A stretch of 64,000 bases of DNA from Polyangiaceae bacterium (GTDB taxonomy: Bacteria > Myxococcota_A > Polyangia > Polyangiales > Polyangiaceae), in the NCBI GenBank assembly GCA_044376115.1, contig JBILLK010000040.1, forward strand, positions 1-64,000, in the 5' to 3' direction. A model generated the notes under the pieces. That model searched no databases. It was not told the origin of the DNA and saw only the letters and a program-made list of their open reading frames with translations. The position numbers and the translations under genes are program-made. The number at the start of each line of letters is the position of its first letter. Positions within the stretch are counted from its first letter, which is position 1. Below, piece by piece: positions 1 through 64,000 of this stretch.

Positions 1-119
1 TCACGCGCGCGGTACTGTCAGTGCGCACGCGTCGGGTCCTCGTGGATCGCTTCACCTAGAACATGATCTGCGCGCTGTAGTCCTTCCGACATTGCGCGTC
101 CCTTGGCGGCGCTTCGAGA

Positions 120-395
120 CTACCTGATGCCGCCGATGGCAACGCCGACGGCGATGGGGGCGACGACGGCGGCTGTCGCCGCGAGGCTGACAGCCGAAGC
201 GTCGTTCAGCGAGAGCGTGGACGACAGCTTCTTCCGCGTCGGGTCATCGAAGGTTGTGACTGACTTGTTGACGGCAAAGTCGGCGACGTCACGCTCCATG
301 ACGAGAGACGTGGAATAGCACCCCGCAAAAGCGGAAGAGAGCAACATTAGCGCCCCCGAGCGAGCCGACGGCCTCGACTGGAGTGGCGCGCTCAT
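120..395 (-). CDS. Small hypothetical protein, possibly a lipoprotein fragment
   Basis: 91-aa ORF with a lipobox-like FAGC and a hydrophobic C-terminus; weak support. Confidence 0.25.
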   Translation of the reverse strand: MSAPLQSRPSARSGALMLLSSAFAGCYSTSLVMERDVADFAVNKSVTTFDDPTRKKLSSTLSLNDASAVSLAATAAVVAPIAVGVAIGGIR

Positions 396-591
396 ATCGA
401 GGACGGCTAGGCCGCTCTCTCCCGCCTGTCAAGCGCCCGGGGAACTCGAACCGCGATGCGCTCTTCGACCACGACAGTACCGTCCTGGCTCCGGAGCCGC
501 GGAAGAAGCCGGGTGGCTCGGCGCGGCCACGTGCACCACCGCGATCGACGTCAGGCCGGTGACCGCCGGAGGCTGCCGGGTCGAATGCTGT

Positions 592-1074
592 CTACCCTCC
601 CGAGGGTGGCCGCGGGAAATGACGGTGGCTCACGAGCCAAGGCACCGCGAGGGCGGGCAACGTCCACAGATCGGTAGGGTCCATCCAGAGGCGTACCGGG
701 CGCCAAGGCGCGAGCTCACCTCGAGGCAACGCGACGAGCTGTCGCAACGGCCATTGGAGCGCGCCGAGACCGTTTCTGTACGCCCAGGCGGCCGGGTCGA
801 AGATATTGATGGTCGCCATCGCGAGACCCGTCGCCACGAGCGCCCCTATCAAGAGCTCGCGGCGCGGCACGAACGAACGACCACCGCGTGACTGCCAGAG
901 CTCGACAACGCCAACGAACAAGGCGGGCACGACGACGAGGCATGCGACGTCGGAGAGCTTGCCGGTGAGCCAGCCAGGGCCGCGGCCTTTAAGCACGTGG
1001 TCGTTCACGAGCCACAGCGCCAAGGCGGCGAGGATGACGGGATGGCGTAGCAAGCGCACGGGCTTCCTCGTCAT
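592..1074 (-). CDS. Conserved-looking membrane protein
   Basis: ATG at 1074 after GGAGGAG; several TM segments; NDHVLK...GWLTGKLSD motif. Confidence 0.7.
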   Translation of the reverse strand: MTRKPVRLLRHPVILAALALWLVNDHVLKGRGPGWLTGKLSDVACLVVVPALFVGVVELWQSRGGRSFVPRRELLIGALVATGLAMATINIFDPAAWAYRNGLGALQWPLRQLVALPRGELAPWRPVRLWMDPTDLWTLPALAVPWLVSHRHFPRPPSGG

Positions 1075-1091
1075 TTGCTCCTCCCAGCGTC

Positions 1092-1579
1092 TCACTTCAC
1101 CGTGACCTTGAACTCGGCGTCGTCGCTGAAGCTCGGGTTGCTGATCGCACACCCCGCCTCGTCGTTCATGAGGCTCCCATCGACCTGGACGTCATATGCG
1201 CGGTCGGGCGGCGAAACGACGACCCGGAAGCTCTGCTCGCAGTCGCCCTCCTCGGGGCAGTCCTCGAGGCTGCCGATTCGCAGCTCGCTGGTCAGTAGCT
1301 GGTCGCTCGTGAAGATGACCGAGGCGGAGGGCATTCGTTCGACGGTCACGACGACCGGTTCGGGGCCGTCGGCCACCTCGATCGTGACGGCGACATCGAG
1401 CGCCGTCGCGTCGCAGCGCGCATCTTCGTTGATCCGCAGATCGATCATCGTCGCCTCGCCCGCCGGAGAGGCACGCCCCCCCTCGTCGGTCAGGTAGACC
1501 GGCTCAGGGCAGAGGTTGCAATCAACGCCAGCGACGCGGTGATGACCGCTACCCAGCTTACTCGTCTCGATCGTTCCAT
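1092..1579 (-). pseudogene. Secreted hypothetical protein with apparent frameshift near 1507-1510
   Basis: ATG 1579 encodes a signal-peptide-like MERSRRVSWVAVITASLALIATSA and then stops; one extra C in the CCC run would join it to the ORF ...PEPVYLTDEGG...FKVTVK. Confidence 0.5.
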
Positions 1580-1838
1580 GGCTGGCTTGCTCGCTTTTAC
1601 TCGTACAAGGTCCGCCACGGAAGACGGAGCGGGACTTCTGCACCAACACGGCAGAGATGGACGTCATGACACTCGTCGACGCGGTGCTCTCACTGGCCTG
1701 AAGAATGAGCGAGCAATGCAGGCCCGGGATGACGTTGGCCGTGGCGACGAAGCGGGGTCATGACCTGAACGCCGGCGCCGACGCTCAGCGGGAAGATTGA
1801 GGCTCGCAAGCTGTTACCGGCCTGCCGTGCCGACACAG

Positions 1839-2375
1839 TCAACCGCCCGGGGTGAACGAGATCGGGTAGACCACCTTCATCGCCGGCCCTTCGAAGCTGG
1901 GGAATTGCAGCTCCTTGGATTTGCCTGCGACGCAGCGGTGCAGCTCTTCCCCTGCGAGATCGGACTCGGCTCGCGCGTGCGACACCCGGCCGGTCTTCGG
2001 CTCGATGGTGAAGTGGACCGTGACGCGTCCCTGAAGATTGGGGCATGGTCGCAACGCAGCTTCGTAGCAGCTGCGGTAGCTCGCGAAGCCGCTCCTCACG
2101 ACCTTTTGAACCACCTCGGCGGGCAGCCCGGCCTTCTGCTTGCCGGCTGCCGCGAACGGGCTCGACGCTTGAACCGCGGGCCACTCTGCAGCTTGCTCGA
2201 GCGCGCTTCGTGCCGGTTGCTTCGGCGCGCGGCCGCAGCTGATCGAGCGTACGTCGACCTCCGCCGCAGAGCCGGGAAGCGCAGCGCTCTCGCTCACGAT
2301 CGCGACGCAGGCCAATAGCCAAGCGGCAAGGAGCAGGTTCCGCCGAAGGCGGACGCAGCAATTATTCAAAAACAC
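1839..2375 (-). CDS. AgmX/PglI C-terminal (TonB-C-like) domain protein
   Basis: VVRSGFASYRSCYEAAL...LQGRVTVHFTI...CV...LQFP...VVYPISF pattern; N-terminal signal/TM; start uncertain. Confidence 0.75.
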   Translation of the reverse strand: MFLNNCCVRLRRNLLLAAWLLACVAIVSESAALPGSAAEVDVRSISCGRAPKQPARSALEQAAEWPAVQASSPFAAAGKQKAGLPAEVVQKVVRSGFASYRSCYEAALRPCPNLQGRVTVHFTIEPKTGRVSHARAESDLAGEELHRCVAGKSKELQFPSFEGPAMKVVYPISFTPGG

Positions 2376-2419
2376 AGGCCCTAGACACCGCGGAACGAGC
2401 GTAGTTCCCCGCTTCTGGG

Positions 2420-3196
2420 CTACGGCCGCGGAGCTTCCTCCCCCGCAAAGGCCTGCTCATAGCCGCTTAGCTCGGTGCCGAACAGCCGGTCCCATAGGCG
2501 AGTAAAAAGGCCGTAGTTACCCGTGGAGCGTTGGTGATGCAGGGCATGAAAGGTTGCGCTGTTGCTCCAGCGCAACACAGGCACCTTCACCCACCAGCGC
2601 GGCAAGAGCTCATAGCCAAGGTGGGCCATAACGTTATTGGAGAGCCCCACCACCTGCACCACCGCAATCACCGGTAGCGGGATCGGCACCAGGAGCAACA
2701 CGGGTATCAACCACCCGGTAATCAGCACTGCCTCCAGCAGGTGAAACGAGTAACTCGTCAGCGGGTTCAGATCCACGCTGCGGTGATGCACCTTATGCAC
2801 GTGACGGAAGAGAAAGGGCGTATGGAGCGCGCGGTGCACGAGATAAAACCAAAGGTCATTGCCGATCGTCAGCAAGAAGACGGTCAGCAGCGCGCCGCCC
2901 ACGCCCCAACTACCTAGGTCCTCCGGGAGACGGACATACCCCAATCGTTGCAGCTGGGTGATAACCGCCAGTTGCACCGCACCAAACGCCAAGACCACCG
3001 CAGAATGCCCCACTTCGTGACGCAACTGCGCTCCGTCTAGCGCGCGCCCTTGCACCGGAATACGTCGCTTGGCGAGCAGCGCCGCCGCCCACTTGCGCGT
3101 CACCCAATACACGAGCCCTACGATTATAAAGTAGCTGGCCGCCTGCGTTAGATAGGTGGATACGAGCTGAACCAAGAGCTCCGCTTCCCAGCTCAT
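2420..3196 (-). CDS. Sterol desaturase / fatty acid hydroxylase family protein
   Basis: His boxes HRALH, HKVHH and HALHH; NYG motif; TM helices. Confidence 0.9.
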   Translation of the reverse strand: MSWEAELLVQLVSTYLTQAASYFIIVGLVYWVTRKWAAALLAKRRIPVQGRALDGAQLRHEVGHSAVVLAFGAVQLAVITQLQRLGYVRLPEDLGSWGVGGALLTVFLLTIGNDLWFYLVHRALHTPFLFRHVHKVHHRSVDLNPLTSYSFHLLEAVLITGWLIPVLLLVPIPLPVIAVVQVVGLSNNVMAHLGYELLPRWWVKVPVLRWSNSATFHALHHQRSTGNYGLFTRLWDRLFGTELSGYEQAFAGEEAPRP

Positions 3197-3299
3197 CGGC
3201 TGGCCTCGATGCACGCTATAAACCGTGACGACGCGCAGAGCAGCTGAACCGCAAAGGGGCGACTGGCGAACCTCATGCGTGTTCTTTAGCAACCCCGCC

Positions 3300-3330
3300 C
3301 AAGCATTGCAACCACTAGTTGCAATGCTTG
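3300..3330. promoter_or_regulatory. Perfect 13-bp inverted repeat (operator or terminator)
   Basis: CAAGCATTGCAAC-cacta-GTTGCAATGCTTG between the MBL stop and the desaturase start. Confidence 0.55.
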
Positions 3331-3331
3331 C

Positions 3332-4138
3332 CTATGGCGTGACCGCCTGGTCGAGGGCGCGCCCAACGCTCCCCCGTTCGAGCCAGGGTTCACCGTGGGC
3401 CGGCAACAACAGCGCGTCGCGGTGCCGCGCCAACGCCGAGAGCCCCGCTAGCGCCTCCGCGTCGTTCCGATCATCCTCGGCGAAGACCACCGCACCGCTC
3501 GTTCCGAACATCGGGTCCAGCGTCATCAGCGCATCCCCGCTGAACAAGGCCCCACTCTGCGGGTGGTACAACGCGCAGCTGCCTGCGTTGTGCCCGGGGA
3601 CCTGCACCACCTGCAGCTGGCCCGGTACGTCCAGCACGTCACCGTCGGCGAAGAGCAGCGGTGAAGCGAGCGGTGGCTGCGTCAGCACGCCGTCCAGCAC
3701 CGCTTCGGCGAAAAGACTGAGCGCCCGAGGCCGCCACAAGCGCCGCCACAACCGCGCCGGCGGCCGAACCACGTTGGGATGCGTGGCGAACGCGCGATCC
3801 GCCTGGTGCAGGTGCACCGGCACACCCAGCGCAGCCAGGTCCTGCGCGAAGCCGATGTGATCGGCGTGGCCGTGGGTCAACACGATCGCCTCGATGTCGC
3901 CGACCGAGCGCCCCGTCTCCGCGAGCCACGCACGCAAGTAGCGCCAGTGACCGCGAAAGCCACAGTCGACGAGGGTGACCGAACGACCTTCTGTGAGCGC
4001 GAAGAAGTTCACTCGCTGGCTGCCCAGCAGCGTGATGCCCGGGAGCACCTGCTGAGGCTCACGAGCGGTCGCAAAGCGATTCGAAGGGCGAATGGGCAGG
4101 TGCGGCAGAGGGCTAGCTTCCATTATGGAAGCTATCAT
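3332..4138 (-). CDS. MBL-fold metallo-hydrolase
   Basis: THGHADHIG, PGHNAGS and SGDA motifs, PAHG; start at 4138 or 4123. Confidence 0.9.
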   Translation of the reverse strand: MIASIMEASPLPHLPIRPSNRFATAREPQQVLPGITLLGSQRVNFFALTEGRSVTLVDCGFRGHWRYLRAWLAETGRSVGDIEAIVLTHGHADHIGFAQDLAALGVPVHLHQADRAFATHPNVVRPPARLWRRLWRPRALSLFAEAVLDGVLTQPPLASPLLFADGDVLDVPGQLQVVQVPGHNAGSCALYHPQSGALFSGDALMTLDPMFGTSGAVVFAEDDRNDAEALAGLSALARHRDALLLPAHGEPWLERGSVGRALDQAVTP

Positions 4139-4177
4139 GAAACTTCTGAAGCGGAAGTCAAGTGCTACGCTTTCTTG

Positions 4178-4552
4178 GTGATCCCCGACTCCCACCAACA
4201 CTGCCCCGCAGGCCACGCGCTCGCGCTCCTGGGCGACCGCTGGTCCTTGATGATCGTGCGTGAAGCCCTGCGCGGCGCTGAGCGCTTCGACGCCTTCCGC
4301 CAAAGCCTGGCCATCTCCGAGCACACGCTGAGTCGCAAACTCACGCATCTGCAGGAGGTCGGGGTGCTCACCCGCGCACAAGACGGCAGCTACGCGCTCA
4401 CCGAGGCTGGGGAAGACCTGGCCCAAGTGCTCGCGGTATTGGGCCACTGGGGCCAACGTTGGCTGCCCATCGAGCAACCAGCGCTAGCGCCGCCTCCCGC
4501 TGTGATGGCCGCGGCGGTCAGCCTCGGGCTCGCCCCAGCGAAGCGCAAGTAG
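4178..4552 (+). CDS. HxlR-family winged-helix regulator
   Basis: CPAGHALALLGDRWSLMIVRE...RFDAFRQSL...YALTEAG; divergent from the MBL gene; ACTTC-N7-GAAGT palindrome at 4142-4158. Confidence 0.88.
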   Translation: MIPDSHQHCPAGHALALLGDRWSLMIVREALRGAERFDAFRQSLAISEHTLSRKLTHLQEVGVLTRAQDGSYALTEAGEDLAQVLAVLGHWGQRWLPIEQPALAPPPAVMAAAVSLGLAPAKRK

Positions 4553-4627
4553 GCTCCGCGATCGAAGCGGCCGAAGACACGCCGCAAGGCTCGACGAACC
4601 ACGCTGGACAAGCTACGCCTCCCCCTT

Positions 4628-5272
4628 GTGACTGCTGCACAACGTCGGGATCTCGGTCGGCCACGGGGCAAGCCCATTGAGCGGCAGATCCTCGAGGAGA
4701 CGCTGCGTGAGCTGGCCGAGCACGGGGTCAGTGGGCTGAGCATTCCGCGCATCGCGGAGGCCGCGCAGGTCAACAAGACCAGCATCTATCGGCGTTGGCC
4801 GACGAAGGAGGAGCTGGTCGCGGCCGCGCTAGAGGAGACGCTGCGCAGCACAGCCGGCGAGCTGCGCGACACTGGCTCCCTGCGCGGCGATCTCGAGCAA
4901 ATGCTCAGCGTTGTAGCCGCTCAGCTCGGCTCCCCGAGCGGGCGCGCGCTGCTCGTCGCGAGTATGTCGGAGGCCGCCGCCGCCGCGGTAGGCGAGCTCT
5001 CTGGAGACCCGATGGTCCGCAGACAAGAGGCCGCGGTCGGGCTGGTGATGCGTGCCGCCGAACGCGGGGAATGGGACGTCGAGCGCTACCTCCCGGACGC
5101 TGTGTTCGCCATGTTGACCGGCAGCGCGATGCACCGCCTCCTGCTCGAGCGTCAGCCTCTCACCGAGGCCTGGAGTCGCTCGGTCGTCGAGGTGCTGGTA
5201 CGCGGCGTCCGGCCCGAAAAGGCCAAGGCCAAGGCCAAGGCCCCCGCACCGCGCGCCAAGCGCTCCCGCTAG
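4628..5272 (+). CDS. TetR/AcrR-family regulator
   Basis: GRPR...LSIPRIAEAAQVNKTSIYRRWPTKEEL HTH; DTGSLRGDL C-domain. Confidence 0.92.
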   Translation: MTAAQRRDLGRPRGKPIERQILEETLRELAEHGVSGLSIPRIAEAAQVNKTSIYRRWPTKEELVAAALEETLRSTAGELRDTGSLRGDLEQMLSVVAAQLGSPSGRALLVASMSEAAAAAVGELSGDPMVRRQEAAVGLVMRAAERGEWDVERYLPDAVFAMLTGSAMHRLLLERQPLTEAWSRSVVEVLVRGVRPEKAKAKAKAPAPRAKRSR

Positions 5273-6658
5273 CGTCCGCCACGGAGCCTTCGCTCGACTG
5301 GACGCGGTCGGTCGCCGCATTTACCGTTTCATCGATGTCCCACGAAGACGACGACGCGATCGAAGAGGACCACGCGAACGACGAACAGGGCGACGAAGAC
5401 GACGAGATCGAGTTCGGGAGCGTCTTCGAGGACGGCGTTCCAGCGGGTGCGCTCGCACGGGTGAGCGCGGGGCTCTTCGCGGGTGCGGTCTCGAGCGCGC
5501 TGATGCCGCTCGCTTACGGCCTCGACGAGTGCATGTTCAAGGGCGACCGCGCGCGCGGGACGTATTGGCTCTCGAATGGTCAGGGGGATTTTGCGGTGTA
5601 TGTCTGGGCCCCTGAGGGCCTGGTCGTGACCACGTTCAACCACGAAATGAACCCCCACTACGACACCCCCTGGGAAGAGCGTCGGCCGCTCCGCTACTTG
5701 CGAGGTCTTCCCTCTGCACTGCGCGAGCTCGCCGCCGCGGCGATCGAGGCGGCTCAGCACGACGTCGCGAGCGGCATCTGGATGACGGAGACGGACGCCC
5801 GGTACGGCACTTCCTTCGGCGACGACCAGCTCGAGGCGGCGCTGGGGTGGGTGCGTGATCTCGCGGGTGCGGACCCCGAGCCGAACGAACTCTTCGCGAG
5901 GATCGCTGCCTCAGGCCGAGTCGACCCGGATGACGCTTCGGAGATCTTCTCGGCGACAGACACAGACCAGGAGGAGCCCCGCATCGGTTCGCGTGCGTCG
6001 CGGCCCTGGTGGGGGGAAGATCTCCTGCGGACGAAGGCCAAGCTCGCTGCCCTCGGCATCGCCTGGGATGATCCCGCCGCAGACTGGGAGCAGTACAGGT
6101 CGCGTCCGTGATCCTCCGTCTGGGTCGCCAGACGGGCGGACGGCGCAACGAAGTGCATTCGGTCCTGCCCGTAAGCTAACCTCCGGAGCCCAAGGGCTGG
6201 TGATACCGCATTCTTCTTCTGCCTTACCCACGGCGAAGCCGATGCCGTAGCTTCGCTCGCGCGGCAGGCGCTCGTAACCGTAGCGGAAGACCCGTGGGAG
6301 GCTTCTTGGATATTGGAGCTTTTGGCTGCCAAGGACGTCGGGACGCCGGGGCACGGCGCAGGCATGAGCGTCTGCGGGACTGTGAGCAAGTTTCCCGACG
6401 AGAAGGGCATTCTGGCTGCTCTTTCGCCGTTCTTGCTCGAGGTTTTTCGCGCACACCCGAATGGTCGCGCCGTCTTGTGGATGGAATCCTACGAAGCGGA
6501 GGGCGGTGCGGCCGTAACTGAGATCTTCGCGACCGACGAAGAGCTGCGCTCAGTTGGTACCGAGCACCGGCTTGAAACCCGGCGCCACTTTCTCGACAAC
6601 GGCACACGACTAGAACCCGGCGCGCCCCCCCGCACCGCGCGCCAAGCGCTCCCGTTAG
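5241..6658 (+). repeat. 32-bp direct repeat pair (5241-5272 and 6627-6658)
   Basis: CCCCCGCACCGCGCGCCAAGCGCTCCCG(C/T)TAG, 31/32 identical; copy 1 is the 3' end of the TetR gene. Confidence 0.85.
5335..6111 (+). CDS. Hypothetical protein, apparent paralog of 37347-38024
   Basis: ATG 5335; acidic N-terminus; NGQGD...W.PEG.VV...HE block shared with the 37.3-kb ORF. Confidence 0.7.
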   Translation: MSHEDDDAIEEDHANDEQGDEDDEIEFGSVFEDGVPAGALARVSAGLFAGAVSSALMPLAYGLDECMFKGDRARGTYWLSNGQGDFAVYVWAPEGLVVTTFNHEMNPHYDTPWEERRPLRYLRGLPSALRELAAAAIEAAQHDVASGIWMTETDARYGTSFGDDQLEAALGWVRDLAGADPEPNELFARIAASGRVDPDDASEIFSATDTDQEEPRIGSRASRPWWGEDLLRTKAKLAALGIAWDDPAADWEQYRSRP

Positions 6659-6972
6659 AAGTCCTCGGTCTCGTCGATCGGCGGATCGGTCAAGCCGGCG
6701 ATGCACTCGCTCAACGCGCGGTGGGCCGCCGGATCGGAGCCATCGTAGGCGGAACACGGAGCCGCCTCCACGCAGTCGGCTTGGCGTTCGAGAGCGAGCG
6801 CGTCTTCCTCGCTGCAGAGCATGTTGTAGTCCTCGCGCTGGGTGTCGGGAACGTTGGCGCAAGTGAACTTAGCCTCGTGAATGCGCTCGAGCGCCTCATC
6901 GCAAGGCGTTGGCTCACAACCGGCAGCCGCGACCACGAACAGCAGCAAAGCGACCTTCGCGAACGATCTCAC
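6655..6972 (-). CDS. Cys-rich lipoprotein
   Basis: MRSFAKVALLLFVVAAAGC lipobox; multiple Cys. Confidence 0.75.
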   Translation of the reverse strand: MRSFAKVALLLFVVAAAGCEPTPCDEALERIHEAKFTCANVPDTQREDYNMLCSEEDALALERQADCVEAAPCSAYDGSDPAAHRALSECIAGLTDPPIDETEDF

Positions 6973-7436
6973 AAGCCACCTCCTTGACCGCCGGCACCGT
7001 CAGCGTTCGGCTCGAAGTCCTTCTCCGCGACGACCACGATGGGCACATCCACGCTCTCCACGATGCCCACCAACGTCAGCGTCACCAGGGCGACCCCCGG
7101 GGCTCGAGCGGTGATGGCGATGGTGTTGTTTGGACCGGAAAAGACGTCTGCGACCTCCGGGTTGTTGCTCACCATCGTCCAAAAACCATCCAGCTCTTCA
7201 AGTTGGTTCTCGTCCTCCAGCGTGAACGCATCGAAGTCCACCGAAACGTCGGCGGCCTCCTTGATCACGAGCCCCTGCGAGCCTTCGAACACGTCCGGTC
7301 GCCCGCTCTCGATCGGCTTCCAATTGCAGTTCTCCGCACCCTCCACGACTTGACCTTCCAAGCTGTCGATTTGCGTCCGCGCATCGCATGCAGCCAGCGC
7401 GAGCAACGCACTCGCGAGTAACTTCACACCCTTCAT
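6969..7436 (-). CDS. Lipoprotein
   Basis: MKGVKLLASALLALAAC lipobox; 4-bp overlap with the downstream gene. Confidence 0.75.
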   Translation of the reverse strand: MKGVKLLASALLALAACDARTQIDSLEGQVVEGAENCNWKPIESGRPDVFEGSQGLVIKEAADVSVDFDAFTLEDENQLEELDGFWTMVSNNPEVADVFSGPNNTIAITARAPGVALVTLTLVGIVESVDVPIVVVAEKDFEPNADGAGGQGGGL

Positions 7437-7594
7437 GCACCCAACTTTTGCCAATCTTTTCATCGTTTTTCGACCGCCACGTTAGCAGCAGATACGGCCG
7501 AGTTCGCGTTCAGCTTCCTGGGCCGAGCACGTTCCTGTCGCGGCCGCGACTCGGGCGCTGCTCGGGGCGCAATGCGTAGTAACGTTCGCTCCTC

Positions 7595-8044
7595 ATGGCT
7601 CGAACCCATCGCGATGTGCAGCTCGCCGTGCTCCCGCCCGACGCCTGGATGTTGGCGCGCAACTCCGGCAGCGAGATCCCGAGCTTCCGACTGACCGGCG
7701 CCGATCCAGCGAGTTTGCGGCTGCGCTTCGATCGCGGCTTTGGCTGGTCCAACCCGATCGATGTCAACGTCACCATCTGGCAATCCGGGCCTGCACACAG
7801 CACGCTTCGCTACGAGGCGAGCTTGCTCGCCCTGGCCGACCCGTTCGACTTCATGGGCAAGAACCTCGAGCGCTTCGAGCAGCACCTGCACGCGCACTGT
7901 TACGCGTGGATGAACGGCGTGGCGCCTCCCCCGCCCCCCGTCGACAAGCACAGCGTCAAGGTGAACCTCATCATCATCGGCGTGGTGTTCGGCGTGCTGT
8001 TTCTCTTCGTCTTGGTGTTCGTGGCAGCGATGCTCGCGCGGTAG
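7595..8044 (+). CDS. Hypothetical membrane protein
   Basis: Pro-rich linker and C-terminal TM helix; coding-like codon usage. Confidence 0.65.
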   Translation: MARTHRDVQLAVLPPDAWMLARNSGSEIPSFRLTGADPASLRLRFDRGFGWSNPIDVNVTIWQSGPAHSTLRYEASLLALADPFDFMGKNLERFEQHLHAHCYAWMNGVAPPPPPVDKHSVKVNLIIIGVVFGVLFLFVLVFVAAMLAR

Positions 8045-8063
8045 CAGCGCCGTAGGCCGCGCT

Positions 8064-8549
8064 TCAGCTCGGCAGCCCGGTCGCGGCGCGCTGCGCGAGC
8101 CCTTCGAGCCAGCGCTGGTGCCAAGCGAGCAGCTGCCTTCTCAGGATGAAGCCGCCGACGGTCGGTACGAGCCCACGTTGAACCTCTTCGGTCACCACGC
8201 GACAGCGCTTGGCGCCCCGCGGCTCGAGGACCCAGCCGTGATAACCGCGGCCACCGGTCGCCACCCCTGACCACGCCAGACGCTCACCGGGGATGAACTC
8301 CTCGATTACGGTGCGCACGCGGAAACCGAAGGTGATCCAATCAAAGCGCGAACCGTGCGTTAGGTCGGGCCCAGGCGTCGCGCGGTCAAAACGCAGGTCG
8401 CGACAGTTGCCGTACCACTCGGGCCAGCGGCTCGCGCGCACCAACCAGGCCCATACCTGCTCGCGTGGAGCTTCGATCAAAAGCTCATTGTGGGTAAAGA
8501 GCGGGCCGCGCGAAGGCTCGAAATGCGGCGGAAAAAGCACCTCGCTCAT
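8064..8549 (-). CDS. SRPBCC (polyketide cyclase-like) domain protein
   Basis: IEAPREQVWAWL...WPEWY...RLAWSG...WLEGL. Confidence 0.85.
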   Translation of the reverse strand: MSEVLFPPHFEPSRGPLFTHNELLIEAPREQVWAWLVRASRWPEWYGNCRDLRFDRATPGPDLTHGSRFDWITFGFRVRTVIEEFIPGERLAWSGVATGGRGYHGWVLEPRGAKRCRVVTEEVQRGLVPTVGGFILRRQLLAWHQRWLEGLAQRAATGLPS

Positions 8550-9574
8550 GCCTCGATCTCCATCCCGGGCAGGCTCGCGACGAAGTCCGGCCCGAGCACC
8601 TTGGAGGGCGTCGCATGCCCTGCAAGGGCAGCGCCCTCGAGCACCCTTGCAGCCACCGCGACCGCGCTCGCGATCGTCACCTCGTAAGCCTCCGGGCCGC
8701 GGATCGTCACCCTCGCGCTGCGGGTGCCATCGCTCGCCTCAGCGACGACGAAGGTCGCACCGCGCTCCCGTTCGGCGGTGGAGGGCCCCTCCGGAGCGCT
8801 CGCGATCATCGCCCGCACCAGCGCCTTCCCCAGCCCGGTATCGAGGAACCAGCCGAGCTTCATCAGCAGCCGCGCGGCGAAGGGAAAGGTCGAATACGTC
8901 TCGATCGTGGGTACGCCGGTGCTCGCAAATGCAGCCACGAGATCGGCACGCCACGGGTTCGTTACGACGCTGCTGGGCCCCGCGCCGAGATCCATGCGCC
9001 GCGTTTGCTCCCCTGGCCGTGCGGGCACCAGTACGCCTCGCGAGCGCTTGACGCCGGTGCGATGGATCGACGGGAGCACGGTGCGTAACGTGCCCTTCGA
9101 CGCACCGCCGCGGGTGTCGTACGCGATCACCAACGAGGTCGCGTTTGGGACCTTTTGCGCTGCCAGCGCTGCCGCGCAGTCGGTCGGGACGACCCCGAAG
9201 CCGACGCCGGGCATCGCCATCACGCCGCGCTCGCGGAGCTCGGCATCGCGCGCTGCAACCAGCCCGTGCTCCTCGGCCTCACCGGCCAGATCGAGATAGT
9301 GCGCGCCCGTTTGCAAACACGCACCCAGCAGTGGAGGCAACGTATGAATGAACGGCCCGGCGCAATTCAGCAGCACGCTCACGCCGCGCAACTCCGCGGC
9401 TGCACGGTCGGCGTCCTCCAGCCCGAAGCTGCGGGACTCACAGCCAAGCTCGCGCGCGAGCGCCCCCAGCCGTGCGCCGTCACGCCCTGCGATGACCAGC
9501 GGGAGCCCTCGACGCCGCGCCTCCCGCGCGATCAACCCGCCGGTGTATCCTGCTGCACCGTAGATCATCAACAT
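8546..9574 (-). CDS. Saccharopine dehydrogenase family oxidoreductase
   Basis: IYGAAGYTG Rossmann motif, NCAGPF, YLDLAGE, GFGVVPTD. Confidence 0.9.
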   Translation of the reverse strand: MLMIYGAAGYTGGLIAREARRRGLPLVIAGRDGARLGALARELGCESRSFGLEDADRAAAELRGVSVLLNCAGPFIHTLPPLLGACLQTGAHYLDLAGEAEEHGLVAARDAELRERGVMAMPGVGFGVVPTDCAAALAAQKVPNATSLVIAYDTRGGASKGTLRTVLPSIHRTGVKRSRGVLVPARPGEQTRRMDLGAGPSSVVTNPWRADLVAAFASTGVPTIETYSTFPFAARLLMKLGWFLDTGLGKALVRAMIASAPEGPSTAERERGATFVVAEASDGTRSARVTIRGPEAYEVTIASAVAVAARVLEGAALAGHATPSKVLGPDFVASLPGMEIEA

Positions 9575-9603
9575 AGACGGACCATACGATTTTCGTCTCA
9601 TTC

Positions 9604-9621
9604 GTTCAATGCCCATTGAAC
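9604..9621. promoter_or_regulatory. Palindromic operator candidate
   Basis: GTTCAATG-cc-CATTGAAC between the divergent oxidoreductase and TetR genes. Confidence 0.5.
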
Positions 9622-9633
9622 ACGGATTTATCC

Positions 9634-10200
9634 ATGAAGCGCCCCCGCAGCTCCGATCTCCCTGAGCCCGCTGCCTCCGCCAGCAAACGCGATCTGCTAG
9701 TGAACGCCGCAGAGGAGTTGTTCCGCCGCAATGGGGTGCGCGGGACCACGATGGAGGCCATCGCTGCCGAGGCCGGCGTTGCCAAGGCCACCGCCTATGC
9801 CAGCTTTCGCAACAAGGACGACGTCTTCCGCGCCGTGTGCGAGCACTTTGCAGCGCGCCTCGATGCTCGAATTGCGGCGGCAAGCGAGAGCAAGCTCACC
9901 ATCGAGGCGCTGCTCGAGGCGAAGTACGGCCTCACCTACGAGCTCGTCCACAGCTCACCGCATGCGGCGGATCTGCTCGCCACCAAAGATCGAGTGGCCG
10001 CCTCCATCCTGGCCGAGGCCGACAGCCGCTTCCGCGAAGCGCTGCGGCTCGCGCTGATCGAGACCGGAATGGCCGCTCGAGAGGCCCGCGAGGTGGCCCT
10101 CTTGCTCGAGAACGCGACCTACGGACTCGCCGCTCGCGCCGAGAGTGCCGCGCAGCTGAAGAGCCAAATGGCCCGCCTCGCGCGCGCGCTGATTAGCTAG
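9634..10200 (+). CDS. TetR/AcrR-family regulator
   Basis: TTMEAIAAEAGVAKATAYASFRNKDDVF HTH. Confidence 0.9.
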   Translation: MKRPRSSDLPEPAASASKRDLLVNAAEELFRRNGVRGTTMEAIAAEAGVAKATAYASFRNKDDVFRAVCEHFAARLDARIAAASESKLTIEALLEAKYGLTYELVHSSPHAADLLATKDRVAASILAEADSRFREALRLALIETGMAAREAREVALLLENATYGLAARAESAAQLKSQMARLARALIS

Positions 10201-10224
10201 ACGGCGCGGTAGCTTGCTCCTTCG

Positions 10225-10809
10225 TCAGCGAGGGAACGCCCAGGTCATGTAGCAACAAACGCCGGGCTCCAGCTTTCGGCGCAGCGTGGTTAGCTCCGCC
10301 GAGAAGGAGCGATAGTGAAAGTGCAGATGAGGCCCGGGCGGCGGCGTTGAATAGGAGATCTCCTGCGCTTCGCAGCGTTCGAAGGGCGAAGGAAACGCAG
10401 GCGAAGGGGCCTGCGCCGGCGGCTGCAAACACTCCTCGGTGTGCTCCGGATTATTCTTGTAAAAGGGCTCCTCGGGCAGCGGACGCGTCGGCAGCGCTCG
10501 CGCCGAAGCGCCGGCAGCGGGCGCGCTCGTCGACGAAGACGCAGAGGGCACGGTCGCCGTCTCGACGCGCGGAGTCGGCGACGCGGTGCTGCCAACCTCA
10601 GCCGAAGGCTCCCCCGCGCCAAGCTCGGGCCCACCTTCCACCGAGCTGTGCTGAGCACGAGCGTGCGCCGGCGCTGCGCTCTCGGGCGGCCCGCCGCATG
10701 CGGCGAGCCAGGCTGCAACGCAGCTTGCAACGCCGAACGCTGCGACCTTGGCGGCCCGCGCGACGCCAGCCCTCGAACCCGAGGCGAACGGCGACATCGG
10801 CTTGCCCAT
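10225..10809 (-). CDS. Lipoprotein with Ala/Ser/Pro linker and Cys-containing C-domain
   Basis: WLAACGG lipobox; low-complexity linker; C-terminal CCY. Confidence 0.65.
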   Translation of the reverse strand: MGKPMSPFASGSRAGVARAAKVAAFGVASCVAAWLAACGGPPESAAPAHARAQHSSVEGGPELGAGEPSAEVGSTASPTPRVETATVPSASSSTSAPAAGASARALPTRPLPEEPFYKNNPEHTEECLQPPAQAPSPAFPSPFERCEAQEISYSTPPPGPHLHFHYRSFSAELTTLRRKLEPGVCCYMTWAFPR

Positions 10810-10983
10810 GCTCGGACGCTATCAGACGAGCGATCCTCCGACCACCGAGCGGCGTACTACTCGGGTAGCGTCGCTCGCGACCGCAACACCTTGGCCAGCG
10901 GCGATCGCTCATACGGTGCGCACACGGGTGGGTCGCGCGCCCATATTGAACTTCCGACACCCAACCGCGGTAGGCTGGACCGA

Positions 10984-11565
10984 ATGACTTGGGACGACGC
11001 CCCCTGGACCTTCGGAGGCCTGAAGCTCACGAGGCAAGCGATCGACGTGGTGGAGCGCGAGGCCATCGCTGGCTACCTCGCAGACCATGAGGTCTGTGGA
11101 TTGCTCGCTGGGCCTCTCGCTGATCCGCTCCTGTGCGATCGCGCCATCCCCATCGAGAACCTTGCGAAGGTGTTCCACGCCCGAGACCCGGTCGGTTACC
11201 CAGAGAGCGCGCGCACGTCCTTCCTCTTTCATGAGCGCACGCTCGAGGCCGCCCTGCGCGACGGAAACTCCCGAGGCTCTCCGGTGAAGGTGCTCTACCA
11301 CTCACATCTCGATGTGGGCGCCTATCTCTCGGGAATGGACGAGGCCATGTTGTCACGCGGAGCGCTGCCCCTGACACGCGACGGCCGGGCGACGCTGGGG
11401 GCGGGACCACCGTGGCCGCTCGCGTTCTTGGTCGCGAGCGTGCGTCGCCCGAAAGAGGCAGAGCCGCCGGTCGTGGATGACCACCGGCTCTTCATCTGGC
11501 GGAGCGGTGTGTTCGAGGCGTCGACGATCGAGATCGTCGAGGCTGTTGCTTGCGCTCGCTCCTGA
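10984..11565 (+). CDS. Mov34/MPN/PAD-1 (JAB/JAMM) metalloprotease
   Basis: EVCGLL...YHSHLDVGAYLSGMD matches the JAMM motif E-HSH-x7-S-x2-D. Confidence 0.88.
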   Translation: MTWDDAPWTFGGLKLTRQAIDVVEREAIAGYLADHEVCGLLAGPLADPLLCDRAIPIENLAKVFHARDPVGYPESARTSFLFHERTLEAALRDGNSRGSPVKVLYHSHLDVGAYLSGMDEAMLSRGALPLTRDGRATLGAGPPWPLAFLVASVRRPKEAEPPVVDDHRLFIWRSGVFEASTIEIVEAVACARS

Positions 11566-11719
11566 ACGCCTTGAGCGCGGAGTTTAGGACTTTGCACTTC
11601 GTGCGCACGCCGTTGTCCGCAAGTTGTACAGGCGACCGCGCCCCTCACGGCCTACGGTACATTGTTTCCGCTCGGTCCTAATCTTGCTCCGCACCCGCGG
11701 TAACCGCAGTCGAGGAACG

Positions 11720-13798
11720 ATGATTTCGCAAGCGAACCAACTCCAAGTGCAAGTGGCCACCGGTGATGCCCTCGACGCTCGCTGGTTCTCGGTATCGCAG
11801 GCGATGGATCAGCTGTTTTGCGCTGAGATCCACGTCGTCTCGAAGAACCTCAGCGTGTCGCTCGAAGAGGTGATTGGGGCCGAAGCTTCGTTCTCCATTC
11901 GCACGAAGGGTGCGCGGCACGTCCTCTACGGTGTCGCGGCAGAAATGGTGCAGCTCCGCGTGGACGAGGACGGAGTCGCGACCTACAAGCTCATCCTTCG
12001 GCCGCGCGCGTGGCTCCTTACGCAGCGGAAAAACTACCGCATCTTCCAATATCAATCCGAGATAGCCATCGTCAGGCAGCTCCTGGCAGAGTGGGGCATC
12101 GAGCACGAAGTGATCCTCGGGCGGGAACACAAGCCGCGGAAGTATCGCGTCCAATATGACGAGAGCGACTTCGCCTTCGCATGCCGGATGCTCGAGGACG
12201 CCGGCATCGCGTACTTCTTCCAGCCCACCGACGCCGGCACGAAGCTCGTGCTGTGCGACCAGCCGGAGCGAGCCGACGTCACGTTTCCGCTCCTGCCTTT
12301 TCACGATTCGCCGCAGGTCACAGGGGGCGACTTCGTCACCGACGTGAGGGTGCGGCAGCGCGTCAAGCCTGGCACGAGCACGATCGGTGATCTCGACTAC
12401 CGAAGGCCGAGCACGTCCCAGCCCAGGCTCTCCAAGAACGCGGGGTTGCCCGTCGAGGCGGCGCTCGAGCAGTTCGACTACGAGCCCGGTGCGTTCCTCT
12501 TCCAGGGCGCCGCAGGCGGCAGCTCGCCAGCAGCCGACGATCGCGGAGCTGCTCGGACGGACGAGGCCAGCGGCACAGACCGCACCGAGACGCGCCTCTA
12601 CGCGGCTCGGAGGGGCGACAAGATCGTCGCCGTCCAATCGAACGTGCTCGGCCTTGCCCCTGGCATCGTGTTCTCGATCGCGAACCATCCCCATCGGGTG
12701 GTCGGCCTCGGCGCGCAGGTGCTCGTCACGTCCACCGAGCTCAGCGGGGCCCACGACGCTGACTGGCGCATCAAGGTCGAGGCTGTCTCCACCGGCGTGC
12801 CGTACCGGCCGATGCGGTGCACGCCAAAACCGCGTGTGCCCGGGCTCGAGAGCGCGACCGTCGTGGGTCCCAGCGGAGAGGAGATTCACACGGACGAGTA
12901 CGGACGTGTTCGCGTCCACTTCCATTGGGACCGCGAGAGCAATCGAAGCGACAAGAGCTCATGTTGGCTGCCTACGAGTCAGCCGTGGGCTGGCACCAGC
13001 TTCGGTGGTGTCAATCTGCCCCGCGTTGGCCAAGAGGTCCTCGTGCAGTTCCTGGGTGGTGATCCCGATCGGCCGGTCGTGATCGGTCGCCTCTACACCG
13101 AGATGAACCCGCCGCCGGACAAGCTCCCTGGGTTCAAACACGTCTCGGGCATCATGAGCGAGTCGACGCCGCGGCTGATCATGGGCGGAGCGGGCGAGCC
13201 TGGTGCGAGCGCGCCCGACAGCATTCTCGGCGGGGGCAAGCCGATGAGCCCCGAGGAGATCGCGAGCGAGGTTCAAGGGAACGGGCCCTACGCAGCAAAG
13301 TCACCGACGGGCGCCATACACGAATGGCCCGGAAGCGGCATAAAGTTCTCCGACGCGGACGGTCAACAATCGATCTACCTGCAGGCGCAGAAGGACCTCA
13401 ACATCACGGTCAACAACGCTTGGCGCACCATCGTCAAGGCAGATCGCTCGTGCAAGGTCGGCTCCGACGACATCCTGGAAGTGGGTGGCCGTCACGTGGT
13501 GATCATGAAGGGCAACCAGACCGTCGAGATCAAGGGCGAGCAGTACCTTTCCACGTCGGAGGCGCGGGCCGAAGAGATTCAAGGCACGATGAGCCTCGAT
13601 GTCGACAAGTCCTTCGAGTGCACGTCGGATCTCGACATCAACTACACAGCAAAGCAACTCCTGTCGATCGAAGCCAAGAACAGGATCGAGCTCGTCTCGA
13701 AGGGTGGCTCGATCGTCCTGACGAAAGACTCGATCGTGGTCACAGCCGCGGACGTGTTCGTGCAGCCCGGTGAGGGCGGCTTCAAGAAAGGTAAGTAG
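11720..13798 (+). CDS. vgrG: T6SS spike protein VgrG/TssI, copy 1
   Basis: VQYDESDFAF.RMLEDAGI, EIHTDEYGRVRVHFHWDR, LPRVGQEVLVQFLGGDPDRP, LQAQKD; beta-helix C-terminus. Confidence 0.96.
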   Translation: MISQANQLQVQVATGDALDARWFSVSQAMDQLFCAEIHVVSKNLSVSLEEVIGAEASFSIRTKGARHVLYGVAAEMVQLRVDEDGVATYKLILRPRAWLLTQRKNYRIFQYQSEIAIVRQLLAEWGIEHEVILGREHKPRKYRVQYDESDFAFACRMLEDAGIAYFFQPTDAGTKLVLCDQPERADVTFPLLPFHDSPQVTGGDFVTDVRVRQRVKPGTSTIGDLDYRRPSTSQPRLSKNAGLPVEAALEQFDYEPGAFLFQGAAGGSSPAADDRGAARTDEASGTDRTETRLYAARRGDKIVAVQSNVLGLAPGIVFSIANHPHRVVGLGAQVLVTSTELSGAHDADWRIKVEAVSTGVPYRPMRCTPKPRVPGLESATVVGPSGEEIHTDEYGRVRVHFHWDRESNRSDKSSCWLPTSQPWAGTSFGGVNLPRVGQEVLVQFLGGDPDRPVVIGRLYTEMNPPPDKLPGFKHVSGIMSESTPRLIMGGAGEPGASAPDSILGGGKPMSPEEIASEVQGNGPYAAKSPTGAIHEWPGSGIKFSDADGQQSIYLQAQKDLNITVNNAWRTIVKADRSCKVGSDDILEVGGRHVVIMKGNQTVEIKGEQYLSTSEARAEEIQGTMSLDVDKSFECTSDLDINYTAKQLLSIEAKNRIELVSKGGSIVLTKDSIVVTAADVFVQPGEGGFKKGK

Positions 13799-13807
13799 GC
13801 TGAGTCG

Positions 13808-14707
13808 ATGAGGATACGACACTTCTCGTTCTTGGGCGTTCGAGGTCTCGATGGGTGGAAGAAGGATCTTCCCCGTACGAGCGATACCGATCTCACCGTG
13901 ATCCACGGGCCGTATGGGAGCGGGAAGACGAGCTTCCTCGACACCCTCGCCGCCGCCAAGGAACGCATCGCAGCGTACGGCACCGCCGACAGCCGCTGGG
14001 ATGGGCTCGTGGCCCAAGACGGCGGAGCGAAGGTGCTCATCGATTGGGAGGTGAGCGATGAAGAACGAACACGTTTTGCGCTCGCCGATAGGCTGGTGTC
14101 TTCGGAGGCTTTGCTGGGGCGAGCGGTCGCCGCCGCCAAGAACCCGATCGCGCTCCAAGGCATCCTGACCGAGCCGGGCAGCGCGACGCGCGGCTCCGTA
14201 CACTACCTGCACGATTCGCGCGGGCTCGAAGGTCCCGTGAGCTTCGGCGCAGAGGAGGCGGCGGTCCGCATGCGCTTGACCACGCGCAACAGCAAGTTCG
14301 CCGAGGCCTACGACGTCCTGGATCAGCCCGAGCGGGCCGCCGACAAGGAGCTGGCCTCGAGGCGGTTCGCCGAGCTCTGCCCGCGTCTTGCGATCGAAGG
14401 ACTGCGTCGCTTCGGTACCACGTTCACCTCGCAAGTCCGCGACCGCGCCACAGGCGCCGTGCGTCCCGTCGCCTCTCTGTCAGCGTCGGAGCAGCAGGCT
14501 TTTCTCCTTGCCCTGTATACAGCGCGGCCGATCGTCAACTCGGTGGTCTTGGTCGACGCCCCGGAGACAGGCTTCGGCGATGGCGCGGTCGAGTACGTCC
14601 GAGCCTTGCTCCGATGGACGACGAACTCGCAGATCATCGTCGCGACGAGCGCCGCCGTCGTGCGGTCCATGCCCGAGGTCTCTCACGTGCTCGAGCTCGC
14701 GCCATGA
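13808..14707 (+). CDS. AAA/ABC-type ATPase with degenerate Walker B
   Basis: Walker A GPYGSGKTS; signature-like LSASEQQ; Walker B VVLVDAPE; QIIVATS. Confidence 0.8.
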   Translation: MRIRHFSFLGVRGLDGWKKDLPRTSDTDLTVIHGPYGSGKTSFLDTLAAAKERIAAYGTADSRWDGLVAQDGGAKVLIDWEVSDEERTRFALADRLVSSEALLGRAVAAAKNPIALQGILTEPGSATRGSVHYLHDSRGLEGPVSFGAEEAAVRMRLTTRNSKFAEAYDVLDQPERAADKELASRRFAELCPRLAIEGLRRFGTTFTSQVRDRATGAVRPVASLSASEQQAFLLALYTARPIVNSVVLVDAPETGFGDGAVEYVRALLRWTTNSQIIVATSAAVVRSMPEVSHVLELAP

Positions 14708-15120
14708 CCTGGTTCTCCACCACCGCGTTCAGCTTCGAACTCCCAGGCGCTTGGAGCGAGAAGAGCGTGCAGACGCACCAAGCGCCGGGTGGGCGCGCTG
14801 CGCTCCTGGTCACTCGCGAGCCAAGGGCCAAGGATGCGGCTCCCGCCGACCTTGCGAAGGAGCTTTCGGCGCTGCCTGTGCCCGCCGACACCGAGCGCGA
14901 GATTCTCCACGACCTGCGCGTCGAGATCGGCTCGCTGGAGGGCGAGGACGTCGCGCTCGTGCGACGGAGCAAGCAGGCCGCTGAATACCATCGGATCGTG
15001 CGGGTGCCCTACTACGAGCTCGATCTAGCCTTTCAAGGGGCGAGCCGCCACGAAGACCGAGCGCTCGTCGACGCGTGTATGGAGGAGGTGCTCGCAACCG
15101 TGCGCTTCAGGCGGCGATGA
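14704..15120 (+). CDS. DcrB/DUF1795 (Eag-like) T6SS adaptor
   Basis: FSFELPGAWSEKSV...LLVTREP pattern; ATGA-coupled between vgrG and PAAR. Confidence 0.65.
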   Translation: MTWFSTTAFSFELPGAWSEKSVQTHQAPGGRAALLVTREPRAKDAAPADLAKELSALPVPADTEREILHDLRVEIGSLEGEDVALVRRSKQAAEYHRIVRVPYYELDLAFQGASRHEDRALVDACMEEVLATVRFRRR

Positions 15121-15533
15121 GCGCTGGGTCCACCGTGACGAAGTACGCGACCGAGTGTGCGTACGAGATCGAGGCATCGTGGTCCGACTCCTCCCAGCAC
15201 ATCTACGAACTCGGCCCGGTTCGGGTCCTCGTCGAGCGCTTTGCTCCGAACGGCGCGGCGGAGGCCTCGATACGCGCTGCGATCGAGCGGTTCCGGACGA
15301 CGATCCCGGCGTACGAACTCGTCCGCTTTGATGCGTCGGACGAGCCTACGCCGGGGGCCCTCATCGTCGCGCACCGACTCGGGGGGCTCTCGCGCTTCGA
15401 ACTCAGCGTCTTCTTTCCCGTGGGCGATCACACGTGGACCTTCCGGGTCTCGGCGCCGCTCGACGAGGAGCCTGCCTGTCAGGAAATCTTGGAAGCGTTC
15501 CTTCAAACCTTCGAACCTATCGAGGCATCATGA
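15117..15533 (+). CDS. Second DcrB/DUF1795-like adaptor
   Basis: Y...YEIEASWSDSS...LVERF...ILEAFLQTF; ATGA overlaps at both ends. Confidence 0.55.
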   Translation: MSAGSTVTKYATECAYEIEASWSDSSQHIYELGPVRVLVERFAPNGAAEASIRAAIERFRTTIPAYELVRFDASDEPTPGALIVAHRLGGLSRFELSVFFPVGDHTWTFRVSAPLDEEPACQEILEAFLQTFEPIEAS

Positions 15534-16273
15534 GCAAGATCCCCGCTGCAGCGCGACATCTCGACTACATCGAGCACGACTACAGCCGGCTCGGCAAGTT
15601 CATCGGGCTCTTGATCACCATCGGTCTCGACGCGCTCCCGATCGCCATCGCGCTCACGGGACCTGCCGGGCTCGTCTTTGGTGCGGCCTTCTGGCTGGTC
15701 AAGTACAAGGTCAACAAGGCCATCGAGGACGAGCTGATGAAGCTCGGAGGGAGCATCAAATCGGATGGTGGCCCCGAGGTGGCCAAAGGTTCGGAGAACG
15801 TCTTCATCAACTCCCTCTCTGCTGCGCGGGGTGGACCCGATGGTGACAAGCTCAACTGCTTCACCCACGGGGAGTCGAAGATCGCAGCAGGGAGCAAGTG
15901 GGTGTACATCAACAACAAGCCCGCTGCGCGCATCGAGCTGGATCGAACCGAGTGTACCCACGGCGGCACGCTTCGCTCCAACCCGGCCTCTCCAAAGCCG
16001 AACGTCTTCTTCGGAGGCGAGCCAACCGAATACGACAACGAGTACTCGTTCCACACGGTGGTCGACTACGCCAACATCGGGAAAAAGGTCACCCAGGCTG
16101 CGATGAAGAAAGCGGGCGAGGGCTTCGCAGCGGCGATGCTGGAAGCGGCAAAGGAGGGCGGCGAAGACGCCGCCGACAAGGTCGCCGACAAGGTCGTGGA
16201 CTATCTCTGGAAAGATCCCACGTTCCCGAATCAAGCACCCAACCCGTGGAGAGATCCGGCGGGTGTGCGATGA
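15530..16273 (+). CDS. prePAAR-TMD-PAAR protein with short C-terminal tail
   Basis: prePAAR motif AARHLDYIEH (AARxxDxxxH); TM hairpin; GSENVFINSLSAAR, GSKWVYINNKPAAR. Confidence 0.88.
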   Translation: MSKIPAAARHLDYIEHDYSRLGKFIGLLITIGLDALPIAIALTGPAGLVFGAAFWLVKYKVNKAIEDELMKLGGSIKSDGGPEVAKGSENVFINSLSAARGGPDGDKLNCFTHGESKIAAGSKWVYINNKPAARIELDRTECTHGGTLRSNPASPKPNVFFGGEPTEYDNEYSFHTVVDYANIGKKVTQAAMKKAGEGFAAAMLEAAKEGGEDAADKVADKVVDYLWKDPTFPNQAPNPWRDPAGVR

Positions 16274-18714
16274 GCCTCGACAACAGCGCACGCCTGTCAA
16301 TCTCCAGCGGGGATCCGCTAGACGTGAGGTCCTTCGAGATCACGCAAGCGATGAGCTCGCTCTTTCGAGTCGTGGTGGTCGCCGTGTCGCCCAACCTCGA
16401 CATCGACTTCGACGAGGTCTTGGGAGAGGAAGCGGGATTCACCCTCTTCGCCGGCTCATCGGCTCGGTCCTTCTCCGGGGTCGTCGCCGAGATCAGCCAG
16501 CGACGCGTGGACGATCGAGGCCTCGGCACCTACGAGGTGGTGCTCGTGCCGCGGGCCTGGTTGCTCACCCAGCGCACGAACTACCGAATCTTCCAGTACG
16601 CCTCGGAGCTCGAGATCGTGCAGCGGCTCCTCTCCGAGTGGGGCGTGTCCCACCGGGTGGAGTGCGGAGGTGTTCACAAGAATCGTAAGTTCAGGATGCA
16701 GTACGGTGAGACCGACTACGCGTTCATGTCGCGTATGCTCGAGGACGCTGGCATCAGCACGTGGTTCGACGACGCCGAGGGGGAGAGTGTGCTGGTCCTC
16801 TCGGATGATCCCCAAAGCGCGCAAGTCGCTCATAGTCTTCGGTTCCACGACAATCCGGGCATCACCGACCATCACTTCGCCACGAAGGTCCACGTCGGTG
16901 AGCGTCTGCGCCCAGGGCGAACGACGATCGCCGACCTCGACCATCGGCGCCCCAGCACGAGCCAACCTTCGGCGAGCGCGGCTCTTGGGCTCGCCACTGA
17001 GGCCGCGCTCGAGCAGTTCGACTACGAGCCGGGCGCCTTTCTTTACGTAGCGTCGGCCGGCGGCAGCACCCCCGCCGCCGACGATCGCGGCACGTCGCGC
17101 ACCGATGAAAGCGCTGGCGCCACCAAAACCAACAATCGCCTCTTGGGCCGGAGGCAAGACCACCACGAGGTCTCGTTCACCTCCGACGCGATCGCGCTCG
17201 CCCCGGGCGCCACGCTGGTGATCGCAGATCATCCGCACGTGGCCGCCTCCGGTGCGTTGCTTCTGACCCGAGCCACGTTGCGTGGCGCACACAACGACGA
17301 CTTCCGCGTGGACATCGTGGCTGTGCCTGCGGGCGAGCCGTTTCGACCGGCACCCGTCACACCGAAGCCGCTCGTGTATGGTCTCGAGAGCGCGACGGTG
17401 GTTGGCCCGGGCACCGACGACATTCACACGGACGAGTATGGTCGCGTGCGCGTGCACTTCCACTGGGACCGCGAGAGCGGACGCAACGAGGCCAGCTCCT
17501 GCTGGATTCCGACCAATCAGCCGTGGGCGGGTGCGGGCTTCGGCGGCACGGTCATTCCTCGGGTCGGGCAAGAGGTCCTGGTGGAGTTTCTCGGCGGCGA
17601 TCCGGATCGGCCGGTCGTGATCGGACGGACGTACACGGAGCACCAACCACCTCCATACGAGCTCCCGCGAGGAAAGAAGCTCACGGCGCTCATCGGCAAT
17701 CCGACCCCTGGCATGCTCATGGGAGGAGCGATGGGTGGAGTCGATTCTCAGATCTTCGAGCTGCAGCGGGGCAACAGCCCTGCATTTACCTCCCTCACCG
17801 AGAACAGCATCCGAAGTTCCGGCAACACGGGAATTGCCGATCGCCAGCGAGAGCAGGCCAGAAATTCGAACCTGAAGCCAAACGATGAGTTTGCCGCCGA
17901 CCTCCCGCAAGACATGCGCACGCAGGCCGGCTACGGGGACACTCGGAACATGTTCGTGGTCGGTGACGAGAAGGACAAGAACCTCGTCTTCATGCAAGCG
18001 CAGCGAGACCTCAACATCCTGGCAAAGAACAACTGGCGCACGGTCGTCGGCAACTTCCGAGGCATCGCGATCCTCGGCAACGACGATCTGCACGTCCGCA
18101 ACAAGCAGCTCGTGTCGGTCGTGGACGCGCAGCTGCTCCAAGTCGAAAAGGACCAATCCATCGACGTGACGAAGAAGCGCACCGAGGACATCGGGACCAC
18201 GTGTGGCCTCATCGTGACCAAACACGCAAAGATCGAGGTCAAGACCACGATGACCCTCAAGGCCAAGAAGTCCATCGTGTTCGAGTCTGATGAGGCCATT
18301 CAGTTCAGGGTCGGTAGCTCGGTCGTGCGCATCGACAAGAACGCGATCGGGTTGAGCTCCAAGAGGATCGATCTGAACCCGGCAGCCGTGACCGCGAAGG
18401 CCCGCTTCGAGCCAATCACCGACGCCCGAAAGGCAGCGTTCGAGGCCGCGGCCCGCAAGGCGATGGCCGCAAAACCTGCATCACAGGAAGATCGTCTCAG
18501 CCAATACGAGTCGAGCCAAACGAATCCGGATCTGCAGCAGGCGGGCACGGACGGGTTGAACCACCAAATGCAGAACGGCGAGAACGCCAGCACGATCAGC
18601 GGCAACAACTACGCGGCGTACCGGGATCAGCTTCAGCGCGGCATGCATACGGGCGGACGCACGATGTCCCCGGAGATGGCCGACTCGACCCTGAATCAGT
18701 TCATGGCGCAGTAA
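16270..18714 (+). CDS. vgrG: VgrG copy 2 with ~110-aa C-terminal extension
   Basis: Same VgrG motifs; sequence continues after the terminal RIDLNP. Confidence 0.95.
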   Translation: MSLDNSARLSISSGDPLDVRSFEITQAMSSLFRVVVVAVSPNLDIDFDEVLGEEAGFTLFAGSSARSFSGVVAEISQRRVDDRGLGTYEVVLVPRAWLLTQRTNYRIFQYASELEIVQRLLSEWGVSHRVECGGVHKNRKFRMQYGETDYAFMSRMLEDAGISTWFDDAEGESVLVLSDDPQSAQVAHSLRFHDNPGITDHHFATKVHVGERLRPGRTTIADLDHRRPSTSQPSASAALGLATEAALEQFDYEPGAFLYVASAGGSTPAADDRGTSRTDESAGATKTNNRLLGRRQDHHEVSFTSDAIALAPGATLVIADHPHVAASGALLLTRATLRGAHNDDFRVDIVAVPAGEPFRPAPVTPKPLVYGLESATVVGPGTDDIHTDEYGRVRVHFHWDRESGRNEASSCWIPTNQPWAGAGFGGTVIPRVGQEVLVEFLGGDPDRPVVIGRTYTEHQPPPYELPRGKKLTALIGNPTPGMLMGGAMGGVDSQIFELQRGNSPAFTSLTENSIRSSGNTGIADRQREQARNSNLKPNDEFAADLPQDMRTQAGYGDTRNMFVVGDEKDKNLVFMQAQRDLNILAKNNWRTVVGNFRGIAILGNDDLHVRNKQLVSVVDAQLLQVEKDQSIDVTKKRTEDIGTTCGLIVTKHAKIEVKTTMTLKAKKSIVFESDEAIQFRVGSSVVRIDKNAIGLSSKRIDLNPAAVTAKARFEPITDARKAAFEAAARKAMAAKPASQEDRLSQYESSQTNPDLQQAGTDGLNHQMQNGENASTISGNNYAAYRDQLQRGMHTGGRTMSPEMADSTLNQFMAQ

Positions 18715-18718
18715 GGAG

Positions 18719-20770
18719 ATGTCGATGAGCTTCAACGACTTGAGCGTGACCATCGCCACCGGCGATACGCTGGACGTGCGGACCTTCAAAGTGGAGCAGG
18801 AGATGAGCAAGCTCTTCTCCGTCGAGCTCCTGGTTCGCTCCGAGAATCAGGACATCGATTTCGACGGCGTCATCGGTCAGGCCGCGACCTTCATGCTGAC
18901 CACCAACACGGAGCGTCCTCAGTGGTCGGGGATCTGCCTCGAGATGGAGCTCCTCCGCGTCGAAGAGACGGGCCTGGCGACCTACCGGCTCGTGATTGCG
19001 CCGCGGCTGTGGCTCCTCACGCAGCGCAAGAACTTCCGCATCTTTCAGTTCCTCTCGGATCTCGCCATCGCGCAGAAGCTCTTGAGCGAATGGGGGATCG
19101 AGACCGTCACGCGCGTCGACCCAAGTGTTCACGTGGCCCGCAAGTACCGCGTTCAGTACGACGAGAGCGACTTTGGTTTCATCTGTCGCCTACTCGAGGA
19201 CGCCGGCATCAGCTGGCGCTTCGAGGGCCCGGAGTCGAAGCTCGTGCTCGACGATGCACCCGAGACGAGAGACCTCCAACATCCGCTCGTCCGCTTCCAC
19301 GATGCGCCGTCCGTGACGGAGGGGGCCTTCGTGACCAAGCTCTCGGTCACCTCGCGTGTGCGCCCCGGGGCGATGGTCATCGGTGACGTCGACTATCGAC
19401 GGCGGAGCGATCGGCAACCGCGCGCTTCGGCGATGGCTGGGCTGCCGCAAGAGACGGTGCTGGAGCAGTTCGACCACGAGCCTGGAGCGTTCCTTTATGT
19501 GGGCAAGGGAGGTGGCGTGACCCCAGTCGCGGACGATCGCGGCGCAGCGCGCACGAGCGACGCCCTCGGTGATCGAAAGACGAAGAACCGGCTCGCGGGA
19601 AAGCGGCGAGACGCCAACGAAGCAATGTTCGAGTCGAACGTGCTGGAGCTCGCGCCAGGGTCGATCCTCAGCGTCGCGAATCATCCGCACCGCCAAGTCG
19701 CGCTGGACAGAGGACTTCTCGTAGTGCGGGCGGTGCTTTCGGGTGAGCACGCGAACGATTGGCGCGCGCAGGTGACGGCCGTGCCCACGTCTGCGCCGTA
19801 CCGCCCCGCGCTTCAGACGCCAAAACCGCGTGTCCGCGGGCTCGAGAGCGCGACCGTGGTCGGCCCTCCGGGAGAAGAGATCCACACCGATGAGTTCGGC
19901 CGTGTGCGTGTGCACTTTCACTGGGACAGAGAGAGTCAGCGCGACGAGAAGAGCTCGTGCTGGGTGCACACCGCTCAGCCTTGGGCGGGCAATGGGTTCG
20001 GGGCGATCAACCTCCCTCGAATCGGTCAGGAGGTCCTCATCGAGTTCCTCGGGGGTGATCCCGATCGTCCGTTCTTGGTGGGGCGTGTGTACACGGAGAC
20101 CAATCCACCGCCCGACGCCCTGCCGAAGTACAAGCACGTCGCAGGGCTCTTCACCGAATCGACGCCGCGTCTCGTCATGGGCGGCTCGACCAACTTTCGC
20201 GGCACGGGCGGAATCAAAGGTGGGACGCCCTTGACGCCCGCGGAGGTGTTGTCGCGAAGCTCGACCCCCGGCCCCAAGGACATCGTGTCGCCGACGGGCA
20301 CGAATCACAATTGGCAAGGCAGCGGCTTCAAGCTCTCTGACCAGTCGGGTGCCGAGAACTTCTACCTCCAGGCGAACAGGGACATGCACTGGGTCATTCG
20401 CAACAACTGGACGACCGTCGTCGGCAACGAGCGCAGCGCGGTGATTGGCACTCACGACATCACTGGCATCAAGCAAAACCAGAAGATCTTCATCGGCAGC
20501 AACCAAGATGTGCTCTGTCTGAGCCAGGTGAACAAGGTCACCGGCAACCGATACGACAAGGTGCACGAAGCCTTCTCCCAGACGGTCAACAAGGAAGTGA
20601 AAGTGGAGTCGACGACCGGCCAGCTGATCCTCAAAGCCGACGACGCCATCACGATTGATGGGGACGTCGCGGTCGAGTTTCGCGTGGGCGATTCTCTGAT
20701 CCGCGTCGACCCGAATCGGATCGGCATCGGCGCCGAGGGCAACCTGGTGCTGCTCAACCCAGGGCAGTGA
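18719..20770 (+). CDS. vgrG: VgrG copy 3
   Basis: VgrG motifs; AGGAG RBS; ends VLLNPGQ. Confidence 0.95.
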   Translation: MSMSFNDLSVTIATGDTLDVRTFKVEQEMSKLFSVELLVRSENQDIDFDGVIGQAATFMLTTNTERPQWSGICLEMELLRVEETGLATYRLVIAPRLWLLTQRKNFRIFQFLSDLAIAQKLLSEWGIETVTRVDPSVHVARKYRVQYDESDFGFICRLLEDAGISWRFEGPESKLVLDDAPETRDLQHPLVRFHDAPSVTEGAFVTKLSVTSRVRPGAMVIGDVDYRRRSDRQPRASAMAGLPQETVLEQFDHEPGAFLYVGKGGGVTPVADDRGAARTSDALGDRKTKNRLAGKRRDANEAMFESNVLELAPGSILSVANHPHRQVALDRGLLVVRAVLSGEHANDWRAQVTAVPTSAPYRPALQTPKPRVRGLESATVVGPPGEEIHTDEFGRVRVHFHWDRESQRDEKSSCWVHTAQPWAGNGFGAINLPRIGQEVLIEFLGGDPDRPFLVGRVYTETNPPPDALPKYKHVAGLFTESTPRLVMGGSTNFRGTGGIKGGTPLTPAEVLSRSSTPGPKDIVSPTGTNHNWQGSGFKLSDQSGAENFYLQANRDMHWVIRNNWTTVVGNERSAVIGTHDITGIKQNQKIFIGSNQDVLCLSQVNKVTGNRYDKVHEAFSQTVNKEVKVESTTGQLILKADDAITIDGDVAVEFRVGDSLIRVDPNRIGIGAEGNLVLLNPGQ

Positions 20771-20890
20771 GGCTCCGCTCGGGCTCCCCATCGCCCACGA
20801 TTGGGCGCGAAGGCCGCGGGCCCATCCTGCCTGCGTCCCAGGACGCCAACCCAGGCAAACGCCACCCCGTCCTTGCCGAGTGAACCACTG

Positions 20891-20911
20891 TGGTGTACCA
20901 CTGGTACACCA
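20891..20911. promoter_or_regulatory. TetR operator candidate overlapping the start codon
   Basis: Perfect IR TGGTGTACCA-c-TGGTACACCA ending on the A of the ATG. Confidence 0.7.
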
Positions 20912-21510
20912 TGCCCTCCCCTCGTTATGGACGGCTCGCTCCCGAGCGGCGCGCACACATCCTCGCGGTCGCGCGGCAGCACTTCGCAGCGGGGGTCGAG
21001 GCGGCGTCGTACAACCAGATCATCGCCGAGGCGGGCATCTCCAAGACGACCGCGTATCTGTACTTCGACGGGAAGCAGGACCTTGTCGGAGAGGTATGGC
21101 GCGACCTGCTAGTGCGGCTCGCCGAAGTGATGGGCCCGTGGCAACCGGCCGGTTCGGCCCGCAGGTTCTGGCGGCAGCTCGAGGCGACGAGCGACTCGCT
21201 GCGCCGCCACCTCGTTGAGCACCCCGAGGATCTGGCGCTGCTCGGGCAGTCGGTCGCTGTGCCCGAGTCGGCGACGCTCGAGCGCTGGTTCGCGGACCTG
21301 GTCGAGGATGGCGTCGGCCTCGCGATCATCCGCACTGACGTCCCGCGGCCGCTGCTCGTGGCCGCGACGATCGCGCTGTTCCGCGTGGCCGACGAGCCGG
21401 TGATCGCCGCGATGTTGCGCGGAGAGCCAGCCGACCCCGAGCCGGGTTGGCAATTGTTGCGCGCCTTGTGGGGCGCGACGCCGACGACCCGCACCACCAA
21501 GAAAGGCTGA
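20911..21510 (+). CDS. TetR/AcrR-family regulator
   Basis: ASYNQIIAEAGISKTTAYLYFDGKQDL. Confidence 0.9.
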   Translation: MPSPRYGRLAPERRAHILAVARQHFAAGVEAASYNQIIAEAGISKTTAYLYFDGKQDLVGEVWRDLLVRLAEVMGPWQPAGSARRFWRQLEATSDSLRRHLVEHPEDLALLGQSVAVPESATLERWFADLVEDGVGLAIIRTDVPRPLLVAATIALFRVADEPVIAAMLRGEPADPEPGWQLLRALWGATPTTRTTKKG

Positions 21511-21514
21511 GACC

Positions 21515-22723
21515 ATGCACGCACCTCCCGCTCTCCACGACGTGTTCGGTGAATCGCCTTCCAAGCGCGAGATCGCGGTGGTCCTCGTCTTCGGTATCGG
21601 TGCCGCGCTCTGGTTGACCCTGGGGCTACGCGCCGAGTCGTCGGGGCTGCCGTGGTGGCGCCTCCTGCTCGCCGCGCTCGTCATCACCGACATCGCGGCG
21701 GGCTGCGTCGCCAACTTCACGCGGTCGACCAACGACTTCTACGCAACGCGGCCGCGCAACCGCTGGCTGTTCATCGCCGTGCATGGCCACGTGCTGCTCG
21801 TCGCCGCGGCGCTCGGGGTCGACCTCGCACCCGCGCTCGCGGTGTGGGCCTACACCGTCCTCGCCGCGAGCGTCGTCAACGCGCTGGCCGGAGCGCCCGC
21901 ACAGCGGTTCGTCGCCGGCGTGCTGCTCGCGGCGGCTCTGGTGTGGATCCCACAGCTCGACGGCGTCGCGGCGCCGCTCGTCGTCGTGTACTGCCTCTTC
22001 GTCCTCAAGGTGGTGTATGCGTTCGCGGTCGATCACCGGGCGGCCGCGCGCAGAGTCGACCATGGCGGAGTCGCGGATGGCGGAGCCGACGCGAGCGCGC
22101 CGATCCGCGAGCTCGCGGGGACCGATCGCTCGGGCTTCGTCACCCTGATGTCCGCTGCGTTCGCCCGCGATCCGTGGATCGAAGCGGCGCTCGGGCCCGC
22201 GAGCGACCCAAGCGCCTCGAGTCGACGGTCCGCCTTCGCGTCGTTCATGTTCGACCACAACCGCCTGCAGGGCGGGCGTCCCCTCGGCGTATTCGACGGC
22301 GAGCGCTTGGTGGCCTGCGCGCTGCTCGAGCCCCCGGTGTCGCGCTGGCGCGCCGGCCTCGGCCTGCTCGCCTCGCTGTTGCGTTTCGTGCCCGTGGCAG
22401 TGCGCCTCGGTGCCCGCCGCACCGCGCGACTCAATGCGTACTTGCTGCGGACGCGGGCGGTCGCCCCCAGGGCGCCGCACCACTACCTCGCGATGATCGG
22501 CGTCGCGCCGGACCAACAGCGACGCGGACGCGGCCAGCAGCTCCTGCGCGAGATCATCGCCCAGGCCGCTCGAGTCCCCGCCTCCCACGGCGTCGCGCTC
22601 GACACCGAGAACCCCGACAATGTGCCGCTCTACCAGCGCCTCGGTTTCGACGTCACGGCGACGGTCGAACTCGATGGCGCGCGCGCGACTGCGATGTTCC
22701 GGCCGCACGCCCCCACCGAGTAG
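21515..22723 (+). CDS. Membrane domain fused to a GNAT acetyltransferase
   Basis: N-terminal ~170 aa multi-TM; C-terminal YLAMIGVAPDQQRRGRG...LDTENPDNVPLYQRLGF. Confidence 0.85.
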   Translation: MHAPPALHDVFGESPSKREIAVVLVFGIGAALWLTLGLRAESSGLPWWRLLLAALVITDIAAGCVANFTRSTNDFYATRPRNRWLFIAVHGHVLLVAAALGVDLAPALAVWAYTVLAASVVNALAGAPAQRFVAGVLLAAALVWIPQLDGVAAPLVVVYCLFVLKVVYAFAVDHRAAARRVDHGGVADGGADASAPIRELAGTDRSGFVTLMSAAFARDPWIEAALGPASDPSASSRRSAFASFMFDHNRLQGGRPLGVFDGERLVACALLEPPVSRWRAGLGLLASLLRFVPVAVRLGARRTARLNAYLLRTRAVAPRAPHHYLAMIGVAPDQQRRGRGQQLLREIIAQAARVPASHGVALDTENPDNVPLYQRLGFDVTATVELDGARATAMFRPHAPTE

Positions 22724-22748
22724 TGACCACTCGACCGCAAGCTCGTAT

Positions 22749-23585
22749 TCAGGCGAAGAGCTCGGTTTCGACGGTGACGCCCCTCGCCATCAGCTTCTTG
22801 CACGCCTTCGTGAGCGCACCGCCGTTGTCGCGGCAGCCCCAGAACTTCACCCGGGCGAGCTTTGGTAGGTCGACGAGGGCCTCCGCCTTCTTGATGCCCG
22901 CGCAGGTGTTGAACCAGACCTCGGTGAGCGAGGGGATCTTTACCAGCGGCGCGAGATCCGTGAACGCGTGGCAGTTCATCGCCCCAAACGTCGTGAGCTC
23001 GCTGAAGCGCACCACCGGCGCGAGCGTCGCGAGGTTCCCACGGTTGAACGACAGTGCGCGAAGAGGCAGCACCTCGAACGGCGTCAGCGCCGCCGCGTCC
23101 TTCACCGGACCGATCTGGAGTTCGCGCAGCGAAGCGATCTTGGCGATCTCGGCGAAGACCTTCTTCGTTCCCTTCGTCCGTACGATGAGCCTCTCGAGTA
23201 CCGGGAAGTGCGAAGCGTCTGCGACGTTCACCACGGCGTCGCGCGCCTCGACGCTCGTGAGCCGCGGCCAAGGCCCCGCGGGCAGGGTGAGCTCGCTCGT
23301 CCCGCCGATGTGGAGCTCTGCAAGCTTTGGGACGTCGGCCGGCGTGAACGCGAGCAGGTGCGCGTCAGTCGAGAGTGAGTGCACGTTCGGCAGCTCGCGC
23401 AGCACCTCCGGCATCGACGCGTCCATTGACAGATCGAACAACACGACGCGCTCGATCGCCGACGGCGCGACGTCGCGCGGCAGCTCGTTCCAGCCGACGA
23501 CGTGGTGGATCCACTCCCGCGGGCCCGCTGCGCCCGGTGTGTAGCCCATGTCGGTCGTCATCCAAAGCGCGTGCCGCGGGCTCAT
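22749..23585 (-). CDS. Leucine-rich repeat protein
   Basis: Repeated LxxLxL units (LPKLAELHI, FPVLERLIV, SLRELQI, LPKLARV). Confidence 0.7.
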   Translation of the reverse strand: MSPRHALWMTTDMGYTPGAAGPREWIHHVVGWNELPRDVAPSAIERVVLFDLSMDASMPEVLRELPNVHSLSTDAHLLAFTPADVPKLAELHIGGTSELTLPAGPWPRLTSVEARDAVVNVADASHFPVLERLIVRTKGTKKVFAEIAKIASLRELQIGPVKDAAALTPFEVLPLRALSFNRGNLATLAPVVRFSELTTFGAMNCHAFTDLAPLVKIPSLTEVWFNTCAGIKKAEALVDLPKLARVKFWGCRDNGGALTKACKKLMARGVTVETELFA

Positions 23586-23835
23586 CCTCCCCGCGTATCA
23601 CGCGCTTGGCCCAATGAGGCAATCGGCGAAACGTGGATCGACGAGCAGCGTGACCTTTGGACGTCGCGACCGCGACGACTGCCCCTTCGCCTCCAGATAA
23701 ACCATCTAAGGCACAATGCGACGTTGCGCGGGTCCGGCTGCTCGCTGGCGTCCAGGATTCACGCACTTCGTGCGCGCTTTCTGCCGTGGAGCACCGTTCA
23801 GGTCGACTCGGCGTGCCAATTCGCCCCGAGATAAA

Positions 23836-24435
23836 CTATCTCCGGCCCAAAGCGACGACTCCGGAGGCGGCGCACCAATTGACCCTCGCCGCATGATGGC
23901 GCCACTCACTGTGCGCGAGGCTCGAACGCCGGAAACATCGCTCATCCGCGATCTCCTTTGCGCCCGCTCGTTTGGCTGCTTCGATCAGGCGCTCCACGTG
24001 GATCCGTGGGAACACGCGGTCTGTGCTCGACTGTTTCCGCAACAAGACCTGCGCCTCGGCCACCGCCGCACGATACGCCTCGGTGAATTGCTCCACGCTC
24101 GTGGCGGTGTCGGCTGCGTCTTCGATCAGCGATGAGAGCGCCCAATCGACGAAGTGTCGGTCTTCGACGTCGGTCGGGTTCGCGGCGTAGTAGTCGACGA
24201 CTTCGCGCAAGCGCCGGCGCGCCTCCTCGGGATCGCGTTTCGAACGAAACAGCGTGATGGCCGCGCGGTTGCGCGCGCACGTCTCGCGGCTCGTGTGGTT
24301 GGCGTCGCGGGCGCGCTGCATCGCCGCGTCGAACAACAAGAACGCCTCGTGCAGGTGGTCCTTGTTCCAGCGCCAATGCGCTTTGCCGCTGAGGGTCTCC
24401 GACTCGAAGGACGAGGCAGGCTTTCCGCCTAACAA
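23836..24435 (-). CDS. Hypothetical helical protein, possibly a fragment
   Basis: Coding-like alpha-helical ORF; an in-frame ATG-TAG just upstream leaves the start unclear. Confidence 0.4.
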   Translation of the reverse strand: MLGGKPASSFESETLSGKAHWRWNKDHLHEAFLLFDAAMQRARDANHTSRETCARNRAAITLFRSKRDPEEARRRLREVVDYYAANPTDVEDRHFVDWALSSLIEDAADTATSVEQFTEAYRAAVAEAQVLLRKQSSTDRVFPRIHVERLIEAAKRAGAKEIADERCFRRSSLAHSEWRHHAARVNWCAASGVVALGRR

Positions 24436-24515
24436 ATCAGCCAGCTACATGGCCCCGGGCAAGGGCGTCGGCTTCTTCGCTCTCTTCGGTCGAGGTGCGG
24501 ATCGTGCTGCGCGGC

Positions 24516-25340
24516 TCACTTCAGCGCCTTTCTTTCAGCCGCGAGCGCCGACCGGCTCAGCTTCTCCACCAAAGCCGGGAACCACCGCCCAAGGCGCCAG
24601 GCCACGCGCGCGCGGGCCGGGAGCACGATCACGCCTTGGTTGGCCTCGAGCGCCACCAGGAGTTCCTCGACAGCCTTCTCCACGGAATACGGCGGCCCAG
24701 CCAACGCGGTGAGGAAGCGGCGCGCATCGGGAGCGGTACCGATCTTAAACTCCGGCGGATTGATGCTGTCCAGAATGGGCGTCTCCACGGCGGCCGGACA
24801 AAACACGCTGACCCTTACGCCTCGCGCCGCAGCCTCGACCCGCAGGCTCGTACTCAAGCCAACGACCGCGTGTTTCGTCAGCGCGTACGGAGCAAACAAC
24901 GGTGCCGGTCCCAAACCCGCCAGCGACGCCGTATTCACGATGTGACCGAAGCCCTGTTTGAGCATCAGCGGATAGGCCGCGAGGACGCCATGCAGCACGC
25001 CATACAAGTTGATATCCACGATGCGCCGCCAAGCATCCAACGGAATGTCATTGGTCTCACCGGCCGTGCCGATGCCGGCATTGTTGAACACGTAGTCCAG
25101 CCGCCCTCGTTCGGTCGCAAAGCCCTCGATGGCCGAGTGCACAGCGGCGGGGTCGCGCACGTCGAGCGCCAAGGCGGTCGCGCGCGAACCACACTCTTTT
25201 CCGACGCGTGCCGCAGCATCGCCGTCAATGTCCGTCACACACACGGCCATACCGCGCTCAGCGAGCGCCTTGGACAAGGCCTTGCCGATACCCGAGCCAC
25301 CACCGGTCACGAAAGCCGCTTTTGTTGAATCAGAAGTCAT
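24516..25340 (-). CDS. SDR-family oxidoreductase
   Basis: TGGGSGIG, NNAG, NTAS, YALTK. Confidence 0.95.
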   Translation of the reverse strand: MTSDSTKAAFVTGGGSGIGKALSKALAERGMAVCVTDIDGDAAARVGKECGSRATALALDVRDPAAVHSAIEGFATERGRLDYVFNNAGIGTAGETNDIPLDAWRRIVDINLYGVLHGVLAAYPLMLKQGFGHIVNTASLAGLGPAPLFAPYALTKHAVVGLSTSLRVEAAARGVRVSVFCPAAVETPILDSINPPEFKIGTAPDARRFLTALAGPPYSVEKAVEELLVALEANQGVIVLPARARVAWRLGRWFPALVEKLSRSALAAERKALK

Positions 25341-25478
25341 CGAACTGCTCCGTGATCACCGCGTTGCACGCTCACCGGCGCGAACGCGCTCGTGCGATGA
25401 ACCGCTTCATGCACCGACGAAACGCTACCAGAGGGTGTTTCGGAAAACAAACGCGGGAGCGATGCGCTCACCTGCGCC

Positions 25479-27395
25479 TCAACCGACCGGTGGCAGCGCC
25501 GACAGCGGCGTTGTCCAAAGGCTCTGCGCTCGGAGGCGGACATCGTGGAGCACGCGTTCGAAGCGTTCGTGGTCTCGGACGACCTCGAAGGCCGGGCAGT
25601 GCGCGAGCCATTCGATGTCGACCAAACCGGCTTGATCGGCCTGCTCGAGCAGGTCGAGCGACTGCATTGGATCTCCGATGGCCCCCTCGACCTCTGCGGC
25701 GGCCTGCGTACGCGACAATAGCAACCGGCGGCCGAGCGTAAGGGGCTGTCGAAACTGTTCGCGAAGACCCCAAAGCTCGCTGTGATCGAGCGTCGCTCGC
25801 GCAATGCTGGTGGCGGTCTGAAGTGGGAGCGGAGATCCGACACTCAGCTCGCCGAGCTTGGAGAGGAGCTTGCTCGCCCGCGCCTTGTCCCCCCACCAAC
25901 AGGCGAAGCGGGCCTCTAGCACGGCCTCTTCGTAGGTCACAGGTCCCATCGTCGCGCTCAACGCCAAGGCCTCGTCCAAAAGATCCACTCGTCCCCGTAG
26001 TGCATAGGCGCGGCCCACCAGCGACAGCGCGGCCCTAAACGCAGGGTCGAGTGAGAGCGCACCCAAGATGCGGCGCACGCCGCGCTCTGCGTGACCGGCC
26101 TCGCACTCGATACGTCCCAGGTGCTCATGGGCTCTTGCATGTCGGGGATCGAGTCGCACGGCCTCTGTCAGGGAGCGCACGCCGGCGGCAAAGTCGGCGT
26201 CTCGCAGTTGCAAGAGGCCGCGCGCTACATGGGTATCGGCCAAGTGGTTCGCGCGTTCTTCCGCCAGTGCGACGGCCTCGTCGAGCTCCGGCTGCGGTCC
26301 GCTCGAGCTGAGCAGATAGACGCGCACGAACGACGCGGCGAGCGCGCGTGCAGCCACAGCGGGCAAGAACTGGGGCGCGAGTTCGACACACTCGCTCAGC
26401 GCCTCGAAGGACTCCTTGAACGAGCGCGCAGGCGAGCGAAAGAGCGTGAGACCGCGAAGGTACGCCATGAGCGCGGAGTGGGAGAGTGAGCCGAGGGAGC
26501 TCGGCGCCGACGGTTCCATCCTCGTGGGGGCCTCCGCGCTGACGCTCTGCAACTCAGGCCCACCGTGCGAAGGCGGTGCCTTGAAGTCTTTGCTGATAGG
26601 CCGAAGTAGCGCCTCGAGCTCGGTCGCACGCGGACGCGCTGCAGGGTCACGCGAGAGGCAACGCCGAAGGATCGGCGTAAGCGCACTGCCGCTCGGCAGC
26701 AGCGAGAAGGCCGGCTCCTGATTCAGCCGCGCCTGAGCCCGCTCGGTCGAAGATGCACCCGGGAAAGGCCGTTCGTGAGCCAGGAGTTCGAACATGACCA
26801 GCCCCAGTGAATAGATATCTTGGGCGGGAGCAGGCGGCTCCCCGAGCAGCTGCTCGGGCGCCATGTAGTCCGGCGTCCCCGCGATGCCATGCTCCCCTCC
26901 GTAGCGAAATGCCGCGATGCCCCAGTCGATCAGGACGACTCGCTCATCGCGTGTGACGAGCAGGTTGCTGGGCTTCAAATCACGGTGGACCACCTCAGCC
27001 TGGTGCGCTGCGGCGAGACCAAGCGCCGCGGAGGAGGCTAGCCAAGCCACATCCGCATCGGACCACACGCCGCGGTTGAGCCAATCGAGTACGGTGTGCC
27101 CTTCGATCAGCTCCATCGTGATGAAGAGCAAGCCTCGGTCGGTCCCGATATCGAACGTGCGTCCGACGTTGCGGTGGGTGATGCGACGGGCAAGCCGGAC
27201 CTCAGCGCGAAATCGCTCAGAGGCCGCAAGGTTGCCGTCGGTCAGGATCTTGAGGGCCACCTCCTCGCCGACCATCTCGTCGAAGACGCGATAGACCGCA
27301 CCCATGCCGCCAGCACCGAGGCTCGAGCGCACCCGGTAGCGCCCCGCAAAGAGCGATTCATCGGTCAAAGAGAGAGATCCCATCGACTCACCCAT
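25479..27395 (-). CDS. Ser/Thr protein kinase with C-terminal TPR region
   Basis: LGAGGMGAVY, VALK, HRDLKPSN, DWGIA, GTPDYMAPE; TPR-like C-terminus. Confidence 0.93.
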   Translation of the reverse strand: MGESMGSLSLTDESLFAGRYRVRSSLGAGGMGAVYRVFDEMVGEEVALKILTDGNLAASERFRAEVRLARRITHRNVGRTFDIGTDRGLLFITMELIEGHTVLDWLNRGVWSDADVAWLASSAALGLAAAHQAEVVHRDLKPSNLLVTRDERVVLIDWGIAAFRYGGEHGIAGTPDYMAPEQLLGEPPAPAQDIYSLGLVMFELLAHERPFPGASSTERAQARLNQEPAFSLLPSGSALTPILRRCLSRDPAARPRATELEALLRPISKDFKAPPSHGGPELQSVSAEAPTRMEPSAPSSLGSLSHSALMAYLRGLTLFRSPARSFKESFEALSECVELAPQFLPAVAARALAASFVRVYLLSSSGPQPELDEAVALAEERANHLADTHVARGLLQLRDADFAAGVRSLTEAVRLDPRHARAHEHLGRIECEAGHAERGVRRILGALSLDPAFRAALSLVGRAYALRGRVDLLDEALALSATMGPVTYEEAVLEARFACWWGDKARASKLLSKLGELSVGSPLPLQTATSIARATLDHSELWGLREQFRQPLTLGRRLLLSRTQAAAEVEGAIGDPMQSLDLLEQADQAGLVDIEWLAHCPAFEVVRDHERFERVLHDVRLRAQSLWTTPLSALPPVG

Positions 27396-27527
27396 CCACT
27401 GGCGTCTCCACGTTCGAGTGCGGCGCGCTCCGAACGATAGCGCGGTGTCGGCGTGGAATGCGCGGTGACTGCTCGAGATCTCGATGCGCCGGACTACGAG
27501 CGTGTTCTCGAGCGTACTCTGTGCCCA

Positions 27528-28865
27528 ATGAGGCTCGCCGCCACGCTGTTGCTGCTCGTTGGGTGCGGCCCTGATCTCGACCCAACCGCGGCTTCGTCGG
27601 CGCCCGCTCCCACGGTAGCCGAGGCCGAGAACGCCGCCTTCGCGCCCTCCGCGGCGACGCTCCCGAGCGCTTCGGCAGTGCCCGCCTCGGCAGTACCAGC
27701 GCCAGTGCCACCGCCTGCAGTGCCCAGCTGCGTTTTGGGCACCCCAGCTCGGGTGCCGCTTGCGCCGGAGACCCTCGGCTTGCGGCGGATCTCCGGCGTC
27801 GACTCGTTGTCGATCGCAACGGCGGGCGGGAGGAGCTTGCTCGTGTTCCGTTCCAGCGGTGATGTCGGCTGTGATCACGACGGCTGCTATCGTGACACGG
27901 CGCACGCGCTCGACCTGGCTCCAGGGGCGGCTCCATTCGTGCTCGAGGCGAGCGGCACCGGCATCTCGCCCCAGGTCGACGTCTCTACCTTGGTGATGGG
28001 TGGCACGCTGATGGCCGTGACCCAAGGCCACCGCGGTGCGGCCGCGATGGAAGGCGAGCATGACCGTCTGTTCGTAACCCACGGGGCCGTTCGGGCGTTG
28101 GATGTGCGCGCAGCGAACGGAGGCGCGTTCGTAGGCGCTGCGACGGCGAGCGGCGCCCTGATCGTCATTGCCGGCTGGGAGGCAGCGAGCAACGGCCAGG
28201 CGCCAGCTTCGGTGCGCGCCCTGACGCTGCGCGAGGGGGCGAAGAAAGCGCCGTCGGAGTTGCTTGCGTGGGGCATGTCCGACGAGCGTTTCGAGCAGCC
28301 GACGCTGAGCATCGACGGCGAAAATGCCGCCGCAGCGTTCGTGTTCCAGCGCGTCGCCGGTACGCGTTGCTCAGAGGGCCAAGGCTGCAGCGATCACACC
28401 GCCACCACGCGGCTCGAGGCGGTGTGGCTCGACCTGGCTTCGGGCGCGCCCGTCCGTAAGCGAGCGACGATCGCCACCGGCGCCGTATCGAGCCCAGCCG
28501 TGCTCGTAAGGGCCGAGGAGCTGAGCCTCCTCTGGAGCGAAGCGGGGACGCTGCGCTCGGCAACTTCTACCAGGCAGTCGGGAGCCGCCGAGCCTGCCGT
28601 CGAGACGCTCGTGATCGCAGGCCGCGAGCCGACCTTGGCCAGGCTTCCGGGCGGCCATATCGCTGTAGCCTTCGCTAGCAAGGGAGCTATTGCGCTTGGT
28701 ACAGGACCCGATCTGCGCGCAGCCGCTTCTACGGCGACCTCGGCAGGAGCGCACGCCCGAGCGCCGCGCCTGGCGATCGACGACGCCGGCGAAGGCCATC
28801 TCGCGTGGCTCGAGAAGGGACCGAGCGGGCACGCGATCGTGCACCGCAGCGTCAGCTGCCAATGA
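27528..28865 (+). CDS. Lipoprotein with beta-rich (propeller-like) domain
   Basis: MRLAATLLLLVGC lipobox; Ala/Pro linker; beta-repeat pattern. Confidence 0.7.
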   Translation: MRLAATLLLLVGCGPDLDPTAASSAPAPTVAEAENAAFAPSAATLPSASAVPASAVPAPVPPPAVPSCVLGTPARVPLAPETLGLRRISGVDSLSIATAGGRSLLVFRSSGDVGCDHDGCYRDTAHALDLAPGAAPFVLEASGTGISPQVDVSTLVMGGTLMAVTQGHRGAAAMEGEHDRLFVTHGAVRALDVRAANGGAFVGAATASGALIVIAGWEAASNGQAPASVRALTLREGAKKAPSELLAWGMSDERFEQPTLSIDGENAAAAFVFQRVAGTRCSEGQGCSDHTATTRLEAVWLDLASGAPVRKRATIATGAVSSPAVLVRAEELSLLWSEAGTLRSATSTRQSGAAEPAVETLVIAGREPTLARLPGGHIAVAFASKGAIALGTGPDLRAAASTATSAGAHARAPRLAIDDAGEGHLAWLEKGPSGHAIVHRSVSCQ

Positions 28866-29276
28866 AGAGTCAGGGGCCCAGCCGAAGAGCGGTTAAGATT
28901 TTTGCACAACTGGCGAATCGAAACTTGTGGCGCGGCTGCGTCATCCGCTGCTGCGCAACGGCCCGTCGGTGATCCTGCCGCACGCGAAGTCCTCCTCGAG
29001 GTTGGCGGGCCAGGCTTCGTAGGTATCCCGCTTCATGTGCATCAGGGGTGTGCGCGCGCCATCCTTGTTCTTGGGGGCCGGTACAGCGGCGTGAAGGCGT
29101 ATAAAGCTGCCCCGAGCCTTCTTCGTCGCCGGCACGCGGCCCATGCGGTTATCAAATCCCAATCGGCCGATGATAAGGTTCGGGCCAGGACCAAGCGGCG
29201 CTAAAGCGCATACGTGGTGGTACCGCCCAGTCGCGACGAGCTTGACCCAAGCGGTGCCGAGACTCCTGCAGCCTCA

Positions 29277-29709
29277 TCACCTTAGGCTCTGCAACCCAAG
29301 TTCTGGACCCACGAGCTCCAACGTCCAGCCTTCGACTTCGAGCACGTCACCGCGCGAGAGCGCGTCTCCTCGACCGCCTTGCACTCTGACCTCTGCACCT
29401 TCACAGCGGGCCAGCTCGATCACGCTGCCAACGCGAACGCACAGTCTCGCCGCCAGGGGCACGCGGCAACCAGCGAGCGGTACGTCGACGCCCGCGAACT
29501 CGCCGATTAGCAGCTCGCCGGCGCGCAACGGGAGCCTCCGCGTCAGCGCGTCGATCGCGCCTGCTCAGGTGCGCTCAGCGTTGCGGCGTGCTCGACGGTG
29601 CACGCCGCGTAGTCGACCGGGATGCCCAGCCCGTCTGGCGTCGGCGGAACCAGCTGGAAACGATAGGCGCCGCACGCGAAGGTCTCGTACGCGCTTAGCC
29701 TCGTAGCGC
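29277..29709 (-). pseudogene. Degenerate duplicate of the 3' end of kinase 31035-32876
   Basis: Aligns with ~31060-31490; net ~13-bp deletion near 29565 shifts the frame; no 5' part. Confidence 0.85.
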
Positions 29710-29728
29710 CGAGCGGCGTCTCACGGGC

Positions 29729-30373
29729 CTACTGCATCGGCACGCATTGCGGCTCTCCGAATAGCCCTGCGTTCCCGGATCCACACACACCGGTCTGCGG
29801 GTTGATCACGACGGAGAAGCTATTGATCTCGAGCTGCTTGCACGCCATACCGGCTGGGCAAACCCCGTCGTGGCAGAACGGGCGCTTGCAGCAGTTCTCG
29901 TCGTACGGCGAGTCGAGCTCGCCACAATGTCCGGCGACCCGCGTCTCCTCCTCGCCGCAGAGTGTCCTGAGCCATGGGAAGCCGAGCGTGGGCTCGTTAC
30001 ACTCCGTGTAGCAAGGCTGTACGAAGAAAAGCTCCTCCATTGGGCAAAGGCTGAACCCCGACGGAGGGATAAGCGACTCCGTCGCCCACACGACGTAGTC
30101 TCGTCCGGCTTCGTCCCGCACACACTGGTACGAGCGAACGGGCGAGGCAAAACTCAAACAAAACGGCACCGCGACGCGCTCTTCCGGCTCGGTGCGGAGA
30201 CATTGCGCAGCCTCGTCTTCCCGAACCAGCTCGAGTGTGAGCTTCTCCCAGCTCTCGTCCGGGCACTCCACGCTGGGCGCGGGGGTCGTCTCTACGGTGC
30301 TTTCCTCCGTGGAGCTGCACGCGAGAGTTCCGACGACGGCAGGCAGCAACACGACGAGGGCAACACGAGTCAT
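29729..30373 (-). CDS. Cys-rich lipoprotein, paralog B
   Basis: TLAC lipobox; EESTVETTPAPSVECPD shared with the neighbour; ENCCKRP. Confidence 0.85.
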   Translation of the reverse strand: MTRVALVVLLPAVVGTLACSSTEESTVETTPAPSVECPDESWEKLTLELVREDEAAQCLRTEPEERVAVPFCLSFASPVRSYQCVRDEAGRDYVVWATESLIPPSGFSLCPMEELFFVQPCYTECNEPTLGFPWLRTLCGEEETRVAGHCGELDSPYDENCCKRPFCHDGVCPAGMACKQLEINSFSVVINPQTGVCGSGNAGLFGEPQCVPMQ

Positions 30374-30380
30374 GACGGGA

Positions 30381-31016
30381 TCACGGGATGGGAACGCAGT
30401 GTGGCGTCGGCATGGGGAAGCTCGGTCCCCCGGCCGTGCAGCCGCCCAACTGCGGGTGGATTCCGGCGAAGGTGGCCATGAAGAGATTCTCGCACGACGC
30501 GCCGGTTGCGCAGACCCCGTCGAAACAGTACGGCCGCTTGCAGCAGTTCTCGTCGTACGCCGAGTCGAACTCCCCGCAGCGCGCTGCTATCCGAGTCTCC
30601 TCCTCGCCACAGACTGTGGCCAACCACGGATTCTCGTCGCACGTGGTGTAGCACGGTCGATCATAAAAGGCGCCGGGCGGCTCGCAGAGACTGAAGCCCT
30701 CCGGCGCGATGAACGATTCCTGGATCACAACCCTGTACTTGCGTCCCGCATCGTCGCAAATCCACCGGAGATTGGCGGACCCAATCAGGTCCACACAGAA
30801 AGGCACCGCGACCCGATCCTCCGGCTCGGTTCGCAGGCATTGCGCAGCGTCGTCCTGCGGCGCAAGCTGGAGAGTGACGAGCTCCCAGTTGATGCCTGGG
30901 TCCGAGTTCTTGTCCGGGCACTCCACGCTAGGCGCTGGGGTCGTCTCCACGGTGCTTTCCTCAACCGAGCCGCAGGCGAAACCGCCAAGAAGGACACCCA
31001 TTGCTAGGCGGCTCAT
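30381..31016 (-). CDS. Cys-rich lipoprotein, paralog A
   Basis: GFAC lipobox; same Cys spacing as 29729-30373. Confidence 0.85.
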   Translation of the reverse strand: MSRLAMGVLLGGFACGSVEESTVETTPAPSVECPDKNSDPGINWELVTLQLAPQDDAAQCLRTEPEDRVAVPFCVDLIGSANLRWICDDAGRKYRVVIQESFIAPEGFSLCEPPGAFYDRPCYTTCDENPWLATVCGEEETRIAARCGEFDSAYDENCCKRPYCFDGVCATGASCENLFMATFAGIHPQLGGCTAGGPSFPMPTPHCVPIP

Positions 31017-31034
31017 GGCGAAACAATGCGTGGG

Positions 31035-32876
31035 CTATGAGCTGTCGTCAACGCCGCGCAACCTGACAAGCTCAGGACCCACGAGCTCCAACGTCCAGCC
31101 TTCGACCTCGATCACGTCACCGGGCGACACCACGTCTCCTCTCGAGCCTTGCACTCTGACCTCTGCCCCTTCGCAGCGGGCCAGTTCGATCACGCTGCCA
31201 ACGCGAACGCACAGTCTCGCCGCCACGGGCACGCGGCAGCCAGCGAGCGGCACGTCGACGCCCGCGAGGCCGCCGATCAGCAGCTCGCCTGCGCGCAAGG
31301 GGAACCTCCGCGTCAGCGCGTCGATCGCGCCTGCGCGGACCGAGAGCGACGGTACGCTCAGCGTGGCGGCCTGCTCGACGGTGCACGCGGCGTAGTCGAC
31401 CGGGATGCCGAGCCCGTCTGGCGTCGGCGGAACCAGCTGGAAGCGATAGGCGCCGCACGCGAAGGTCTCGTACGCGGATAGGCTCGTAGGGCTGGTTGCG
31501 CCCGGTAGGCCCTCGACGAGAGCGGCCGAGGCTGAGAGGAGCTTCACGCTCAGCGGCGGTAGCGTCGGGATCGGGATCGCGGAGCCTTCACCGACACGGA
31601 CTTCCGGCGGTCCCGCGTTCGGCGTGTGCGCTTGAACGACGAGCGGCACCCGCATGAACCTCCAGGCTCCGCGTGCCTCGACCAGCACCAAGCTCGGGAT
31701 GGCGAGACGGCTCGCGAGCTCGCACGCGAACGAAGGGAGCGGCGTCAAACGCGCGGACGGCGGCGGGCACAGTCCGCTCGTGCGTCGCGCGAGCTCCGGG
31801 TCGATCGGCGCCAGTGTGCCTTGCGAAGCCGCCATCAATGAAACAGGCACGCGCGTGCCGAAGGGCGCTGTCGCGTCGAGGTCCACGTCCGCGGACGGTG
31901 CGCGCGCCGCGGCGACCTCGCGCGCCGTCATCTTGATCGTCAGCGCGGCTTTAGGAGGAGCGACGACGGTCGGCGTGGAGCTCACGGCCGACTCGAGTTC
32001 AAGCACGAAGTCCGCCATCGATGCTGGGCGATCCACGGGCAGGCGCGCCATCGCCCTCGCGACGAACTGCGCGAGTGCGGGCGGCAGCGCAGGCGCGCGC
32101 ACGTTGAGAGGCACGTGGTCACCGTTGGAGATGCGCCGGAGCGCATCGATCGAAGCAATCCTGCCCGGACCGCGCGGCAGGAACGGGTGCTCGCCGCTCA
32201 GCATCTCGTCAAGCATCACGGCGAGGCTAAACACGTCCGAGCGCTCGGTGGCGCGCTCCCCGAAGATCCGCTCGCGCGCCATGTACGAGACCGTACCGGT
32301 GAGGACCTCTTCCTCTGTGGTCTTGCTAGCGGGCAGCTTCGCGATCCCGAGGTCGAGCAGCTTCACCTTGCGTTCTCCATCCGGCGCCACCGTCACGAAC
32401 ACGTTCTCCGGCTTCAGATCCCGATGCAGCACGCCTGCGCGGTGGAACGCGCCAACGGCGTCGGCGATCTGCTTCACCAGCGTGATCGCCTCGTCGACGG
32501 GCACCTTCCTCCTCGCGGCGCTCAGCGAGGTGAGCACGCTGCGCAGGTCACGCCCCGAGAGCCGCTCCATCACGATGAACACGCCGACGCGCTCGTCGAT
32601 GTCGGAGTGGTGGATCTGCACGACGTTGGGGTGGTCGATCAGCGCCAGCGCGCGGGCTTCGTCGACGATCCTGCGCGCGCGTTTTGGGTCTGCTCGGAGC
32701 GACGCTTTCTGGACCTTGATCACCGCCTCGCGCTGCATCACCCTGTGGCGCGCCGTGAAGAGCTGGCTCGTCCCACCGCTGGCGAGGAACGCGGTGACCT
32801 CGTAGCCGGCGAAGAGCTCACCGGGCGCACACGCGAGCGCTTCGCCCTGCGAGTCGAGCAAGCCATCCCCGGGCAT
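31035..32876 (-). CDS. Ser/Thr protein kinase with beta-rich (possibly FHA-like) C-terminus
   Basis: VIK, HPNVV, HRDLKPEN, DLGIAK, GTVSYMARE. Confidence 0.92.
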   Translation of the reverse strand: MPGDGLLDSQGEALACAPGELFAGYEVTAFLASGGTSQLFTARHRVMQREAVIKVQKASLRADPKRARRIVDEARALALIDHPNVVQIHHSDIDERVGVFIVMERLSGRDLRSVLTSLSAARRKVPVDEAITLVKQIADAVGAFHRAGVLHRDLKPENVFVTVAPDGERKVKLLDLGIAKLPASKTTEEEVLTGTVSYMARERIFGERATERSDVFSLAVMLDEMLSGEHPFLPRGPGRIASIDALRRISNGDHVPLNVRAPALPPALAQFVARAMARLPVDRPASMADFVLELESAVSSTPTVVAPPKAALTIKMTAREVAAARAPSADVDLDATAPFGTRVPVSLMAASQGTLAPIDPELARRTSGLCPPPSARLTPLPSFACELASRLAIPSLVLVEARGAWRFMRVPLVVQAHTPNAGPPEVRVGEGSAIPIPTLPPLSVKLLSASAALVEGLPGATSPTSLSAYETFACGAYRFQLVPPTPDGLGIPVDYAACTVEQAATLSVPSLSVRAGAIDALTRRFPLRAGELLIGGLAGVDVPLAGCRVPVAARLCVRVGSVIELARCEGAEVRVQGSRGDVVSPGDVIEVEGWTLELVGPELVRLRGVDDSS

Positions 32877-32889
32877 GCGGCGGCGCGGC

Positions 32890-33552
32890 CTACTTCCTGA
32901 GGCCTTCGAGCATGCGGCGATGCAAGACGCCCAGCGAGCCTTGCAGGCGCCGCCAGACTCCACTCGCCGTCATGCTGCGTCGCTCGCCTGCGGCCTGGAG
33001 CGTGCTGCCCTCGTAGAAGATCTCTTTAACGATCGCCCAGTCATCCTGCGGTAGCGTGGCCGCCGCCTGGTCGAGCGCCGCACGAACACGCTCGAGCTCT
33101 TGCGCCTCCTCGAGCTCCAGCTCGGGTGAAGGCGAGGCCTGCGGCGCGACGAGCGCAAGGAACGACGCGGCGATGACCGCTGCTGCGCCGCGCCGACGAT
33201 GGGCGGTGCGTTCTTCCTCGGCGGCGAAGTAGTCACCTTCGTCCAGATGCACGGTGACCGGCGCGACGCTGTCCGCGATGGCGCGCAGGATGCGCCGCTC
33301 CGACGACTCGGCGTTCAAGGTGTTCAGCATCGCGCCCAAGATCCGGTGGTAGCTGAGCTGCATGAAGCGCTCGAGGGGCTCGCCGGCGTGGCTCGGCGCC
33401 CGCTCGCACACCACCTCCATCCCGATCTGGTGCAGCTCCTCGATACGATCGCGTTCGGAACGCGCGACCCGCCTCGCGATGAGGCGCACCTCTTCCTCCG
33501 CTGCGGTGATCAGCTTGTGAGCGGAGCGCGCCTGCGTCGCATCAGGAAGCAT
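32890..33552 (-). CDS. Sigma-70 family sigma factor (FliA-like regions 2 and 4)
   Basis: EELHQIGM...YHRILGAML (region 2); LPQDDWAIVKEIFYEGSTLQAAG (region 4). Confidence 0.78.
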   Translation of the reverse strand: MLPDATQARSAHKLITAAEEEVRLIARRVARSERDRIEELHQIGMEVVCERAPSHAGEPLERFMQLSYHRILGAMLNTLNAESSERRILRAIADSVAPVTVHLDEGDYFAAEEERTAHRRRGAAAVIAASFLALVAPQASPSPELELEEAQELERVRAALDQAAATLPQDDWAIVKEIFYEGSTLQAAGERRSMTASGVWRRLQGSLGVLHRRMLEGLRK

Positions 33553-33823
33553 CCGACTTCCTCGATGAAGTGGCCACGGGCTCCTCGGCGCCCGGCTTCA
33601 GCTGCTCATCCGACTCCACGCGCGGCGCGCGCGAATCCACGAGCGCCTCGTCGGCGAGCCGCCGCATCACCGGATGCGTCGCGTACAGATCGCTCACCAG
33701 CGTATGAATCGCCTTGAACGTGCTCGGGCGGAGCAGCGACTCGAAGCCCTCCATCGACTCGTCAGCGAGATCTTCGACTGTCTTCGGCTGCTTGGTGGCT
33801 GACACGTACCCCTCCCCTTTCAT
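33542..33823 (-). CDS. Small hypothetical protein overlapping the sigma gene, paralog of 41364-41594
   Basis: PKTVEDLADE...FE.LL.P.T...IH.L..DLY.THPVM.RLA.EAL; start uncertain. Confidence 0.65.
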   Translation of the reverse strand: MKGEGYVSATKQPKTVEDLADESMEGFESLLRPSTFKAIHTLVSDLYATHPVMRRLADEALVDSRAPRVESDEQLKPGAEEPVATSSRKSDAS

Positions 33824-33897
33824 GAAAGCAGCGGCCGCCGTGGTCGGCAAGAGGCTCAGGATCTCGTTCATCTGCGTCGGATAAGGACCGGCCATGA

Positions 33898-34221
33898 CTA
33901 CGCCAGCGCTGAAACCGGTCTGTCGATCAGCTGGCTCTGCGTGATGATGGTTTCGTCATCTTCCTCCTCCTCGGAGAACCACCTGAAAAAGACTTGGTAC
34001 CCCACCGCGGCATGCAGCTTCTCGCGCAGCGCCGATTCCACCGCGCGCTTCGCACCAGGGAGTGGCTTGGAGCCTTTGCGGAGCTTCACGTAGACGACGA
34101 GCGACTCGCTCCCGTAAGGGTCGACGTCGATGAGGTACGCGATATCGCGAACCACGTCCTTTTCCGGCAGCTTGGCGTGCGCATCGCGCAAAGCCCTTCT
34201 TACGCGGGGGAGCGGCGTCAT
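33898..34221 (-). CDS. Small protein, possibly MNT-like fold
   Basis: DVDPYGSESLVVYV...FFRWFSEEE pattern. Confidence 0.5.
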   Translation of the reverse strand: MTPLPRVRRALRDAHAKLPEKDVVRDIAYLIDVDPYGSESLVVYVKLRKGSKPLPGAKRAVESALREKLHAAVGYQVFFRWFSEEEEDDETIITQSQLIDRPVSALA

Positions 34222-34492
34222 CTGCTCAGAGTAGCAGACGTCGGCACGTCGCCATCCGTCGCGACGCCCTCTGAGCGCTCGGAATCCGCGGCCCTTTGGC
34301 GAACGTTACGGAGCGAGGTCGTGCCCAAACCCGACGTCGAGAGCTTGTCCACCGGCGTGGTTGGCCACCGGCGAGGACCGTGCGACAACGACGTTGTCGA
34401 AGCGTCCACGCGCGGAGCCCCTGAGGGCTCGGAGGTTGTGTTCCGGACGCGAGCACGGCTGATTCGTAGGCGTCAGACCTGGCCGCAGTGAG

Positions 34493-35149
34493 TCATTCGC
34501 CAGGCTGAAAGATGCTATCGAACTTGTTCGCCAGCTCCTGTGCGAAGCGGATCAGTCTCGGTCCCTTCATGTCGAAAGGATCGGCGAGCTGCATCACGAT
34601 CGGGATCGTTGCGGGAAGTCGCATTGTGCTGCCGTCTTCCCACGGATACTCGAGATGAGGGCCGGATTTTGAGACTGCTGGGTGAGCCTTCTCGAGTGCT
34701 TGAACTAGCGGGAGGACGTCTTTCCAGGAGTACCTCAGCTGCAAGAATTTGTTGTGGTTCTTGATCTGATTCACCAGTCGCGACGCGGCAACGTGACTGG
34801 TTCGACACGCAATGAAGGCCTGCTCGTCTGTGCGCGCGAGCGCTGCCTTCGCGAGCTTCTCGAAGACCATCTGAAGCAGCATCGCCAGCACAGATGCAGG
34901 CCGCGCGCCGTCGGCAGAGAGAATCTCGATGGCCCTGAGGTCTTCCCTCGCCTGCGCAAGCAGCGCATCCGACCACGCACCAACCGGAAGGTTTATCGGT
35001 CGAAATGTTTCGTCGAGCAGGCTCTCCAGGTGCCCAGTCAGCGTTGAGTACGCGTTCGCACACTTGGCCAGGTCGAACGGGGTGGCAGCCAGCTCGCGGC
35101 TGACCTCGCCCATCCACTTGCGGACGCTCTTCTCGAGATCGTTCGCCAT
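34493..35149 (-). CDS. HEPN-like domain protein
   Basis: W...QAREDL...LQMVFEKLAKA...SH...EYPW resembles HEPN. Confidence 0.6.
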   Translation of the reverse strand: MANDLEKSVRKWMGEVSRELAATPFDLAKCANAYSTLTGHLESLLDETFRPINLPVGAWSDALLAQAREDLRAIEILSADGARPASVLAMLLQMVFEKLAKAALARTDEQAFIACRTSHVAASRLVNQIKNHNKFLQLRYSWKDVLPLVQALEKAHPAVSKSGPHLEYPWEDGSTMRLPATIPIVMQLADPFDMKGPRLIRFAQELANKFDSIFQPGE

Positions 35150-35475
35150 CACTCGTTGAAGGTGATCGGGACTAACTTGGGCGCGCTGCCCCAGGTGGCC
35201 GGAAGGCTCAACTCTCCACGGTCGAGCTTCTGCTTCTCGTCGGGGCTCATCAGAATGATCACGGACGGGTACGGGACATCGAGGTCTGGTCTCGCGCCAA
35301 AACGAAACGGCATCACCGAACCCGTGTCGCCCACGGAACCCGACACCTCCACGAGACGCACCTCGGCCCCGGCGGGGTCTGAGATCAAGTAGATCGCCGT
35401 GATGTCATCGTCTGCGTCCTTGTGTGCGCGTGCGAGATCGCGAGCAACCTCTTCGACAGAGCGATTCGAACTCAT
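35149..35475 (-). CDS. Small protein coupled to the HEPN-like gene (MNT-like antitoxin candidate)
   Basis: EVRLVEV...PFRF...PSVIILMSPDE...LPATW; TGATG overlap. Confidence 0.6.
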   Translation of the reverse strand: MSSNRSVEEVARDLARAHKDADDDITAIYLISDPAGAEVRLVEVSGSVGDTGSVMPFRFGARPDLDVPYPSVIILMSPDEKQKLDRGELSLPATWGSAPKLVPITFNE

Positions 35476-35628
35476 GAGCAAACTCTAGCCCGGCGGCGTT
35501 TGCTCCACCGGAGAAAAGTACCTCTGCTCGACCATTGGACTCTCCATCCAGCCGTTAAGAGACACGCGTCGCGGGGCTCGTGTAGCCGCCCTCGGTGCAG
35601 CTGAATCCCGACACGCTGTTGCTGGGGA

Positions 35629-36585
35629 CTACTCACCGTGCCGTTCGGCCAGGACGAGTGCCACGTCGTCGTGGAAGTTACCCGACGGCAAGGCGGCCGC
35701 GGCGACGAGTTGGTCAACGGCAGTGCGGATGTCGCCCGTCGACGCAATCGAGGCAAGTCTCGCGGGGGCCACATACTTGAGAAGTCCATCTGTAGCGACC
35801 AGGAGCCGCCCCAAGAGGGCGCACGGCACGATGGGCCGTGCGCGTGCGCTTCCGCTACCAACCAGGGGCTTGCGGATCTGGGGCGCGAGTGTTGGAGACT
35901 CGGGTGCGTTGCTAATTGATGGATCCACCCTGCTGGATCTTACCGCGGACCAGATCTCGCGACCTCGCGTCTGCAAGACTACAACGGTGGTCTCTCCGTA
36001 ACTGGCGTCAGCGGCCAGCTTCCTGTCCCATTCCTCAATGAGCTGACACCACCCGTTCGAATCCAGCTCCGCTTTCGCTCCCGCCGCGGCCAGGCCGTCC
36101 GCGAGGTCGCGAGCAGCGGGCGCGCCGCCGGACATGCCGCCAGCACCATCCGCAACGACAACCGTCCATCGCGTGCCGCAGCAGCTTACCTCCAGCCGGT
36201 CCTCGTTTCTGCTCCCCGCGACGCGTCTCGTCCACAGATGCATCCACGCTCGCGGCTGATCGACCGTCGTGTAACCCTCGCACGGCCCAAAGTCGACGCG
36301 CTCTAGCGTGTTGTCGCGGAACCAGACCGTCGCATCGTCCTCTTCGGTTCCGCATTTCTCGCAGACGGTTTCGATCGCTGCAGGAACGGTGACGACACCG
36401 CCCGAGTTCGTCCCGTAGTCCCCGAGCGGAGCAACCCGGCCTGGGGCATCGTGCCAGCAGATCTGGCTTCCGAGCTCATGGTCGCGGAGCCGACAATACC
36501 CGTACTTGAACTGCGCAGCCCACGACTGCTCATGGCCGCAAGAAGGACAGGTGCCTCGAAACAGCGCTCGGTCAAAGGTTCCCAT
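35629..36585 (-). CDS. Zn-ribbon domain fused to a PP2C-family phosphatase with an internal inverted segment
   Basis: CPSCG...QFKYG...CEKCG, then from M at 36243 NEDR, VADGAGG, ATDGL, DDVA; the VGDS motif lies on the opposite strand. Confidence 0.8.
   Translation of the reverse strand: MGTFDRALFRGTCPSCGHEQSWAAQFKYGYCRLRDHELGSQICWHDAPGRVAPLGDYGTNSGGVVTVPAAIETVCEKCGTEEDDATVWFRDNTLERVDFGPCEGYTTVDQPRAWMHLWTRRVAGSRNEDRLEVSCCGTRWTVVVADGAGGMSGGAPAARDLADGLAAAGAKAELDSNGWCQLIEEWDRKLAADASYGETTVVVLQTRGREIWSAVRSSRVDPSISNAPESPTLAPQIRKPLVGSGSARARPIVPCALLGRLLVATDGLLKYVAPARLASIASTGDIRTAVDQLVAAAALPSGNFHDDVALVLAERHGE
35875..35956. other. 68-bp intragenic inversion (35882-35949) bounded by 7-bp IRs
   Basis: GATCTGG 35875-35881 and CCAGATC 35950-35956; the + strand reads WGASVGDSGALLIDGSTLLDLTADQI. 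Confidence 0.85.
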
Positions 36586-36783
36586 TCGGCGAAGGCTTGT
36601 CCAGCTAACCAGTGTTGGCCAGCGTCAGGTGTCAGAGGGCGTCAGTCAGAGAACACGAATCTTGCGGATACCCGCGGCGAGCTTCCGAATGTCGGTTGGG
36701 TCGCCTGTGGCAGTTATGGAGGCCGGAAACTGAGCGGCAGTGGCAACGACGAAGGAAGTTGCAGAGAAACTCTTCGAAGGAGA

Positions 36784-37083
36784 TCAATCGCAGATTACGA
36801 GCAGTCCGAGACCCGCGGCGCGAGCGGACGTGGCGAGCTGGATGAGCGCTTCCGCGGACTGTGGCTCGCAGCTGTGCAGCAACCGAAGCTCGGCGACGAG
36901 TGACTCGAGTTCGTCGAGGTCGAAGGCCGTGTCGCGGTAGAAGTCGCTGAGGCGTCGAAACAAGGGGAACGCGGCCTCGGTGCTACGTGCCCTCTCGATA
37001 AGCGCACAGTAGGGCTCAGCGCCTAGATCGAAGGTAGGACCTCTGGCAGCGGCGTCGTTCTCATAGGTAAACAGTAGGCCCAT
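36784..37083 (-). CDS. Small hypothetical cassette protein
   Basis: ATG 37083 downstream of an attC-like site; FPLFRRLSDFY. Confidence 0.6.
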   Translation of the reverse strand: MGLLFTYENDAAARGPTFDLGAEPYCALIERARSTEAAFPLFRRLSDFYRDTAFDLDELESLVAELRLLHSCEPQSAEALIQLATSARAAGLGLLVICD

Positions 37084-37194
37084 GTGCCTCGTGCTTTCGG
37101 TGGGCGATCCCTGCGTGGACGCGAAGAGGTTTGTGGAGACCAGGTACGTCCGTGGCACGCGATGCTGACGATCCTGCGAGAATGCTCTCTGTTG

Positions 37195-37282
37195 GTCCAA
37201 CGTATTGGCGTTCAGCGACGGGCGCCAGACGAGCGAGCCATGGAGGGCAGTCGTCCGCGTCCGCAGCGACGCCTTGTTAAGT
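37195..37282 (-). mobile_element. attC-like site
   Basis: Minus strand ACTTAAC-AAGGCGTCGCTGCGG...CGCTGAACGCCAATAC-GTTGGAC; R''/R' cores with paired inner arms. Confidence 0.8.
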
Positions 37283-37346
37283 AGAACACCCGCATTCCGA
37301 GAATCACGCCAGCCGCGGCTGACTGCCGGAGCGATTCCGGCCCGCG

Positions 37347-38024
37347 CTACGGCGCCCCGCGCAGCTGCGCCAGCTGAAGCTCCAGATCCGGCCACTGGAA
37401 GCCGAACTGTTTCAGGTCCGCGGCAATCCTGCGCCCGGCCTCCAACAGGCTGTTGCATGGCGGGGACATATCCTCAACGGCCTCACTACGGAGCAGAAAG
37501 CGGGCAAGGTCTGCCGTAATGACCTTATCGTTGTGGACCATTGCTCCCAGTAAAGCGTTCACCCCAGGGTAGTCCTCCTCCGTGAACACCGGGGCGGCAC
37601 CACACAAATAGTCAACAACTCCCAAGACGCTTTGACCATCGGCAGGCTCAAGCGTCGATTCCGACCTGGCGCCCATTATCCACAGCCCGCCGGTCACCCT
37701 TTCGGGCCAATATCCTGGCACCGATTGCGCATTTCCCCGCTGGATTAGCTGTTCAACGAGCGGACTCAACTCCACCGGCCAGGCTGGCAACCTCCACTCC
37801 AACCTAGTCTTATCGTGGTCATGAACCATCACCACGACGCCGCTGGGATTCCACATCGCGAGAACATCACTTCCTTGGCCATCCTCGCACTCAACGGCGC
37901 CACCGCTGAGGTCGCCATGCACGTCAGGCTGCCCGAGTGAGCCGCTCATCGCGAGGCCCAGGCCCATGCGGAGCGCATTCTCGACAAACCTTTCTCGCGA
38001 CAGGGGCTGGGTAGAGTTCGTCAC
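37347..38024 (-). CDS. Hypothetical cassette protein, apparent paralog of 5335-6111
   Basis: DGQGSD...WNPSGVVVMVHDHD; followed by attC 37195-37282. Confidence 0.65.
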   Translation of the reverse strand: MTNSTQPLSRERFVENALRMGLGLAMSGSLGQPDVHGDLSGGAVECEDGQGSDVLAMWNPSGVVVMVHDHDKTRLEWRLPAWPVELSPLVEQLIQRGNAQSVPGYWPERVTGGLWIMGARSESTLEPADGQSVLGVVDYLCGAAPVFTEEDYPGVNALLGAMVHNDKVITADLARFLLRSEAVEDMSPPCNSLLEAGRRIAADLKQFGFQWPDLELQLAQLRGAP

Positions 38025-38114
38025 GGACCCAGCATACCGCGGCGAGGTTTGACTTTGGCCTATGGGCAACGAGCCCGCACAACCCTCTCCTGGGGTCCGC
38101 GCTGCAAACGGTCT

Positions 38115-38202
38115 GCCCACCAAGCCGTTGCTTCAGACAATCGCCGTCGGTCGGCCTTCGGCCTCCTTCTGGCGCTTGCCGCAGAACGCCGGTACCTTAG
38201 CC
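38115..38202 (+). mobile_element. Degenerate attC-like site in the opposite orientation
   Basis: GCCCACC-AAGCCGTTGC...GCAGAACGCCGGTAC-CTTAGCC; both core triplets mutated. Confidence 0.55.
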
Positions 38203-38217
38203 AGCGCGTCCACGAGA

Positions 38218-38276
38218 GAGCCACTTTTTTGCGTTGAGCCGAGCGAAGCGAGGGCCGCAGCAACGCCTTGTTGGCC
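38218..38276 (-). mobile_element. Partial attC-like site
   Basis: Minus strand GGCCAAC-AAGGCGTTGCTGCGG...CGCTTCGCTCGG; right arm degenerate. Confidence 0.5.
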
Positions 38277-38401
38277 GCCGCGCGACGCTGGGATCCTGCT
38301 TGGGATCTCCCTTGGTCAGATCGCGCGCGACCGGGCTCGTCGTACTGACATCGGTCGTCCCTGCTCATCTTGTGACGAGCTTCGAATGTATGCGGTGAGC
38401 A

Positions 38402-38875
38402 TCAGCCGGGAGTCCCACCGGCGATCTTGGCTACGCGCTCGACTTGCGCTTGGCGGCGTCTGTACGCCTCGCGAAGCGCTTCCGAGAGCGGTCGGTCGAA
38501 GTCGTTCCCGGTATGCGGATCCGTCACGACAAATCCTTCACCTTCAAGAAATCCAAGCAGCGGCATGACGGCGTCGATTGTCACATCGATGCCATGGGCA
38601 GGAATATTCGGGAGCTCCAGCTCTGCGGTCTCGACCCAGAAGCCGAGGCGCACCAGGACGTCACCGGTTTCGTGTTCGAGAGCGATGCCGATCCCGCGCT
38701 CGAGGTACTCGCTGGGAGTCATGCCGAGGTCCTCCGCTAGGTCCTGGGCGAGAACCTCGCGATCCGTCTCGTCCTGAACGAATTGGGGGAACCTGTCCCT
38801 CACCAGCCGGATCCATTGCCGATTGTCCTCGAAGGCGTGAGCGTCCGGCTTCTTAAGAACAATACAGAAGGGCAT
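38402..38875 (-). CDS. Hypothetical cassette protein
   Basis: 157-aa ORF; GTTAGCC core ~25 bp upstream of the ATG. Confidence 0.65.
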   Translation of the reverse strand: MPFCIVLKKPDAHAFEDNRQWIRLVRDRFPQFVQDETDREVLAQDLAEDLGMTPSEYLERGIGIALEHETGDVLVRLGFWVETAELELPNIPAHGIDVTIDAVMPLLGFLEGEGFVVTDPHTGNDFDRPLSEALREAYRRRQAQVERVAKIAGGTPG

Positions 38876-38951
38876 ATCAAGTAGCGCTCCGGGCCCGCCC
38901 GGCTAACTACTATTGCGCAGCCTTCGGGGAAACCGCGTTGGCAGGAGCATC

Positions 38952-39509
38952 CTACCGAGAGGCCGAGGACCTGGGCAGTGCGTCGTAGTCGGGAACGCGG
39001 ACATCGAGGCAGTCGACAAGTGTTCCGGTAGCATCATAAACCGCGGCAATTGAGCCGCACCACGCGTAGACCTGGATCCCGTGTTGCGTGACTACGACAT
39101 CGAGATGTCCGGGCCGCGGACTCGTAGCCACCAGATCGCGCGAAGAGTTGGGCTGGATCTCATATTCGGCGGCCCAGGGCTCAAAAATTAGCTGGATGGG
39201 CGACTCGGTGTCGTTTCGGATCGTCACCTGCGACGACGCATCCGGATTTACGACCACGAGCTTTGCGAGCAGGTCAAGGCGCTGGTCCGAGACACCCGCA
39301 ATCTTGCCGAGTCGTGTTAGCTCGTCGCACGTGCCGCGATCGAGGTGCACGTTGAACTCGAAGAGGTTGTCGCAGAGATTCTCGAGCGCGACTCCGAGTT
39401 CGCCAACAGCGATGAGTTCCAGCGACTGGTTGAAGCGTTGCAGCAATATGCCCCGGTGCAACAGGGGTAGCGCCAGTCGGTGCAACATCATGGCGACTTG
39501 TTGGTGCAT
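38952..39509 (-). CDS. MafI-like immunity domain fused to a second small beta domain
   Basis: ELIAVGELGVALENLCDNLFEFNVHL...LGKIAGV, then IRND...FEPWAAEYEI...YAWCGS. Confidence 0.55.
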   Translation of the reverse strand: MHQQVAMMLHRLALPLLHRGILLQRFNQSLELIAVGELGVALENLCDNLFEFNVHLDRGTCDELTRLGKIAGVSDQRLDLLAKLVVVNPDASSQVTIRNDTESPIQLIFEPWAAEYEIQPNSSRDLVATSPRPGHLDVVVTQHGIQVYAWCGSIAAVYDATGTLVDCLDVRVPDYDALPRSSASR

Positions 39510-39707
39510 ATCTCCGGTGCCCAACGTACCGACGTCCTTCAGCGAATGACAGACCGAGCGAAGCGAGATAGGGCCGACTGGAGATCGTGGGGGTCGGAAG
39601 TGAGATAGCTCCGTCGGGCTCCGCGAATGCACAACGAGGGCATCGCGCGATCGCCTCGGCAAGGTCGTCGTTGGTCGCGCTAGAGCGAACCTTTTGAAGG
39701 TCCTTGT

Positions 39708-40079
39708 TCAACGCCAACCATCGGAGCGAGCAATCGCGATGAGGACCATTTCGACCGCACGCTCCTTCGTTGCGGCGTTTCCCACCACGACGGCATCTGG
39801 CCAGGGCGACTCTATGGCGCTCGCGACGAAATGAATCTCGTACGGAGCGTCCGGTGCCGGCTTCGGGATGATCGTCACGAACCCCGGTGATGTGTAGTCG
39901 TCTTTCGCCAGCAGAACGATGGACTTGTGCGACGTGAGTGCCCACACGTTTCGCTCCGAAAGCGCCTCTTCGAGCAGGGGTATAAGCTCGAGCATCAACG
40001 CGTACTCTTCGCTCGTGGGCGCCTTCCGAAAGAAGTCCGCCAGCGTTCCGCCCTGACACGATGCTCGAACAAGCGCCAT
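39708..40079 (-). CDS. Hypothetical cassette protein
   Basis: ATG ~18 bp after the attC core GTTAGGC; WALTSH...PWPDA...SDGW. Confidence 0.7.
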   Translation of the reverse strand: MALVRASCQGGTLADFFRKAPTSEEYALMLELIPLLEEALSERNVWALTSHKSIVLLAKDDYTSPGFVTIIPKPAPDAPYEIHFVASAIESPWPDAVVVGNAATKERAVEMVLIAIARSDGWR

Positions 40080-40096
40080 TAGAGTCCGCCCTGTCG

Positions 40097-40170
40097 GCCT
40101 AACGTATTGGCGTTCTGCGGCGAATCCCAGAGGGAGCGAGGAACGAGCGACCGACGGCGCTCGGCAGCTT
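40097..40170 (-). mobile_element. attC-like site with truncated left arm
   Basis: ...CGCCGCAGAACGCCAATAC-GTTAGGC on the minus strand, directly after the stop of 40171-40443. Confidence 0.7.
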
Positions 40171-40443
40171 CTACCACCCGATCTCCTCGTCAGACGCGTC
40201 GTGTCCGAAAGCGACAACGGGAAGGGTTGAAAGGTCTCCTGCCGCGAGGCCTGCCTCGACGATCGAAGACTTGAGGAACAGCTCAGTCCCTAGTCTACGG
40301 GAGAAGCGTGTTGCTAGGTGATCCCCCCAAGCGAGGGCCTGATCAGCATCTGGCGCGTCAACCATGAAGCAGGCCGGCCACTCGTGATCCGGGTCGCCGA
40401 CCTCCTTGGTCGAATCGCGGAACCATGCCGCATACATGAACAT
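40171..40443 (-). CDS. Small hypothetical cassette protein
   Basis: YAAWFRD...DHEWPAC...WGDHLA...EIGW; lies between two attC-like sites. Confidence 0.7.
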   Translation of the reverse strand: MFMYAAWFRDSTKEVGDPDHEWPACFMVDAPDADQALAWGDHLATRFSRRLGTELFLKSSIVEAGLAAGDLSTLPVVAFGHDASDEEIGW

Positions 40444-40480
40444 TGGCAATAGGAAGGGCCTCAAACGAGAGGAGACGTCC

Positions 40481-40567
40481 AGCTAACGTATTGGCGTTCA
40501 GCGGCGGGCGGAAGAGTGAGGCCGAAGGCCGACCGAAGCCGAGCCGACCGCTAACGCTCAGTTGGGC
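40481..40567 (-). mobile_element. attC-like site
   Basis: Minus strand GCCCAAC-TGAGCGTTAGCGG...CCGCTGAACGCCAATAC-GTTAGCT. Confidence 0.85.
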
Positions 40568-40621
40568 AGCATCCGTGTCGAGCATCAGCCGGCCGGCATC
40601 GAACGATAAGTTCGGCATCCG

Positions 40622-41251
40622 TCACGACTTGGTTCTTCGAGGAGGCCGTGGTCGGGCGGTGGTGGCCACTGGGTCGGGCGCTGGGTGCCAGGATGCTCGG
40701 TCGACTCCCCACCATGCGGCAACCTCTGCGCGTGCCGCGGCCCGCGAGCGGAAGAACCTGGGGCTGCGCTCAACCGTTGTGCCGCTGGCCGTGGCCCAGA
40801 AGTAGACTTTTGATGGAGAGTAGCGACCAAGGAAAATCGCGTTGGGGTGCTTCGGGGAGCGACCGTCGCCCTTTCGGAATGTCGGAGCAAACGGCCCAGC
40901 TGAGCGCTCGAGGAGCACGCGTTTGCAGATACGGAATTCATCGAGCATCTGAAAGAAGATATCGAATGCCGAGTCCTGCCCGCGCTCGCGCTCCTCCAGC
41001 CAGTGGAATGGCAGATTGTTGCTCTCGTGGATTCCGTCGAAGCGAGCAGCAAACCAAGGAGAAAAGTCCATGTATGGCGGTTCGCCTTGGTTCAGACCAG
41101 CCGCGTGGAGAGTTGTCAAGACCGCCTGCAAGCGCGGCATCTTCGAGCCCGCAACGGCATCGTTGTTGAGTCCACCGAGGCAGATTCCTGGGAACTTCCG
41201 CACGCTGTCGAGGAAGTCGTAGTACGTTGAGCGCGGCGGGCGATTCTTCAC
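40622..41251 (-). CDS. Hypothetical cassette protein
   Basis: 209-aa ORF; GTTGGGC core upstream (~41286-41292) and attC downstream. Confidence 0.6.
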   Translation of the reverse strand: MKNRPPRSTYYDFLDSVRKFPGICLGGLNNDAVAGSKMPRLQAVLTTLHAAGLNQGEPPYMDFSPWFAARFDGIHESNNLPFHWLEERERGQDSAFDIFFQMLDEFRICKRVLLERSAGPFAPTFRKGDGRSPKHPNAIFLGRYSPSKVYFWATASGTTVERSPRFFRSRAAARAEVAAWWGVDRASWHPAPDPVATTARPRPPRRTKS

Positions 41252-41363
41252 ACTGCCATCCGATATCGCGACGGTCGTTCTGTCAGCCCAACCAGTGTCG
41301 CACGACGTTCTTCATCGCCTACAAAGTAACTGGCGAGTCTCGTCTCTAGATCGTTGAGCCCTG

Positions 41364-41594
41364 TCATGAAAGCAGCGGCCTCCGCCTTCGGCAAGGCTCA
41401 GACTCGCTGCGCTCGGCGTTCGATTGGCTCAAGGCTTCTTGGGCGAGACGGCTCATCACGGGGTGGGTCGTGTAGAGGTCGCAGAGCAGGTCGTGAATCA
41501 CCTGATAGGTCGCTGGGCATAGCAGCTCCTCAAACCCATCGAGGCCTTCGTCGGCGAGGTCCTCGATCGTCTTCGGTCGTTTCTTGTCGTTCAT
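41364..41594 (-). CDS. Small hypothetical protein, paralog of 33542-33823
   Basis: PKTIEDLADE...DLYTTHPVMSRLAQEAL. Confidence 0.7.
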   Translation of the reverse strand: MNDKKRPKTIEDLADEGLDGFEELLCPATYQVIHDLLCDLYTTHPVMSRLAQEALSQSNAERSESEPCRRRRPLLS

Positions 41595-41619
41595 CTCGCT
41601 CCTCCAGTCGTTGGTCTTG

Positions 41620-42225
41620 TCACGCGGCGTTCAAACTCAGGGTTACCGCGGCGTGGTCGGGTCGCGTCGCGCCGACCTCCGCTCCAGGGTCGTCTCCGAT
41701 CGATCGCAGGCCCTCGACGCGCGCGTCGACGCTGCACCGCCAGCGCCCGCTTCGCGCGAGTTCTTCGCTCACCAGGATCTGATCCAGCATCTCCCGATGG
41801 CCGTTGTGCACGCGGGAGAAGCGGCGCTCCTCAGCGACGAGCGCGCTCAGATTCCAGAGCCGCTGCGCGTCGCCAAGGTCCGGAAGCGCGAAGCCGCGGG
41901 TCTCGATCGCCGAGCCGCCAGGCCCGAGCAGGATCTGCGTGGTCGCGGCGCTGGGCACGTCGTTGAGGTCGCCGAGGACGATCACCGGGCGCTGCTCCGC
42001 GCGTAGCTTCGACACGACCGCTCTCACCGCTGCGGCCTCAGCGGCTCGGCGAGCCAAAGCTTGTGCCGCTACGCGCGCGCGGAGGTCTTCGTCGGTGGTC
42101 GAGAACTTCCCGCCAGGGAAGGTCAGCAACTTCGACTTCAGGTGCACGTTGATCAGGTCGATCGAGAAGTCCGCGCGTTCGACTCGGACGTGCAGCGCGC
42201 CTCTGCCGAGGCGTGGCGTCTTCAC
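41620..42225 (-). CDS. Endonuclease/exonuclease/phosphatase (EEP) family protein, N-terminally truncated
   Basis: NVHLKSK, VLGDLND, LDQILVS and PDH motifs; GTG overlaps the upstream TGA; N-terminal N...E motifs absent. Confidence 0.75.
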   Translation of the reverse strand: MKTPRLGRGALHVRVERADFSIDLINVHLKSKLLTFPGGKFSTTDEDLRARVAAQALARRAAEAAAVRAVVSKLRAEQRPVIVLGDLNDVPSAATTQILLGPGGSAIETRGFALPDLGDAQRLWNLSALVAEERRFSRVHNGHREMLDQILVSEELARSGRWRCSVDARVEGLRSIGDDPGAEVGATRPDHAAVTLSLNAA

Positions 42226-43601
42226 ATCACACCTCGCGCCCTTCGGATCTCTGTTCGCGTCATCGGGCCACGCATCAGCGTCATGGCCCACCTTGGTTGG
42301 ATCAGCTGGGTCTCGCTCGTGTGCGCGTTGCGCACGACGAACCAGCGCGGGCGCAGGTTCTTGAGCAGCCCGTCGAGTTCTTCACGACCGCTGCCAAGCT
42401 GTGCTTCGTTGATCAGGCCGTCGAGCACGCGAGCGCGATCCGCGTCGGTCTGCAGTCGCCCCAAGCACCAGAGGCCCGCGTTGGAGAGGGAGCGGTAGTC
42501 GAGGTCCATCGGGTTCTGGGTCGCGATCACCACGCCGACTCCGAAGGCCCTCGCCTGCTTCATCAGCGCGACGAGCGGCCGCTTGGTTGGTGGGTTCGCC
42601 GGGTGCGGCGGCAAGAAGCCGTACACTTCGTCGAACACCACCAGCGCGCGCAGACGTTGTGACCCCGAGAGGCCGCGCACCCAGGTGAGCACCTCTTCCA
42701 GCACGAGGCCGAGGACGAGCGCACGCTCATCGTCATCCAGGTGGGCCACGCTGACGATCGTGGCTGGGGTCTTGCCGTTCACCGGCGCCATCCAGGCGCC
42801 GATGTCGAGCGTCTCGCCGCGCCGCCAGCTCGAGAAGGTCGGCGACGCGAGCAAGGTGTTGAGCGCGGCCGCGAGATCCTTTCGGGCCTTCTTGGAGATG
42901 AAGGCGTCGGTCTCCAACGCACCGACGCGATCGATCGGCGGCGCGAGCACGTCCTCGAGCAGCGCGCCCAGCTCGGCGGTGCCACCCGCCGCGAGGCGCC
43001 GCTCCGCGAGCAGCGAGAGCAGCACGTGCTCACGACTCTTGGCCGGATCCGGATCCCGACCGAGCAGCCGGAGCACGAGCGAGATGGCGGCCGACAGCGC
43101 CGAGCGCGCGCCGTCCGGATCCGAGGCCCAGCGCGCGGAGGGCCGCTCCAAGCCCGAGAGGACATGGAGCAGCTCGCCCGCATCGGCGCCCGGCGTCACG
43201 ACACGTACGTGCGTACTCCCAGCGAAGTTCTTCAGCGCGTCTTGGTCGATGCCGAAGGCGGTGAGCCCCGTCGCTCGCTCCCCCGCCATTCGGCTCGCGA
43301 CCGTGTGCGCATCTTCGTGAGCGCTCATCCCTTCAACCCAGGGCGCGATGGCGCTCGGATCAAACGTCGGAATTTGGAGCAGGAGGTTTGGAAGGTCGCC
43401 CTTCACGTCGATCACGAGGACCGGGATTTGGTTGCGTAGCGCCTCCTCCACCATCACGGTGATGAGGCCGGTTTTCCCGCTGCCGGTCATGCCGACCACG
43501 ACGCCGTGAGTGACGAGGTGGTGCGCCGGCAGCCGAGCCGGCGTCACCTCTTTCTTCAGGCTGAGGGGTCGTGCGATGCCGAGGTGAAGGCTCGGCGTCA
43601 T
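42222..43601 (-). CDS. HerA/FtsK-like (DUF853-type) ATPase
   Basis: HGVVVGMTGSGKT, VIDVKGD, VVFDE, KQARAFGVGVVIATQNP. Confidence 0.88.
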   Translation of the reverse strand: MTPSLHLGIARPLSLKKEVTPARLPAHHLVTHGVVVGMTGSGKTGLITVMVEEALRNQIPVLVIDVKGDLPNLLLQIPTFDPSAIAPWVEGMSAHEDAHTVASRMAGERATGLTAFGIDQDALKNFAGSTHVRVVTPGADAGELLHVLSGLERPSARWASDPDGARSALSAAISLVLRLLGRDPDPAKSREHVLLSLLAERRLAAGGTAELGALLEDVLAPPIDRVGALETDAFISKKARKDLAAALNTLLASPTFSSWRRGETLDIGAWMAPVNGKTPATIVSVAHLDDDERALVLGLVLEEVLTWVRGLSGSQRLRALVVFDEVYGFLPPHPANPPTKRPLVALMKQARAFGVGVVIATQNPMDLDYRSLSNAGLWCLGRLQTDADRARVLDGLINEAQLGSGREELDGLLKNLRPRWFVVRNAHTSETQLIQPRWAMTLMRGPMTRTEIRRARGVM

Positions 43602-43603
43602 GA

Positions 43604-44530
43604 TCAGCCCCGTCCAACCGGCTCGTCAGAGGGCAAGCCGGTGGTGCCCGCGTTCACGACCGGCTGGGTCGAGCCGGCAGGGACCGCAGCGACGACCGGT
43701 AGCTCTGGCGCGAGTTCTTCCTCTTTGGTCTCGGTGCGCCTACTTTTCTTGGGCGCGAGGCTCGGAGTAAACGACTCCACGTCGTCTTCGTACCAGCGCA
43801 GGTACGTGACGCCGCGACGGACCTCGTCGTACGCCCGGACGAACAGCGTGAGCGCCTTGCGGCGCGTGAGCGAGGCGGCGCTGATGGTCTCCGGTTCGCG
43901 GCCCTTGATGCCGATCGCCACCATCATGCGCAGCGCGAGATCCTCTGCTTCGAGCAGCGAGGCCTCGGTGATCGGGCTCTTCGACGCGATGGCTGCCCAG
44001 CTATTGCGGAACAGCCCCACGAGCGAGGTCACGTCGAACGCGAGGTTCTGAAAGCCGTTCGGGTTGCGCAGGTTCTTCACCGTCGTCGCGTCCATCAGCC
44101 CGTAGTTCTCAAGCGCGATCGCCATCGAGATCAGGCTGCTGCGCACCTTGGTGAGCTCGGCGTCGAGCTCCTGCGTCGAGGTCGACGGCGCGCTGGTGAT
44201 GGTGAAGTTCGCGTGGGCCTGCGCCGCCGCGAGCGTGTAGCGCTCGAGGTTGTCCAGCTTCTGCACGTCGAAGCCGCGCAGCTGGATGAGCTCCGACCGC
44301 AGCGTCTCGATCGTCGGCAGGTACGCGAGCACGCGGATGGTCACGGCGCCGATGTCCGTGAACATTTTCATCGCCCCTTGGTCCGGGATCGCTTCGATCT
44401 CGTCGATGGTCGCCTCAAAGGCCGGCCTCATCCGGCTCGCAGGGATGGTGCCGCTCAAGGTCGGCGCGGTGACGCTCGGCGTCGTCTCGTCGCCAGGGTT
44501 CGTAACGCCGCCGGGGATGCTGTTCGACAT
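43604..44530 (-). CDS. All-alpha hypothetical protein leading the HerA operon
   Basis: GGAGAG RBS; ~308 aa; RKALTLFVRAYDEVRRGVTYLRW...PSL; 2 bp from the HerA start. Confidence 0.8.
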   Translation of the reverse strand: MSNSIPGGVTNPGDETTPSVTAPTLSGTIPASRMRPAFEATIDEIEAIPDQGAMKMFTDIGAVTIRVLAYLPTIETLRSELIQLRGFDVQKLDNLERYTLAAAQAHANFTITSAPSTSTQELDAELTKVRSSLISMAIALENYGLMDATTVKNLRNPNGFQNLAFDVTSLVGLFRNSWAAIASKSPITEASLLEAEDLALRMMVAIGIKGREPETISAASLTRRKALTLFVRAYDEVRRGVTYLRWYEDDVESFTPSLAPKKSRRTETKEEELAPELPVVAAVPAGSTQPVVNAGTTGLPSDEPVGRG

Positions 44531-44738
44531 GATGGTCTCTCCACGTCGGGCTCGGACAAAGCGCCGCCTGCGCAAGCAACCCGCTCACGCTCGGCAGCGC
44601 CCCTACTTCCTGCCCTCAAAGGGAGAAGCCAAAAACCGCTCTCGCTTTTGATCAGAATCGACACGACCCCTGTCGATTTTCCTCCACGGCTCGCAAAGCC
44701 CCGAGACAACAGGCACTTAGCGATCCTCCGTAGCGCTC

Positions 44739-45132
44739 AGACCCTATCAACAGGCTCGCCGAGATCGTGCGACGTCGTCCGGACCCTGTTGAAAGGGTCC
44801 CAGAGACTTCGAAAGTCTCCTGGACCCTGTTGAATGGGTCTCTTTTGACACACCCGGTCTTTTTGACCCTGTTGAAAGGGTCCTAGAGACACGACTGTCT
44901 CTTTTTGAGCCATTCAACAGGGTCCAGGAGAGGCAAAAAGTCTTTTGGACCCTGTTGAGAGGGTCCCAGAGACACGACTGTCTCTTTTTGAGCCATTCAA
45001 CAGGGTCCAGGAGAGGCGGAAAGTCGTTGGGACCCTGTTGAGAGGGTCCCGGAGACACGACTGTCTCTTTTTGAGCCATTCAACAGGGTCCGGGAGAGGC
45101 GGAAAGTCGTTGGGACCCTGTTGAGAGGGTTG
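44739..45132. repeat. Phased array of ten 20-bp boxes at 41/42-bp spacing, alternating orientation (83-bp higher-order unit)
   Basis: GGACCCTGTTGARAGGGTCC or reverse form TGAGCCATTCAACAGGGTCC at 44739, 44781, 44822, 44864, 44906, 44947, 44989, 45030, 45072, 45113. Confidence 0.92.
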
Positions 45133-45140
45133 GAGAGGTG

Positions 45141-45300
45141 CGACCGGGACCTCAGGTGGCGCTCTAGACCGGGTGCCTGGGTGACACTGTCCGGGTGCCT
45201 AGGTGACACTGTCCGGGATGGTTGGCGACGTGGTCCGGGGTGGCTGGCGGGCTTGACCGGGTGGGTCGGTGACGCAGACCGGGAGGATGGGGGCACGACA
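45141..45300 (+). repeat. 22-bp-period CCGGG repeat block, copy 1
   Basis: CCGGG at 45169, 45191, 45213, 45235, 45257, 45279; unit CCGGGTGCCTRGGTGACACTGT. Confidence 0.85.
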
Positions 45301-45711
45301 GGGTTGGGCCGTCGAAGCGGCGGTGGGCACAAGACCTTGCTCGACGCCTCACCTAGAGAGCGCATTTTGCGCACCCTGGTCGAGCAGCTCAGGCCTTGGG
45401 GAATGCGAGACGGAGCAGACCGTGCGGAGCTCGGTCCTCGGGCGCCAAGGATGGAGTAGGCCCTCGGCTGCGCGCAGGCGGGCAATCGTGTCGGGGTAGT
45501 GGCGGACTCAAGCCAGCGCATGGGTCCCCAGCCAAGAACCACCTTAGCTGGCTCCGTAGGCGGATGACATGAGCCGACTTGAAGCCGCCGTAGGGAAGGG
45601 CGGAGGAGAGATGGGGCTGGGGAGGCCTCACAAGAGACGACCTACCTCGCCAGTTACTTTGTCAGGCCGTGAAGGACGCCGTGTAATCTAGTGGGCAGAC
45701 AGAGGCGGCGC

Positions 45712-46869
45712 ATGAAAGCACTACGTTCGACCGTCGATCTTGACGAGCACAAGCATCAGACCGTCGACATGTTGCTCGACGGTGCCACGAGAGTCTTCCT
45801 CGACACTAACGTTTTGGCGTGGTCGTTTCGGCTAAACGAAGACGCACGGCATGAGTTCCAGCATTGGCTGGGAGCACTGCGCCACGACGAACGGCTCGCA
45901 ATCCCGGCGTGGGTTGTGCACGAATACAATCATCACCTTTCCAGAGAAGACCCTGCCTTTTTCACGCCCGCCAAGGTGCTAACCAAGCAACTCTCCACTT
46001 TGTTGGGCGAACTTGATCGAACGTCGCACCTTGTCTTTTCGGACAACGCCAGTCAGACACTGGGGTTCGCGAACAGAGACGATCTGCTTCGCAAGACCGC
46101 GGACGCGGCGTCGCTAATCGAAACGGTTGCACGCCAGGCGGTATCTCAAGCCGCTGAGTCCCGCGCCCTGCTGGTGCCATTTTGGGAGGAGGTCGTTGCC
46201 AGCTCTGGACTAACGTCGGACATTCAAGCCCTTGCGCTCCGCGCTTCGGGTGAAGTTCAGGCACGCGCTGCCAATCGGCTCGCGCCTGGCTACCAAGACG
46301 CCGCCAAGTCGGAAAACAGCGTCGGAGATCTGGTTCTATGGTCCGAGATGCTCGATGATTGTCGCAACCGAAAGTGTGGCGCCGCGGTCCTGTTGACGAA
46401 TGATCGAAAGGCGGATTGGGTCTATTCGCCCGTCGCAGTCTCGCTCAGCAACGGCAAAGAGATTTCAGGAAAAACCGCAGCCGTCCAGAATGTTAAGCTT
46501 CCGAAGCCGGAGCTGGTTGCAGAGTTCGAGCGCGCTAGCGGACATTCCAACGTTCTCATTCTCACCCTCGACTTTGCTATCGAATCCTTGTCCTCGAATG
46601 CGCTCAACTCTTCGTCAGCAAACGACTTTCGACACCTCGCATTGGCTGCCCGAATCGATCTGGCTCGAACCCCGACCGAGGCGGTTATCGCGTGGTTCCT
46701 CAAAAACCCGGGCCTGCTCGATGAGGCCACTGCCGGCGTGTGCCACTGGAAGGCCAGCCCCTCCGAGGTCGACCAAGACGCGTTCGTCAAGTGGGTCTCT
46801 GACCGAACGGACCTCGCGAAGAATGAAGCGGTCGTCTGGGGCGATGTTTTCGTCGAGCTGTTCTTGTAG
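45712..46869 (+). CDS. PIN-like domain protein (PIN_8/DUF4935-type), cassette
   Basis: FLDTNVL, IPAWVVHEY, PGYQD..K...GDLVLW, LLTNDRKADW; followed by attC. Confidence 0.85.
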   Translation: MKALRSTVDLDEHKHQTVDMLLDGATRVFLDTNVLAWSFRLNEDARHEFQHWLGALRHDERLAIPAWVVHEYNHHLSREDPAFFTPAKVLTKQLSTLLGELDRTSHLVFSDNASQTLGFANRDDLLRKTADAASLIETVARQAVSQAAESRALLVPFWEEVVASSGLTSDIQALALRASGEVQARAANRLAPGYQDAAKSENSVGDLVLWSEMLDDCRNRKCGAAVLLTNDRKADWVYSPVAVSLSNGKEISGKTAAVQNVKLPKPELVAEFERASGHSNVLILTLDFAIESLSSNALNSSSANDFRHLALAARIDLARTPTEAVIAWFLKNPGLLDEATAGVCHWKASPSEVDQDAFVKWVSDRTDLAKNEAVVWGDVFVELFL

Positions 46870-46912
46870 CGCACCCGGATTGTCTCCGACCTGGGTCAGT
46901 GCGCCCGATGCT

Positions 46913-46965
46913 GCCCAACAAGGCGTTGCACCTAACGATCGCCGGTGAACGCCAGTACGTTGGGC
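46913..46965 (+). mobile_element. Short attC-like site (53 bp)
   Basis: GCCCAAC-AAGGCGTTGCACC...GGTGAACGCCAGTAC-GTTGGGC; perfectly complementary cores. Confidence 0.85.
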
Positions 46966-47071
46966 AGACGGTTGCTATGACCTTGTTGAGACGCCTGTAG
47001 CGACGCTGATTGCCGGCTCGATCTTTGCGTTCTATCGGGACAGCAGCGGGGCGCCCGCGCGGGTGCACGTC

Positions 47072-47338
47072 ATGACCGCGACCTCTCTTGTTGTACTGTT
47101 TTGGCTCCCAGCTTTGTTCGTCGGGTCGGTGCGGCAATTGTCGCAGCGAGCTCTCCCGCTCTCCGCGTGGCTGGGCTGCGCGGCGGTTGCCTACGATGCC
47201 GGTACGTCGTTCGTCGTTTCCAAGAGCGAGTTTCCCAACCCAGTCATGTGGCCCCTCGTTTTCCTGGCCGGTGCGGGACTCTTGGTCGTCCACGCTTTCG
47301 TGGGCACCCTCAACGGCCCAAGGCCGAGAGACGCCTAG
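47072..47338 (+). CDS. Small membrane cassette protein
   Basis: Three hydrophobic segments; lies between two attC-like sites. Confidence 0.5.
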   Translation: MTATSLVVLFWLPALFVGSVRQLSQRALPLSAWLGCAAVAYDAGTSFVVSKSEFPNPVMWPLVFLAGAGLLVVHAFVGTLNGPRPRDA

Positions 47339-47356
47339 GCCGCGCGGCCGCATGCC

Positions 47357-47437
47357 AATCAACTGGCCGTTGCTGCCGACTCCGCTCTCGGCCGCTCCTC
47401 CCTCAAGACGTGGCGGCGGAACGGCGGTTCGTTGGGA
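47357..47437 (+). mobile_element. attC-like site
   Basis: AATCAAC-TGGCCGTTGCTGCC...GGCGGAACGGCGGTTC-GTTGGGA. Confidence 0.65.
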
Positions 47438-47439
47438 AG

Positions 47440-47980
47440 GCAAGTGAAGCCAGCTCCGGCAGTTCATGGCTGTTCGTCGACGGCAACCACCGGCTGGATG
47501 AGCTCCTCATCCACCATCACAGGAACTCGCGCCTGCTCGTAACCTCGCACGATAGTGGACCGTTCACTCCTGGGCCCGACGAACTGGCAGCCGGGTGGGT
47601 TCGCGTTGGAGCGGTGGCGGTGAGCCCCACGCTCACCGCCGGGGCTGCGGATCCCTGCGGCCGGCTTCGACGAGTGGTACCTGTTTGAATAGTTGCCCAG
47701 CGCGTTCACACCTGAGGTGTTCGTGAACTTCGTTCCCTTCCCCTTGGGGTGAGATCCCGAAGACAGCGATTCCAACACTCGTGCCCATAGGTTGTGGCGC
47801 CAACTGGAGAGCGTGCGTCCAATCACATACGCCGCCCAAGCGTATCGGGACGCGGTGGTCAGCTCCAATATCGAGTTCATCCGCGACATCGTCGCTCTCT
47901 TGACTGAGCTATCACCGCCGCGATTTCGCTTCGTGAGGGCCCAACACGCTCCGTTGCAGAGAGGGCAGCTGCCCAACTGA
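47440..47980 (+). pseudogene. Degraded cassette gene
   Basis: DSGPFTPGPDELAAGW..., frameshift near 47655, then GFDEWYLFE*...EVFVNF...*...LWRQLESVRP; ends in the attC core. Confidence 0.65.
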
Positions 47981-48053
47981 GCGTTGCAGCGGATGGTAGC
48001 CTCAGTCGCTTCGCTCCCGCTTCCTCCCGCCGCAGAACGCCAATACGTTGGGC
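47971..48053 (+). mobile_element. attC-like site
   Basis: GCCCAAC-TGAGCGTTGCAGCGG...CCGCAGAACGCCAATAC-GTTGGGC; next ATG 9 bp downstream. Confidence 0.88.
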
Positions 48054-48061
48054 GGACACGC

Positions 48062-49348
48062 ATGACCACTGGGGACGGAACACAGAAGCTGCGCGACGCC
48101 TTGGCCCAGCTCAAGGCCCTGCTCGCCCAGGTCGATGTTCCAGAGGCACGCTTTCAGCAATGGTTTGAGCAGCACCCAATAGTCTTCGAGGCGCTCGGGT
48201 TCCGGCAGTGGATCCCGCAGCCCCGGTTCCCGCTCGGCGATGGCCGCTTCCTCGAGCCTGACTTCCTGGTTGAGGACTTCAATGCGGTCTGGTCTGTCTT
48301 CGAGCTGAAGCGGCACGAAGCAACGGTGCTCAAGAACCCCGATCGTCGCACGGACTTTCGCTCCGATTTCTCGACCTACGTTCAACAGTGTCGCGAGTAC
48401 GCCATCCACTTCGCAGACTCAGCCAATCGGCGCTTTGCCAGCGACCAGTACAAGATCAACATCCAGCGTGAGGTACCAAGCATCATTGTAGCGTCCACCG
48501 ACGACTTAACGGACCATGCGGTCGCGCGCGATCTCCTCATCGATCGTGGAAACCGCGTCGAGCTGCGCACCTATTCTGAAATTTTGCGAACCTTGCTTCG
48601 CCAGCTTGATTGGACCTCAATCGATGTTGCGCGCCGCCCCGGAATCGCCATGGGAGTGCTCGGTGTGTTCCCTGTGGGCTCGTCGGAGCAAGTGCTCTTC
48701 GACTTCGGCAAGCAGCGCAGCCGGAGCCGCGCTTCCATTGGCCTTCAGGGGACGAAATTCTTCCTGAGCCTGGTCGACGCGGACGGTCATTTGCAGCGGT
48801 GGGAAGTCGAGAGGCCCGTTGTGCCAGATTTCGCCAACGCGACCCCGCTCGAGTTGCTTGAGCTCGAGGTCGGCGTATCCGCTGGGTCACTGTACGTCTC
48901 CGCGCACCACAATCGGCGATGCCTTGTGCAACAGCACCTTCCAGCAACACGCATAGCTCTGGACGACCTCGCTGGCGGAATGGCCATCGGAACCGATGTC
49001 ACCGGAAAGAAGCCCTGCAACTTCAGCCTGGTCGAGTCGTTCGCCTACATGCGTACGCTCGCCCCGAGCGAGCGCTTGCAGATCTATGACCATCTCGATG
49101 AGGTCTATCACCACTACCTGAGCCCGCTTGCAGTGGAACGACCGGGTCGAGCCGTCTTTCGCGGCAGCAAGTGGATGACAACGGCGGGCCACCCGCTGTC
49201 CAACGAGCCGGCGAAACCCACGCCCGACACAACCGGTCCGTGGGGCTGGTGGACCTCTAGCGCAATGGTCCTCGACGACGGTAAACCACCGCCGCCTGAT
49301 CGTCGGCTTGGAGCGCAGAGGATTTTACTCCCAGGGATGAAGAGCTAG
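48062..49348 (+). CDS. Shedu/DUF4263-like PD-(D/E)XK nuclease with C-terminal beta-rich domain, cassette
   Basis: EARFQQWFEQHP, PDFL, FELK, QQCREY (QxxxY), TYSEIL. Confidence 0.78.
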   Translation: MTTGDGTQKLRDALAQLKALLAQVDVPEARFQQWFEQHPIVFEALGFRQWIPQPRFPLGDGRFLEPDFLVEDFNAVWSVFELKRHEATVLKNPDRRTDFRSDFSTYVQQCREYAIHFADSANRRFASDQYKINIQREVPSIIVASTDDLTDHAVARDLLIDRGNRVELRTYSEILRTLLRQLDWTSIDVARRPGIAMGVLGVFPVGSSEQVLFDFGKQRSRSRASIGLQGTKFFLSLVDADGHLQRWEVERPVVPDFANATPLELLELEVGVSAGSLYVSAHHNRRCLVQQHLPATRIALDDLAGGMAIGTDVTGKKPCNFSLVESFAYMRTLAPSERLQIYDHLDEVYHHYLSPLAVERPGRAVFRGSKWMTTAGHPLSNEPAKPTPDTTGPWGWWTSSAMVLDDGKPPPPDRRLGAQRILLPGMKS

Positions 49349-49359
49349 GCACCAAGGCC

Positions 49360-49443
49360 GCCAAACAAGGCGTTGCTGCGGACGACTACCCTCCCTCGCT
49401 TCGCTCGGTCTGGCACTCGCCGCAGAACGCCAATACTTTGGGC
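49360..49443 (+). mobile_element. attC-like site with mutated R' core
   Basis: GCCAAAC-AAGGCGTTGCTGCGG...CCGCAGAACGCCAATAC-TTTGGGC, 11 bp after the nuclease stop. Confidence 0.75.
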
Positions 49444-49566
49444 GGGCGGAGAACTAACTTGAGCCTTCGATCGGACCTCGTAGAAGCATTGCGTGACCTC
49501 TCACAGAACAGCTATCTGCTGGCACTCTCGACGTACGACCTTTGCGCAACGGAAATCCGATGTGTA

Positions 49567-49711
49567 CGACCGGGACCTCAGGTGACTGTTTTGACCGGGT
49601 GCCTTGGTGACACTGTCCAGGACCCCGCGAATACGCTCCGGGATGGTAGGAGACGTGATCCGGGTAGCTGCCGTCATTGACCGGGTGGGTCGGTGACGCA
49701 GAGGACGATGG
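49567..49711 (+). repeat. 22-bp-period CCGGG repeat block, copy 2 (direct repeat of 45141-45300)
   Basis: CGACCGGGACCTCAGGTG...CCGGGTGCCTTGGTGACACTGTCC...CCGGGTGGGTCGGTGACGCAGA. Confidence 0.85.
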
Positions 49712-49965
49712 TTGAATAGCGTGATCGCGAAGTCGTCACAAACCGAATTCAGGTAGACACAACTCGCTGGTGACAAGCGACCGGACGTTCCAGCCGCGCT
49801 CGCCTGGTTTCTTTAGCCCGCGCTTGAGGGCCTACCGGAGAACCGTCCGCGGTGGTCCCGCGCAGCGGGACAAATCTGACAGCGCGTCGGGGGCGAAGGT
49901 GTCGCCGGAGCGCCTGGAGCGCTCCCGCCCAGCAACAGATGTGGTACTCAAGGCAAGGGTCCGAG

Positions 49966-51525
49966 ATGTCTGAGCCTGCGCGTCGCCTTCCCGTTGTCCC
50001 ACGAGCCTCCGACGAAATCGGCGAGGAGCTGCGCGGGTCGACCTCGCACGATCTTGTCTTCGCCGTTGTTGGGCATATAGGTGCTGGCGCGAGCATGGTG
50101 GGCCATGGACTGGTGGAGTGGCTAAAGGAAAATGGCTACGCCACTGAGCTTGTGAAGGTCAGCGGGCTGATTTTGGACGCCGCTAGATTGGTCGACCCAT
50201 CCAAGTGGAGCGCTCTGTCCTCGATGCAGGGGCTGAGCCGTACCCAGCTGCTCCAGGAGGCCGGCGGGTGGCTCCGCGCGAAGTTCTCCCCATCATTCAC
50301 CGCTGGCCTCGCAATCAAAGCGCTTCATGAAATCCGTAAGAAGACCCCCGAGCACCAGCCGTCCGCCTTCGTGATCGATAGCCTGAAGAATCCCGACGAG
50401 GTTGACGCGCTTAGGAAAGTCTATGGTCGGTCGTTCTACCTTGTGAGTGTTGTGTGCGGCACTGAGGTACGGGAAAAGCGCCTGCGGACAAAATACAAGG
50501 GCGCGTCCCACGGCCAGCTAGAGGAGCTCATGAAGCGCGACGAGGCCGAGGAGGTATTGACGGGTCAGCAAGTACGCAAAACCATCCATGCCGCTGACTT
50601 CTTCGTGAATAGTGAAACGAGTTCGCAGGGGGTGAAGGATCCGACCGCCCAATCCCTCGAGCGTTTTCTGCAAATCGTATGTGGTCGGGAAATCGTTCGG
50701 CCGACGCGAGATGAGCGCGGAATGCATGCCGCATGGTCCGCTTCGCTGCGCTCATCCTGTCTCTCGAGACAGGTTGGGGCGGCAATTCTCGACATCCGCG
50801 GCGAATTGATCTCGACCGGCACCAATGACGTTCCGAAGTCGGGTGGTGGGTTGTACGAGGAGACAGACGAGGCCGGAGCCGACTATCGATGCTTCGCCTA
50901 TGCGAAAAAGGATGAGGGAGAAGAGCGGGGCTTTTGCCGCAGCGACAAGTCCAAGAATCAGCTTCTGGAGGAGGTCGTCGCGCAGCTCAAGAAGGACGGT
51001 ATAATTCCTGATTCTGCCGAGTCGGCCACTCTGCATAAATCACTGCGCCGAACCGCTCTCGCCGATCTGATCGAATTTTCTCGCGCGGTTCACGCTGAGA
51101 TGGACGCCATTGTGGCACTGGCGCGAACAGGGACCGCTGGTGCGCTGGATGGCACCCTCTATTGCACGACGTTCCCATGCCACGCGTGCGCGCGCCACAT
51201 CGTCGCAGCTGGCCTGCGCGAGGTCGTGTACTACGAGCCGTACATCAAGAGCCGCGCCCTGCTGCTGCACGACGACTCTATCGAGCATGGTTGCTCGGCG
51301 CGTGGGGAGGACAAGGGACCGGTCAGATTCCGTCTCTTTAGCGGGGTCGCTCCCCGACGCTTCGCGTCTCTTTTCGAGAAGCGTAGTGACTTGAAGCAAG
51401 ATGGAAGAGTACGCCCGCGTTCTGAGCAGGCGCAGCATGTTGACCCAATTTTTACCCGCTCTTACCTGTCTTTCGAAGAGGTGATCGCGTCGAAGGTTGT
51501 CGCGCAGATGAAGGCCGACAAATGA
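49966..51525 (+). CDS. Anti-phage dCTP deaminase (P-loop kinase + deaminase, Dcd/AvcD-like)
   Basis: VVGHIGAGAS, IDSLKNPDEV, SCLSRQVGAAI, GTNDVPK.GGG, HAEMDA, FPCHACARHI. Confidence 0.92.
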   Translation: MSEPARRLPVVPRASDEIGEELRGSTSHDLVFAVVGHIGAGASMVGHGLVEWLKENGYATELVKVSGLILDAARLVDPSKWSALSSMQGLSRTQLLQEAGGWLRAKFSPSFTAGLAIKALHEIRKKTPEHQPSAFVIDSLKNPDEVDALRKVYGRSFYLVSVVCGTEVREKRLRTKYKGASHGQLEELMKRDEAEEVLTGQQVRKTIHAADFFVNSETSSQGVKDPTAQSLERFLQIVCGREIVRPTRDERGMHAAWSASLRSSCLSRQVGAAILDIRGELISTGTNDVPKSGGGLYEETDEAGADYRCFAYAKKDEGEERGFCRSDKSKNQLLEEVVAQLKKDGIIPDSAESATLHKSLRRTALADLIEFSRAVHAEMDAIVALARTGTAGALDGTLYCTTFPCHACARHIVAAGLREVVYYEPYIKSRALLLHDDSIEHGCSARGEDKGPVRFRLFSGVAPRRFASLFEKRSDLKQDGRVRPRSEQAQHVDPIFTRSYLSFEEVIASKVVAQMKADK

Positions 51526-52244
51526 AGAACGTCCCGCCCTGGCTATCGCTCGTTGAGGGCTATGGGACTGGCGCGAACAGCCGGCAGCGGAAGCTCGCTC
51601 TGGTTGAAACTAGAGCACGACCATCGGAGCAGCTGACGTTTGGGATCGGCGCGAAGGCTCCCAATGCGTGCAGAATTCTAAGTGTTGGTCTGGAAGGGCT
51701 GGAGTTCAGCACTTTTTATGAGCTTATGGTTGTCGCTAGAGTGAAGTACGTGGTGGATATTCGCCACCTCGCTTCCTTTCGTGGCCGCGGGTTTACTCCG
51801 ACGTTGATTGACTCATCATTTCAACAACTGGGCATCGTCTATGAGCGTTGTCTGGACCTCGTGAATCCGTTTCTGGGAACCTCTCAGAACTCCCATTGGG
51901 TGCTGCAGCAATACGCAACCACGCTACGACAGGAGCGCTCCGAGGCGCTTGATCGCCTAGCGGACTATCTCGCACATGGCACTGTTCTGCTGCTCGGCCG
52001 AAGCCCAGTGCATTTCGGAACTGAGCGAGAGGTGGTCACGCGATTGCTGGCAGAGCGCCTTACCAGGCTTGAGTTACTTGCACTGAGCTCTCGCGAAGCA
52101 GAGGCGAATCTGTGGGCATGGTCGTCGCTTCTTGTGGGACTCGCATCGAGTTCAACGGCCAGCCCGGGAACCAAGAGTCGGAAGCGATCCCGCCAAGTGC
52201 GTGGTCAGCTACCGCTCCTCGACCCTCCTCCAAAGAAGAGGTAG
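51522..52244 (+). CDS. DUF488-like protein
   Basis: ILSVGLEG...F...VKYVVDIR...GF...LGIVY...DL.NP; ATGA-coupled to the deaminase. Confidence 0.65.
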   Translation: MKNVPPWLSLVEGYGTGANSRQRKLALVETRARPSEQLTFGIGAKAPNACRILSVGLEGLEFSTFYELMVVARVKYVVDIRHLASFRGRGFTPTLIDSSFQQLGIVYERCLDLVNPFLGTSQNSHWVLQQYATTLRQERSEALDRLADYLAHGTVLLLGRSPVHFGTEREVVTRLLAERLTRLELLALSSREAEANLWAWSSLLVGLASSSTASPGTKSRKRSRQVRGQLPLLDPPPKKR

Positions 52245-52517
52245 TCGCGCGTTGCGACACCCGCGGCGACGTCGCAGCGCAGATTGCTCCTGTCCACGTG
52301 CTTGGGATCGTGGATCCATCGGTCGTAAGAAGCAGGCCCGACAGTCCGCCATCCTGGTAAGTGTCATGCAAATCGTGCCGCGGCTTTCAAAAGCGCTGCC
52401 AGTAGTCCCGCCACTCCTTGAGGACGCCACAAATGGCTCTTCCGGAAGCAGTTGCTCTTAGCCGCTTGGGTTCGTGCTGCGGAGAGCCTTCGCCTACCGA
52501 TAGGCGGCCGCGCGGCG

Positions 52518-53312
52518 TCACCGAGCTGGAAACCAAAGCAAGCTCATGGCCATTCGGTAGCGCGGCATGGGGAGCACGTGCTCAACCACCTCCTCGTCAC
52601 GCGCGTATGGAATCCAGGCATCTGCGTTTACCGTCTCCGGGATCTCAGACACCCTTTCCTTCTTGAAGAAATCGTAGGCCAGAGTCCACTTGTCGACCTC
52701 GGTGCCGCGGACAGGTCGCTTCCCGAAGTTCCGGGTGCCCTGTGTCCACGCAACCTTTCCGTCTTTGCATGCCACCAGCGCCACGCGGTCGTCGGTGAAG
52801 GATAGGAACCTCAGCGCAGCGGCCGTCGCCGAGACCTGAAACTCCTCAGCCAGTTTTTGGATCGGAGCCCAGGAGACCTTAGCGACATCGCAGCGCTTGG
52901 CGTAGAGCGCTTCCGGCATGAGAAGTTCGGCCGCGAAGGCGTTTGCCTCCAGCTCGCGACCGCTTCGCTCGTAGTCGAACCTCAGATCCTCCCCGGTGCA
53001 GAGACCAAGGTAGCTGACGCCGGAATGAATCTCGAAGTGACCAAGCTCGTGGGCGATCGCCCATCGTCGCTGGTCCAAGGAAAGCTCGCCAGCTACGGAG
53101 ACCACGCCTTGCCGACCGAGTCGGAGGAGGTTTGCTCGCGCTCCCGTCGTCGGACTCGACCGCACGAGCGCACCTCGCATATGGGCGAGGACTTCGATGC
53201 GCAGCTCGGTTGGGTGCTGGTAACCGATGGCGCTTTGCACGCGCTTCGCTGCCTGGGTTCCCAATTCGGGGAGGGCCAGCCGTCCCTTCGACTCAGCCTT
53301 CGTCATCATCAT
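52518..53312 (-). CDS. ImmA/IrrE-family metallopeptidase
   Basis: RRWAIAHELGH, ELEANAFAAELLMP, FQVSATAA. Confidence 0.9.
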   Translation of the reverse strand: MMMTKAESKGRLALPELGTQAAKRVQSAIGYQHPTELRIEVLAHMRGALVRSSPTTGARANLLRLGRQGVVSVAGELSLDQRRWAIAHELGHFEIHSGVSYLGLCTGEDLRFDYERSGRELEANAFAAELLMPEALYAKRCDVAKVSWAPIQKLAEEFQVSATAAALRFLSFTDDRVALVACKDGKVAWTQGTRNFGKRPVRGTEVDKWTLAYDFFKKERVSEIPETVNADAWIPYARDEEVVEHVLPMPRYRMAMSLLWFPAR

Positions 53313-53724
53313 CGCCGGCCTGGTCGCCCAGCAGGTGACGGAGCGACTTGATCATCTCGGCAAGCTCCTCTTCCGTCGCTTCGTCGAACTTGTGGAAGTG
53401 CATCGACACAGTCGTCTCGCGCGGTGCGCGAGCGATGAGAGCCTTTACCCTTCGACGCTGCTCATCGACCGATCTCCCTGGCTCTGAAACTTGTGATTCG
53501 AGCCGCTTCGCCTCGGCGCGGTAGTCGTGTTCAGCCTGAGCAAAACGGGCTTGCCGCCGAGCAGTCTCAGCCGCCGTGATCTTGGCACGGACAGAACCCG
53601 CCCAAGCCTTCGTGTCGATCCCCAACCGCTTGACCGTCTCTTGTGCCTCGACGTCGCTGACGGCCACCTCGTCGAGCGCCTCGACGAGCCGCTCGATCTC
53701 CGTGCGGGTCTTCGAGTTGCTCAT
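53293..53724 (-). CDS. Small helical protein between the sigma-like gene and the peptidase
   Basis: ATG 53724 with GGAGG RBS; overlaps both neighbours. Confidence 0.75.
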   Translation of the reverse strand: MSNSKTRTEIERLVEALDEVAVSDVEAQETVKRLGIDTKAWAGSVRAKITAAETARRQARFAQAEHDYRAEAKRLESQVSEPGRSVDEQRRRVKALIARAPRETTVSMHFHKFDEATEEELAEMIKSLRHLLGDQAGDDDDEG

Positions 53725-54320
53725 GACTTCCTCCTCTGCTTGTACTTCGCGAACAGCTCTGGAAACCCTGCCACAAGTCTGCGTTGAAGCTTGATCCGTT
53801 TCGCGGTCACGGCATCCACTGTCCAACCGAGGACTTCGGCTAGCTCTTCTCTCTTCATGTATCCGTCTAAGATCGCGAGATAAAGTTGCTCCTGCTCCTC
53901 GTCGCCCTCAACAGTCGCAGCGGTTGCTTCGAGCAGGAGGGATCTGTCGCCTTCGGCCAGGATCTCATCCGGAAGCGGGTCATGGTGCTGGACCTCCTCC
54001 CCGGCGTCCTCGGTTGGTGTTGCCTTGTCCCTGTCTGCGGACTTCCTTGCCGATGAGACGATGCTCTTGATCACCCCACAAAGGAACCGCTCGAGATCTT
54101 CGGGTGCGTCGTCGGTCCACTTTCGTGATCCGTCCAGGCACCGCTCGATGGCGAGGTTCACGGTGTCTTGCACGGACGCCGCACTCGGTTCGTGGTCTCT
54201 ACCGGCCGCCCAACCCACTCGCCGAAGGCGGTTCTCGGCGTAGGTTGCAAGCCGAGGAAGCAGGCTGTCCCAGTCAGCCTCCCTGATGGCCTGCTCAAGC
54301 GGTTTGCGTTCCGTCAGCAC
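53721..54320 (-). CDS. ECF/sigma-70-like protein
   Basis: QDTVNLAIERCLDG...FLCGVIKSIVS (region 2); REELAEVLGWTVDAVTAKRIKLQRRL (region 4); GTG after GGGGGAG. Confidence 0.68.
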   Translation of the reverse strand: MLTERKPLEQAIREADWDSLLPRLATYAENRLRRVGWAAGRDHEPSAASVQDTVNLAIERCLDGSRKWTDDAPEDLERFLCGVIKSIVSSARKSADRDKATPTEDAGEEVQHHDPLPDEILAEGDRSLLLEATAATVEGDEEQEQLYLAILDGYMKREELAEVLGWTVDAVTAKRIKLQRRLVAGFPELFAKYKQRRKS

Positions 54321-54463
54321 GTGCTCCCCCCATATGGCTCCAGCCCGGCCAAAGATGATCACGCGAATCTGAACATTCTTCGATCCGCAACGTGATCAGA
54401 ATCGGAGGGACTGGAGCTGATCTTCGCAAGCCGGCAGATCGCGCGGCAGAAAAGGAGTCCTCC

Positions 54464-55381
54464 ATGAATTCTCTCGTCGTTCTTCCCCTTCCCGGCGGCT
54501 TCGCCGCCAATAGTCAGACGCAGGCGGTCGGAACCCCTCGTTCGCGTGCACTTCTAGGCTTCTTCCAACCTCAAGATACCCCTGGCTACCTTGCTAGTAT
54601 CAACCTCGTGACCGATGGGCTCGACTCGGCAGCTCTCGATCACCAGTGCGGCGTCGCCCGTGCTCACGTGGCACAGCTCGGAGCCCGTGACGAGCCCGAG
54701 ATCACCCCCTGCGATCCCCACCCCCACCTTGCTCTGCTCCAGTCCGAACCAACATTCGCCGAGCACGCTCCGCCGCCGCTCGGCGCACGGTTCGTTTGGA
54801 TCGGTCTCGAACACATCGTCGCCTGTCAGCCGAAGGTCGACTGGGATCACGTTGAGCGCCTCAGCTCGCAGGTTCCCGCAGTAGGTGACGACGATGGCCT
54901 GCTGCGCTTTTGTCTGCCGCTTCAAAACGGGGCGGTCGTTCCTCAGGCGCAGGTGACGTTCAATCCGGCCACGAACACGTTTGGTTGGATTGTGGACAGC
55001 CCTGACGTGCGCATCTGCGGTCCGGTGCAGGGCGACCAGCCAGGCACTGGCCGTGGCCTCGTCGGCTTCTCTATCGGTCCTGGGCTACACCAGATGAGCG
55101 TGGTTGCGTTCAACGGACGCCACATGCTCAACAATGGCTACCACCGCGCGGTAGCGCTCGCTCGTGCCGGGCACAAGAAGATCCCCGTGATCCTGGTCGA
55201 CGCGCCGTCGCTCGAACTGACGCCTCCCGCCCGGAATGGCATGTTCAACCCGAGCCTGGTGTTCGGGCCGAAGCCCCCGCGGATCGTCGACTACCTCGAA
55301 GCGACGGCCGTTGAGGTGCCCACGAAGAGGATGCGGTTCCTCTTCTCGGTACACGCCGAGCAGCACCCGATCCCTGTGTGA
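54464..55381 (+). CDS. Hypothetical protein with ParB/Srx-like motif
   Basis: AGGAG RBS; MLNNGYHRAVALARAGHKKIPVILV. Confidence 0.65.
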   Translation: MNSLVVLPLPGGFAANSQTQAVGTPRSRALLGFFQPQDTPGYLASINLVTDGLDSAALDHQCGVARAHVAQLGARDEPEITPCDPHPHLALLQSEPTFAEHAPPPLGARFVWIGLEHIVACQPKVDWDHVERLSSQVPAVGDDDGLLRFCLPLQNGAVVPQAQVTFNPATNTFGWIVDSPDVRICGPVQGDQPGTGRGLVGFSIGPGLHQMSVVAFNGRHMLNNGYHRAVALARAGHKKIPVILVDAPSLELTPPARNGMFNPSLVFGPKPPRIVDYLEATAVEVPTKRMRFLFSVHAEQHPIPV

Positions 55382-55436
55382 ACTCAGCCTCGTAGCCAAC
55401 AGCCACCGTCGAGGAAAGGCTGGAAGTCCTTGGCCT

Positions 55437-56972
55437 TCACGTTCGTCTTGCGGTTGCGGCGCTTCGCTTCTTCGCTTTGTCGAATGCGCCAGCCGTCGCC
55501 TCTCGCACCCGCGCGAGCATCGCCTCGGCGGGCTCGTCGTTCGGGTCCTGTGGGACGAGCTCCCCGCGAAAGGCTTTGGCTAAGGTCGACCGATCCAACC
55601 GCTCAAGCCCTTCGCGCTGTCGAAGAAGCACGCTGCGCAAGGCTGCGAGGTCGGCAAGACGCTTTTCGGTGCGCGCCACGATCGCTCGCTGTTCCTCGAG
55701 CGGAGGAACGACGGTAGCCAGATGGATGACGTCATGGCAGTTCAGGTGCCTCAGCGTCATGCCCTTTTCGATGGCACCGAAGGCTCGTTGTGCGGTCGGA
55801 GAACCGAAGAAGAGAGACAAGTAGTTGCCGTCAAGAACCTCTTCGAGGGGCGAAATTACAATCATGGCGTGACAGTTGTGACCCTCGTGCTCGGGAGGGA
55901 CGACAGCGGAATCCCCCACGTGACCAGTCTGCACCAACAAGACATCTCCAGTGTTGAGGATGGACTTGCGATTCCGTTGGTTGAACTCCTTGGTGATGAA
56001 CGTCGCGCCATCAAATCGAAGCACGTTCTTTTTTACATGTTTGGAGAGCAGATAGGGGACTCCCTCCTCAACGTAGATATTCCGCGTCGGACCTACATAC
56101 CCATTGGTCAGCCGCCACACGACCTCGCCAAGTTCAACAACACACCACCCCTCTGGCAGCTCCGGCAAGCCGGTCGTGTCGACGGGCTCGGGCTCCTTGT
56201 ACTTGGCCTTCCATTTGTCGTCGGTTGGGGGCTTGCCCTTCGCCTTCATCTTGGCGAGTTCGGTGTCTTCCCATTTCTTGCGGCGCTCGGTGCGGATGCG
56301 TTTGAGGAGCTCGCTGGCTGGCTCGACGTCCTTGTGCTTCGCGCGCCAGTCCTTTGTGAGGTCGCCGCGAAAGGCCGCCGCGAGAATCGATTGGCGGAGC
56401 TTCTCGAGCAGCGGCGGCACGGCGTCGAGCGCCTCACGCGCGCGACGGCTTCGGGCTTGGAGCGCTTCGAGCTTGGTGACGATGCGGCGTTGTTCATTGA
56501 GGGGTGGAACGCCGACGGAGACGCCTCGGATATCGTCAAGGCCGAGCCCAGCCTTCGTCACTCCTCGGCGCATATCGAGCAACTGCCGCTTCCCTGCACT
56601 GGCAAAGAACCACGCAAGAAAACGCGCATCGAGCCCGGCGCGCGGGCGGGCGAGTGCGATGTGCTGATTGATGTAAGCTTCACCGAGGTTGTCGGGGACC
56701 AGTCCAACCATGCCGAGTTCCGCGGTGATGGAGATGAGTATGTCTCCGGCGCGGAGTCGCGTTCGCTGGCCCTCGGAGTTCGTCGGGGGTTTGACGTGCT
56801 GTCGCTCCTTCAGGTCGAGCGAGATGGTGTCGTGGTCGAGATTGCCGATGCGAACAAACAGCGGGCCGGTGTCGGTATAGAACTGCGCCCAGCCACGCGA
56901 GCCACTGGTGACGAACTCGAACAGGTCCCCTGACGAGCGAAGCACCCACCCCGGCGGAAGTTCCTCACTCAA
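55437..56972 (-). CDS. hsdS: Type I R-M specificity subunit
   Basis: ELPPGW, PPLNEQRRIV, AFRGDLT, LPEGW, PPLEEQ, AFRGELVPQDPNDEPA; TTG overlaps the hsdM stop. Confidence 0.95.
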   Translation of the reverse strand: MSEELPPGWVLRSSGDLFEFVTSGSRGWAQFYTDTGPLFVRIGNLDHDTISLDLKERQHVKPPTNSEGQRTRLRAGDILISITAELGMVGLVPDNLGEAYINQHIALARPRAGLDARFLAWFFASAGKRQLLDMRRGVTKAGLGLDDIRGVSVGVPPLNEQRRIVTKLEALQARSRRAREALDAVPPLLEKLRQSILAAAFRGDLTKDWRAKHKDVEPASELLKRIRTERRKKWEDTELAKMKAKGKPPTDDKWKAKYKEPEPVDTTGLPELPEGWCVVELGEVVWRLTNGYVGPTRNIYVEEGVPYLLSKHVKKNVLRFDGATFITKEFNQRNRKSILNTGDVLLVQTGHVGDSAVVPPEHEGHNCHAMIVISPLEEVLDGNYLSLFFGSPTAQRAFGAIEKGMTLRHLNCHDVIHLATVVPPLEEQRAIVARTEKRLADLAALRSVLLRQREGLERLDRSTLAKAFRGELVPQDPNDEPAEAMLARVREATAGAFDKAKKRSAATARRT

Positions 56973-58393
56973 CTCCCGCCTCCCAGCTCTTCTTGCAGCG
57001 CCTGCATCTCCTCGAGCGCAATCTGCAACTGCGCGACAATCTCCGCAGCAATCACATCGGGCTCGGGAAGATCGGCGTGGTCGGTGACGCTGTCGTCTTT
57101 GAGCCAGGAGATGTCGAGGTTGTCGCCGCGCTTGGCAATCTCTTCGCGCGTGAACTTGCGGAAGCGGCCGGTTTCGCCTTGGTCCTTGCGCTTGCTCTTG
57201 CCGAGCGAGTCGGTGCCGTAGGCCTTCTCGAAGTCGGTGAAGTGAGCGCGGGTGAACGGCGTGCGCTTGCCGAAGTTCGGCATGTTGGTGCGCATGTCGA
57301 AGAACCAGACGGCCTTGGTGTTCGCCTTGTCCTTCTCGCCGCGGGTGAAGAAGAGGACGTTGGTCTTGACGCCTTGCGCGTAGAAGATGCCGGTGGGCAG
57401 GCGGAGAATCGTGTGGAGGTCGCACTTGTCCATGAGGTCGGCGCGAACCTTCTGGCCGACGCCTTCTTCGAACAGCACGTTGTCGGGGAGGACGACCGCC
57501 GCGCGCCCGCCGGGGTTGAGCCCTCGGTAGATGTGCTGGAGGAAGACGAGCTGCTTGTTGCTCGTGGGATAGGTGATGTCGTCGCGCGTCGGTCCGCCGC
57601 CGCCTTTCTTGGTGCCGAAGGGCGGGTTCGAGAGAATGACGTCGGCCTTGGGGAGCTGCGAGCCGGTCGGGCCGAGCGTGTCGCCGAGAACGATCTCCCC
57701 CTCGATGTCGTGGAGCATCGCGTTCATGAGCGCGAGACGCTGCACATCGGGCACGAGCTCGACGCCGTAGAAGGCTTCACGGCGCTGGAAGTTCTGCTTC
57801 GCGACGGAGAGGTCGTGGTACTCGTCCGTGAGCGATTTCACATAGCGGTCGGCGTTGATCAGAAAGCCGCCGGTGCCGATGGCGGGGTCTTGCACGCGCT
57901 CGCCCGCTTGCGGCTTGATCAGCGCGACCATCGACTCGATGAGTGGGCGCGGTGTGAAGTATTGGCCCGCGCCGCTCTTGGTCTCTTCGGCGTTCTTTTC
58001 GAGCAAGCCTTCGTACAAATCGCCGAGACCTTCGGACTTGGCGCTGTACCAGTCCAGCCCGTCGATGTCGGTCACGATCTGCTGGAGGTGCCGAGGCTGG
58101 CGAATCGAGGTTGAGGCGTTGGCGAAGATGGCCTGCACCCGCCCCGAGCCTTTGCCGCCGAGATCGATCAGGAGCTTCTTGTAGAACTCCAGCAGCTCGA
58201 CGCCTTCCTTCTTCGTCACGTCGTTCCAGCGATAGCCCTTCGGGATCTGCTCCTCAGCGCCCGTCTCCTTCATCATTTTGAGGAACAGCAGGTACGTCAG
58301 CTCGGTCACGTACTCGTGGTAGGTGATGCCGTCGTCGCGCAGGATGTTGCACAGGCTCCAGAGCTTCTGGACGATGTCTTGGGTATTGGGCAT
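56969..58393 (-). CDS. hsdM: Type I R-M N6-adenine methyltransferase
   Basis: IVQKLWSLCNILRDDG, GQYFTPR, DPAIGTGG, NPPF. Confidence 0.97.
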   Translation of the reverse strand: MPNTQDIVQKLWSLCNILRDDGITYHEYVTELTYLLFLKMMKETGAEEQIPKGYRWNDVTKKEGVELLEFYKKLLIDLGGKGSGRVQAIFANASTSIRQPRHLQQIVTDIDGLDWYSAKSEGLGDLYEGLLEKNAEETKSGAGQYFTPRPLIESMVALIKPQAGERVQDPAIGTGGFLINADRYVKSLTDEYHDLSVAKQNFQRREAFYGVELVPDVQRLALMNAMLHDIEGEIVLGDTLGPTGSQLPKADVILSNPPFGTKKGGGGPTRDDITYPTSNKQLVFLQHIYRGLNPGGRAAVVLPDNVLFEEGVGQKVRADLMDKCDLHTILRLPTGIFYAQGVKTNVLFFTRGEKDKANTKAVWFFDMRTNMPNFGKRTPFTRAHFTDFEKAYGTDSLGKSKRKDQGETGRFRKFTREEIAKRGDNLDISWLKDDSVTDHADLPEPDVIAAEIVAQLQIALEEMQALQEELGGGS

Positions 58394-58413
58394 TAGGGTC
58401 CGAGCGTGGTCGC

Positions 58414-60918
58414 CTATGTTTTTTGCTTGAGAGTGAGCTTGGCGACTTGAGGGGAGATCGCTTTGTGAAGCGCCACGGCTGACTTCGTGAGCCACTCTTT
58501 GGCGCCCGGCCACTCCGCGCGGTCCATGAAATTTACCGGCCAAGTCGCTTTGATGACCTTGACGCGTTTCTCGGGGTGGGGGTTCCACTGAAATTGGAGA
58601 CCCACCTCGCGCTCAAGGGTCTCGCGCTGCGCTTCAAGGAGGCCAAGAGCGTGAGGATGTCTGCCGGAGTCGATCGAAACGTTGATGCCGACGTGGCGGT
58701 CCAAAGTGTTGACCGAGGCCGACAACCAGATTCCGGTTCGTCCCAGCGGAAGGTCGAACCAGCTCTGGGGCCGCGGATTGGCCACCGAGGTGAACTCCTT
58801 CGATGCAAGTAGGGCTTCTCGCACGAGCGGCCAGAACTCCAATTGGAGCTGCTTCACGTGCGACGGAGCGTCAGCTGGCCGGTCCTCGCCGTTCGCCGCG
58901 CTGTAGGTTACTTCCCACTCGTCATGCCCAATCCCCGCCAGCTGAGCGGCCTGTAGGCAGAATCGATATACAGCTTCCGCCGAGAGATTCGTTTCAACGT
59001 AGGCGCCGTTGGTGAGCTTCTTCAGGCGGCTGGAGCGACGAAAGGCAGTCGCGTCCCGATTTACGAGTTTCGGAAGCTCGTCAGCGACCCGTTCAAACTC
59101 GTCCTCTCCAATTTGCGCGATTCCTTCCATGACGGCGACCGCAACGTCAGCCCACGACTCAACGGTGACCTCGTCCGACCGAACTCGCACCAGCGTCGGA
59201 ACCGTTCCGGTGACGCAGGTCCCATCGTTCCCCGACGCTGGGGCGTTGCTGTGCTCGGGGCCGAAGTAGGGCCAGATGGTAAGCGCCAAGTCTGTTAGTA
59301 CCTCAGCGCGCCTATCGATCTCCTCACGCGTCCAACGATCGAGATTGTTGAAGTAGCGATTCATCTCGACGTGGCTGTCTGCGAAGAGCTTCTTTTTCTG
59401 GGCGAAAGCCTCGTTGCTCAACTCCGTGTTGTAGTTGGTGAGCGTCAGATTGCCCAGCGTGTGGAGGTATTGCTCCTGGTCCTCTTCCCAGGTCTCTCCC
59501 AGCTCCGCCTTCCATGCGTTCGTCAAAGTCTGAGGCATCACATGCTCAATGGTAAGAGTCGTGCCCGGAACAATTTCCTTGTGGCCCTGACCGACCTCAA
59601 GCCGCTCCAGAATGAGTTTGGTCTTCTTGAGGCGGTCGCCCCCTCCGTACAGACGCGCGGTACCAAGCCGCTCGCGAAACTCTTCGTCCCGTGGGTAGTT
59701 CCTCGTGTTCGACGAAAGCGTCTTCTTTAGCCGACCGAGAAAGTCGTCGCCCTTGCTTGCCTGCTCGTAGAGCGCAGCGAAGGTCTTGTTGAGCCCATAG
59801 GTGGGAACTCCGCATACGAACCGTCGAATGACGAGGTTCTCCACGACGTCCAGGATCGCGCATACGTCGTCTTCACTTCGCGATCCCGTAGAGAAGTCTG
59901 CGTACACCGCGAGAAGAAATGGGTACGTGACAGTTATTTCGAGCCGGTGGATGCGCAGCAAACCTTCCCTAATTCTCGCGTTCGTCGCCTGCTCTGGGTT
60001 GAGTAGAATCGCGTAGTACTCCGAAAAGAGAGCGAGCTCCTTCAGGTGTTCCATGGGTGACCGCGCTGCGTCGGTGTCCACCCGAGTCTTGAGGGCGGCA
60101 TACACGTCCGTCTCGCGGACAACGCTTCCGAGCCTAGTGAGGTAATGACGAACGAAATCGGTTAGCGCGTCCTCCCCAAGACGCCGCTGCATTGGCCGCC
60201 AGTAGTCGACGTGGACGCGCTCATGCTCCTTCTCGTGGAGGCGCATGAAGAAAAAGTTGCGAATGAGGTCCGCTTGCGAGAGAGGTCGGCCTGTACCGTT
60301 CAGACTCTCAAAGATGCGGTGAGGATTGTCCTTCTCGTCAAGGATGATGCTGACCAAGGTGAGCTTGGTGCTGATGATACGAACGAGAGCCTCGAGGTCA
60401 GGCGCGTCCGCGCGACGGAGTTTTGAGGCAAAGAACTTGTACGCCGCTCCAATACCGCTCGTCGTCTTCGGTTCGTCACCGTTTACGAGTCGAATGAACG
60501 CTTCGCGGTCGCTGTCGGCTGGGTCTTCTGCTTGGGTTGGCAGAAGCTTGTAGTGTTCGTGCCCTTCCTCGTGACGGTTCGTGATGAGGTCCTGAATCCG
60601 CTCGGCCACTTTCGCGAAGCTAGTCTCTCTTGCTCGATCTCGAGCCAGTGCCAACAACACAATGAGCGTCGTGAGGCGTTGCTGCCCATCAATGAGTAGT
60701 CGCTTCTCGACGCCCTCGGGAACTGAGCGGGCGGGAGACGTGACGATGGAACCGAGAAAGTGGGGCTTCGGGTCGTCGTCCTCGAGCAGTTCAATGATGT
60801 CTGACCAGAGCGCCTTCCACTGCTGCTCTTTCCAAGAGTAGGGCCGCTGGTAGTGGGGCACGAGGAACTGCTTACTGCCCTCGAGCACTCTCTGCACCTT
60901 TGCTTCAGCCGCTTCCAT
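58414..60918 (-). CDS. GmrSD-like type IV restriction protein (DUF262 + DUF1524 HNH + DUF4268-like C-terminus)
   Basis: YQRPYSW, DGQQR, FESLNGTG, EHVMPQ...GNLTL...LSN, QLEFW...PRPQSW. Confidence 0.9.
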   Translation of the reverse strand: MEAAEAKVQRVLEGSKQFLVPHYQRPYSWKEQQWKALWSDIIELLEDDDPKPHFLGSIVTSPARSVPEGVEKRLLIDGQQRLTTLIVLLALARDRARETSFAKVAERIQDLITNRHEEGHEHYKLLPTQAEDPADSDREAFIRLVNGDEPKTTSGIGAAYKFFASKLRRADAPDLEALVRIISTKLTLVSIILDEKDNPHRIFESLNGTGRPLSQADLIRNFFFMRLHEKEHERVHVDYWRPMQRRLGEDALTDFVRHYLTRLGSVVRETDVYAALKTRVDTDAARSPMEHLKELALFSEYYAILLNPEQATNARIREGLLRIHRLEITVTYPFLLAVYADFSTGSRSEDDVCAILDVVENLVIRRFVCGVPTYGLNKTFAALYEQASKGDDFLGRLKKTLSSNTRNYPRDEEFRERLGTARLYGGGDRLKKTKLILERLEVGQGHKEIVPGTTLTIEHVMPQTLTNAWKAELGETWEEDQEQYLHTLGNLTLTNYNTELSNEAFAQKKKLFADSHVEMNRYFNNLDRWTREEIDRRAEVLTDLALTIWPYFGPEHSNAPASGNDGTCVTGTVPTLVRVRSDEVTVESWADVAVAVMEGIAQIGEDEFERVADELPKLVNRDATAFRRSSRLKKLTNGAYVETNLSAEAVYRFCLQAAQLAGIGHDEWEVTYSAANGEDRPADAPSHVKQLQLEFWPLVREALLASKEFTSVANPRPQSWFDLPLGRTGIWLSASVNTLDRHVGINVSIDSGRHPHALGLLEAQRETLEREVGLQFQWNPHPEKRVKVIKATWPVNFMDRAEWPGAKEWLTKSAVALHKAISPQVAKLTLKQKT

Positions 60919-60990
60919 CGCGCCTCCGTTCTTCGATCCTCTCGCACTCTACCGCGCTCGCGACAATTGGGTCCGGTCTTGTCGTGCCGT

Positions 60991-63900
60991 TCATCCAGCG
61001 TCCTTCCAAACTTCATCCGCGAGCTCGCCGAGCAACGTCTCGAGTTGGCCGTCGAAGACTTTGTTGAGGCGAGCGAAGCCGCCGTCGGTCTTGAACTGGC
61101 CGGCGTCGAGCGAGGCGCGGTCGACGACGGTCTCGAGCTTCACTTGTTTGGCGATGCGGTTGAGCCATTTCACCTGCGGGTCGGTGAAGTTGTGGGCCTT
61201 ACGCAAGCGCTGGAGCGCGCGGTCCACGCGTTCGCCGTAGGGCATGAGCGGTGAGCCGAGTGAGAGCTGGCGGATGTAGCCGACGATGGTGGCGGCGATG
61301 TCCTCGTTCTTCTGGTCGCGCCAAGCCGTTTGCAGCGACTTCTCGCTGAAGCCCTCTTGGTCGAGCATGAGCTTCAGTTGCCGGAGATCTTCACGGGTGA
61401 GGTCGCGGGGACGCTGGGTGACGACGAGCAGCGCGGGCAGCTTGTTGAGGTTGTTCGCCACGAAGGCGCGGAAAGCCTCGAGGTAGTCGCCCGGCGGCCG
61501 GCTGCCGTGTTTGCCGTAGCCGCGCGTGACTTCACGCAGCTCGTCGAGCTTCTCGGACACGATCATCTTGTATGCGCCGGTGCCCGCCGTTCGGTCGAGG
61601 AAGGTAGCGAGCGCGGGATGCTGCTTCAGGTAGTCGGCGGCGTCGCCGACGCTGCTCTCCTTCAAGAAGTGCGCGAGCTCCTTCAGGCCCATGCCCGCCG
61701 CCGTCTGGAACCGCTCCTCGTTCTCGCCTTTGAGCGAGCGCTTCTTCCGCTGCAGCTTGGCGAGAAATTCTTCGAGCGACGTTCGGCGGAACTCCTCTTC
61801 CCTGCCCTCAACCACCTCCTTCACCAGCTGCTCGAAGGTGACGAACGGATTGACGACGACCGGCTTCATATCGGTCACGTCTTTGAGGGCCGAGTAAAGG
61901 TCCACCGCGTCGAAGATGCGGAAGCGTTCTTTGCCGATCTCGGTGCAGAGGCGCGTTGCACGGCCAATCATCTGCTCGTACAGAATGCGGCTGCCCACGC
62001 GCCGCAAGAAGACGAGGTTCGCGATCTTGGGCACGTCGATGCCGGTGGTGAGCAGGTCGACGGTGACCGCGATGTTCGGGTGGCGCTCGTTGCGATAGCG
62101 GCGGATCGCTTCGAGCGGTCGATCGGTTGCGCCCGTGATCTTGGCGACGGCGTCGTCGTCGACCGAGCCGTACTTCGTGTGGAGCGCCTCCTTGAGCAGG
62201 AGCACCACCATGTCGGCGTGCTCGTCGGTTGCGCAGAAGACGAGCGTCTTCTCGTCTTGCTCGGGGTCGATGTTCTTGACGAACTCGCGGAGTACGACGC
62301 GGTTGAAGTCTTCGGTGATGATTCGCCGGTTGAAGGCTTCGACCTCGAATTGAATCTCGTCAGCCAGCTCCTCCTTCTTCAAGGTCTGCGTGGAGCGGTC
62401 GAGCATCAGCACTTCTTCGTGGGCCTCGTAGTGGATGCCGTCCTGGCTGTGCTTCGTCACGATGCGAATGGGCGGCTCGTGGTCGACGAGGAACCCGTCG
62501 ACGACGGCCTCGCGGTACGAGTAAGAAAACACAGGGCTGCCGAAGATCTCCTTCGTGTGCAGCGCGGGCGTCGCCGTGAGGCCAATCTTCGCCGCGTCGA
62601 AGTGGTCGAGCACGCGGCGGTACTTGGAGATGTAGTCGTCCTCGTCGCGGAACAGGAACTCGCGATCGGAGAGCTCGCGGTCGAGGAGATAGCCGCGGTG
62701 GCATTCGTCGACGACGATGCAGTCGTACTGATCGACCGGCGGGATGTTGGCTTCGGCCCCTTCGCCGAATGGTCCGAGCACACGCTTCACCATTGCTTGG
62801 ATGGTCGCAATCTGAAGCTTGGTTTCGCGGTCGGGTTTGAGGTCGGCCAGCTCTTTGACGTCGAAAATGTCGGTGAAGGTCTGCAGGTTCTCGAGCCGCA
62901 GATCCTTGAGCGCGTCGGCGGTCTGCTTGCCAAGCGCGTTGCGATCCACGAGGAAGAGCACGCGCCGGAAGCGCTTCGTCTTGAGCAGGCGGTAGCAAAG
63001 GCCGATGCAGGTGCGCGTCTTGCCAGTGCCGGTGGCCATCGCGACGAGCAGCTCGCGCTTGCCCTGCTCGAGTCCGTTCTCGACGGCCAGAATGGCGCTC
63101 CTTTGGTACTCCCGATCGATGTAAGGCATCGGCTCGACCTTGAGCTTCGCGTGCGCCTCATCGACGTCCTGCTTCAAGAGATCGACAAGGCCCTCGGGCG
63201 TGTACCAACCTTCGAGCGGCACGGGATGGTTCTCGCTTCGGCGCGCATCGAGAAACCAGATGCCGCTCTTCGTTCGCAGCTGACGCAAGAACGGCCGGCC
63301 GTTGGTCGCGAAGAGGAAGGGGACCTTGTGCGCGCGCCCGGCCTTGTCCGGCCAAGGGCTCCCCTCGGGCAGAACCTCGTCGCCTTTCACGACGTAGCCG
63401 AGCGAGTAGCGCTTCGCCTGAGGAATGACGCCCATCACGTCCTTGTGCTTTCGCTTTGCTTCGACGACGGCGACAACCTGGAGTCCGGCGAAGAGGACGT
63501 AGTCGGCCCAGCCTTCTTTCCCGTCGGTGAGCGTGGGCCACTCCGAGATGGCGAGGTTCTTTCCTTTGGTGGGGCGAACGCCGCGCTCGAACGTCAGCTG
63601 CTGCGAATCGACTTCCCAACCTGCATCGTGAAGTTGGTGGTCGATGAGCTTGCGCGTGGCGGCTTCATCGAGCTGGATGGCGTCGCTCGCCTCGGAGGCT
63701 TGCTCGATGGCGCTCGCGAGCTGCTTGGGTGGCAGCGCCTGGGCGGCGGCTTGGAGCGCCGCGAGTTCAGCGACGAGCTTCTTGTTCTGTTCGGCGAGCG
63801 CCGCTGTTCGTTGGACGTGCGCGGTCGCGGCCTTGCGGTAGGCCGCAAGTTGCTCGTTCGCCAGCTCCTCCCAGATCGCGGCGTCTTCCTTTGCTTTGGC

Positions 63901-64000
63901 TGCCAGCTCTTTCGCCGTCAGCTTTTCTGCGGCCTCGGCTTCCGCCGCCTTCTTCGTTTCTTCGATGGCGCGTTGAGCCGCTTCGAGCTCTTTGCGGCGC
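60991..64000 (-). CDS. hsdR: Type I R-M restriction subunit (EcoKI-like); 5' end lies beyond the window
   Basis: Frame open to the window edge; ADYVL...EAK, MATGTGKT, DECHRGY, TATP, QMIGRATR. Confidence 0.97.
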   Translation of the reverse strand, partial: RRKELEAAQRAIEETKKAAEAEAAEKLTAKELAAKAKEDAAIWEELANEQLAAYRKAATAHVQRTAALAEQNKKLVAELAALQAAAQALPPKQLASAIEQASEASDAIQLDEAATRKLIDHQLHDAGWEVDSQQLTFERGVRPTKGKNLAISEWPTLTDGKEGWADYVLFAGLQVVAVVEAKRKHKDVMGVIPQAKRYSLGYVVKGDEVLPEGSPWPDKAGRAHKVPFLFATNGRPFLRQLRTKSGIWFLDARRSENHPVPLEGWYTPEGLVDLLKQDVDEAHAKLKVEPMPYIDREYQRSAILAVENGLEQGKRELLVAMATGTGKTRTCIGLCYRLLKTKRFRRVLFLVDRNALGKQTADALKDLRLENLQTFTDIFDVKELADLKPDRETKLQIATIQAMVKRVLGPFGEGAEANIPPVDQYDCIVVDECHRGYLLDRELSDREFLFRDEDDYISKYRRVLDHFDAAKIGLTATPALHTKEIFGSPVFSYSYREAVVDGFLVDHEPPIRIVTKHSQDGIHYEAHEEVLMLDRSTQTLKKEELADEIQFEVEAFNRRIITEDFNRVVLREFVKNIDPEQDEKTLVFCATDEHADMVVLLLKEALHTKYGSVDDDAVAKITGATDRPLEAIRRYRNERHPNIAVTVDLLTTGIDVPKIANLVFLRRVGSRILYEQMIGRATRLCTEIGKERFRIFDAVDLYSALKDVTDMKPVVVNPFVTFEQLVKEVVEGREEEFRRTSLEEFLAKLQRKKRSLKGENEERFQTAAGMGLKELAHFLKESSVGDAADYLKQHPALATFLDRTAGTGAYKMIVSEKLDELREVTRGYGKHGSRPPGDYLEAFRAFVANNLNKLPALLVVTQRPRDLTREDLRQLKLMLDQEGFSEKSLQTAWRDQKNEDIAATIVGYIRQLSLGSPLMPYGERVDRALQRLRKAHNFTDPQVKWLNRIAKQVKLETVVDRASLDAGQFKTDGGFARLNKVFDGQLETLLGELADEVWKDAG

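Follow-up and report, generated by a model that had tools for sequence, protein, structure and literature searches.

An apparently recent 68-bp micro-inversion probably disables an accessory PP2C phosphatase gene in a lake population of a Polyangiaceae bacterium

The genome considered here (10.1 Mb, 63.7% GC, 94 contigs, 95.9% complete) was analysed around the first 64 kb of contig C8 (70,565 bp), and this stretch of 64,000 nucleotides is referred to below as the window. An open reading frame on its minus strand (36585-35629) encodes a protein of 318 residues, in which an N-terminal domain of unknown family (114 aa, 36244..36585, minus strand) is fused to a PP2C/PPM phosphatase domain (residues 115-318, 35629..36243, minus strand). 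The N-terminal domain is mostly beta, contains two CxxC pairs and has no match in Pfam at E 0.001. Full-length homologues with 46-52% identity have the same two-domain layout, and the nearest named ones come from Sorangium, Polyangium and Minicystis. Fusion of two cassettes through a lost stop codon was ruled out, the layout being common to 11 homologues. The CxxC domain is fused to PP2C in the Sorangium-type homologues and stands alone in protein P0126; an open reading frame located beyond the window (locus L029, 1612-2253, plus strand) starts with a similar CxxC pattern, as judged by eye from unaligned sequences.

The protein has motifs 1, 2, 8 and 11, and according to its model probably the fold, in common with the bacterial PP2C/PPM phosphatases (tPphA 2j82, Stp1 6ihl, PstP 1txo; Pfam PF13672 / PF07228). 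Its homologues match tPphA at E 5.6e-17 and fold onto Stp1. In contrast to these enzymes, it belongs to a short subfamily with an RKPL(V/L)GSG segment, the nearest homologues add the N-terminal CxxC domain, and this allele lacks motif 5. As the original prediction had stated, the metal-binding motifs are otherwise in place: D129, D146-G147, D266-G267 and D306-D307 (motifs 1, 2, 8 and 11) are intact, and motif 5 (GDS) is absent from the sequence as it stands, position 218 being occupied by Ser. The Pfam PP2C match of the protein is below the cut-off (17.2 bits against 24).

The region of motif 5 is occupied by a 68-bp spacer (35882..35949) between two inverted repeats. The left arm GATCTGG (35875..35881, plus strand) is part of the Gln-Ile codons that precede the RKP motif on the minus strand, and the right arm CCAGATC (35950..35956, plus strand) is part of the Glu-Ile-Trp codons. 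The arms are exact 7-bp reverse complements, as predicted, and their pairing extends inwards to 13 bp with two mismatches (to 35887 on the left and to 35944 on the right, 11 of 13 positions paired). Motif 5 and the next two strands of the fold were originally encoded by the plus strand of the spacer: it reads GASVGDSG, the family motif, and is found on its own by the family profile (hit at 35828-35974, plus strand, E 7.3e-6). When the spacer is flipped back in silico, 23 residues (213-235) are changed, position 218 becomes Asp, and the 318-residue frame is open, as it is in the sequence as found. The earlier statement that re-inversion restores the motif in frame, with both orientations free of stops, was thus correct.

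A comparison of profile scores proposed together with the original prediction favours the flipped-back version, which scores 300.4 bits against a profile of 77 homologues (240.8 bits as found). It also gains against the two paralogues from the same genome (98 to 119 bits and 81 to 110 bits), codon usage within the segment improves from a score of -12.7 to +3.2, and the number of conserved columns filled within the segment rises from one to all 12 of 12 (homologue mean 11.1). Since profile and paralogue scores, conserved columns and codon usage all improve upon flipping back, the inversion is genuine, far beyond chance, and the VGDS orientation is ancestral. The alignment with 16 homologues is gap-free at the segment, and the length of the spacer is unchanged.

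The inverted protein is the sole member of its cluster at 90% identity, and among 78 matches no other protein is more than 55% identical to it. The flipped-back allele, which would be 93.7% identical, was not found in the protein collections searched. The motif pattern is matched by 76 of 77 homologues, the 77th reading LGDS. In a further set of 142 representatives, 131 match the strict pattern, and the others are seven point variants, three fragments missing the region and one deletion; the recoded peptide is absent from this set (best E 8.1). A search among fragments (30-111 residues, 303 candidates) produced two matches, P0085, which covers residues 258-318 only, and P0224, which is 51% alike, neither of them showing the intact orientation of this allele. 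Two scans were made in a collection of metagenome contigs that may omit the records of this genome, and both are therefore silent on orientation: an exact scan with 36 spacer bases gave 0 matches, and a scan with the protein pattern gave 171 pattern matches, of which 0 were confirmed. A DNA search of 40 relatives returned two short weak matches and no orthologue.

In the remainder of the protein, 50 of 55 conserved columns are retained, compared with a mean of 48.7 (range 38-53) in 66 homologues. DNA identity to four Sorangium genes is 57-65% in the flipped-back segment and 60-65% in the flanks. These comparisons indicate a recent inversion, as drift is apparent neither in the former reading frame of the segment nor elsewhere in the gene. 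The intact remainder of the gene would also fit, more weakly, selection for a rarely shown ON state.

The PP2C family is patchily distributed, with a match in nine of 60 relatives and in four of 10 members of the genus. Two paralogues with an intact motif are encoded in the same genome, on contigs C25 and C44. Some other members of the family appear damaged: a copy in genome G006 is split and contains stops (L035/L037, G006:C138:119990-120434), a match in genome G002 ends early (L034, G002:C7), a Minicystis copy has a 22-residue deletion (L027), and P0084 is deleted across motif 5.

The neighbours of the PP2C gene are likewise short, encoded on the minus strand and low in codon score, and together they form a run at the end of a candidate cassette array. 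The attC-like sites of this array were scored with a covariance model that we built from eight attC-like sites of this genome, rather than with that of IntegronFinder. The site nearest to the gene is at 37195..37282 (minus strand, 41.6 bits). It is followed by sites at 38115..38202 (plus strand, 59.6 bits), adjoining a weak minus-strand site at 38219-38276 (15.3 bits), at 39519..39593 (minus strand, 24 bits), at 40097..40195 (minus strand, 39.5 bits), and at 40481..40567 (minus strand, 78.2 bits), the last being one of the eight training sequences and thus matching by construction. Further attC-like sites were observed at 46913-49443 (plus strand) and beyond the window (L029, 2619-3845, plus strand). 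The genes among the plus-strand sites encode a PIN_8 protein (45712), a protein matching Shedu SduA_C (48062) and a deaminase (50095). Between 35504 and 36796 the only scored attC is a chance-level one inside the PP2C gene. The heptamer GTTAGCT (36603..36609, minus strand) precedes the start codon by 18 bp and is a possible cassette core site, as it can be aligned to the 3' ends of attC-like sites; its surroundings are unscored, and it is at most a remnant.

An integron integrase was found only on contig C25, where IntI exceeds the TIGR02249 cut-off at 125077-126015 (region 106500-126500, L028). This contig carries a complete integron, with at least six strong attC hits downstream of IntI and one of the intact PP2C paralogues at 111434-112051. 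Hits to attC also lie just upstream of the PP2C homologues in L024 (Sorangium) and L032 and near L035, as well as in the C25 array. Because the homologues sit behind attC hits and the C25 paralogue is located in the array of IntI, the PP2C family appears to be cassette-borne. The array on C8 itself may be assigned to CALIN, described as clusters of two or more attC sites without an integron integrase nearby (PMC4889954): short genes at 37-41 kb are interspersed with five or more attC-like sites, and intI is matched elsewhere in the genome but nowhere on this contig. It differs from the described CALIN in that its sites were scored by our own eight-site model, occur on both strands, and do not directly adjoin the PP2C gene. 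IntI as the cause of the inversion was rejected, as the arms have no GTT core and the segment is unscored by the attC model.

The Asp218 of the flipped-back protein aligns with D119 of tPphA. The original description of this motif as catalytic is roughly right, as this is the motif-5 aspartate assigned to the third metal; it is the need for that metal in bacterial enzymes that is disputed in one account (PMC12088040), whereas another calls the third metal essential (PMC13142519). In AlphaFold models built from near-identical alignments, pLDDT over residues 211-240 is 73/56/67 for the inverted protein against 97/97/97 for the intact homologue P0006, and strands 222-227 and 230-233 of the homologue do not form in the inverted protein. 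As the recoding exchanges 23 residues, among them the motif-5 Asp and those of two core strands, the inverted product is probably inactive or at least impaired as an enzyme.

The region is present, wholly or partly, in 24 sequencing runs, 23 of them labelled lake water and none listed as RNA; seven contain at least half of its words. The orientation was examined in four of the 24 (X1-X4), in all cases as assembled contigs rather than raw reads. These are four samples from four studies, dated 2020 and 2024, all of lake water and possibly sharing one campaign. Only the inverted form is present in the contigs of the four runs, letter-identical across the segment. The pieces listed for these runs include no joint to the other orientation and no extra piece at either junction. 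In X1 and X2, which may be the source of the window itself, the whole 3-kb stretch lies within one 10,780-bp contig with zero differing letters. In X3 a single piece over 35469-36926 bridges both junctions. In X4, the run from 2020, the piece at 34534-35973 bridges the left junction and passes the right one by 24 letters, under the 31-letter rule. The pieces listed, which exclude 13 loose ends and three further pieces, explain the depth of the two junction-holding bins (35814-36015) in all four runs.

The sensitivity of this comparison is finite. Contigs of 61 bp with alternative letters are retained in X3 at depths 2.9 and 3.8, so a second orientation at such depth could have survived assembly. 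On a rough Poisson estimate with word depths 11.7, 14.8, 6.1 and 7.5, the chance to see a minor form is 0.93 if it makes up 20% of the population, 0.39 for 10% and 0.08 for 5%; these are upper bounds on power, since contigs drop rare variants, and a minor form under approximately 10-20% would be missed. The original prediction had proposed that the inverted orientation, if it were the only one in reads and relatives, would mark a dead allele rather than a switch. It is indeed the only one found, within the limit of assembled contigs at 6-15-fold word depth.

An assembly or library artefact has a negligible probability. Short inverted repeats can seed chimeric reads, and this is the sole point in its favour. 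However, the same orientation recurs letter for letter in four runs from different samples and studies (2020 and 2024), and the exact inverted protein is encoded on four contigs from three sources; the VGDS orientation is absent from the contigs of every run examined, which rules out misassembly as far as contigs can. Another possibility, and one of the two readings originally offered, is a programmed intragenic inverton, that is, a segment flipped by a recombinase acting in trans, in a population that is mostly OFF. Recoding intragenic invertons have been described (Chanin et al., PMC10028968; e.g. 57 bp in BT0375, nagA), and the present segment resembles them in lying within one gene, in its length, in being open in both orientations, and in recoding a part of the protein. 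A flip would affect precisely the motif-5 region of an otherwise intact gene, and a missing neighbour recombinase is no bar, as the invertases of the elements described in that paper were not identified. Elsewhere in the genome there are four PF00589 tyrosine recombinase matches, one of which is the IntI on C25, and one partial IS110 match (PF01548). On the other hand, contig C8 has no match to TIGR02249, PF00589, PF00239, PF07508 or PF01548, and PF00239 and PF07508 have none in the genome as assembled. Moreover, the described invertons are defined by reads in both orientations, whereas a single orientation was found here, both in contigs and in protein collections, and the thiC inverton has a longer repeat, of 11 bp (PMC10028968). 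Elements found wholly in reverse may, according to the same paper, have lost the ability to flip. Perfect repeats of at least 7 bp with spacers of 20-100 bp occur 8.0 times per kb in the window, with four in the PP2C gene and 8-17 in each of five homologous genes, and 131 of 190 comparable flips (69%) inside 61 predicted genes of the window are stop-free. As both are so common by chance, 7-bp arms and stop-free frames are no sign of a switch. The arm pair is not enriched in the genome (13 occurrences against 16.5 expected), and the hairpin is not unusually stable (z -1.4 and -1.6). In the nine comparable loci among 13 homologous ones recovered by pattern, the arms pair at 5, 5, 5, 5, 6, 1, 1, 1 and 1 of 7 positions, these loci being only 55-65% alike in DNA and no close orthologue having been found. 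Where Sorangium and Minicystis pair in part, this is a consequence of their codons; the arms consist of ordinary codons and lack conservation among homologues. Thus the ON/OFF inverton was not borne out, and we consider it highly improbable.

A related possibility is that an unprogrammed inversion is still segregating or reversible, the intact allele persisting or being regenerated by template switch in a minority below some 10% of the population. Reversal is possible in principle, as a flip leaves the arms in place; repeated flips at short spacers have been reported in yeast (PMC8604942), letter variants occur nearby in the population (35499 and 36927 in X3; P0003), and the power of detection is poor below 10%. 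However, nothing among the junctions and bin depths of the four runs gives it positive support, and this reading is very unlikely. Taken broadly, a reversible switch of either kind, driven by a recombinase or by replication, would convert a signalling phosphatase into a pseudo-enzyme and back by inverting its motif-5 strands alone. Such a switch, set mostly to OFF in the lake and relying on 7-bp repeats that current inverton finders would miss, is very unlikely. Finally, the inversion might have created in one step a selected new function, namely a pseudophosphatase that still folds and binds a substrate or partner, or one whose importance lies in its N-terminal domain. Four of the five metal-binding Asp motifs are kept in an open frame, the inverted allele is fixed in the runs examined, and the model of the inverted protein retains the overall fold with a mean pLDDT of 88. 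Both this model and that of the homologue match Stp1-type PP2C folds (E 4e-11 and 9e-9, the inverted one at 9e-9 with a TM of about 0.53 of the query). However, the modelled fold is carried by an alignment of intact homologues, on which the model leans, and the allele is known from one population only. The plus strand of the segment still fills every conserved column, and the new frame is thus without sign of evolution. Fixation, in its turn, is expected from drift or hitch-hiking in a near-clonal population, and a selected new function is highly improbable.

Very probably, then, this is a recent micro-inversion, fixed or nearly fixed in the lake population, that probably disables an accessory PP2C and represents an already known type of mutation. 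Such an inactivating fixed inversion, the other reading originally offered, fits all results. In this scenario a single recent mutation would have inverted the 68 bp between two short inverted repeats present by chance inside the gene. Its cause was probably an inter-strand template switch between the arms at the replication fork. Recombinase-independent recombination between the same microhomologies would yield the same sequence, and is a possible but doubtful cause. The inverted allele would then have become fixed, or nearly so, in one lake population. Its loss of activity would be tolerated because the gene is accessory, derives from a cassette and occupies the far end of an attC array without an adjoining integrase; such a loss is presumably cheap, because the family appears to be cassette-borne, is patchy and has damaged members, and because two intact paralogues are present in the genome.

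Template switching has been described to invert spacers flanked by short repeats, and in the process the arms can be created or perfected (PMC5453318, PMC8604942). The product observed here matches it: the spacer is reverse-complemented with its length preserved, the crossovers lie within the outer 7 bp and the two inner mismatches are kept. No intact allele or orthologue above 55% protein identity was found against which the four switch points could be placed. The exact inversion of the spacer, the short arms, the dispensability of a recombinase and the one-off occurrence in one lineage are all shared with template-switch spacer inversions (Ripley model; four-point model, PMC5453318; yeast coding cases, PMC8604942). 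In contrast, the spacers of the yeast coding cases described are 2-5 bp long and the arms exceed 9 bp, whereas here the spacer is 68 bp (23 residues) and the perfect arm 7 bp. The authors ascribe the short yeast spacers to selection against long inversions in proteins (PMC8604942). A long spacer would be tolerable here, because a dispensable gene removes this filter. A genome-wide screen for gain in codon usage gave 2,542 candidates from 159,992 repeat pairs, swamped by wrong-strand frames; it failed to recover the known case and was discarded.

The locus provides a natural example of a frame-preserving micro-inversion that seems to disable an enzyme and leaves the ORF open, so that neither gene callers nor checks of length would flag the gene as damaged. 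On the most likely reading the event itself matters little. It also carries a caution for inverton hunting, as a switch cannot be deduced from a frame open both ways (69% by chance) or from 7-bp arms (8 per kb). Regular flipping, if true, would mean that intragenic phase variation can work with very short repeats and can reach Ser/Thr signalling in bacteria that live freely.

Several other features were observed in the window. Just downstream of the PP2C gene there is an overlapping gene pair (34493-35481, minus strand) encoding proteins of 110 and then 219 aa, the second with weak matches to DUF6586 (E 1.5e-4) and HEPN (E 0.25). The layout of the pair is reminiscent of a nucleotidyltransferase-HEPN toxin-antitoxin pair. 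The cassette run has at its far end a 76-aa ORF (41364-41594, minus strand) that resembles, by eye, a part of the 117-aa gene at its near end (33542-33895, minus strand), as if the array had been inserted with a partial duplication. The 3' end of a Ser/Thr kinase gene (31035-32876) is duplicated at a distance of 1.77 kb downstream with 91-93% identity (29297-29709 and 31067-31492), and the duplicates flank two tandem paralogous genes of Cys-rich lipoprotein-like proteins.

In the non-coding region 44774-45284, between two oppositely oriented blocks, an 83-bp unit is repeated four times in tandem, with short repeats rich in GGGTG/TGTCC behind it, and another copy of the unit is located 4.4 kb away, at 49564-49622. 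Three VgrG-like genes (Phage_GPD, Phage_base_V, Gp5_trimer_C) are clustered at 11720-20770 (plus strand). The genes of a type I restriction-modification system (R, M and S) occupy 55437-63438 (minus strand), with a GmrSD gene between R and M.

Follow-up and report, generated by a model that had tools for sequence, protein, structure and literature searches.

Is the nuclease gene that closes a three-gene operon of a Polyangiaceae bacterium the partner that defines it, or are its constant companions to be found elsewhere? The operon lies in a window of 64,000 nucleotides, which is the whole stretch of DNA that was analysed, and a first-pass annotation had described it as three tightly coupled genes for a helical protein, a HerA-like ATPase and a truncated EEP nuclease. 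The open reading frames bore out this coupling, as the TGA of the helical-protein gene is followed by two bases (TC) and then by the ATG of the ATPase gene, whose own TGA overlaps the GTG start of the EEP gene as GTGA. The genes and the elements around them are listed in Table 1.

Table 1. Features of the operon and its surroundings in the window.
Feature	Positions	Strand	Remarks
Nearest attC-like site, left cluster	40476..40570		cassettes read on - strand
76-aa ORF	41364..41594	-	directly downstream of the EEP remnant
EEP nuclease remnant	41620..42225	-	GTG start 42225-42223; 201 aa
HerA-like ATPase gene	42222..43601	-	ATG at 43601, TGA at 42224-42222; 459 aa
Helical-protein gene	43604..44530	-	ATG at 44530, TGA at 43606-43604; 308 aa
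Palindrome array	44782..45130		about 8 units of 41-42 bp; higher-order period 83
22-25-nt tandem element	45138..45290	-	sense GTCACC..CCCGG, about 5 units; outer module edge
Nearest attC-like site, right cluster	46912..46968		cassettes read on + strand; after PIN_8 gene 45691-46869

The ATPase exceeded the Pfam cut-offs for HerA_C (PF05872, 36.6 bits against 22) and DUF87 (PF01935, 33.9 bits against 23.2), the HerA_C match being restricted to profile positions 12-62 of 502. Its Walker A (GMTGSGKTG, residues 37-45) and Walker B (VVFDEV, residues 321-326) motifs are intact, and both were invariant or nearly so among nine paralogues and 51 homologues. When the AF2 model (pLDDT 85.3, pTM 0.87) was compared with the PDB by Foldseek, 137 matches were obtained at E<=1e-3 with HerA entries on top (TM 0.45-0.53); the best were HerA-NurA 9x1m (E 4.9e-12), HerA 4d2i and SIR2/HerA 8wld, and further matches included 8uae, 8j4u and 8zir. 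The Walker motifs, the Pfam scores and the fold matches thus upheld the HerA-like assignment, and the protein belongs to the HerA/FtsK superfamily and is of the DUF853/HerA_C kind. Its close homologues are annotated as 'DUF853 family protein' or 'helicase HerA-like domain-containing protein', and the solved YjgR chain 11kk matched over residues 31-73 only, which is the P-loop region (E 5.8e-6). Only two short strands (residues 4-12 and 20-25) stand ahead of the core, which is too short a stretch to contain an N-terminal HAS barrel. PADLOC, which had been proposed as a check on a defence function, returned weak single-gene matches of the ATPase to mad8 (2.1e-14) and to HerA models, with the anti-phage models far under threshold; no known anti-phage system was recovered and neither the helical protein nor the EEP remnant was matched. 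The NCBIfam HerA models scored 19-30 bits on the ATPase against cut-offs of 800-970, with HerA_antiphage NF042943 at 29.7 against 800.

The product of the first gene had been called helical and of no recognisable family, and both points held. Its AF2 model (pLDDT 86.8) was all-helical, with helices at residues 34-254 and a disordered Pro/Ala-rich tail that ends in GLPSDEPVGRG, and the protein is acidic (pI 4.97 in the window copy; median pI 5.4, n=77). Homology search at E<=1e-3 collected 5221 representatives of this family, and no family was found for it in Pfam or NCBIfam, as in PADLOC; the matches in the ESM Atlas were all unnamed Myxococcota clusters. At the level of fold, Foldseek found nothing in the PDB at E<=1e-3, and the wide VIA-align search gave only generic helix bundles (Z<=9.4), a result that leaves a new DNA-binding mode conceivable. 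Being acidic and having no recognisable DNA-binding fold, the helical protein is therefore a poor candidate for the reader of the palindromes. Its predicted role is that of an adaptor, and its tail carries the C-terminal motif G-[LM]-P-x3-P-[FL] in 53 of 77 helical sequences, and most of the others end in P-[FLIV]. Paralogues of the helical protein share 20-36% identity, compared with 65-78% for the ATPases.

For the third gene, the Pfam match to the endonuclease/exonuclease/phosphatase (EEP) family PF03372 (39.6 bits, cut-off 24.5) covered profile positions 115-213 of 225 only, and alignment confirmed that the N-terminal Asn and Glu motifs are gone. Relative to the intact form, the remnant consists of codons 1-3 joined to residues 121-318. 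The 318-aa homologue P0001 begins with the same MKT and is identical to the window EEP at 191 of 197 residues (97%) from residue 122 onwards, and in an alignment of 30 EEP sequences the window row reads MKT, a gap, and PRLGRG. The nearly invariant residues T8, W9, N10 and N13 and Q50, E51, V52 and G53 are absent, and H145, D203, N205, D265 and D307-H308 (in LGDLND, LDQILVS and RPDHAAV) are retained. The missing residues 4-120 hold the catalytic Asn (N10, WN motif) and the metal-binding Glu (E51, QE motif), and in the solved EEP 9sf9 their aligned counterparts are SYNIEN and LIEV. Judged from this loss, the 201-aa product is likely inactive.

The annotation had offered two origins for the shortened gene, breakage by an insertion or one half of a split gene, and neither survived. 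About 117 codons have been lost internally and in frame, with the start codon left in place, and the deletion junction, read at the protein level, lies at about 42216-42214. The proposed search for the missing 5' half came back empty, since tblastn of P0001 against the whole genome found only the remnant itself and a full-length paralogue (69%) on C15. A deletion produced by assembly was also ruled out, because lake metagenome contigs bridge the junction without an indel, those of X1 with 0 differences, those of X3 with 7 differences, and those of X4 as well. The deleted allele was present in contigs of three of the four lake metagenomes, sampled in different years.

The array lies between the helical-protein gene and the 22-25-nt element. 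In the window, TRF reported 44865-45130 (period 83, 3.2 copies, 95% matches), with 41/42-nt sub-units starting from 44782, and each unit contains two 6-6-6 inverted repeats, GACCCT-N6-AGGGTC and AGAGAC-N6-GTCTCT. The arrays on C15, C90 and C19 are likewise preceded by the motif of the 22-25-nt element, which was also found in the public loci L039, L043 and L055. The palindrome spacing is strictly quantised and the arrays are strand-symmetric, with a positive AT skew in 28 of 58 and a positive GC skew in 29 of 58. The central spacer of the palindromes was 0-3 nt in 268 of 356, and their mismatches comprised 208 G:T and 181 A:C pairs (23 and 22 when counted by array).

Within the same genome, 11 helical-protein genes and 10 near-full-length HerA matches were found in adjacent pairs, and a near-full-length HerA gene follows the helical gene in 9 of the 11. 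Palindromes phased at about 42 bp stand upstream of 10 of the 11 helical genes, as TRF arrays at eight and as recurring palindromes at two more. The copy on C15 is an intact trio with the identical GTGA overlap. When C15 was compared with C90, 93.8% identity was seen over a unit that begins at the 25-nt element, includes the array and ends at the HerA stop codon. Orphan arrays of module unit types occur at C3:128, C22:661/1087/1420, C92:48715 and C15:3181, with no helical gene and no remnants of module genes within 3 kb; arrays of two types are adjacent on C22, and for three of these orphans, located at the start of a contig, only one flank can be read.

The proposed check of neighbourhood conservation singled out the helical protein and the 42-bp array as the constant partners of the ATPase, and the link between array and genes was seen across 160 public loci. 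Phased palindromes at about 42 bp were present upstream in 62 of the 94 public loci that had enough upstream DNA, and their sequences differed each time. TRF arrays (period 41-43, 82-86 or 126) were present at 30 of the 53 loci from genomes and at 21 of the 41 from metagenomes, and 11 further loci had at least three palindromes spaced by 41-43 bp or multiples of this distance. The background amounted to six arrays in 512 kb of flanks, three of which precede a second helical gene, and relative to these flanks arrays were about 37-fold enriched in the 1.3 kb that precede helical genes. Their position was also constant across loci of unrelated sequence, at a median of 189 bp ahead of the helical start codon. 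Such recurrence of period-matched arrays upstream of homologous genes showed that the repeat array, which the annotation had placed with the operon, does belong with the genes. No array was detected at about a third of the loci, and in the complete genome of Labilithrix only three to four of the seven helical genes had one; one array type occurs twice in that genome, both times upstream of helical genes. The array sequence tracks the helical protein loosely: the helical proteins of L091 and L097 are 76% identical and their arrays have no common 11-mers, and those of L042 and L095 are only 41% identical and share the same palindrome.

Downstream of the ATPase the picture was variable. A coupled downstream ORF was present in 70 of 120 loci, and the largest cluster of such ORFs had 14 members, of which two were tested and both were SNase. 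SNase or EEP genes after the ATPase are recurrent yet in the minority: about 21 of 120 loci have a nuclease there, which makes it an optional and decay-prone accessory. EEP genes of three kinds were found in 7 of 120 loci; co-occurrence of EEP with the homologues, the lack of which would have told against the annotation, was thus seen, but it is not the rule. Given this count, and given that the core unit shared by C15 and C90 stops exactly at the HerA stop codon, the EEP had to be given up as the defining partner of the ATPase. NurA was absent from the downstream genes of 34 representative loci.

The annotation had also placed the operon in a defence island between two attC clusters, and the neighbouring families as well as an attC-like core pattern supported this. 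The neighbours include PIN_8, SduA_C (Shedu), a deaminase, Peptidase_M78, HsdM, GmrSD and an EcoEI-type R subunit (type I R-M). A family-specific 23-nt core pattern, which had 0 matches in 100 shuffles, matched three times on the + strand (37198, 40100, 40484) and three times on the - strand (46940, 48028, 49418), and the sites fold as R''...R' imperfect palindromes; the clusters to the left and right of the operon have opposite orientations. A strict regular expression for canonical attC found 0 sites, and two further ORFs separate the operon from the nearest downstream site. A true IntI is encoded on a different contig of the genome (415 bits, cut-off 265). Across the phylum the module is patchy and multi-copy, being present in 12 of 201 genomes. 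Defence neighbours, an IntI elsewhere in the genome and this patchy multi-copy spread make up a context of genetic conflict.

Pairs of a HerA-type ring ATPase and an effector are described more and more often in DNA repair and in immunity against phages, and the module was compared with the systems known. Like HerA-NurA of archaea and Deinococcus, it couples the gene of a HerA-fold ring ATPase to an adjacent nuclease gene. However, its nuclease is an EEP or SNase and not NurA, most modules have none, the ATPase has no HAS-barrel N-domain and starts its Walker A at residue 37, and the constant partners are the helical protein and the phased DNA array. With Sir2-HerA (Nezha), DUF4297-HerA and MADS mad8 it shares a HerA-type ATPase and a variable effector in defence islands, but it has no Sir2, DUF4297 or other mad genes and its partner belongs to no family; we know of no counterpart of the repeat array in anti-phage HerA systems. 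YjgR/DUF853 (PF05872) is similar in size, its Pfam model scores above the cut-off and the HAS domain is absent in both, whereas the module ATPase aligns to its P-loop part only.

We lean, with modest confidence, towards the reading that the operon belongs to a set of at least 11 paralogues in this genome, all copies of a conserved Polyangia module made up of the 22-25-nt element, the palindrome array phased at about 42 bp, the acidic helical protein and the HerA/DUF853-type ATPase, with an optional EEP as third gene that has lost residues 4-120 here and is likely inactive. It is unlikely that the arrays are independent repeat elements, such as REP/BIME-like clusters, recombination scars or insulators, which pile up in variable islands with no functional tie to the helical and HerA genes. 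The orphan arrays, the adjacent types on C22, the third of modules with no detectable array and the loose coupling of array sequence to helical protein would all fit such elements, but the enrichment upstream of helical genes, the constancy of position and period despite unrelated sequences, the inclusion of the array in the C15/C90 duplicated unit and the placement of both Labilithrix occurrences of one array type argue against them, and the three orphan arrays at contig starts show one flank only. Transcription of the array into an RNA that acts as in type III toxin-antitoxin systems is very improbable. In ToxIN, CptIN and TenpIN, tandem repeats of about 36-45 nt just upstream of the protein gene are system-specific and yield antitoxin RNAs, and the tandem 41-43-nt units directly upstream of the first gene resemble them in their paralogue-specific sequence and in the ability of every unit to form hairpins. 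Against this, the arrays carry no compositional strand asymmetry, G:T mismatches are not in excess of A:C, the near-zero centres of three quarters of the palindromes are too short for an RNA loop, and Pfam and PADLOC found no ToxN/AbiQ-like protein, hence no ToxN-like RNase, among the three proteins. The terminator scan gave one site, on the opposite strand and fewer than the shuffle mean, with nothing terminator-like between array and helical gene; a sigma-70 promoter scan found 0 sites, and an Rfam search of 36-52 kb gave no meaningful match.

A partition-like or DNA-anchoring device, in which a centromere-like array would work together with an NTPase motor and an adaptor that carries a terminal peptide, serving DNA maintenance or organisation and not defence, is a rather improbable reading. 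In parC-parM-parR and tubC-tubR-tubZ, tandem phased sites lie upstream of an operon that codes for an NTPase and for an adaptor whose terminal peptide is flexible. The order of array, adaptor and NTPase in the module and the flexible tail with its terminal motif may resemble these cassettes; the sites are likewise phased on one helix face, and same-type arrays at second loci could be targets in trans. The NTPase, however, is of the HerA class and not ParA, ParM or TubZ, neither an RHH nor an HTH is present in the acidic adaptor, replicon and integrase genes were not seen beside the 11 chromosomal copies, and the nucleases found as third genes do not fit segregation. Quite improbable, too, is the retention of the shortened EEP as a functional non-catalytic partner of the ATPase, that is, a pseudo-nuclease and not debris. 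The deletion is exactly in frame with the coupled GTG start preserved, the remaining 197 residues are stop-free and nearly identical to the intact form, and the allele is spread over three lake metagenomes with one copy having its 7 substitutions nearby. On the other side, one third of a single-domain fold has been removed, no other homologue of the same architecture was seen (the contigs of shorter database entries measure only about 1-2 kb, so that these entries may be end-cut), and the third gene is absent from most modules. Other copies also decay by deletion: on C88, HerA codons 1-25 run straight into the final ~25 codons of the EEP gene, and the public loci L041, L170, L172 and L176 have fragmentary EEPs.

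If the operon is such a conserved Polyangia module, the array would be a row of double-stranded DNA docking sites on one helix face, with 42 bp amounting to about four turns. A role as adaptor or sensor is proposed for the fast-evolving helical protein, whose C-terminal tail motif would tether it to the ATPase; the ATPase would be a ring translocase on DNA, and the nuclease, where present, may degrade the translocated DNA. The module probably has a role in genetic conflict, defence or exclusion, with defence suggested by the context. As a nuclease is missing from about 80% of the modules, the defence model is short of an effector. More tentatively, the modules might represent a new class of array-anchored ring-ATPase systems, in which a private row of palindromic docking sites, exactly four helical turns apart, would let the adaptor and HerA-like hexamers line up next to one another as a sequence-addressed DNA-processing machine, with a dozen mutually orthogonal versions per Polyangia genome for defence, exclusion or chromosome handling; we regard this as possible but doubtful.

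Among the matches listed in the literature on DUF853, YjgR and HerA-like ATPases, no description of the module was found. No described family was found for the helical protein or the array, and the module family, which is large and myxobacterial, is undescribed as far as those matches go. To our knowledge, no function has been assigned to the large DUF853/YjgR branch, and its ATPase here has two constant undescribed companions, the helical family and a cis-acting array. The palindromes differ with each copy at a fixed spacing of about 42 bp, which offers a concrete experimental handle, and the divergent versions in one genome are a natural specificity test. The case also documents how accessory nucleases are acquired exactly at the ATPase stop codon and are lost by deletion.

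Two smaller elements lie near the operon. The 76-aa ORF downstream of the EEP remnant had no family match in the profile search, and whether it is a member of the operon is uncertain; 50%-identical copies occur near the C15 and C90 modules, yet upstream of both and on the opposite strand. A second, orphan copy of the 22-25-nt element is present at 49564-49702.

The three window ORFs lie head to tail on the minus strand, with a 2-base gap between the helical gene stop and the ATPase ATG and a GTGA overlap between the ATPase stop and the EEP start. The Pfam matches of the ATPase (PF05872, 36.6 bits; PF01935, 33.9 bits) both exceeded the cut-offs, and the EEP frame matched PF03372 at 39.6 bits over profile positions 115-213 of 225 only. 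Searches of Pfam, PADLOC and NCBIfam gave no family for the helical protein.

Features of the module and the adjoining cassettes (window coordinates)
Feature	Position	Strand	Remarks
Small ORF, 76 aa	41364-41594	-	3' of EEP remnant
EEP frame, 201 aa	GTG 42225 to 41620	-	PF03372, partial
HerA-like ATPase, 459 aa	ATG 43601 to TGA 42222	-	PF05872 + PF01935
Helical protein, 308 aa	ATG 44530 to TGA 43604	-	ORF call
Tandem array	44782-45130		5' of helical gene; units 41-42 nt; higher-order period 83, 95% identity
22-nt repeat element	45138-45290		farther out than array
PIN_8 protein	45691-46869	+	cassette, attC-like site after gene
Small ORF	between PIN_8 and Shedu genes	+	cassette, attC-like site after gene
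Shedu SduA_C protein	47984-49345	+	cassette, attC-like site after gene

With the 201-aa EEP protein as query, 842 proteins were returned at E<=1e-3, and the best 120 of these were mostly 311-343 aa long. The closest homologue, the intact P0001 (318 aa), is identical to the window protein at 191 of 197 positions from its residue 122 on; its N-terminus reads MKTLKVTTWNVQN, and that of the window protein (M)KT-P-RLGRG. When 30 sequences were aligned, the window protein showed 'MKT', a single long gap and 'PRLGRG...'. The nearly invariant T8 W9 N10 N13 L14 F15, Q50 E51 V52 G53 and D79 R81 G82 are missing, and H145, D203, N205, D265 and D307-H308 are retained. The missing Asn and Glu motifs align to the equivalent motifs of the solved EEP domain 9sf9. 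The first-pass annotation was right in that the EEP lacks its N-terminal motifs. The gene has therefore lost about 117 internal codons by an in-frame deletion, with the coupled start codon retained; the deletion was placed by comparison with the protein of the intact homologue.

The same annotation had proposed a gene broken by insertion or a split partner, and neither proposal held. Breakage by insertion was rejected since the in-frame deletion keeps the start codon. A split gene was rejected on the in-frame deletion and on the search for the missing 5' half: tblastn with P0001 against the whole 10.1-Mb assembly found no separate 5' part; apart from the remnant itself, its hits were a full-length paralogue (69%) on contig C15 and two more distant relatives. 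Assembly error was also rejected as the source of the deleted allele, because contigs from three lake metagenome runs (X1, X3 and X4) cross the junction with no inserted or missing letters. The bridging contig of X1 showed 0 differences and that of X3 7, all in the next ORF; the junction was not covered in X5. The window copy has an intact core pair and has likely lost its nuclease activity.

The module is paralogous within its genome: 11 helical genes and 10 HerA-like genes of near full length were counted, lying next to each other in pairs on contigs C8, C11, C15, C19, C21, C56, C66, C72 and C90. The C15 paralogue has the same arrangement as the window, namely a helical gene, a 466-aa HerA-like gene, the GTGA overlap and a full-length EEP. 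ATPase paralogues share 65-78% identity with the window copy, and helical paralogues only 20-36%. The DNA identity of 93.8% between the C15 and C90 copies begins at a 25-nt repeat element and stops at the end of the ATPase gene, therefore the duplicated unit comprises the repeat element, the array and the helical and ATPase genes. The nuclease gene lies outside it. The copies on C57 and C88 are decayed, that on C57 having HerA fragments only. On C88, an ORF at 3802-5241 (-) of locus L036 (C88:51000-60000) joins ATPase codons 1-25 in frame to the last ~25 EEP codons ('RLQNLRSIGDDPERERRELWPHH') and continues into an ImmA/IrrE-type peptidase (PF06114), with a DUF4411 gene next. This fusion is a second and larger deletion of the same kind as that of the window EEP.

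Several other features were noted around these copies. Copies of the 76-aa ORF, 50% identical and of no known family, lie 5' of the C15 and C90 modules on the opposite strand (556-717 (-) of L006, C15:52000-64726; 331-492 (-) of L028, the C90 locus). A bAvd-like gene and a reverse transcriptase (PF22296, PF00078; L006 10696-12086 (+)) adjoin the 3' side of the C15 trio and are probably a diversity-generating retroelement. Locus L034 (C57:215000-226000) encodes at 4452-7256 (+) a 934-aa fused HerA-like ATPase with N- and C-terminal extensions and a 57% identical core, with no adjoining helical gene or array.

The nuclease is optional across the family. Downstream DNA of 900 bp or more was available at 120 loci, and at 70 of these a co-directional ORF started -30 to +150 bp from the ATPase stop. 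The largest cluster of these ORFs had 14 members (2/2 tested match SNase, PF00565), seven were EEPs of three unrelated kinds, and the rest were diverse singletons, among them kinase, transposase, zeta toxin and AbiEi. Counted with the EEP profile only, an adjacent EEP was present at 2/69 and 5/51 loci, several fragmentary. With SNase or EEP following the ATPase in a minority of loci and some of them fragmentary, a non-specific nuclease is therefore a recurrent minority add-on, which is exchanged at the ATPase stop codon and prone to decay.

In this genome, 8 of the 11 helical genes are immediately preceded by a TRF array with a period of 40-42 (or 81-83), the unit sequence differing from array to array. 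The C19 and C11 genes are preceded by at least three recurring palindromes spaced 42, 84 or 169 bp apart, and upstream of the C72 gene neither a TRF array nor phased palindromes were found. Public loci were collected with the ATPase as query (80 loci each from species genomes and metagenomes, at least two contigs being common to both sets). Where there was at least 1 kb of room, a helical homologue lay directly upstream of the ATPase at 60/67 genome and 46/53 metagenome loci. Where at least 400 bp lay upstream of the helical gene, a TRF array of period 41-43, 82-86 or 126 was present at 30/53 and 21/41 loci, respectively. Among the loci without one, 11/43 had at least three copies of one palindrome phased at 41-43 bp or multiples (82-84, 125-126, 164-170, 209-210). 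In total, phasing was present at 62/94 public loci. Arrays end a median of 189 bp before the start codon. The background was 6 such arrays per 512 kb of flanks (genome set, outside the upstream 1.3 kb), 3 of which precede a second helical gene. One array type occurs twice in the complete Labilithrix luteola genome, each time upstream of a helical gene; among the 7 helical genes of that genome, 3-4 are preceded by a phased array. The array is part of the module.

Orphan arrays also occur, with no helical/HerA gene or remnant within 3 kb. Those of the window's own type are at contig starts (C3:128-397, C22:651-988, C88:127-398), so the arrays seem to break the assembly. Others are of the C21/C88 module type (C22:1087-1643) and the C66 type (inside C92, 48715-49019), and a further palindromic one is at C15:3181. 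Separate dispersed tandem repeats of 83-86-nt period share a GCGACA(C/T)..CGG core and are unrelated to helical genes (C4:355, C40:2693, C41:37112, C47:4429, C48:94992, C94:340727).

The helical protein was modelled with high confidence (pLDDT 86.8); residues 34 to 254 are all-helical, and the tail after them is disordered and rich in Pro/Ala. The tail ends in [GAS]-x-P-x(2-4)-P-[FLIY] in 53/77 sequences and in close variants in most others (GLPSDEPV in the window). No solved fold stood out in structure searches, and the ESM Atlas gave unnamed Myxococcota clusters only. A profile built from the 77 members retrieved 5221 cluster representatives out of 1.84 billion at E<=1e-3, with 1949 at the stricter E<=1e-30; the helical proteins are a large family without a name. 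The family was found in 12 of 201 genomes sampled across the phylum, often in many copies. The ATPase model (pLDDT 85.3) matched, at TM 0.45-0.53, HerA of HerA-NurA, Sulfolobus HerA, the SIR2/HerA and DUF4297-HerA complexes, the DndH C-domain, TrwB and VirB4. Unlike canonical HerA, which has a HAS-barrel, the window ATPase has no room for one, and it scored far under threshold with curated anti-phage and repair HerA models.

Each array unit contains one or two short inverted repeats, and in 268 of 356 perfect-armed palindromes (60 arrays, 58 distinct) the centre is 0-3 nt, a spacing usual for DNA sites bound by dimers and too short for the loop of an RNA hairpin. The arrays are strand-symmetric: sense-strand AT skew was positive in 28/58 and GC skew in 29/58. 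At positions flanking perfect arms, G:T (208) was in no excess over A:C (181), and no sign of strand-specific RNA was seen. Their spacing is quantised at ~41.7 bp, close to four turns of B-DNA, so the sites would lie on one helix face; 42 bp is ~14 nm, which we take to be roughly the width of a HerA-type hexamer. These features suggest that the array would offer docking sites on dsDNA, arranged in a row. The helical adaptor might itself read the palindromes directly, but its acidity (median pI 5.4, n=77) and its only loose coupling with the array sequence speak against this. We favour docking sites together with a helical protein acting as a fast-evolving adaptor or sensor, which would be tethered to the ATPase via its tail. 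The ATPase would translocate DNA, nucleases, where present, would degrade it, and the module would serve in genetic conflict.

The operon had been placed in a defence island between two attC clusters, and this was correct. A 23-nt attC-like core, absent from 100/100 shuffles, had three matches per strand, at 37198, 40100 and 40484 (+) and at 46940, 48028 and 49418 (-). Each site folds into an imperfect palindrome of the form R''...R', e.g. GCCCAAC...AGTAC-GTTGGGC at 46912-46968. Right-hand cassette genes read on the + strand, each followed by an attC-like site, and left-hand ones on the - strand, which places the operon at the divergence point of two cassette arrays. Farther right are a deaminase, DUF488, an ImmA-like peptidase and a type I R-M with GmrSD. 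The only true integron integrase (IntI) of the assembly (TIGR02249, 415 bits, cut-off 265) was found on contig C25, not the window contig. The PIN_8, Shedu SduA_C and large deaminase genes of 45691-51522, with an attC-like site after each, appear to be integron cassettes. Directly after the site of the Shedu cassette, a second copy of the 22-nt repeat element (49564-49702, 86-90% identical), with no array or module genes, may be a relic of a lost second module. Elsewhere in the window, VgrG-like genes (Phage_GPD, Phage_base_V, Gp5_trimer_C) occur three times within 9 kb, at 11624-13795, 15898-18711 and 18719-20767, the last two in tandem.
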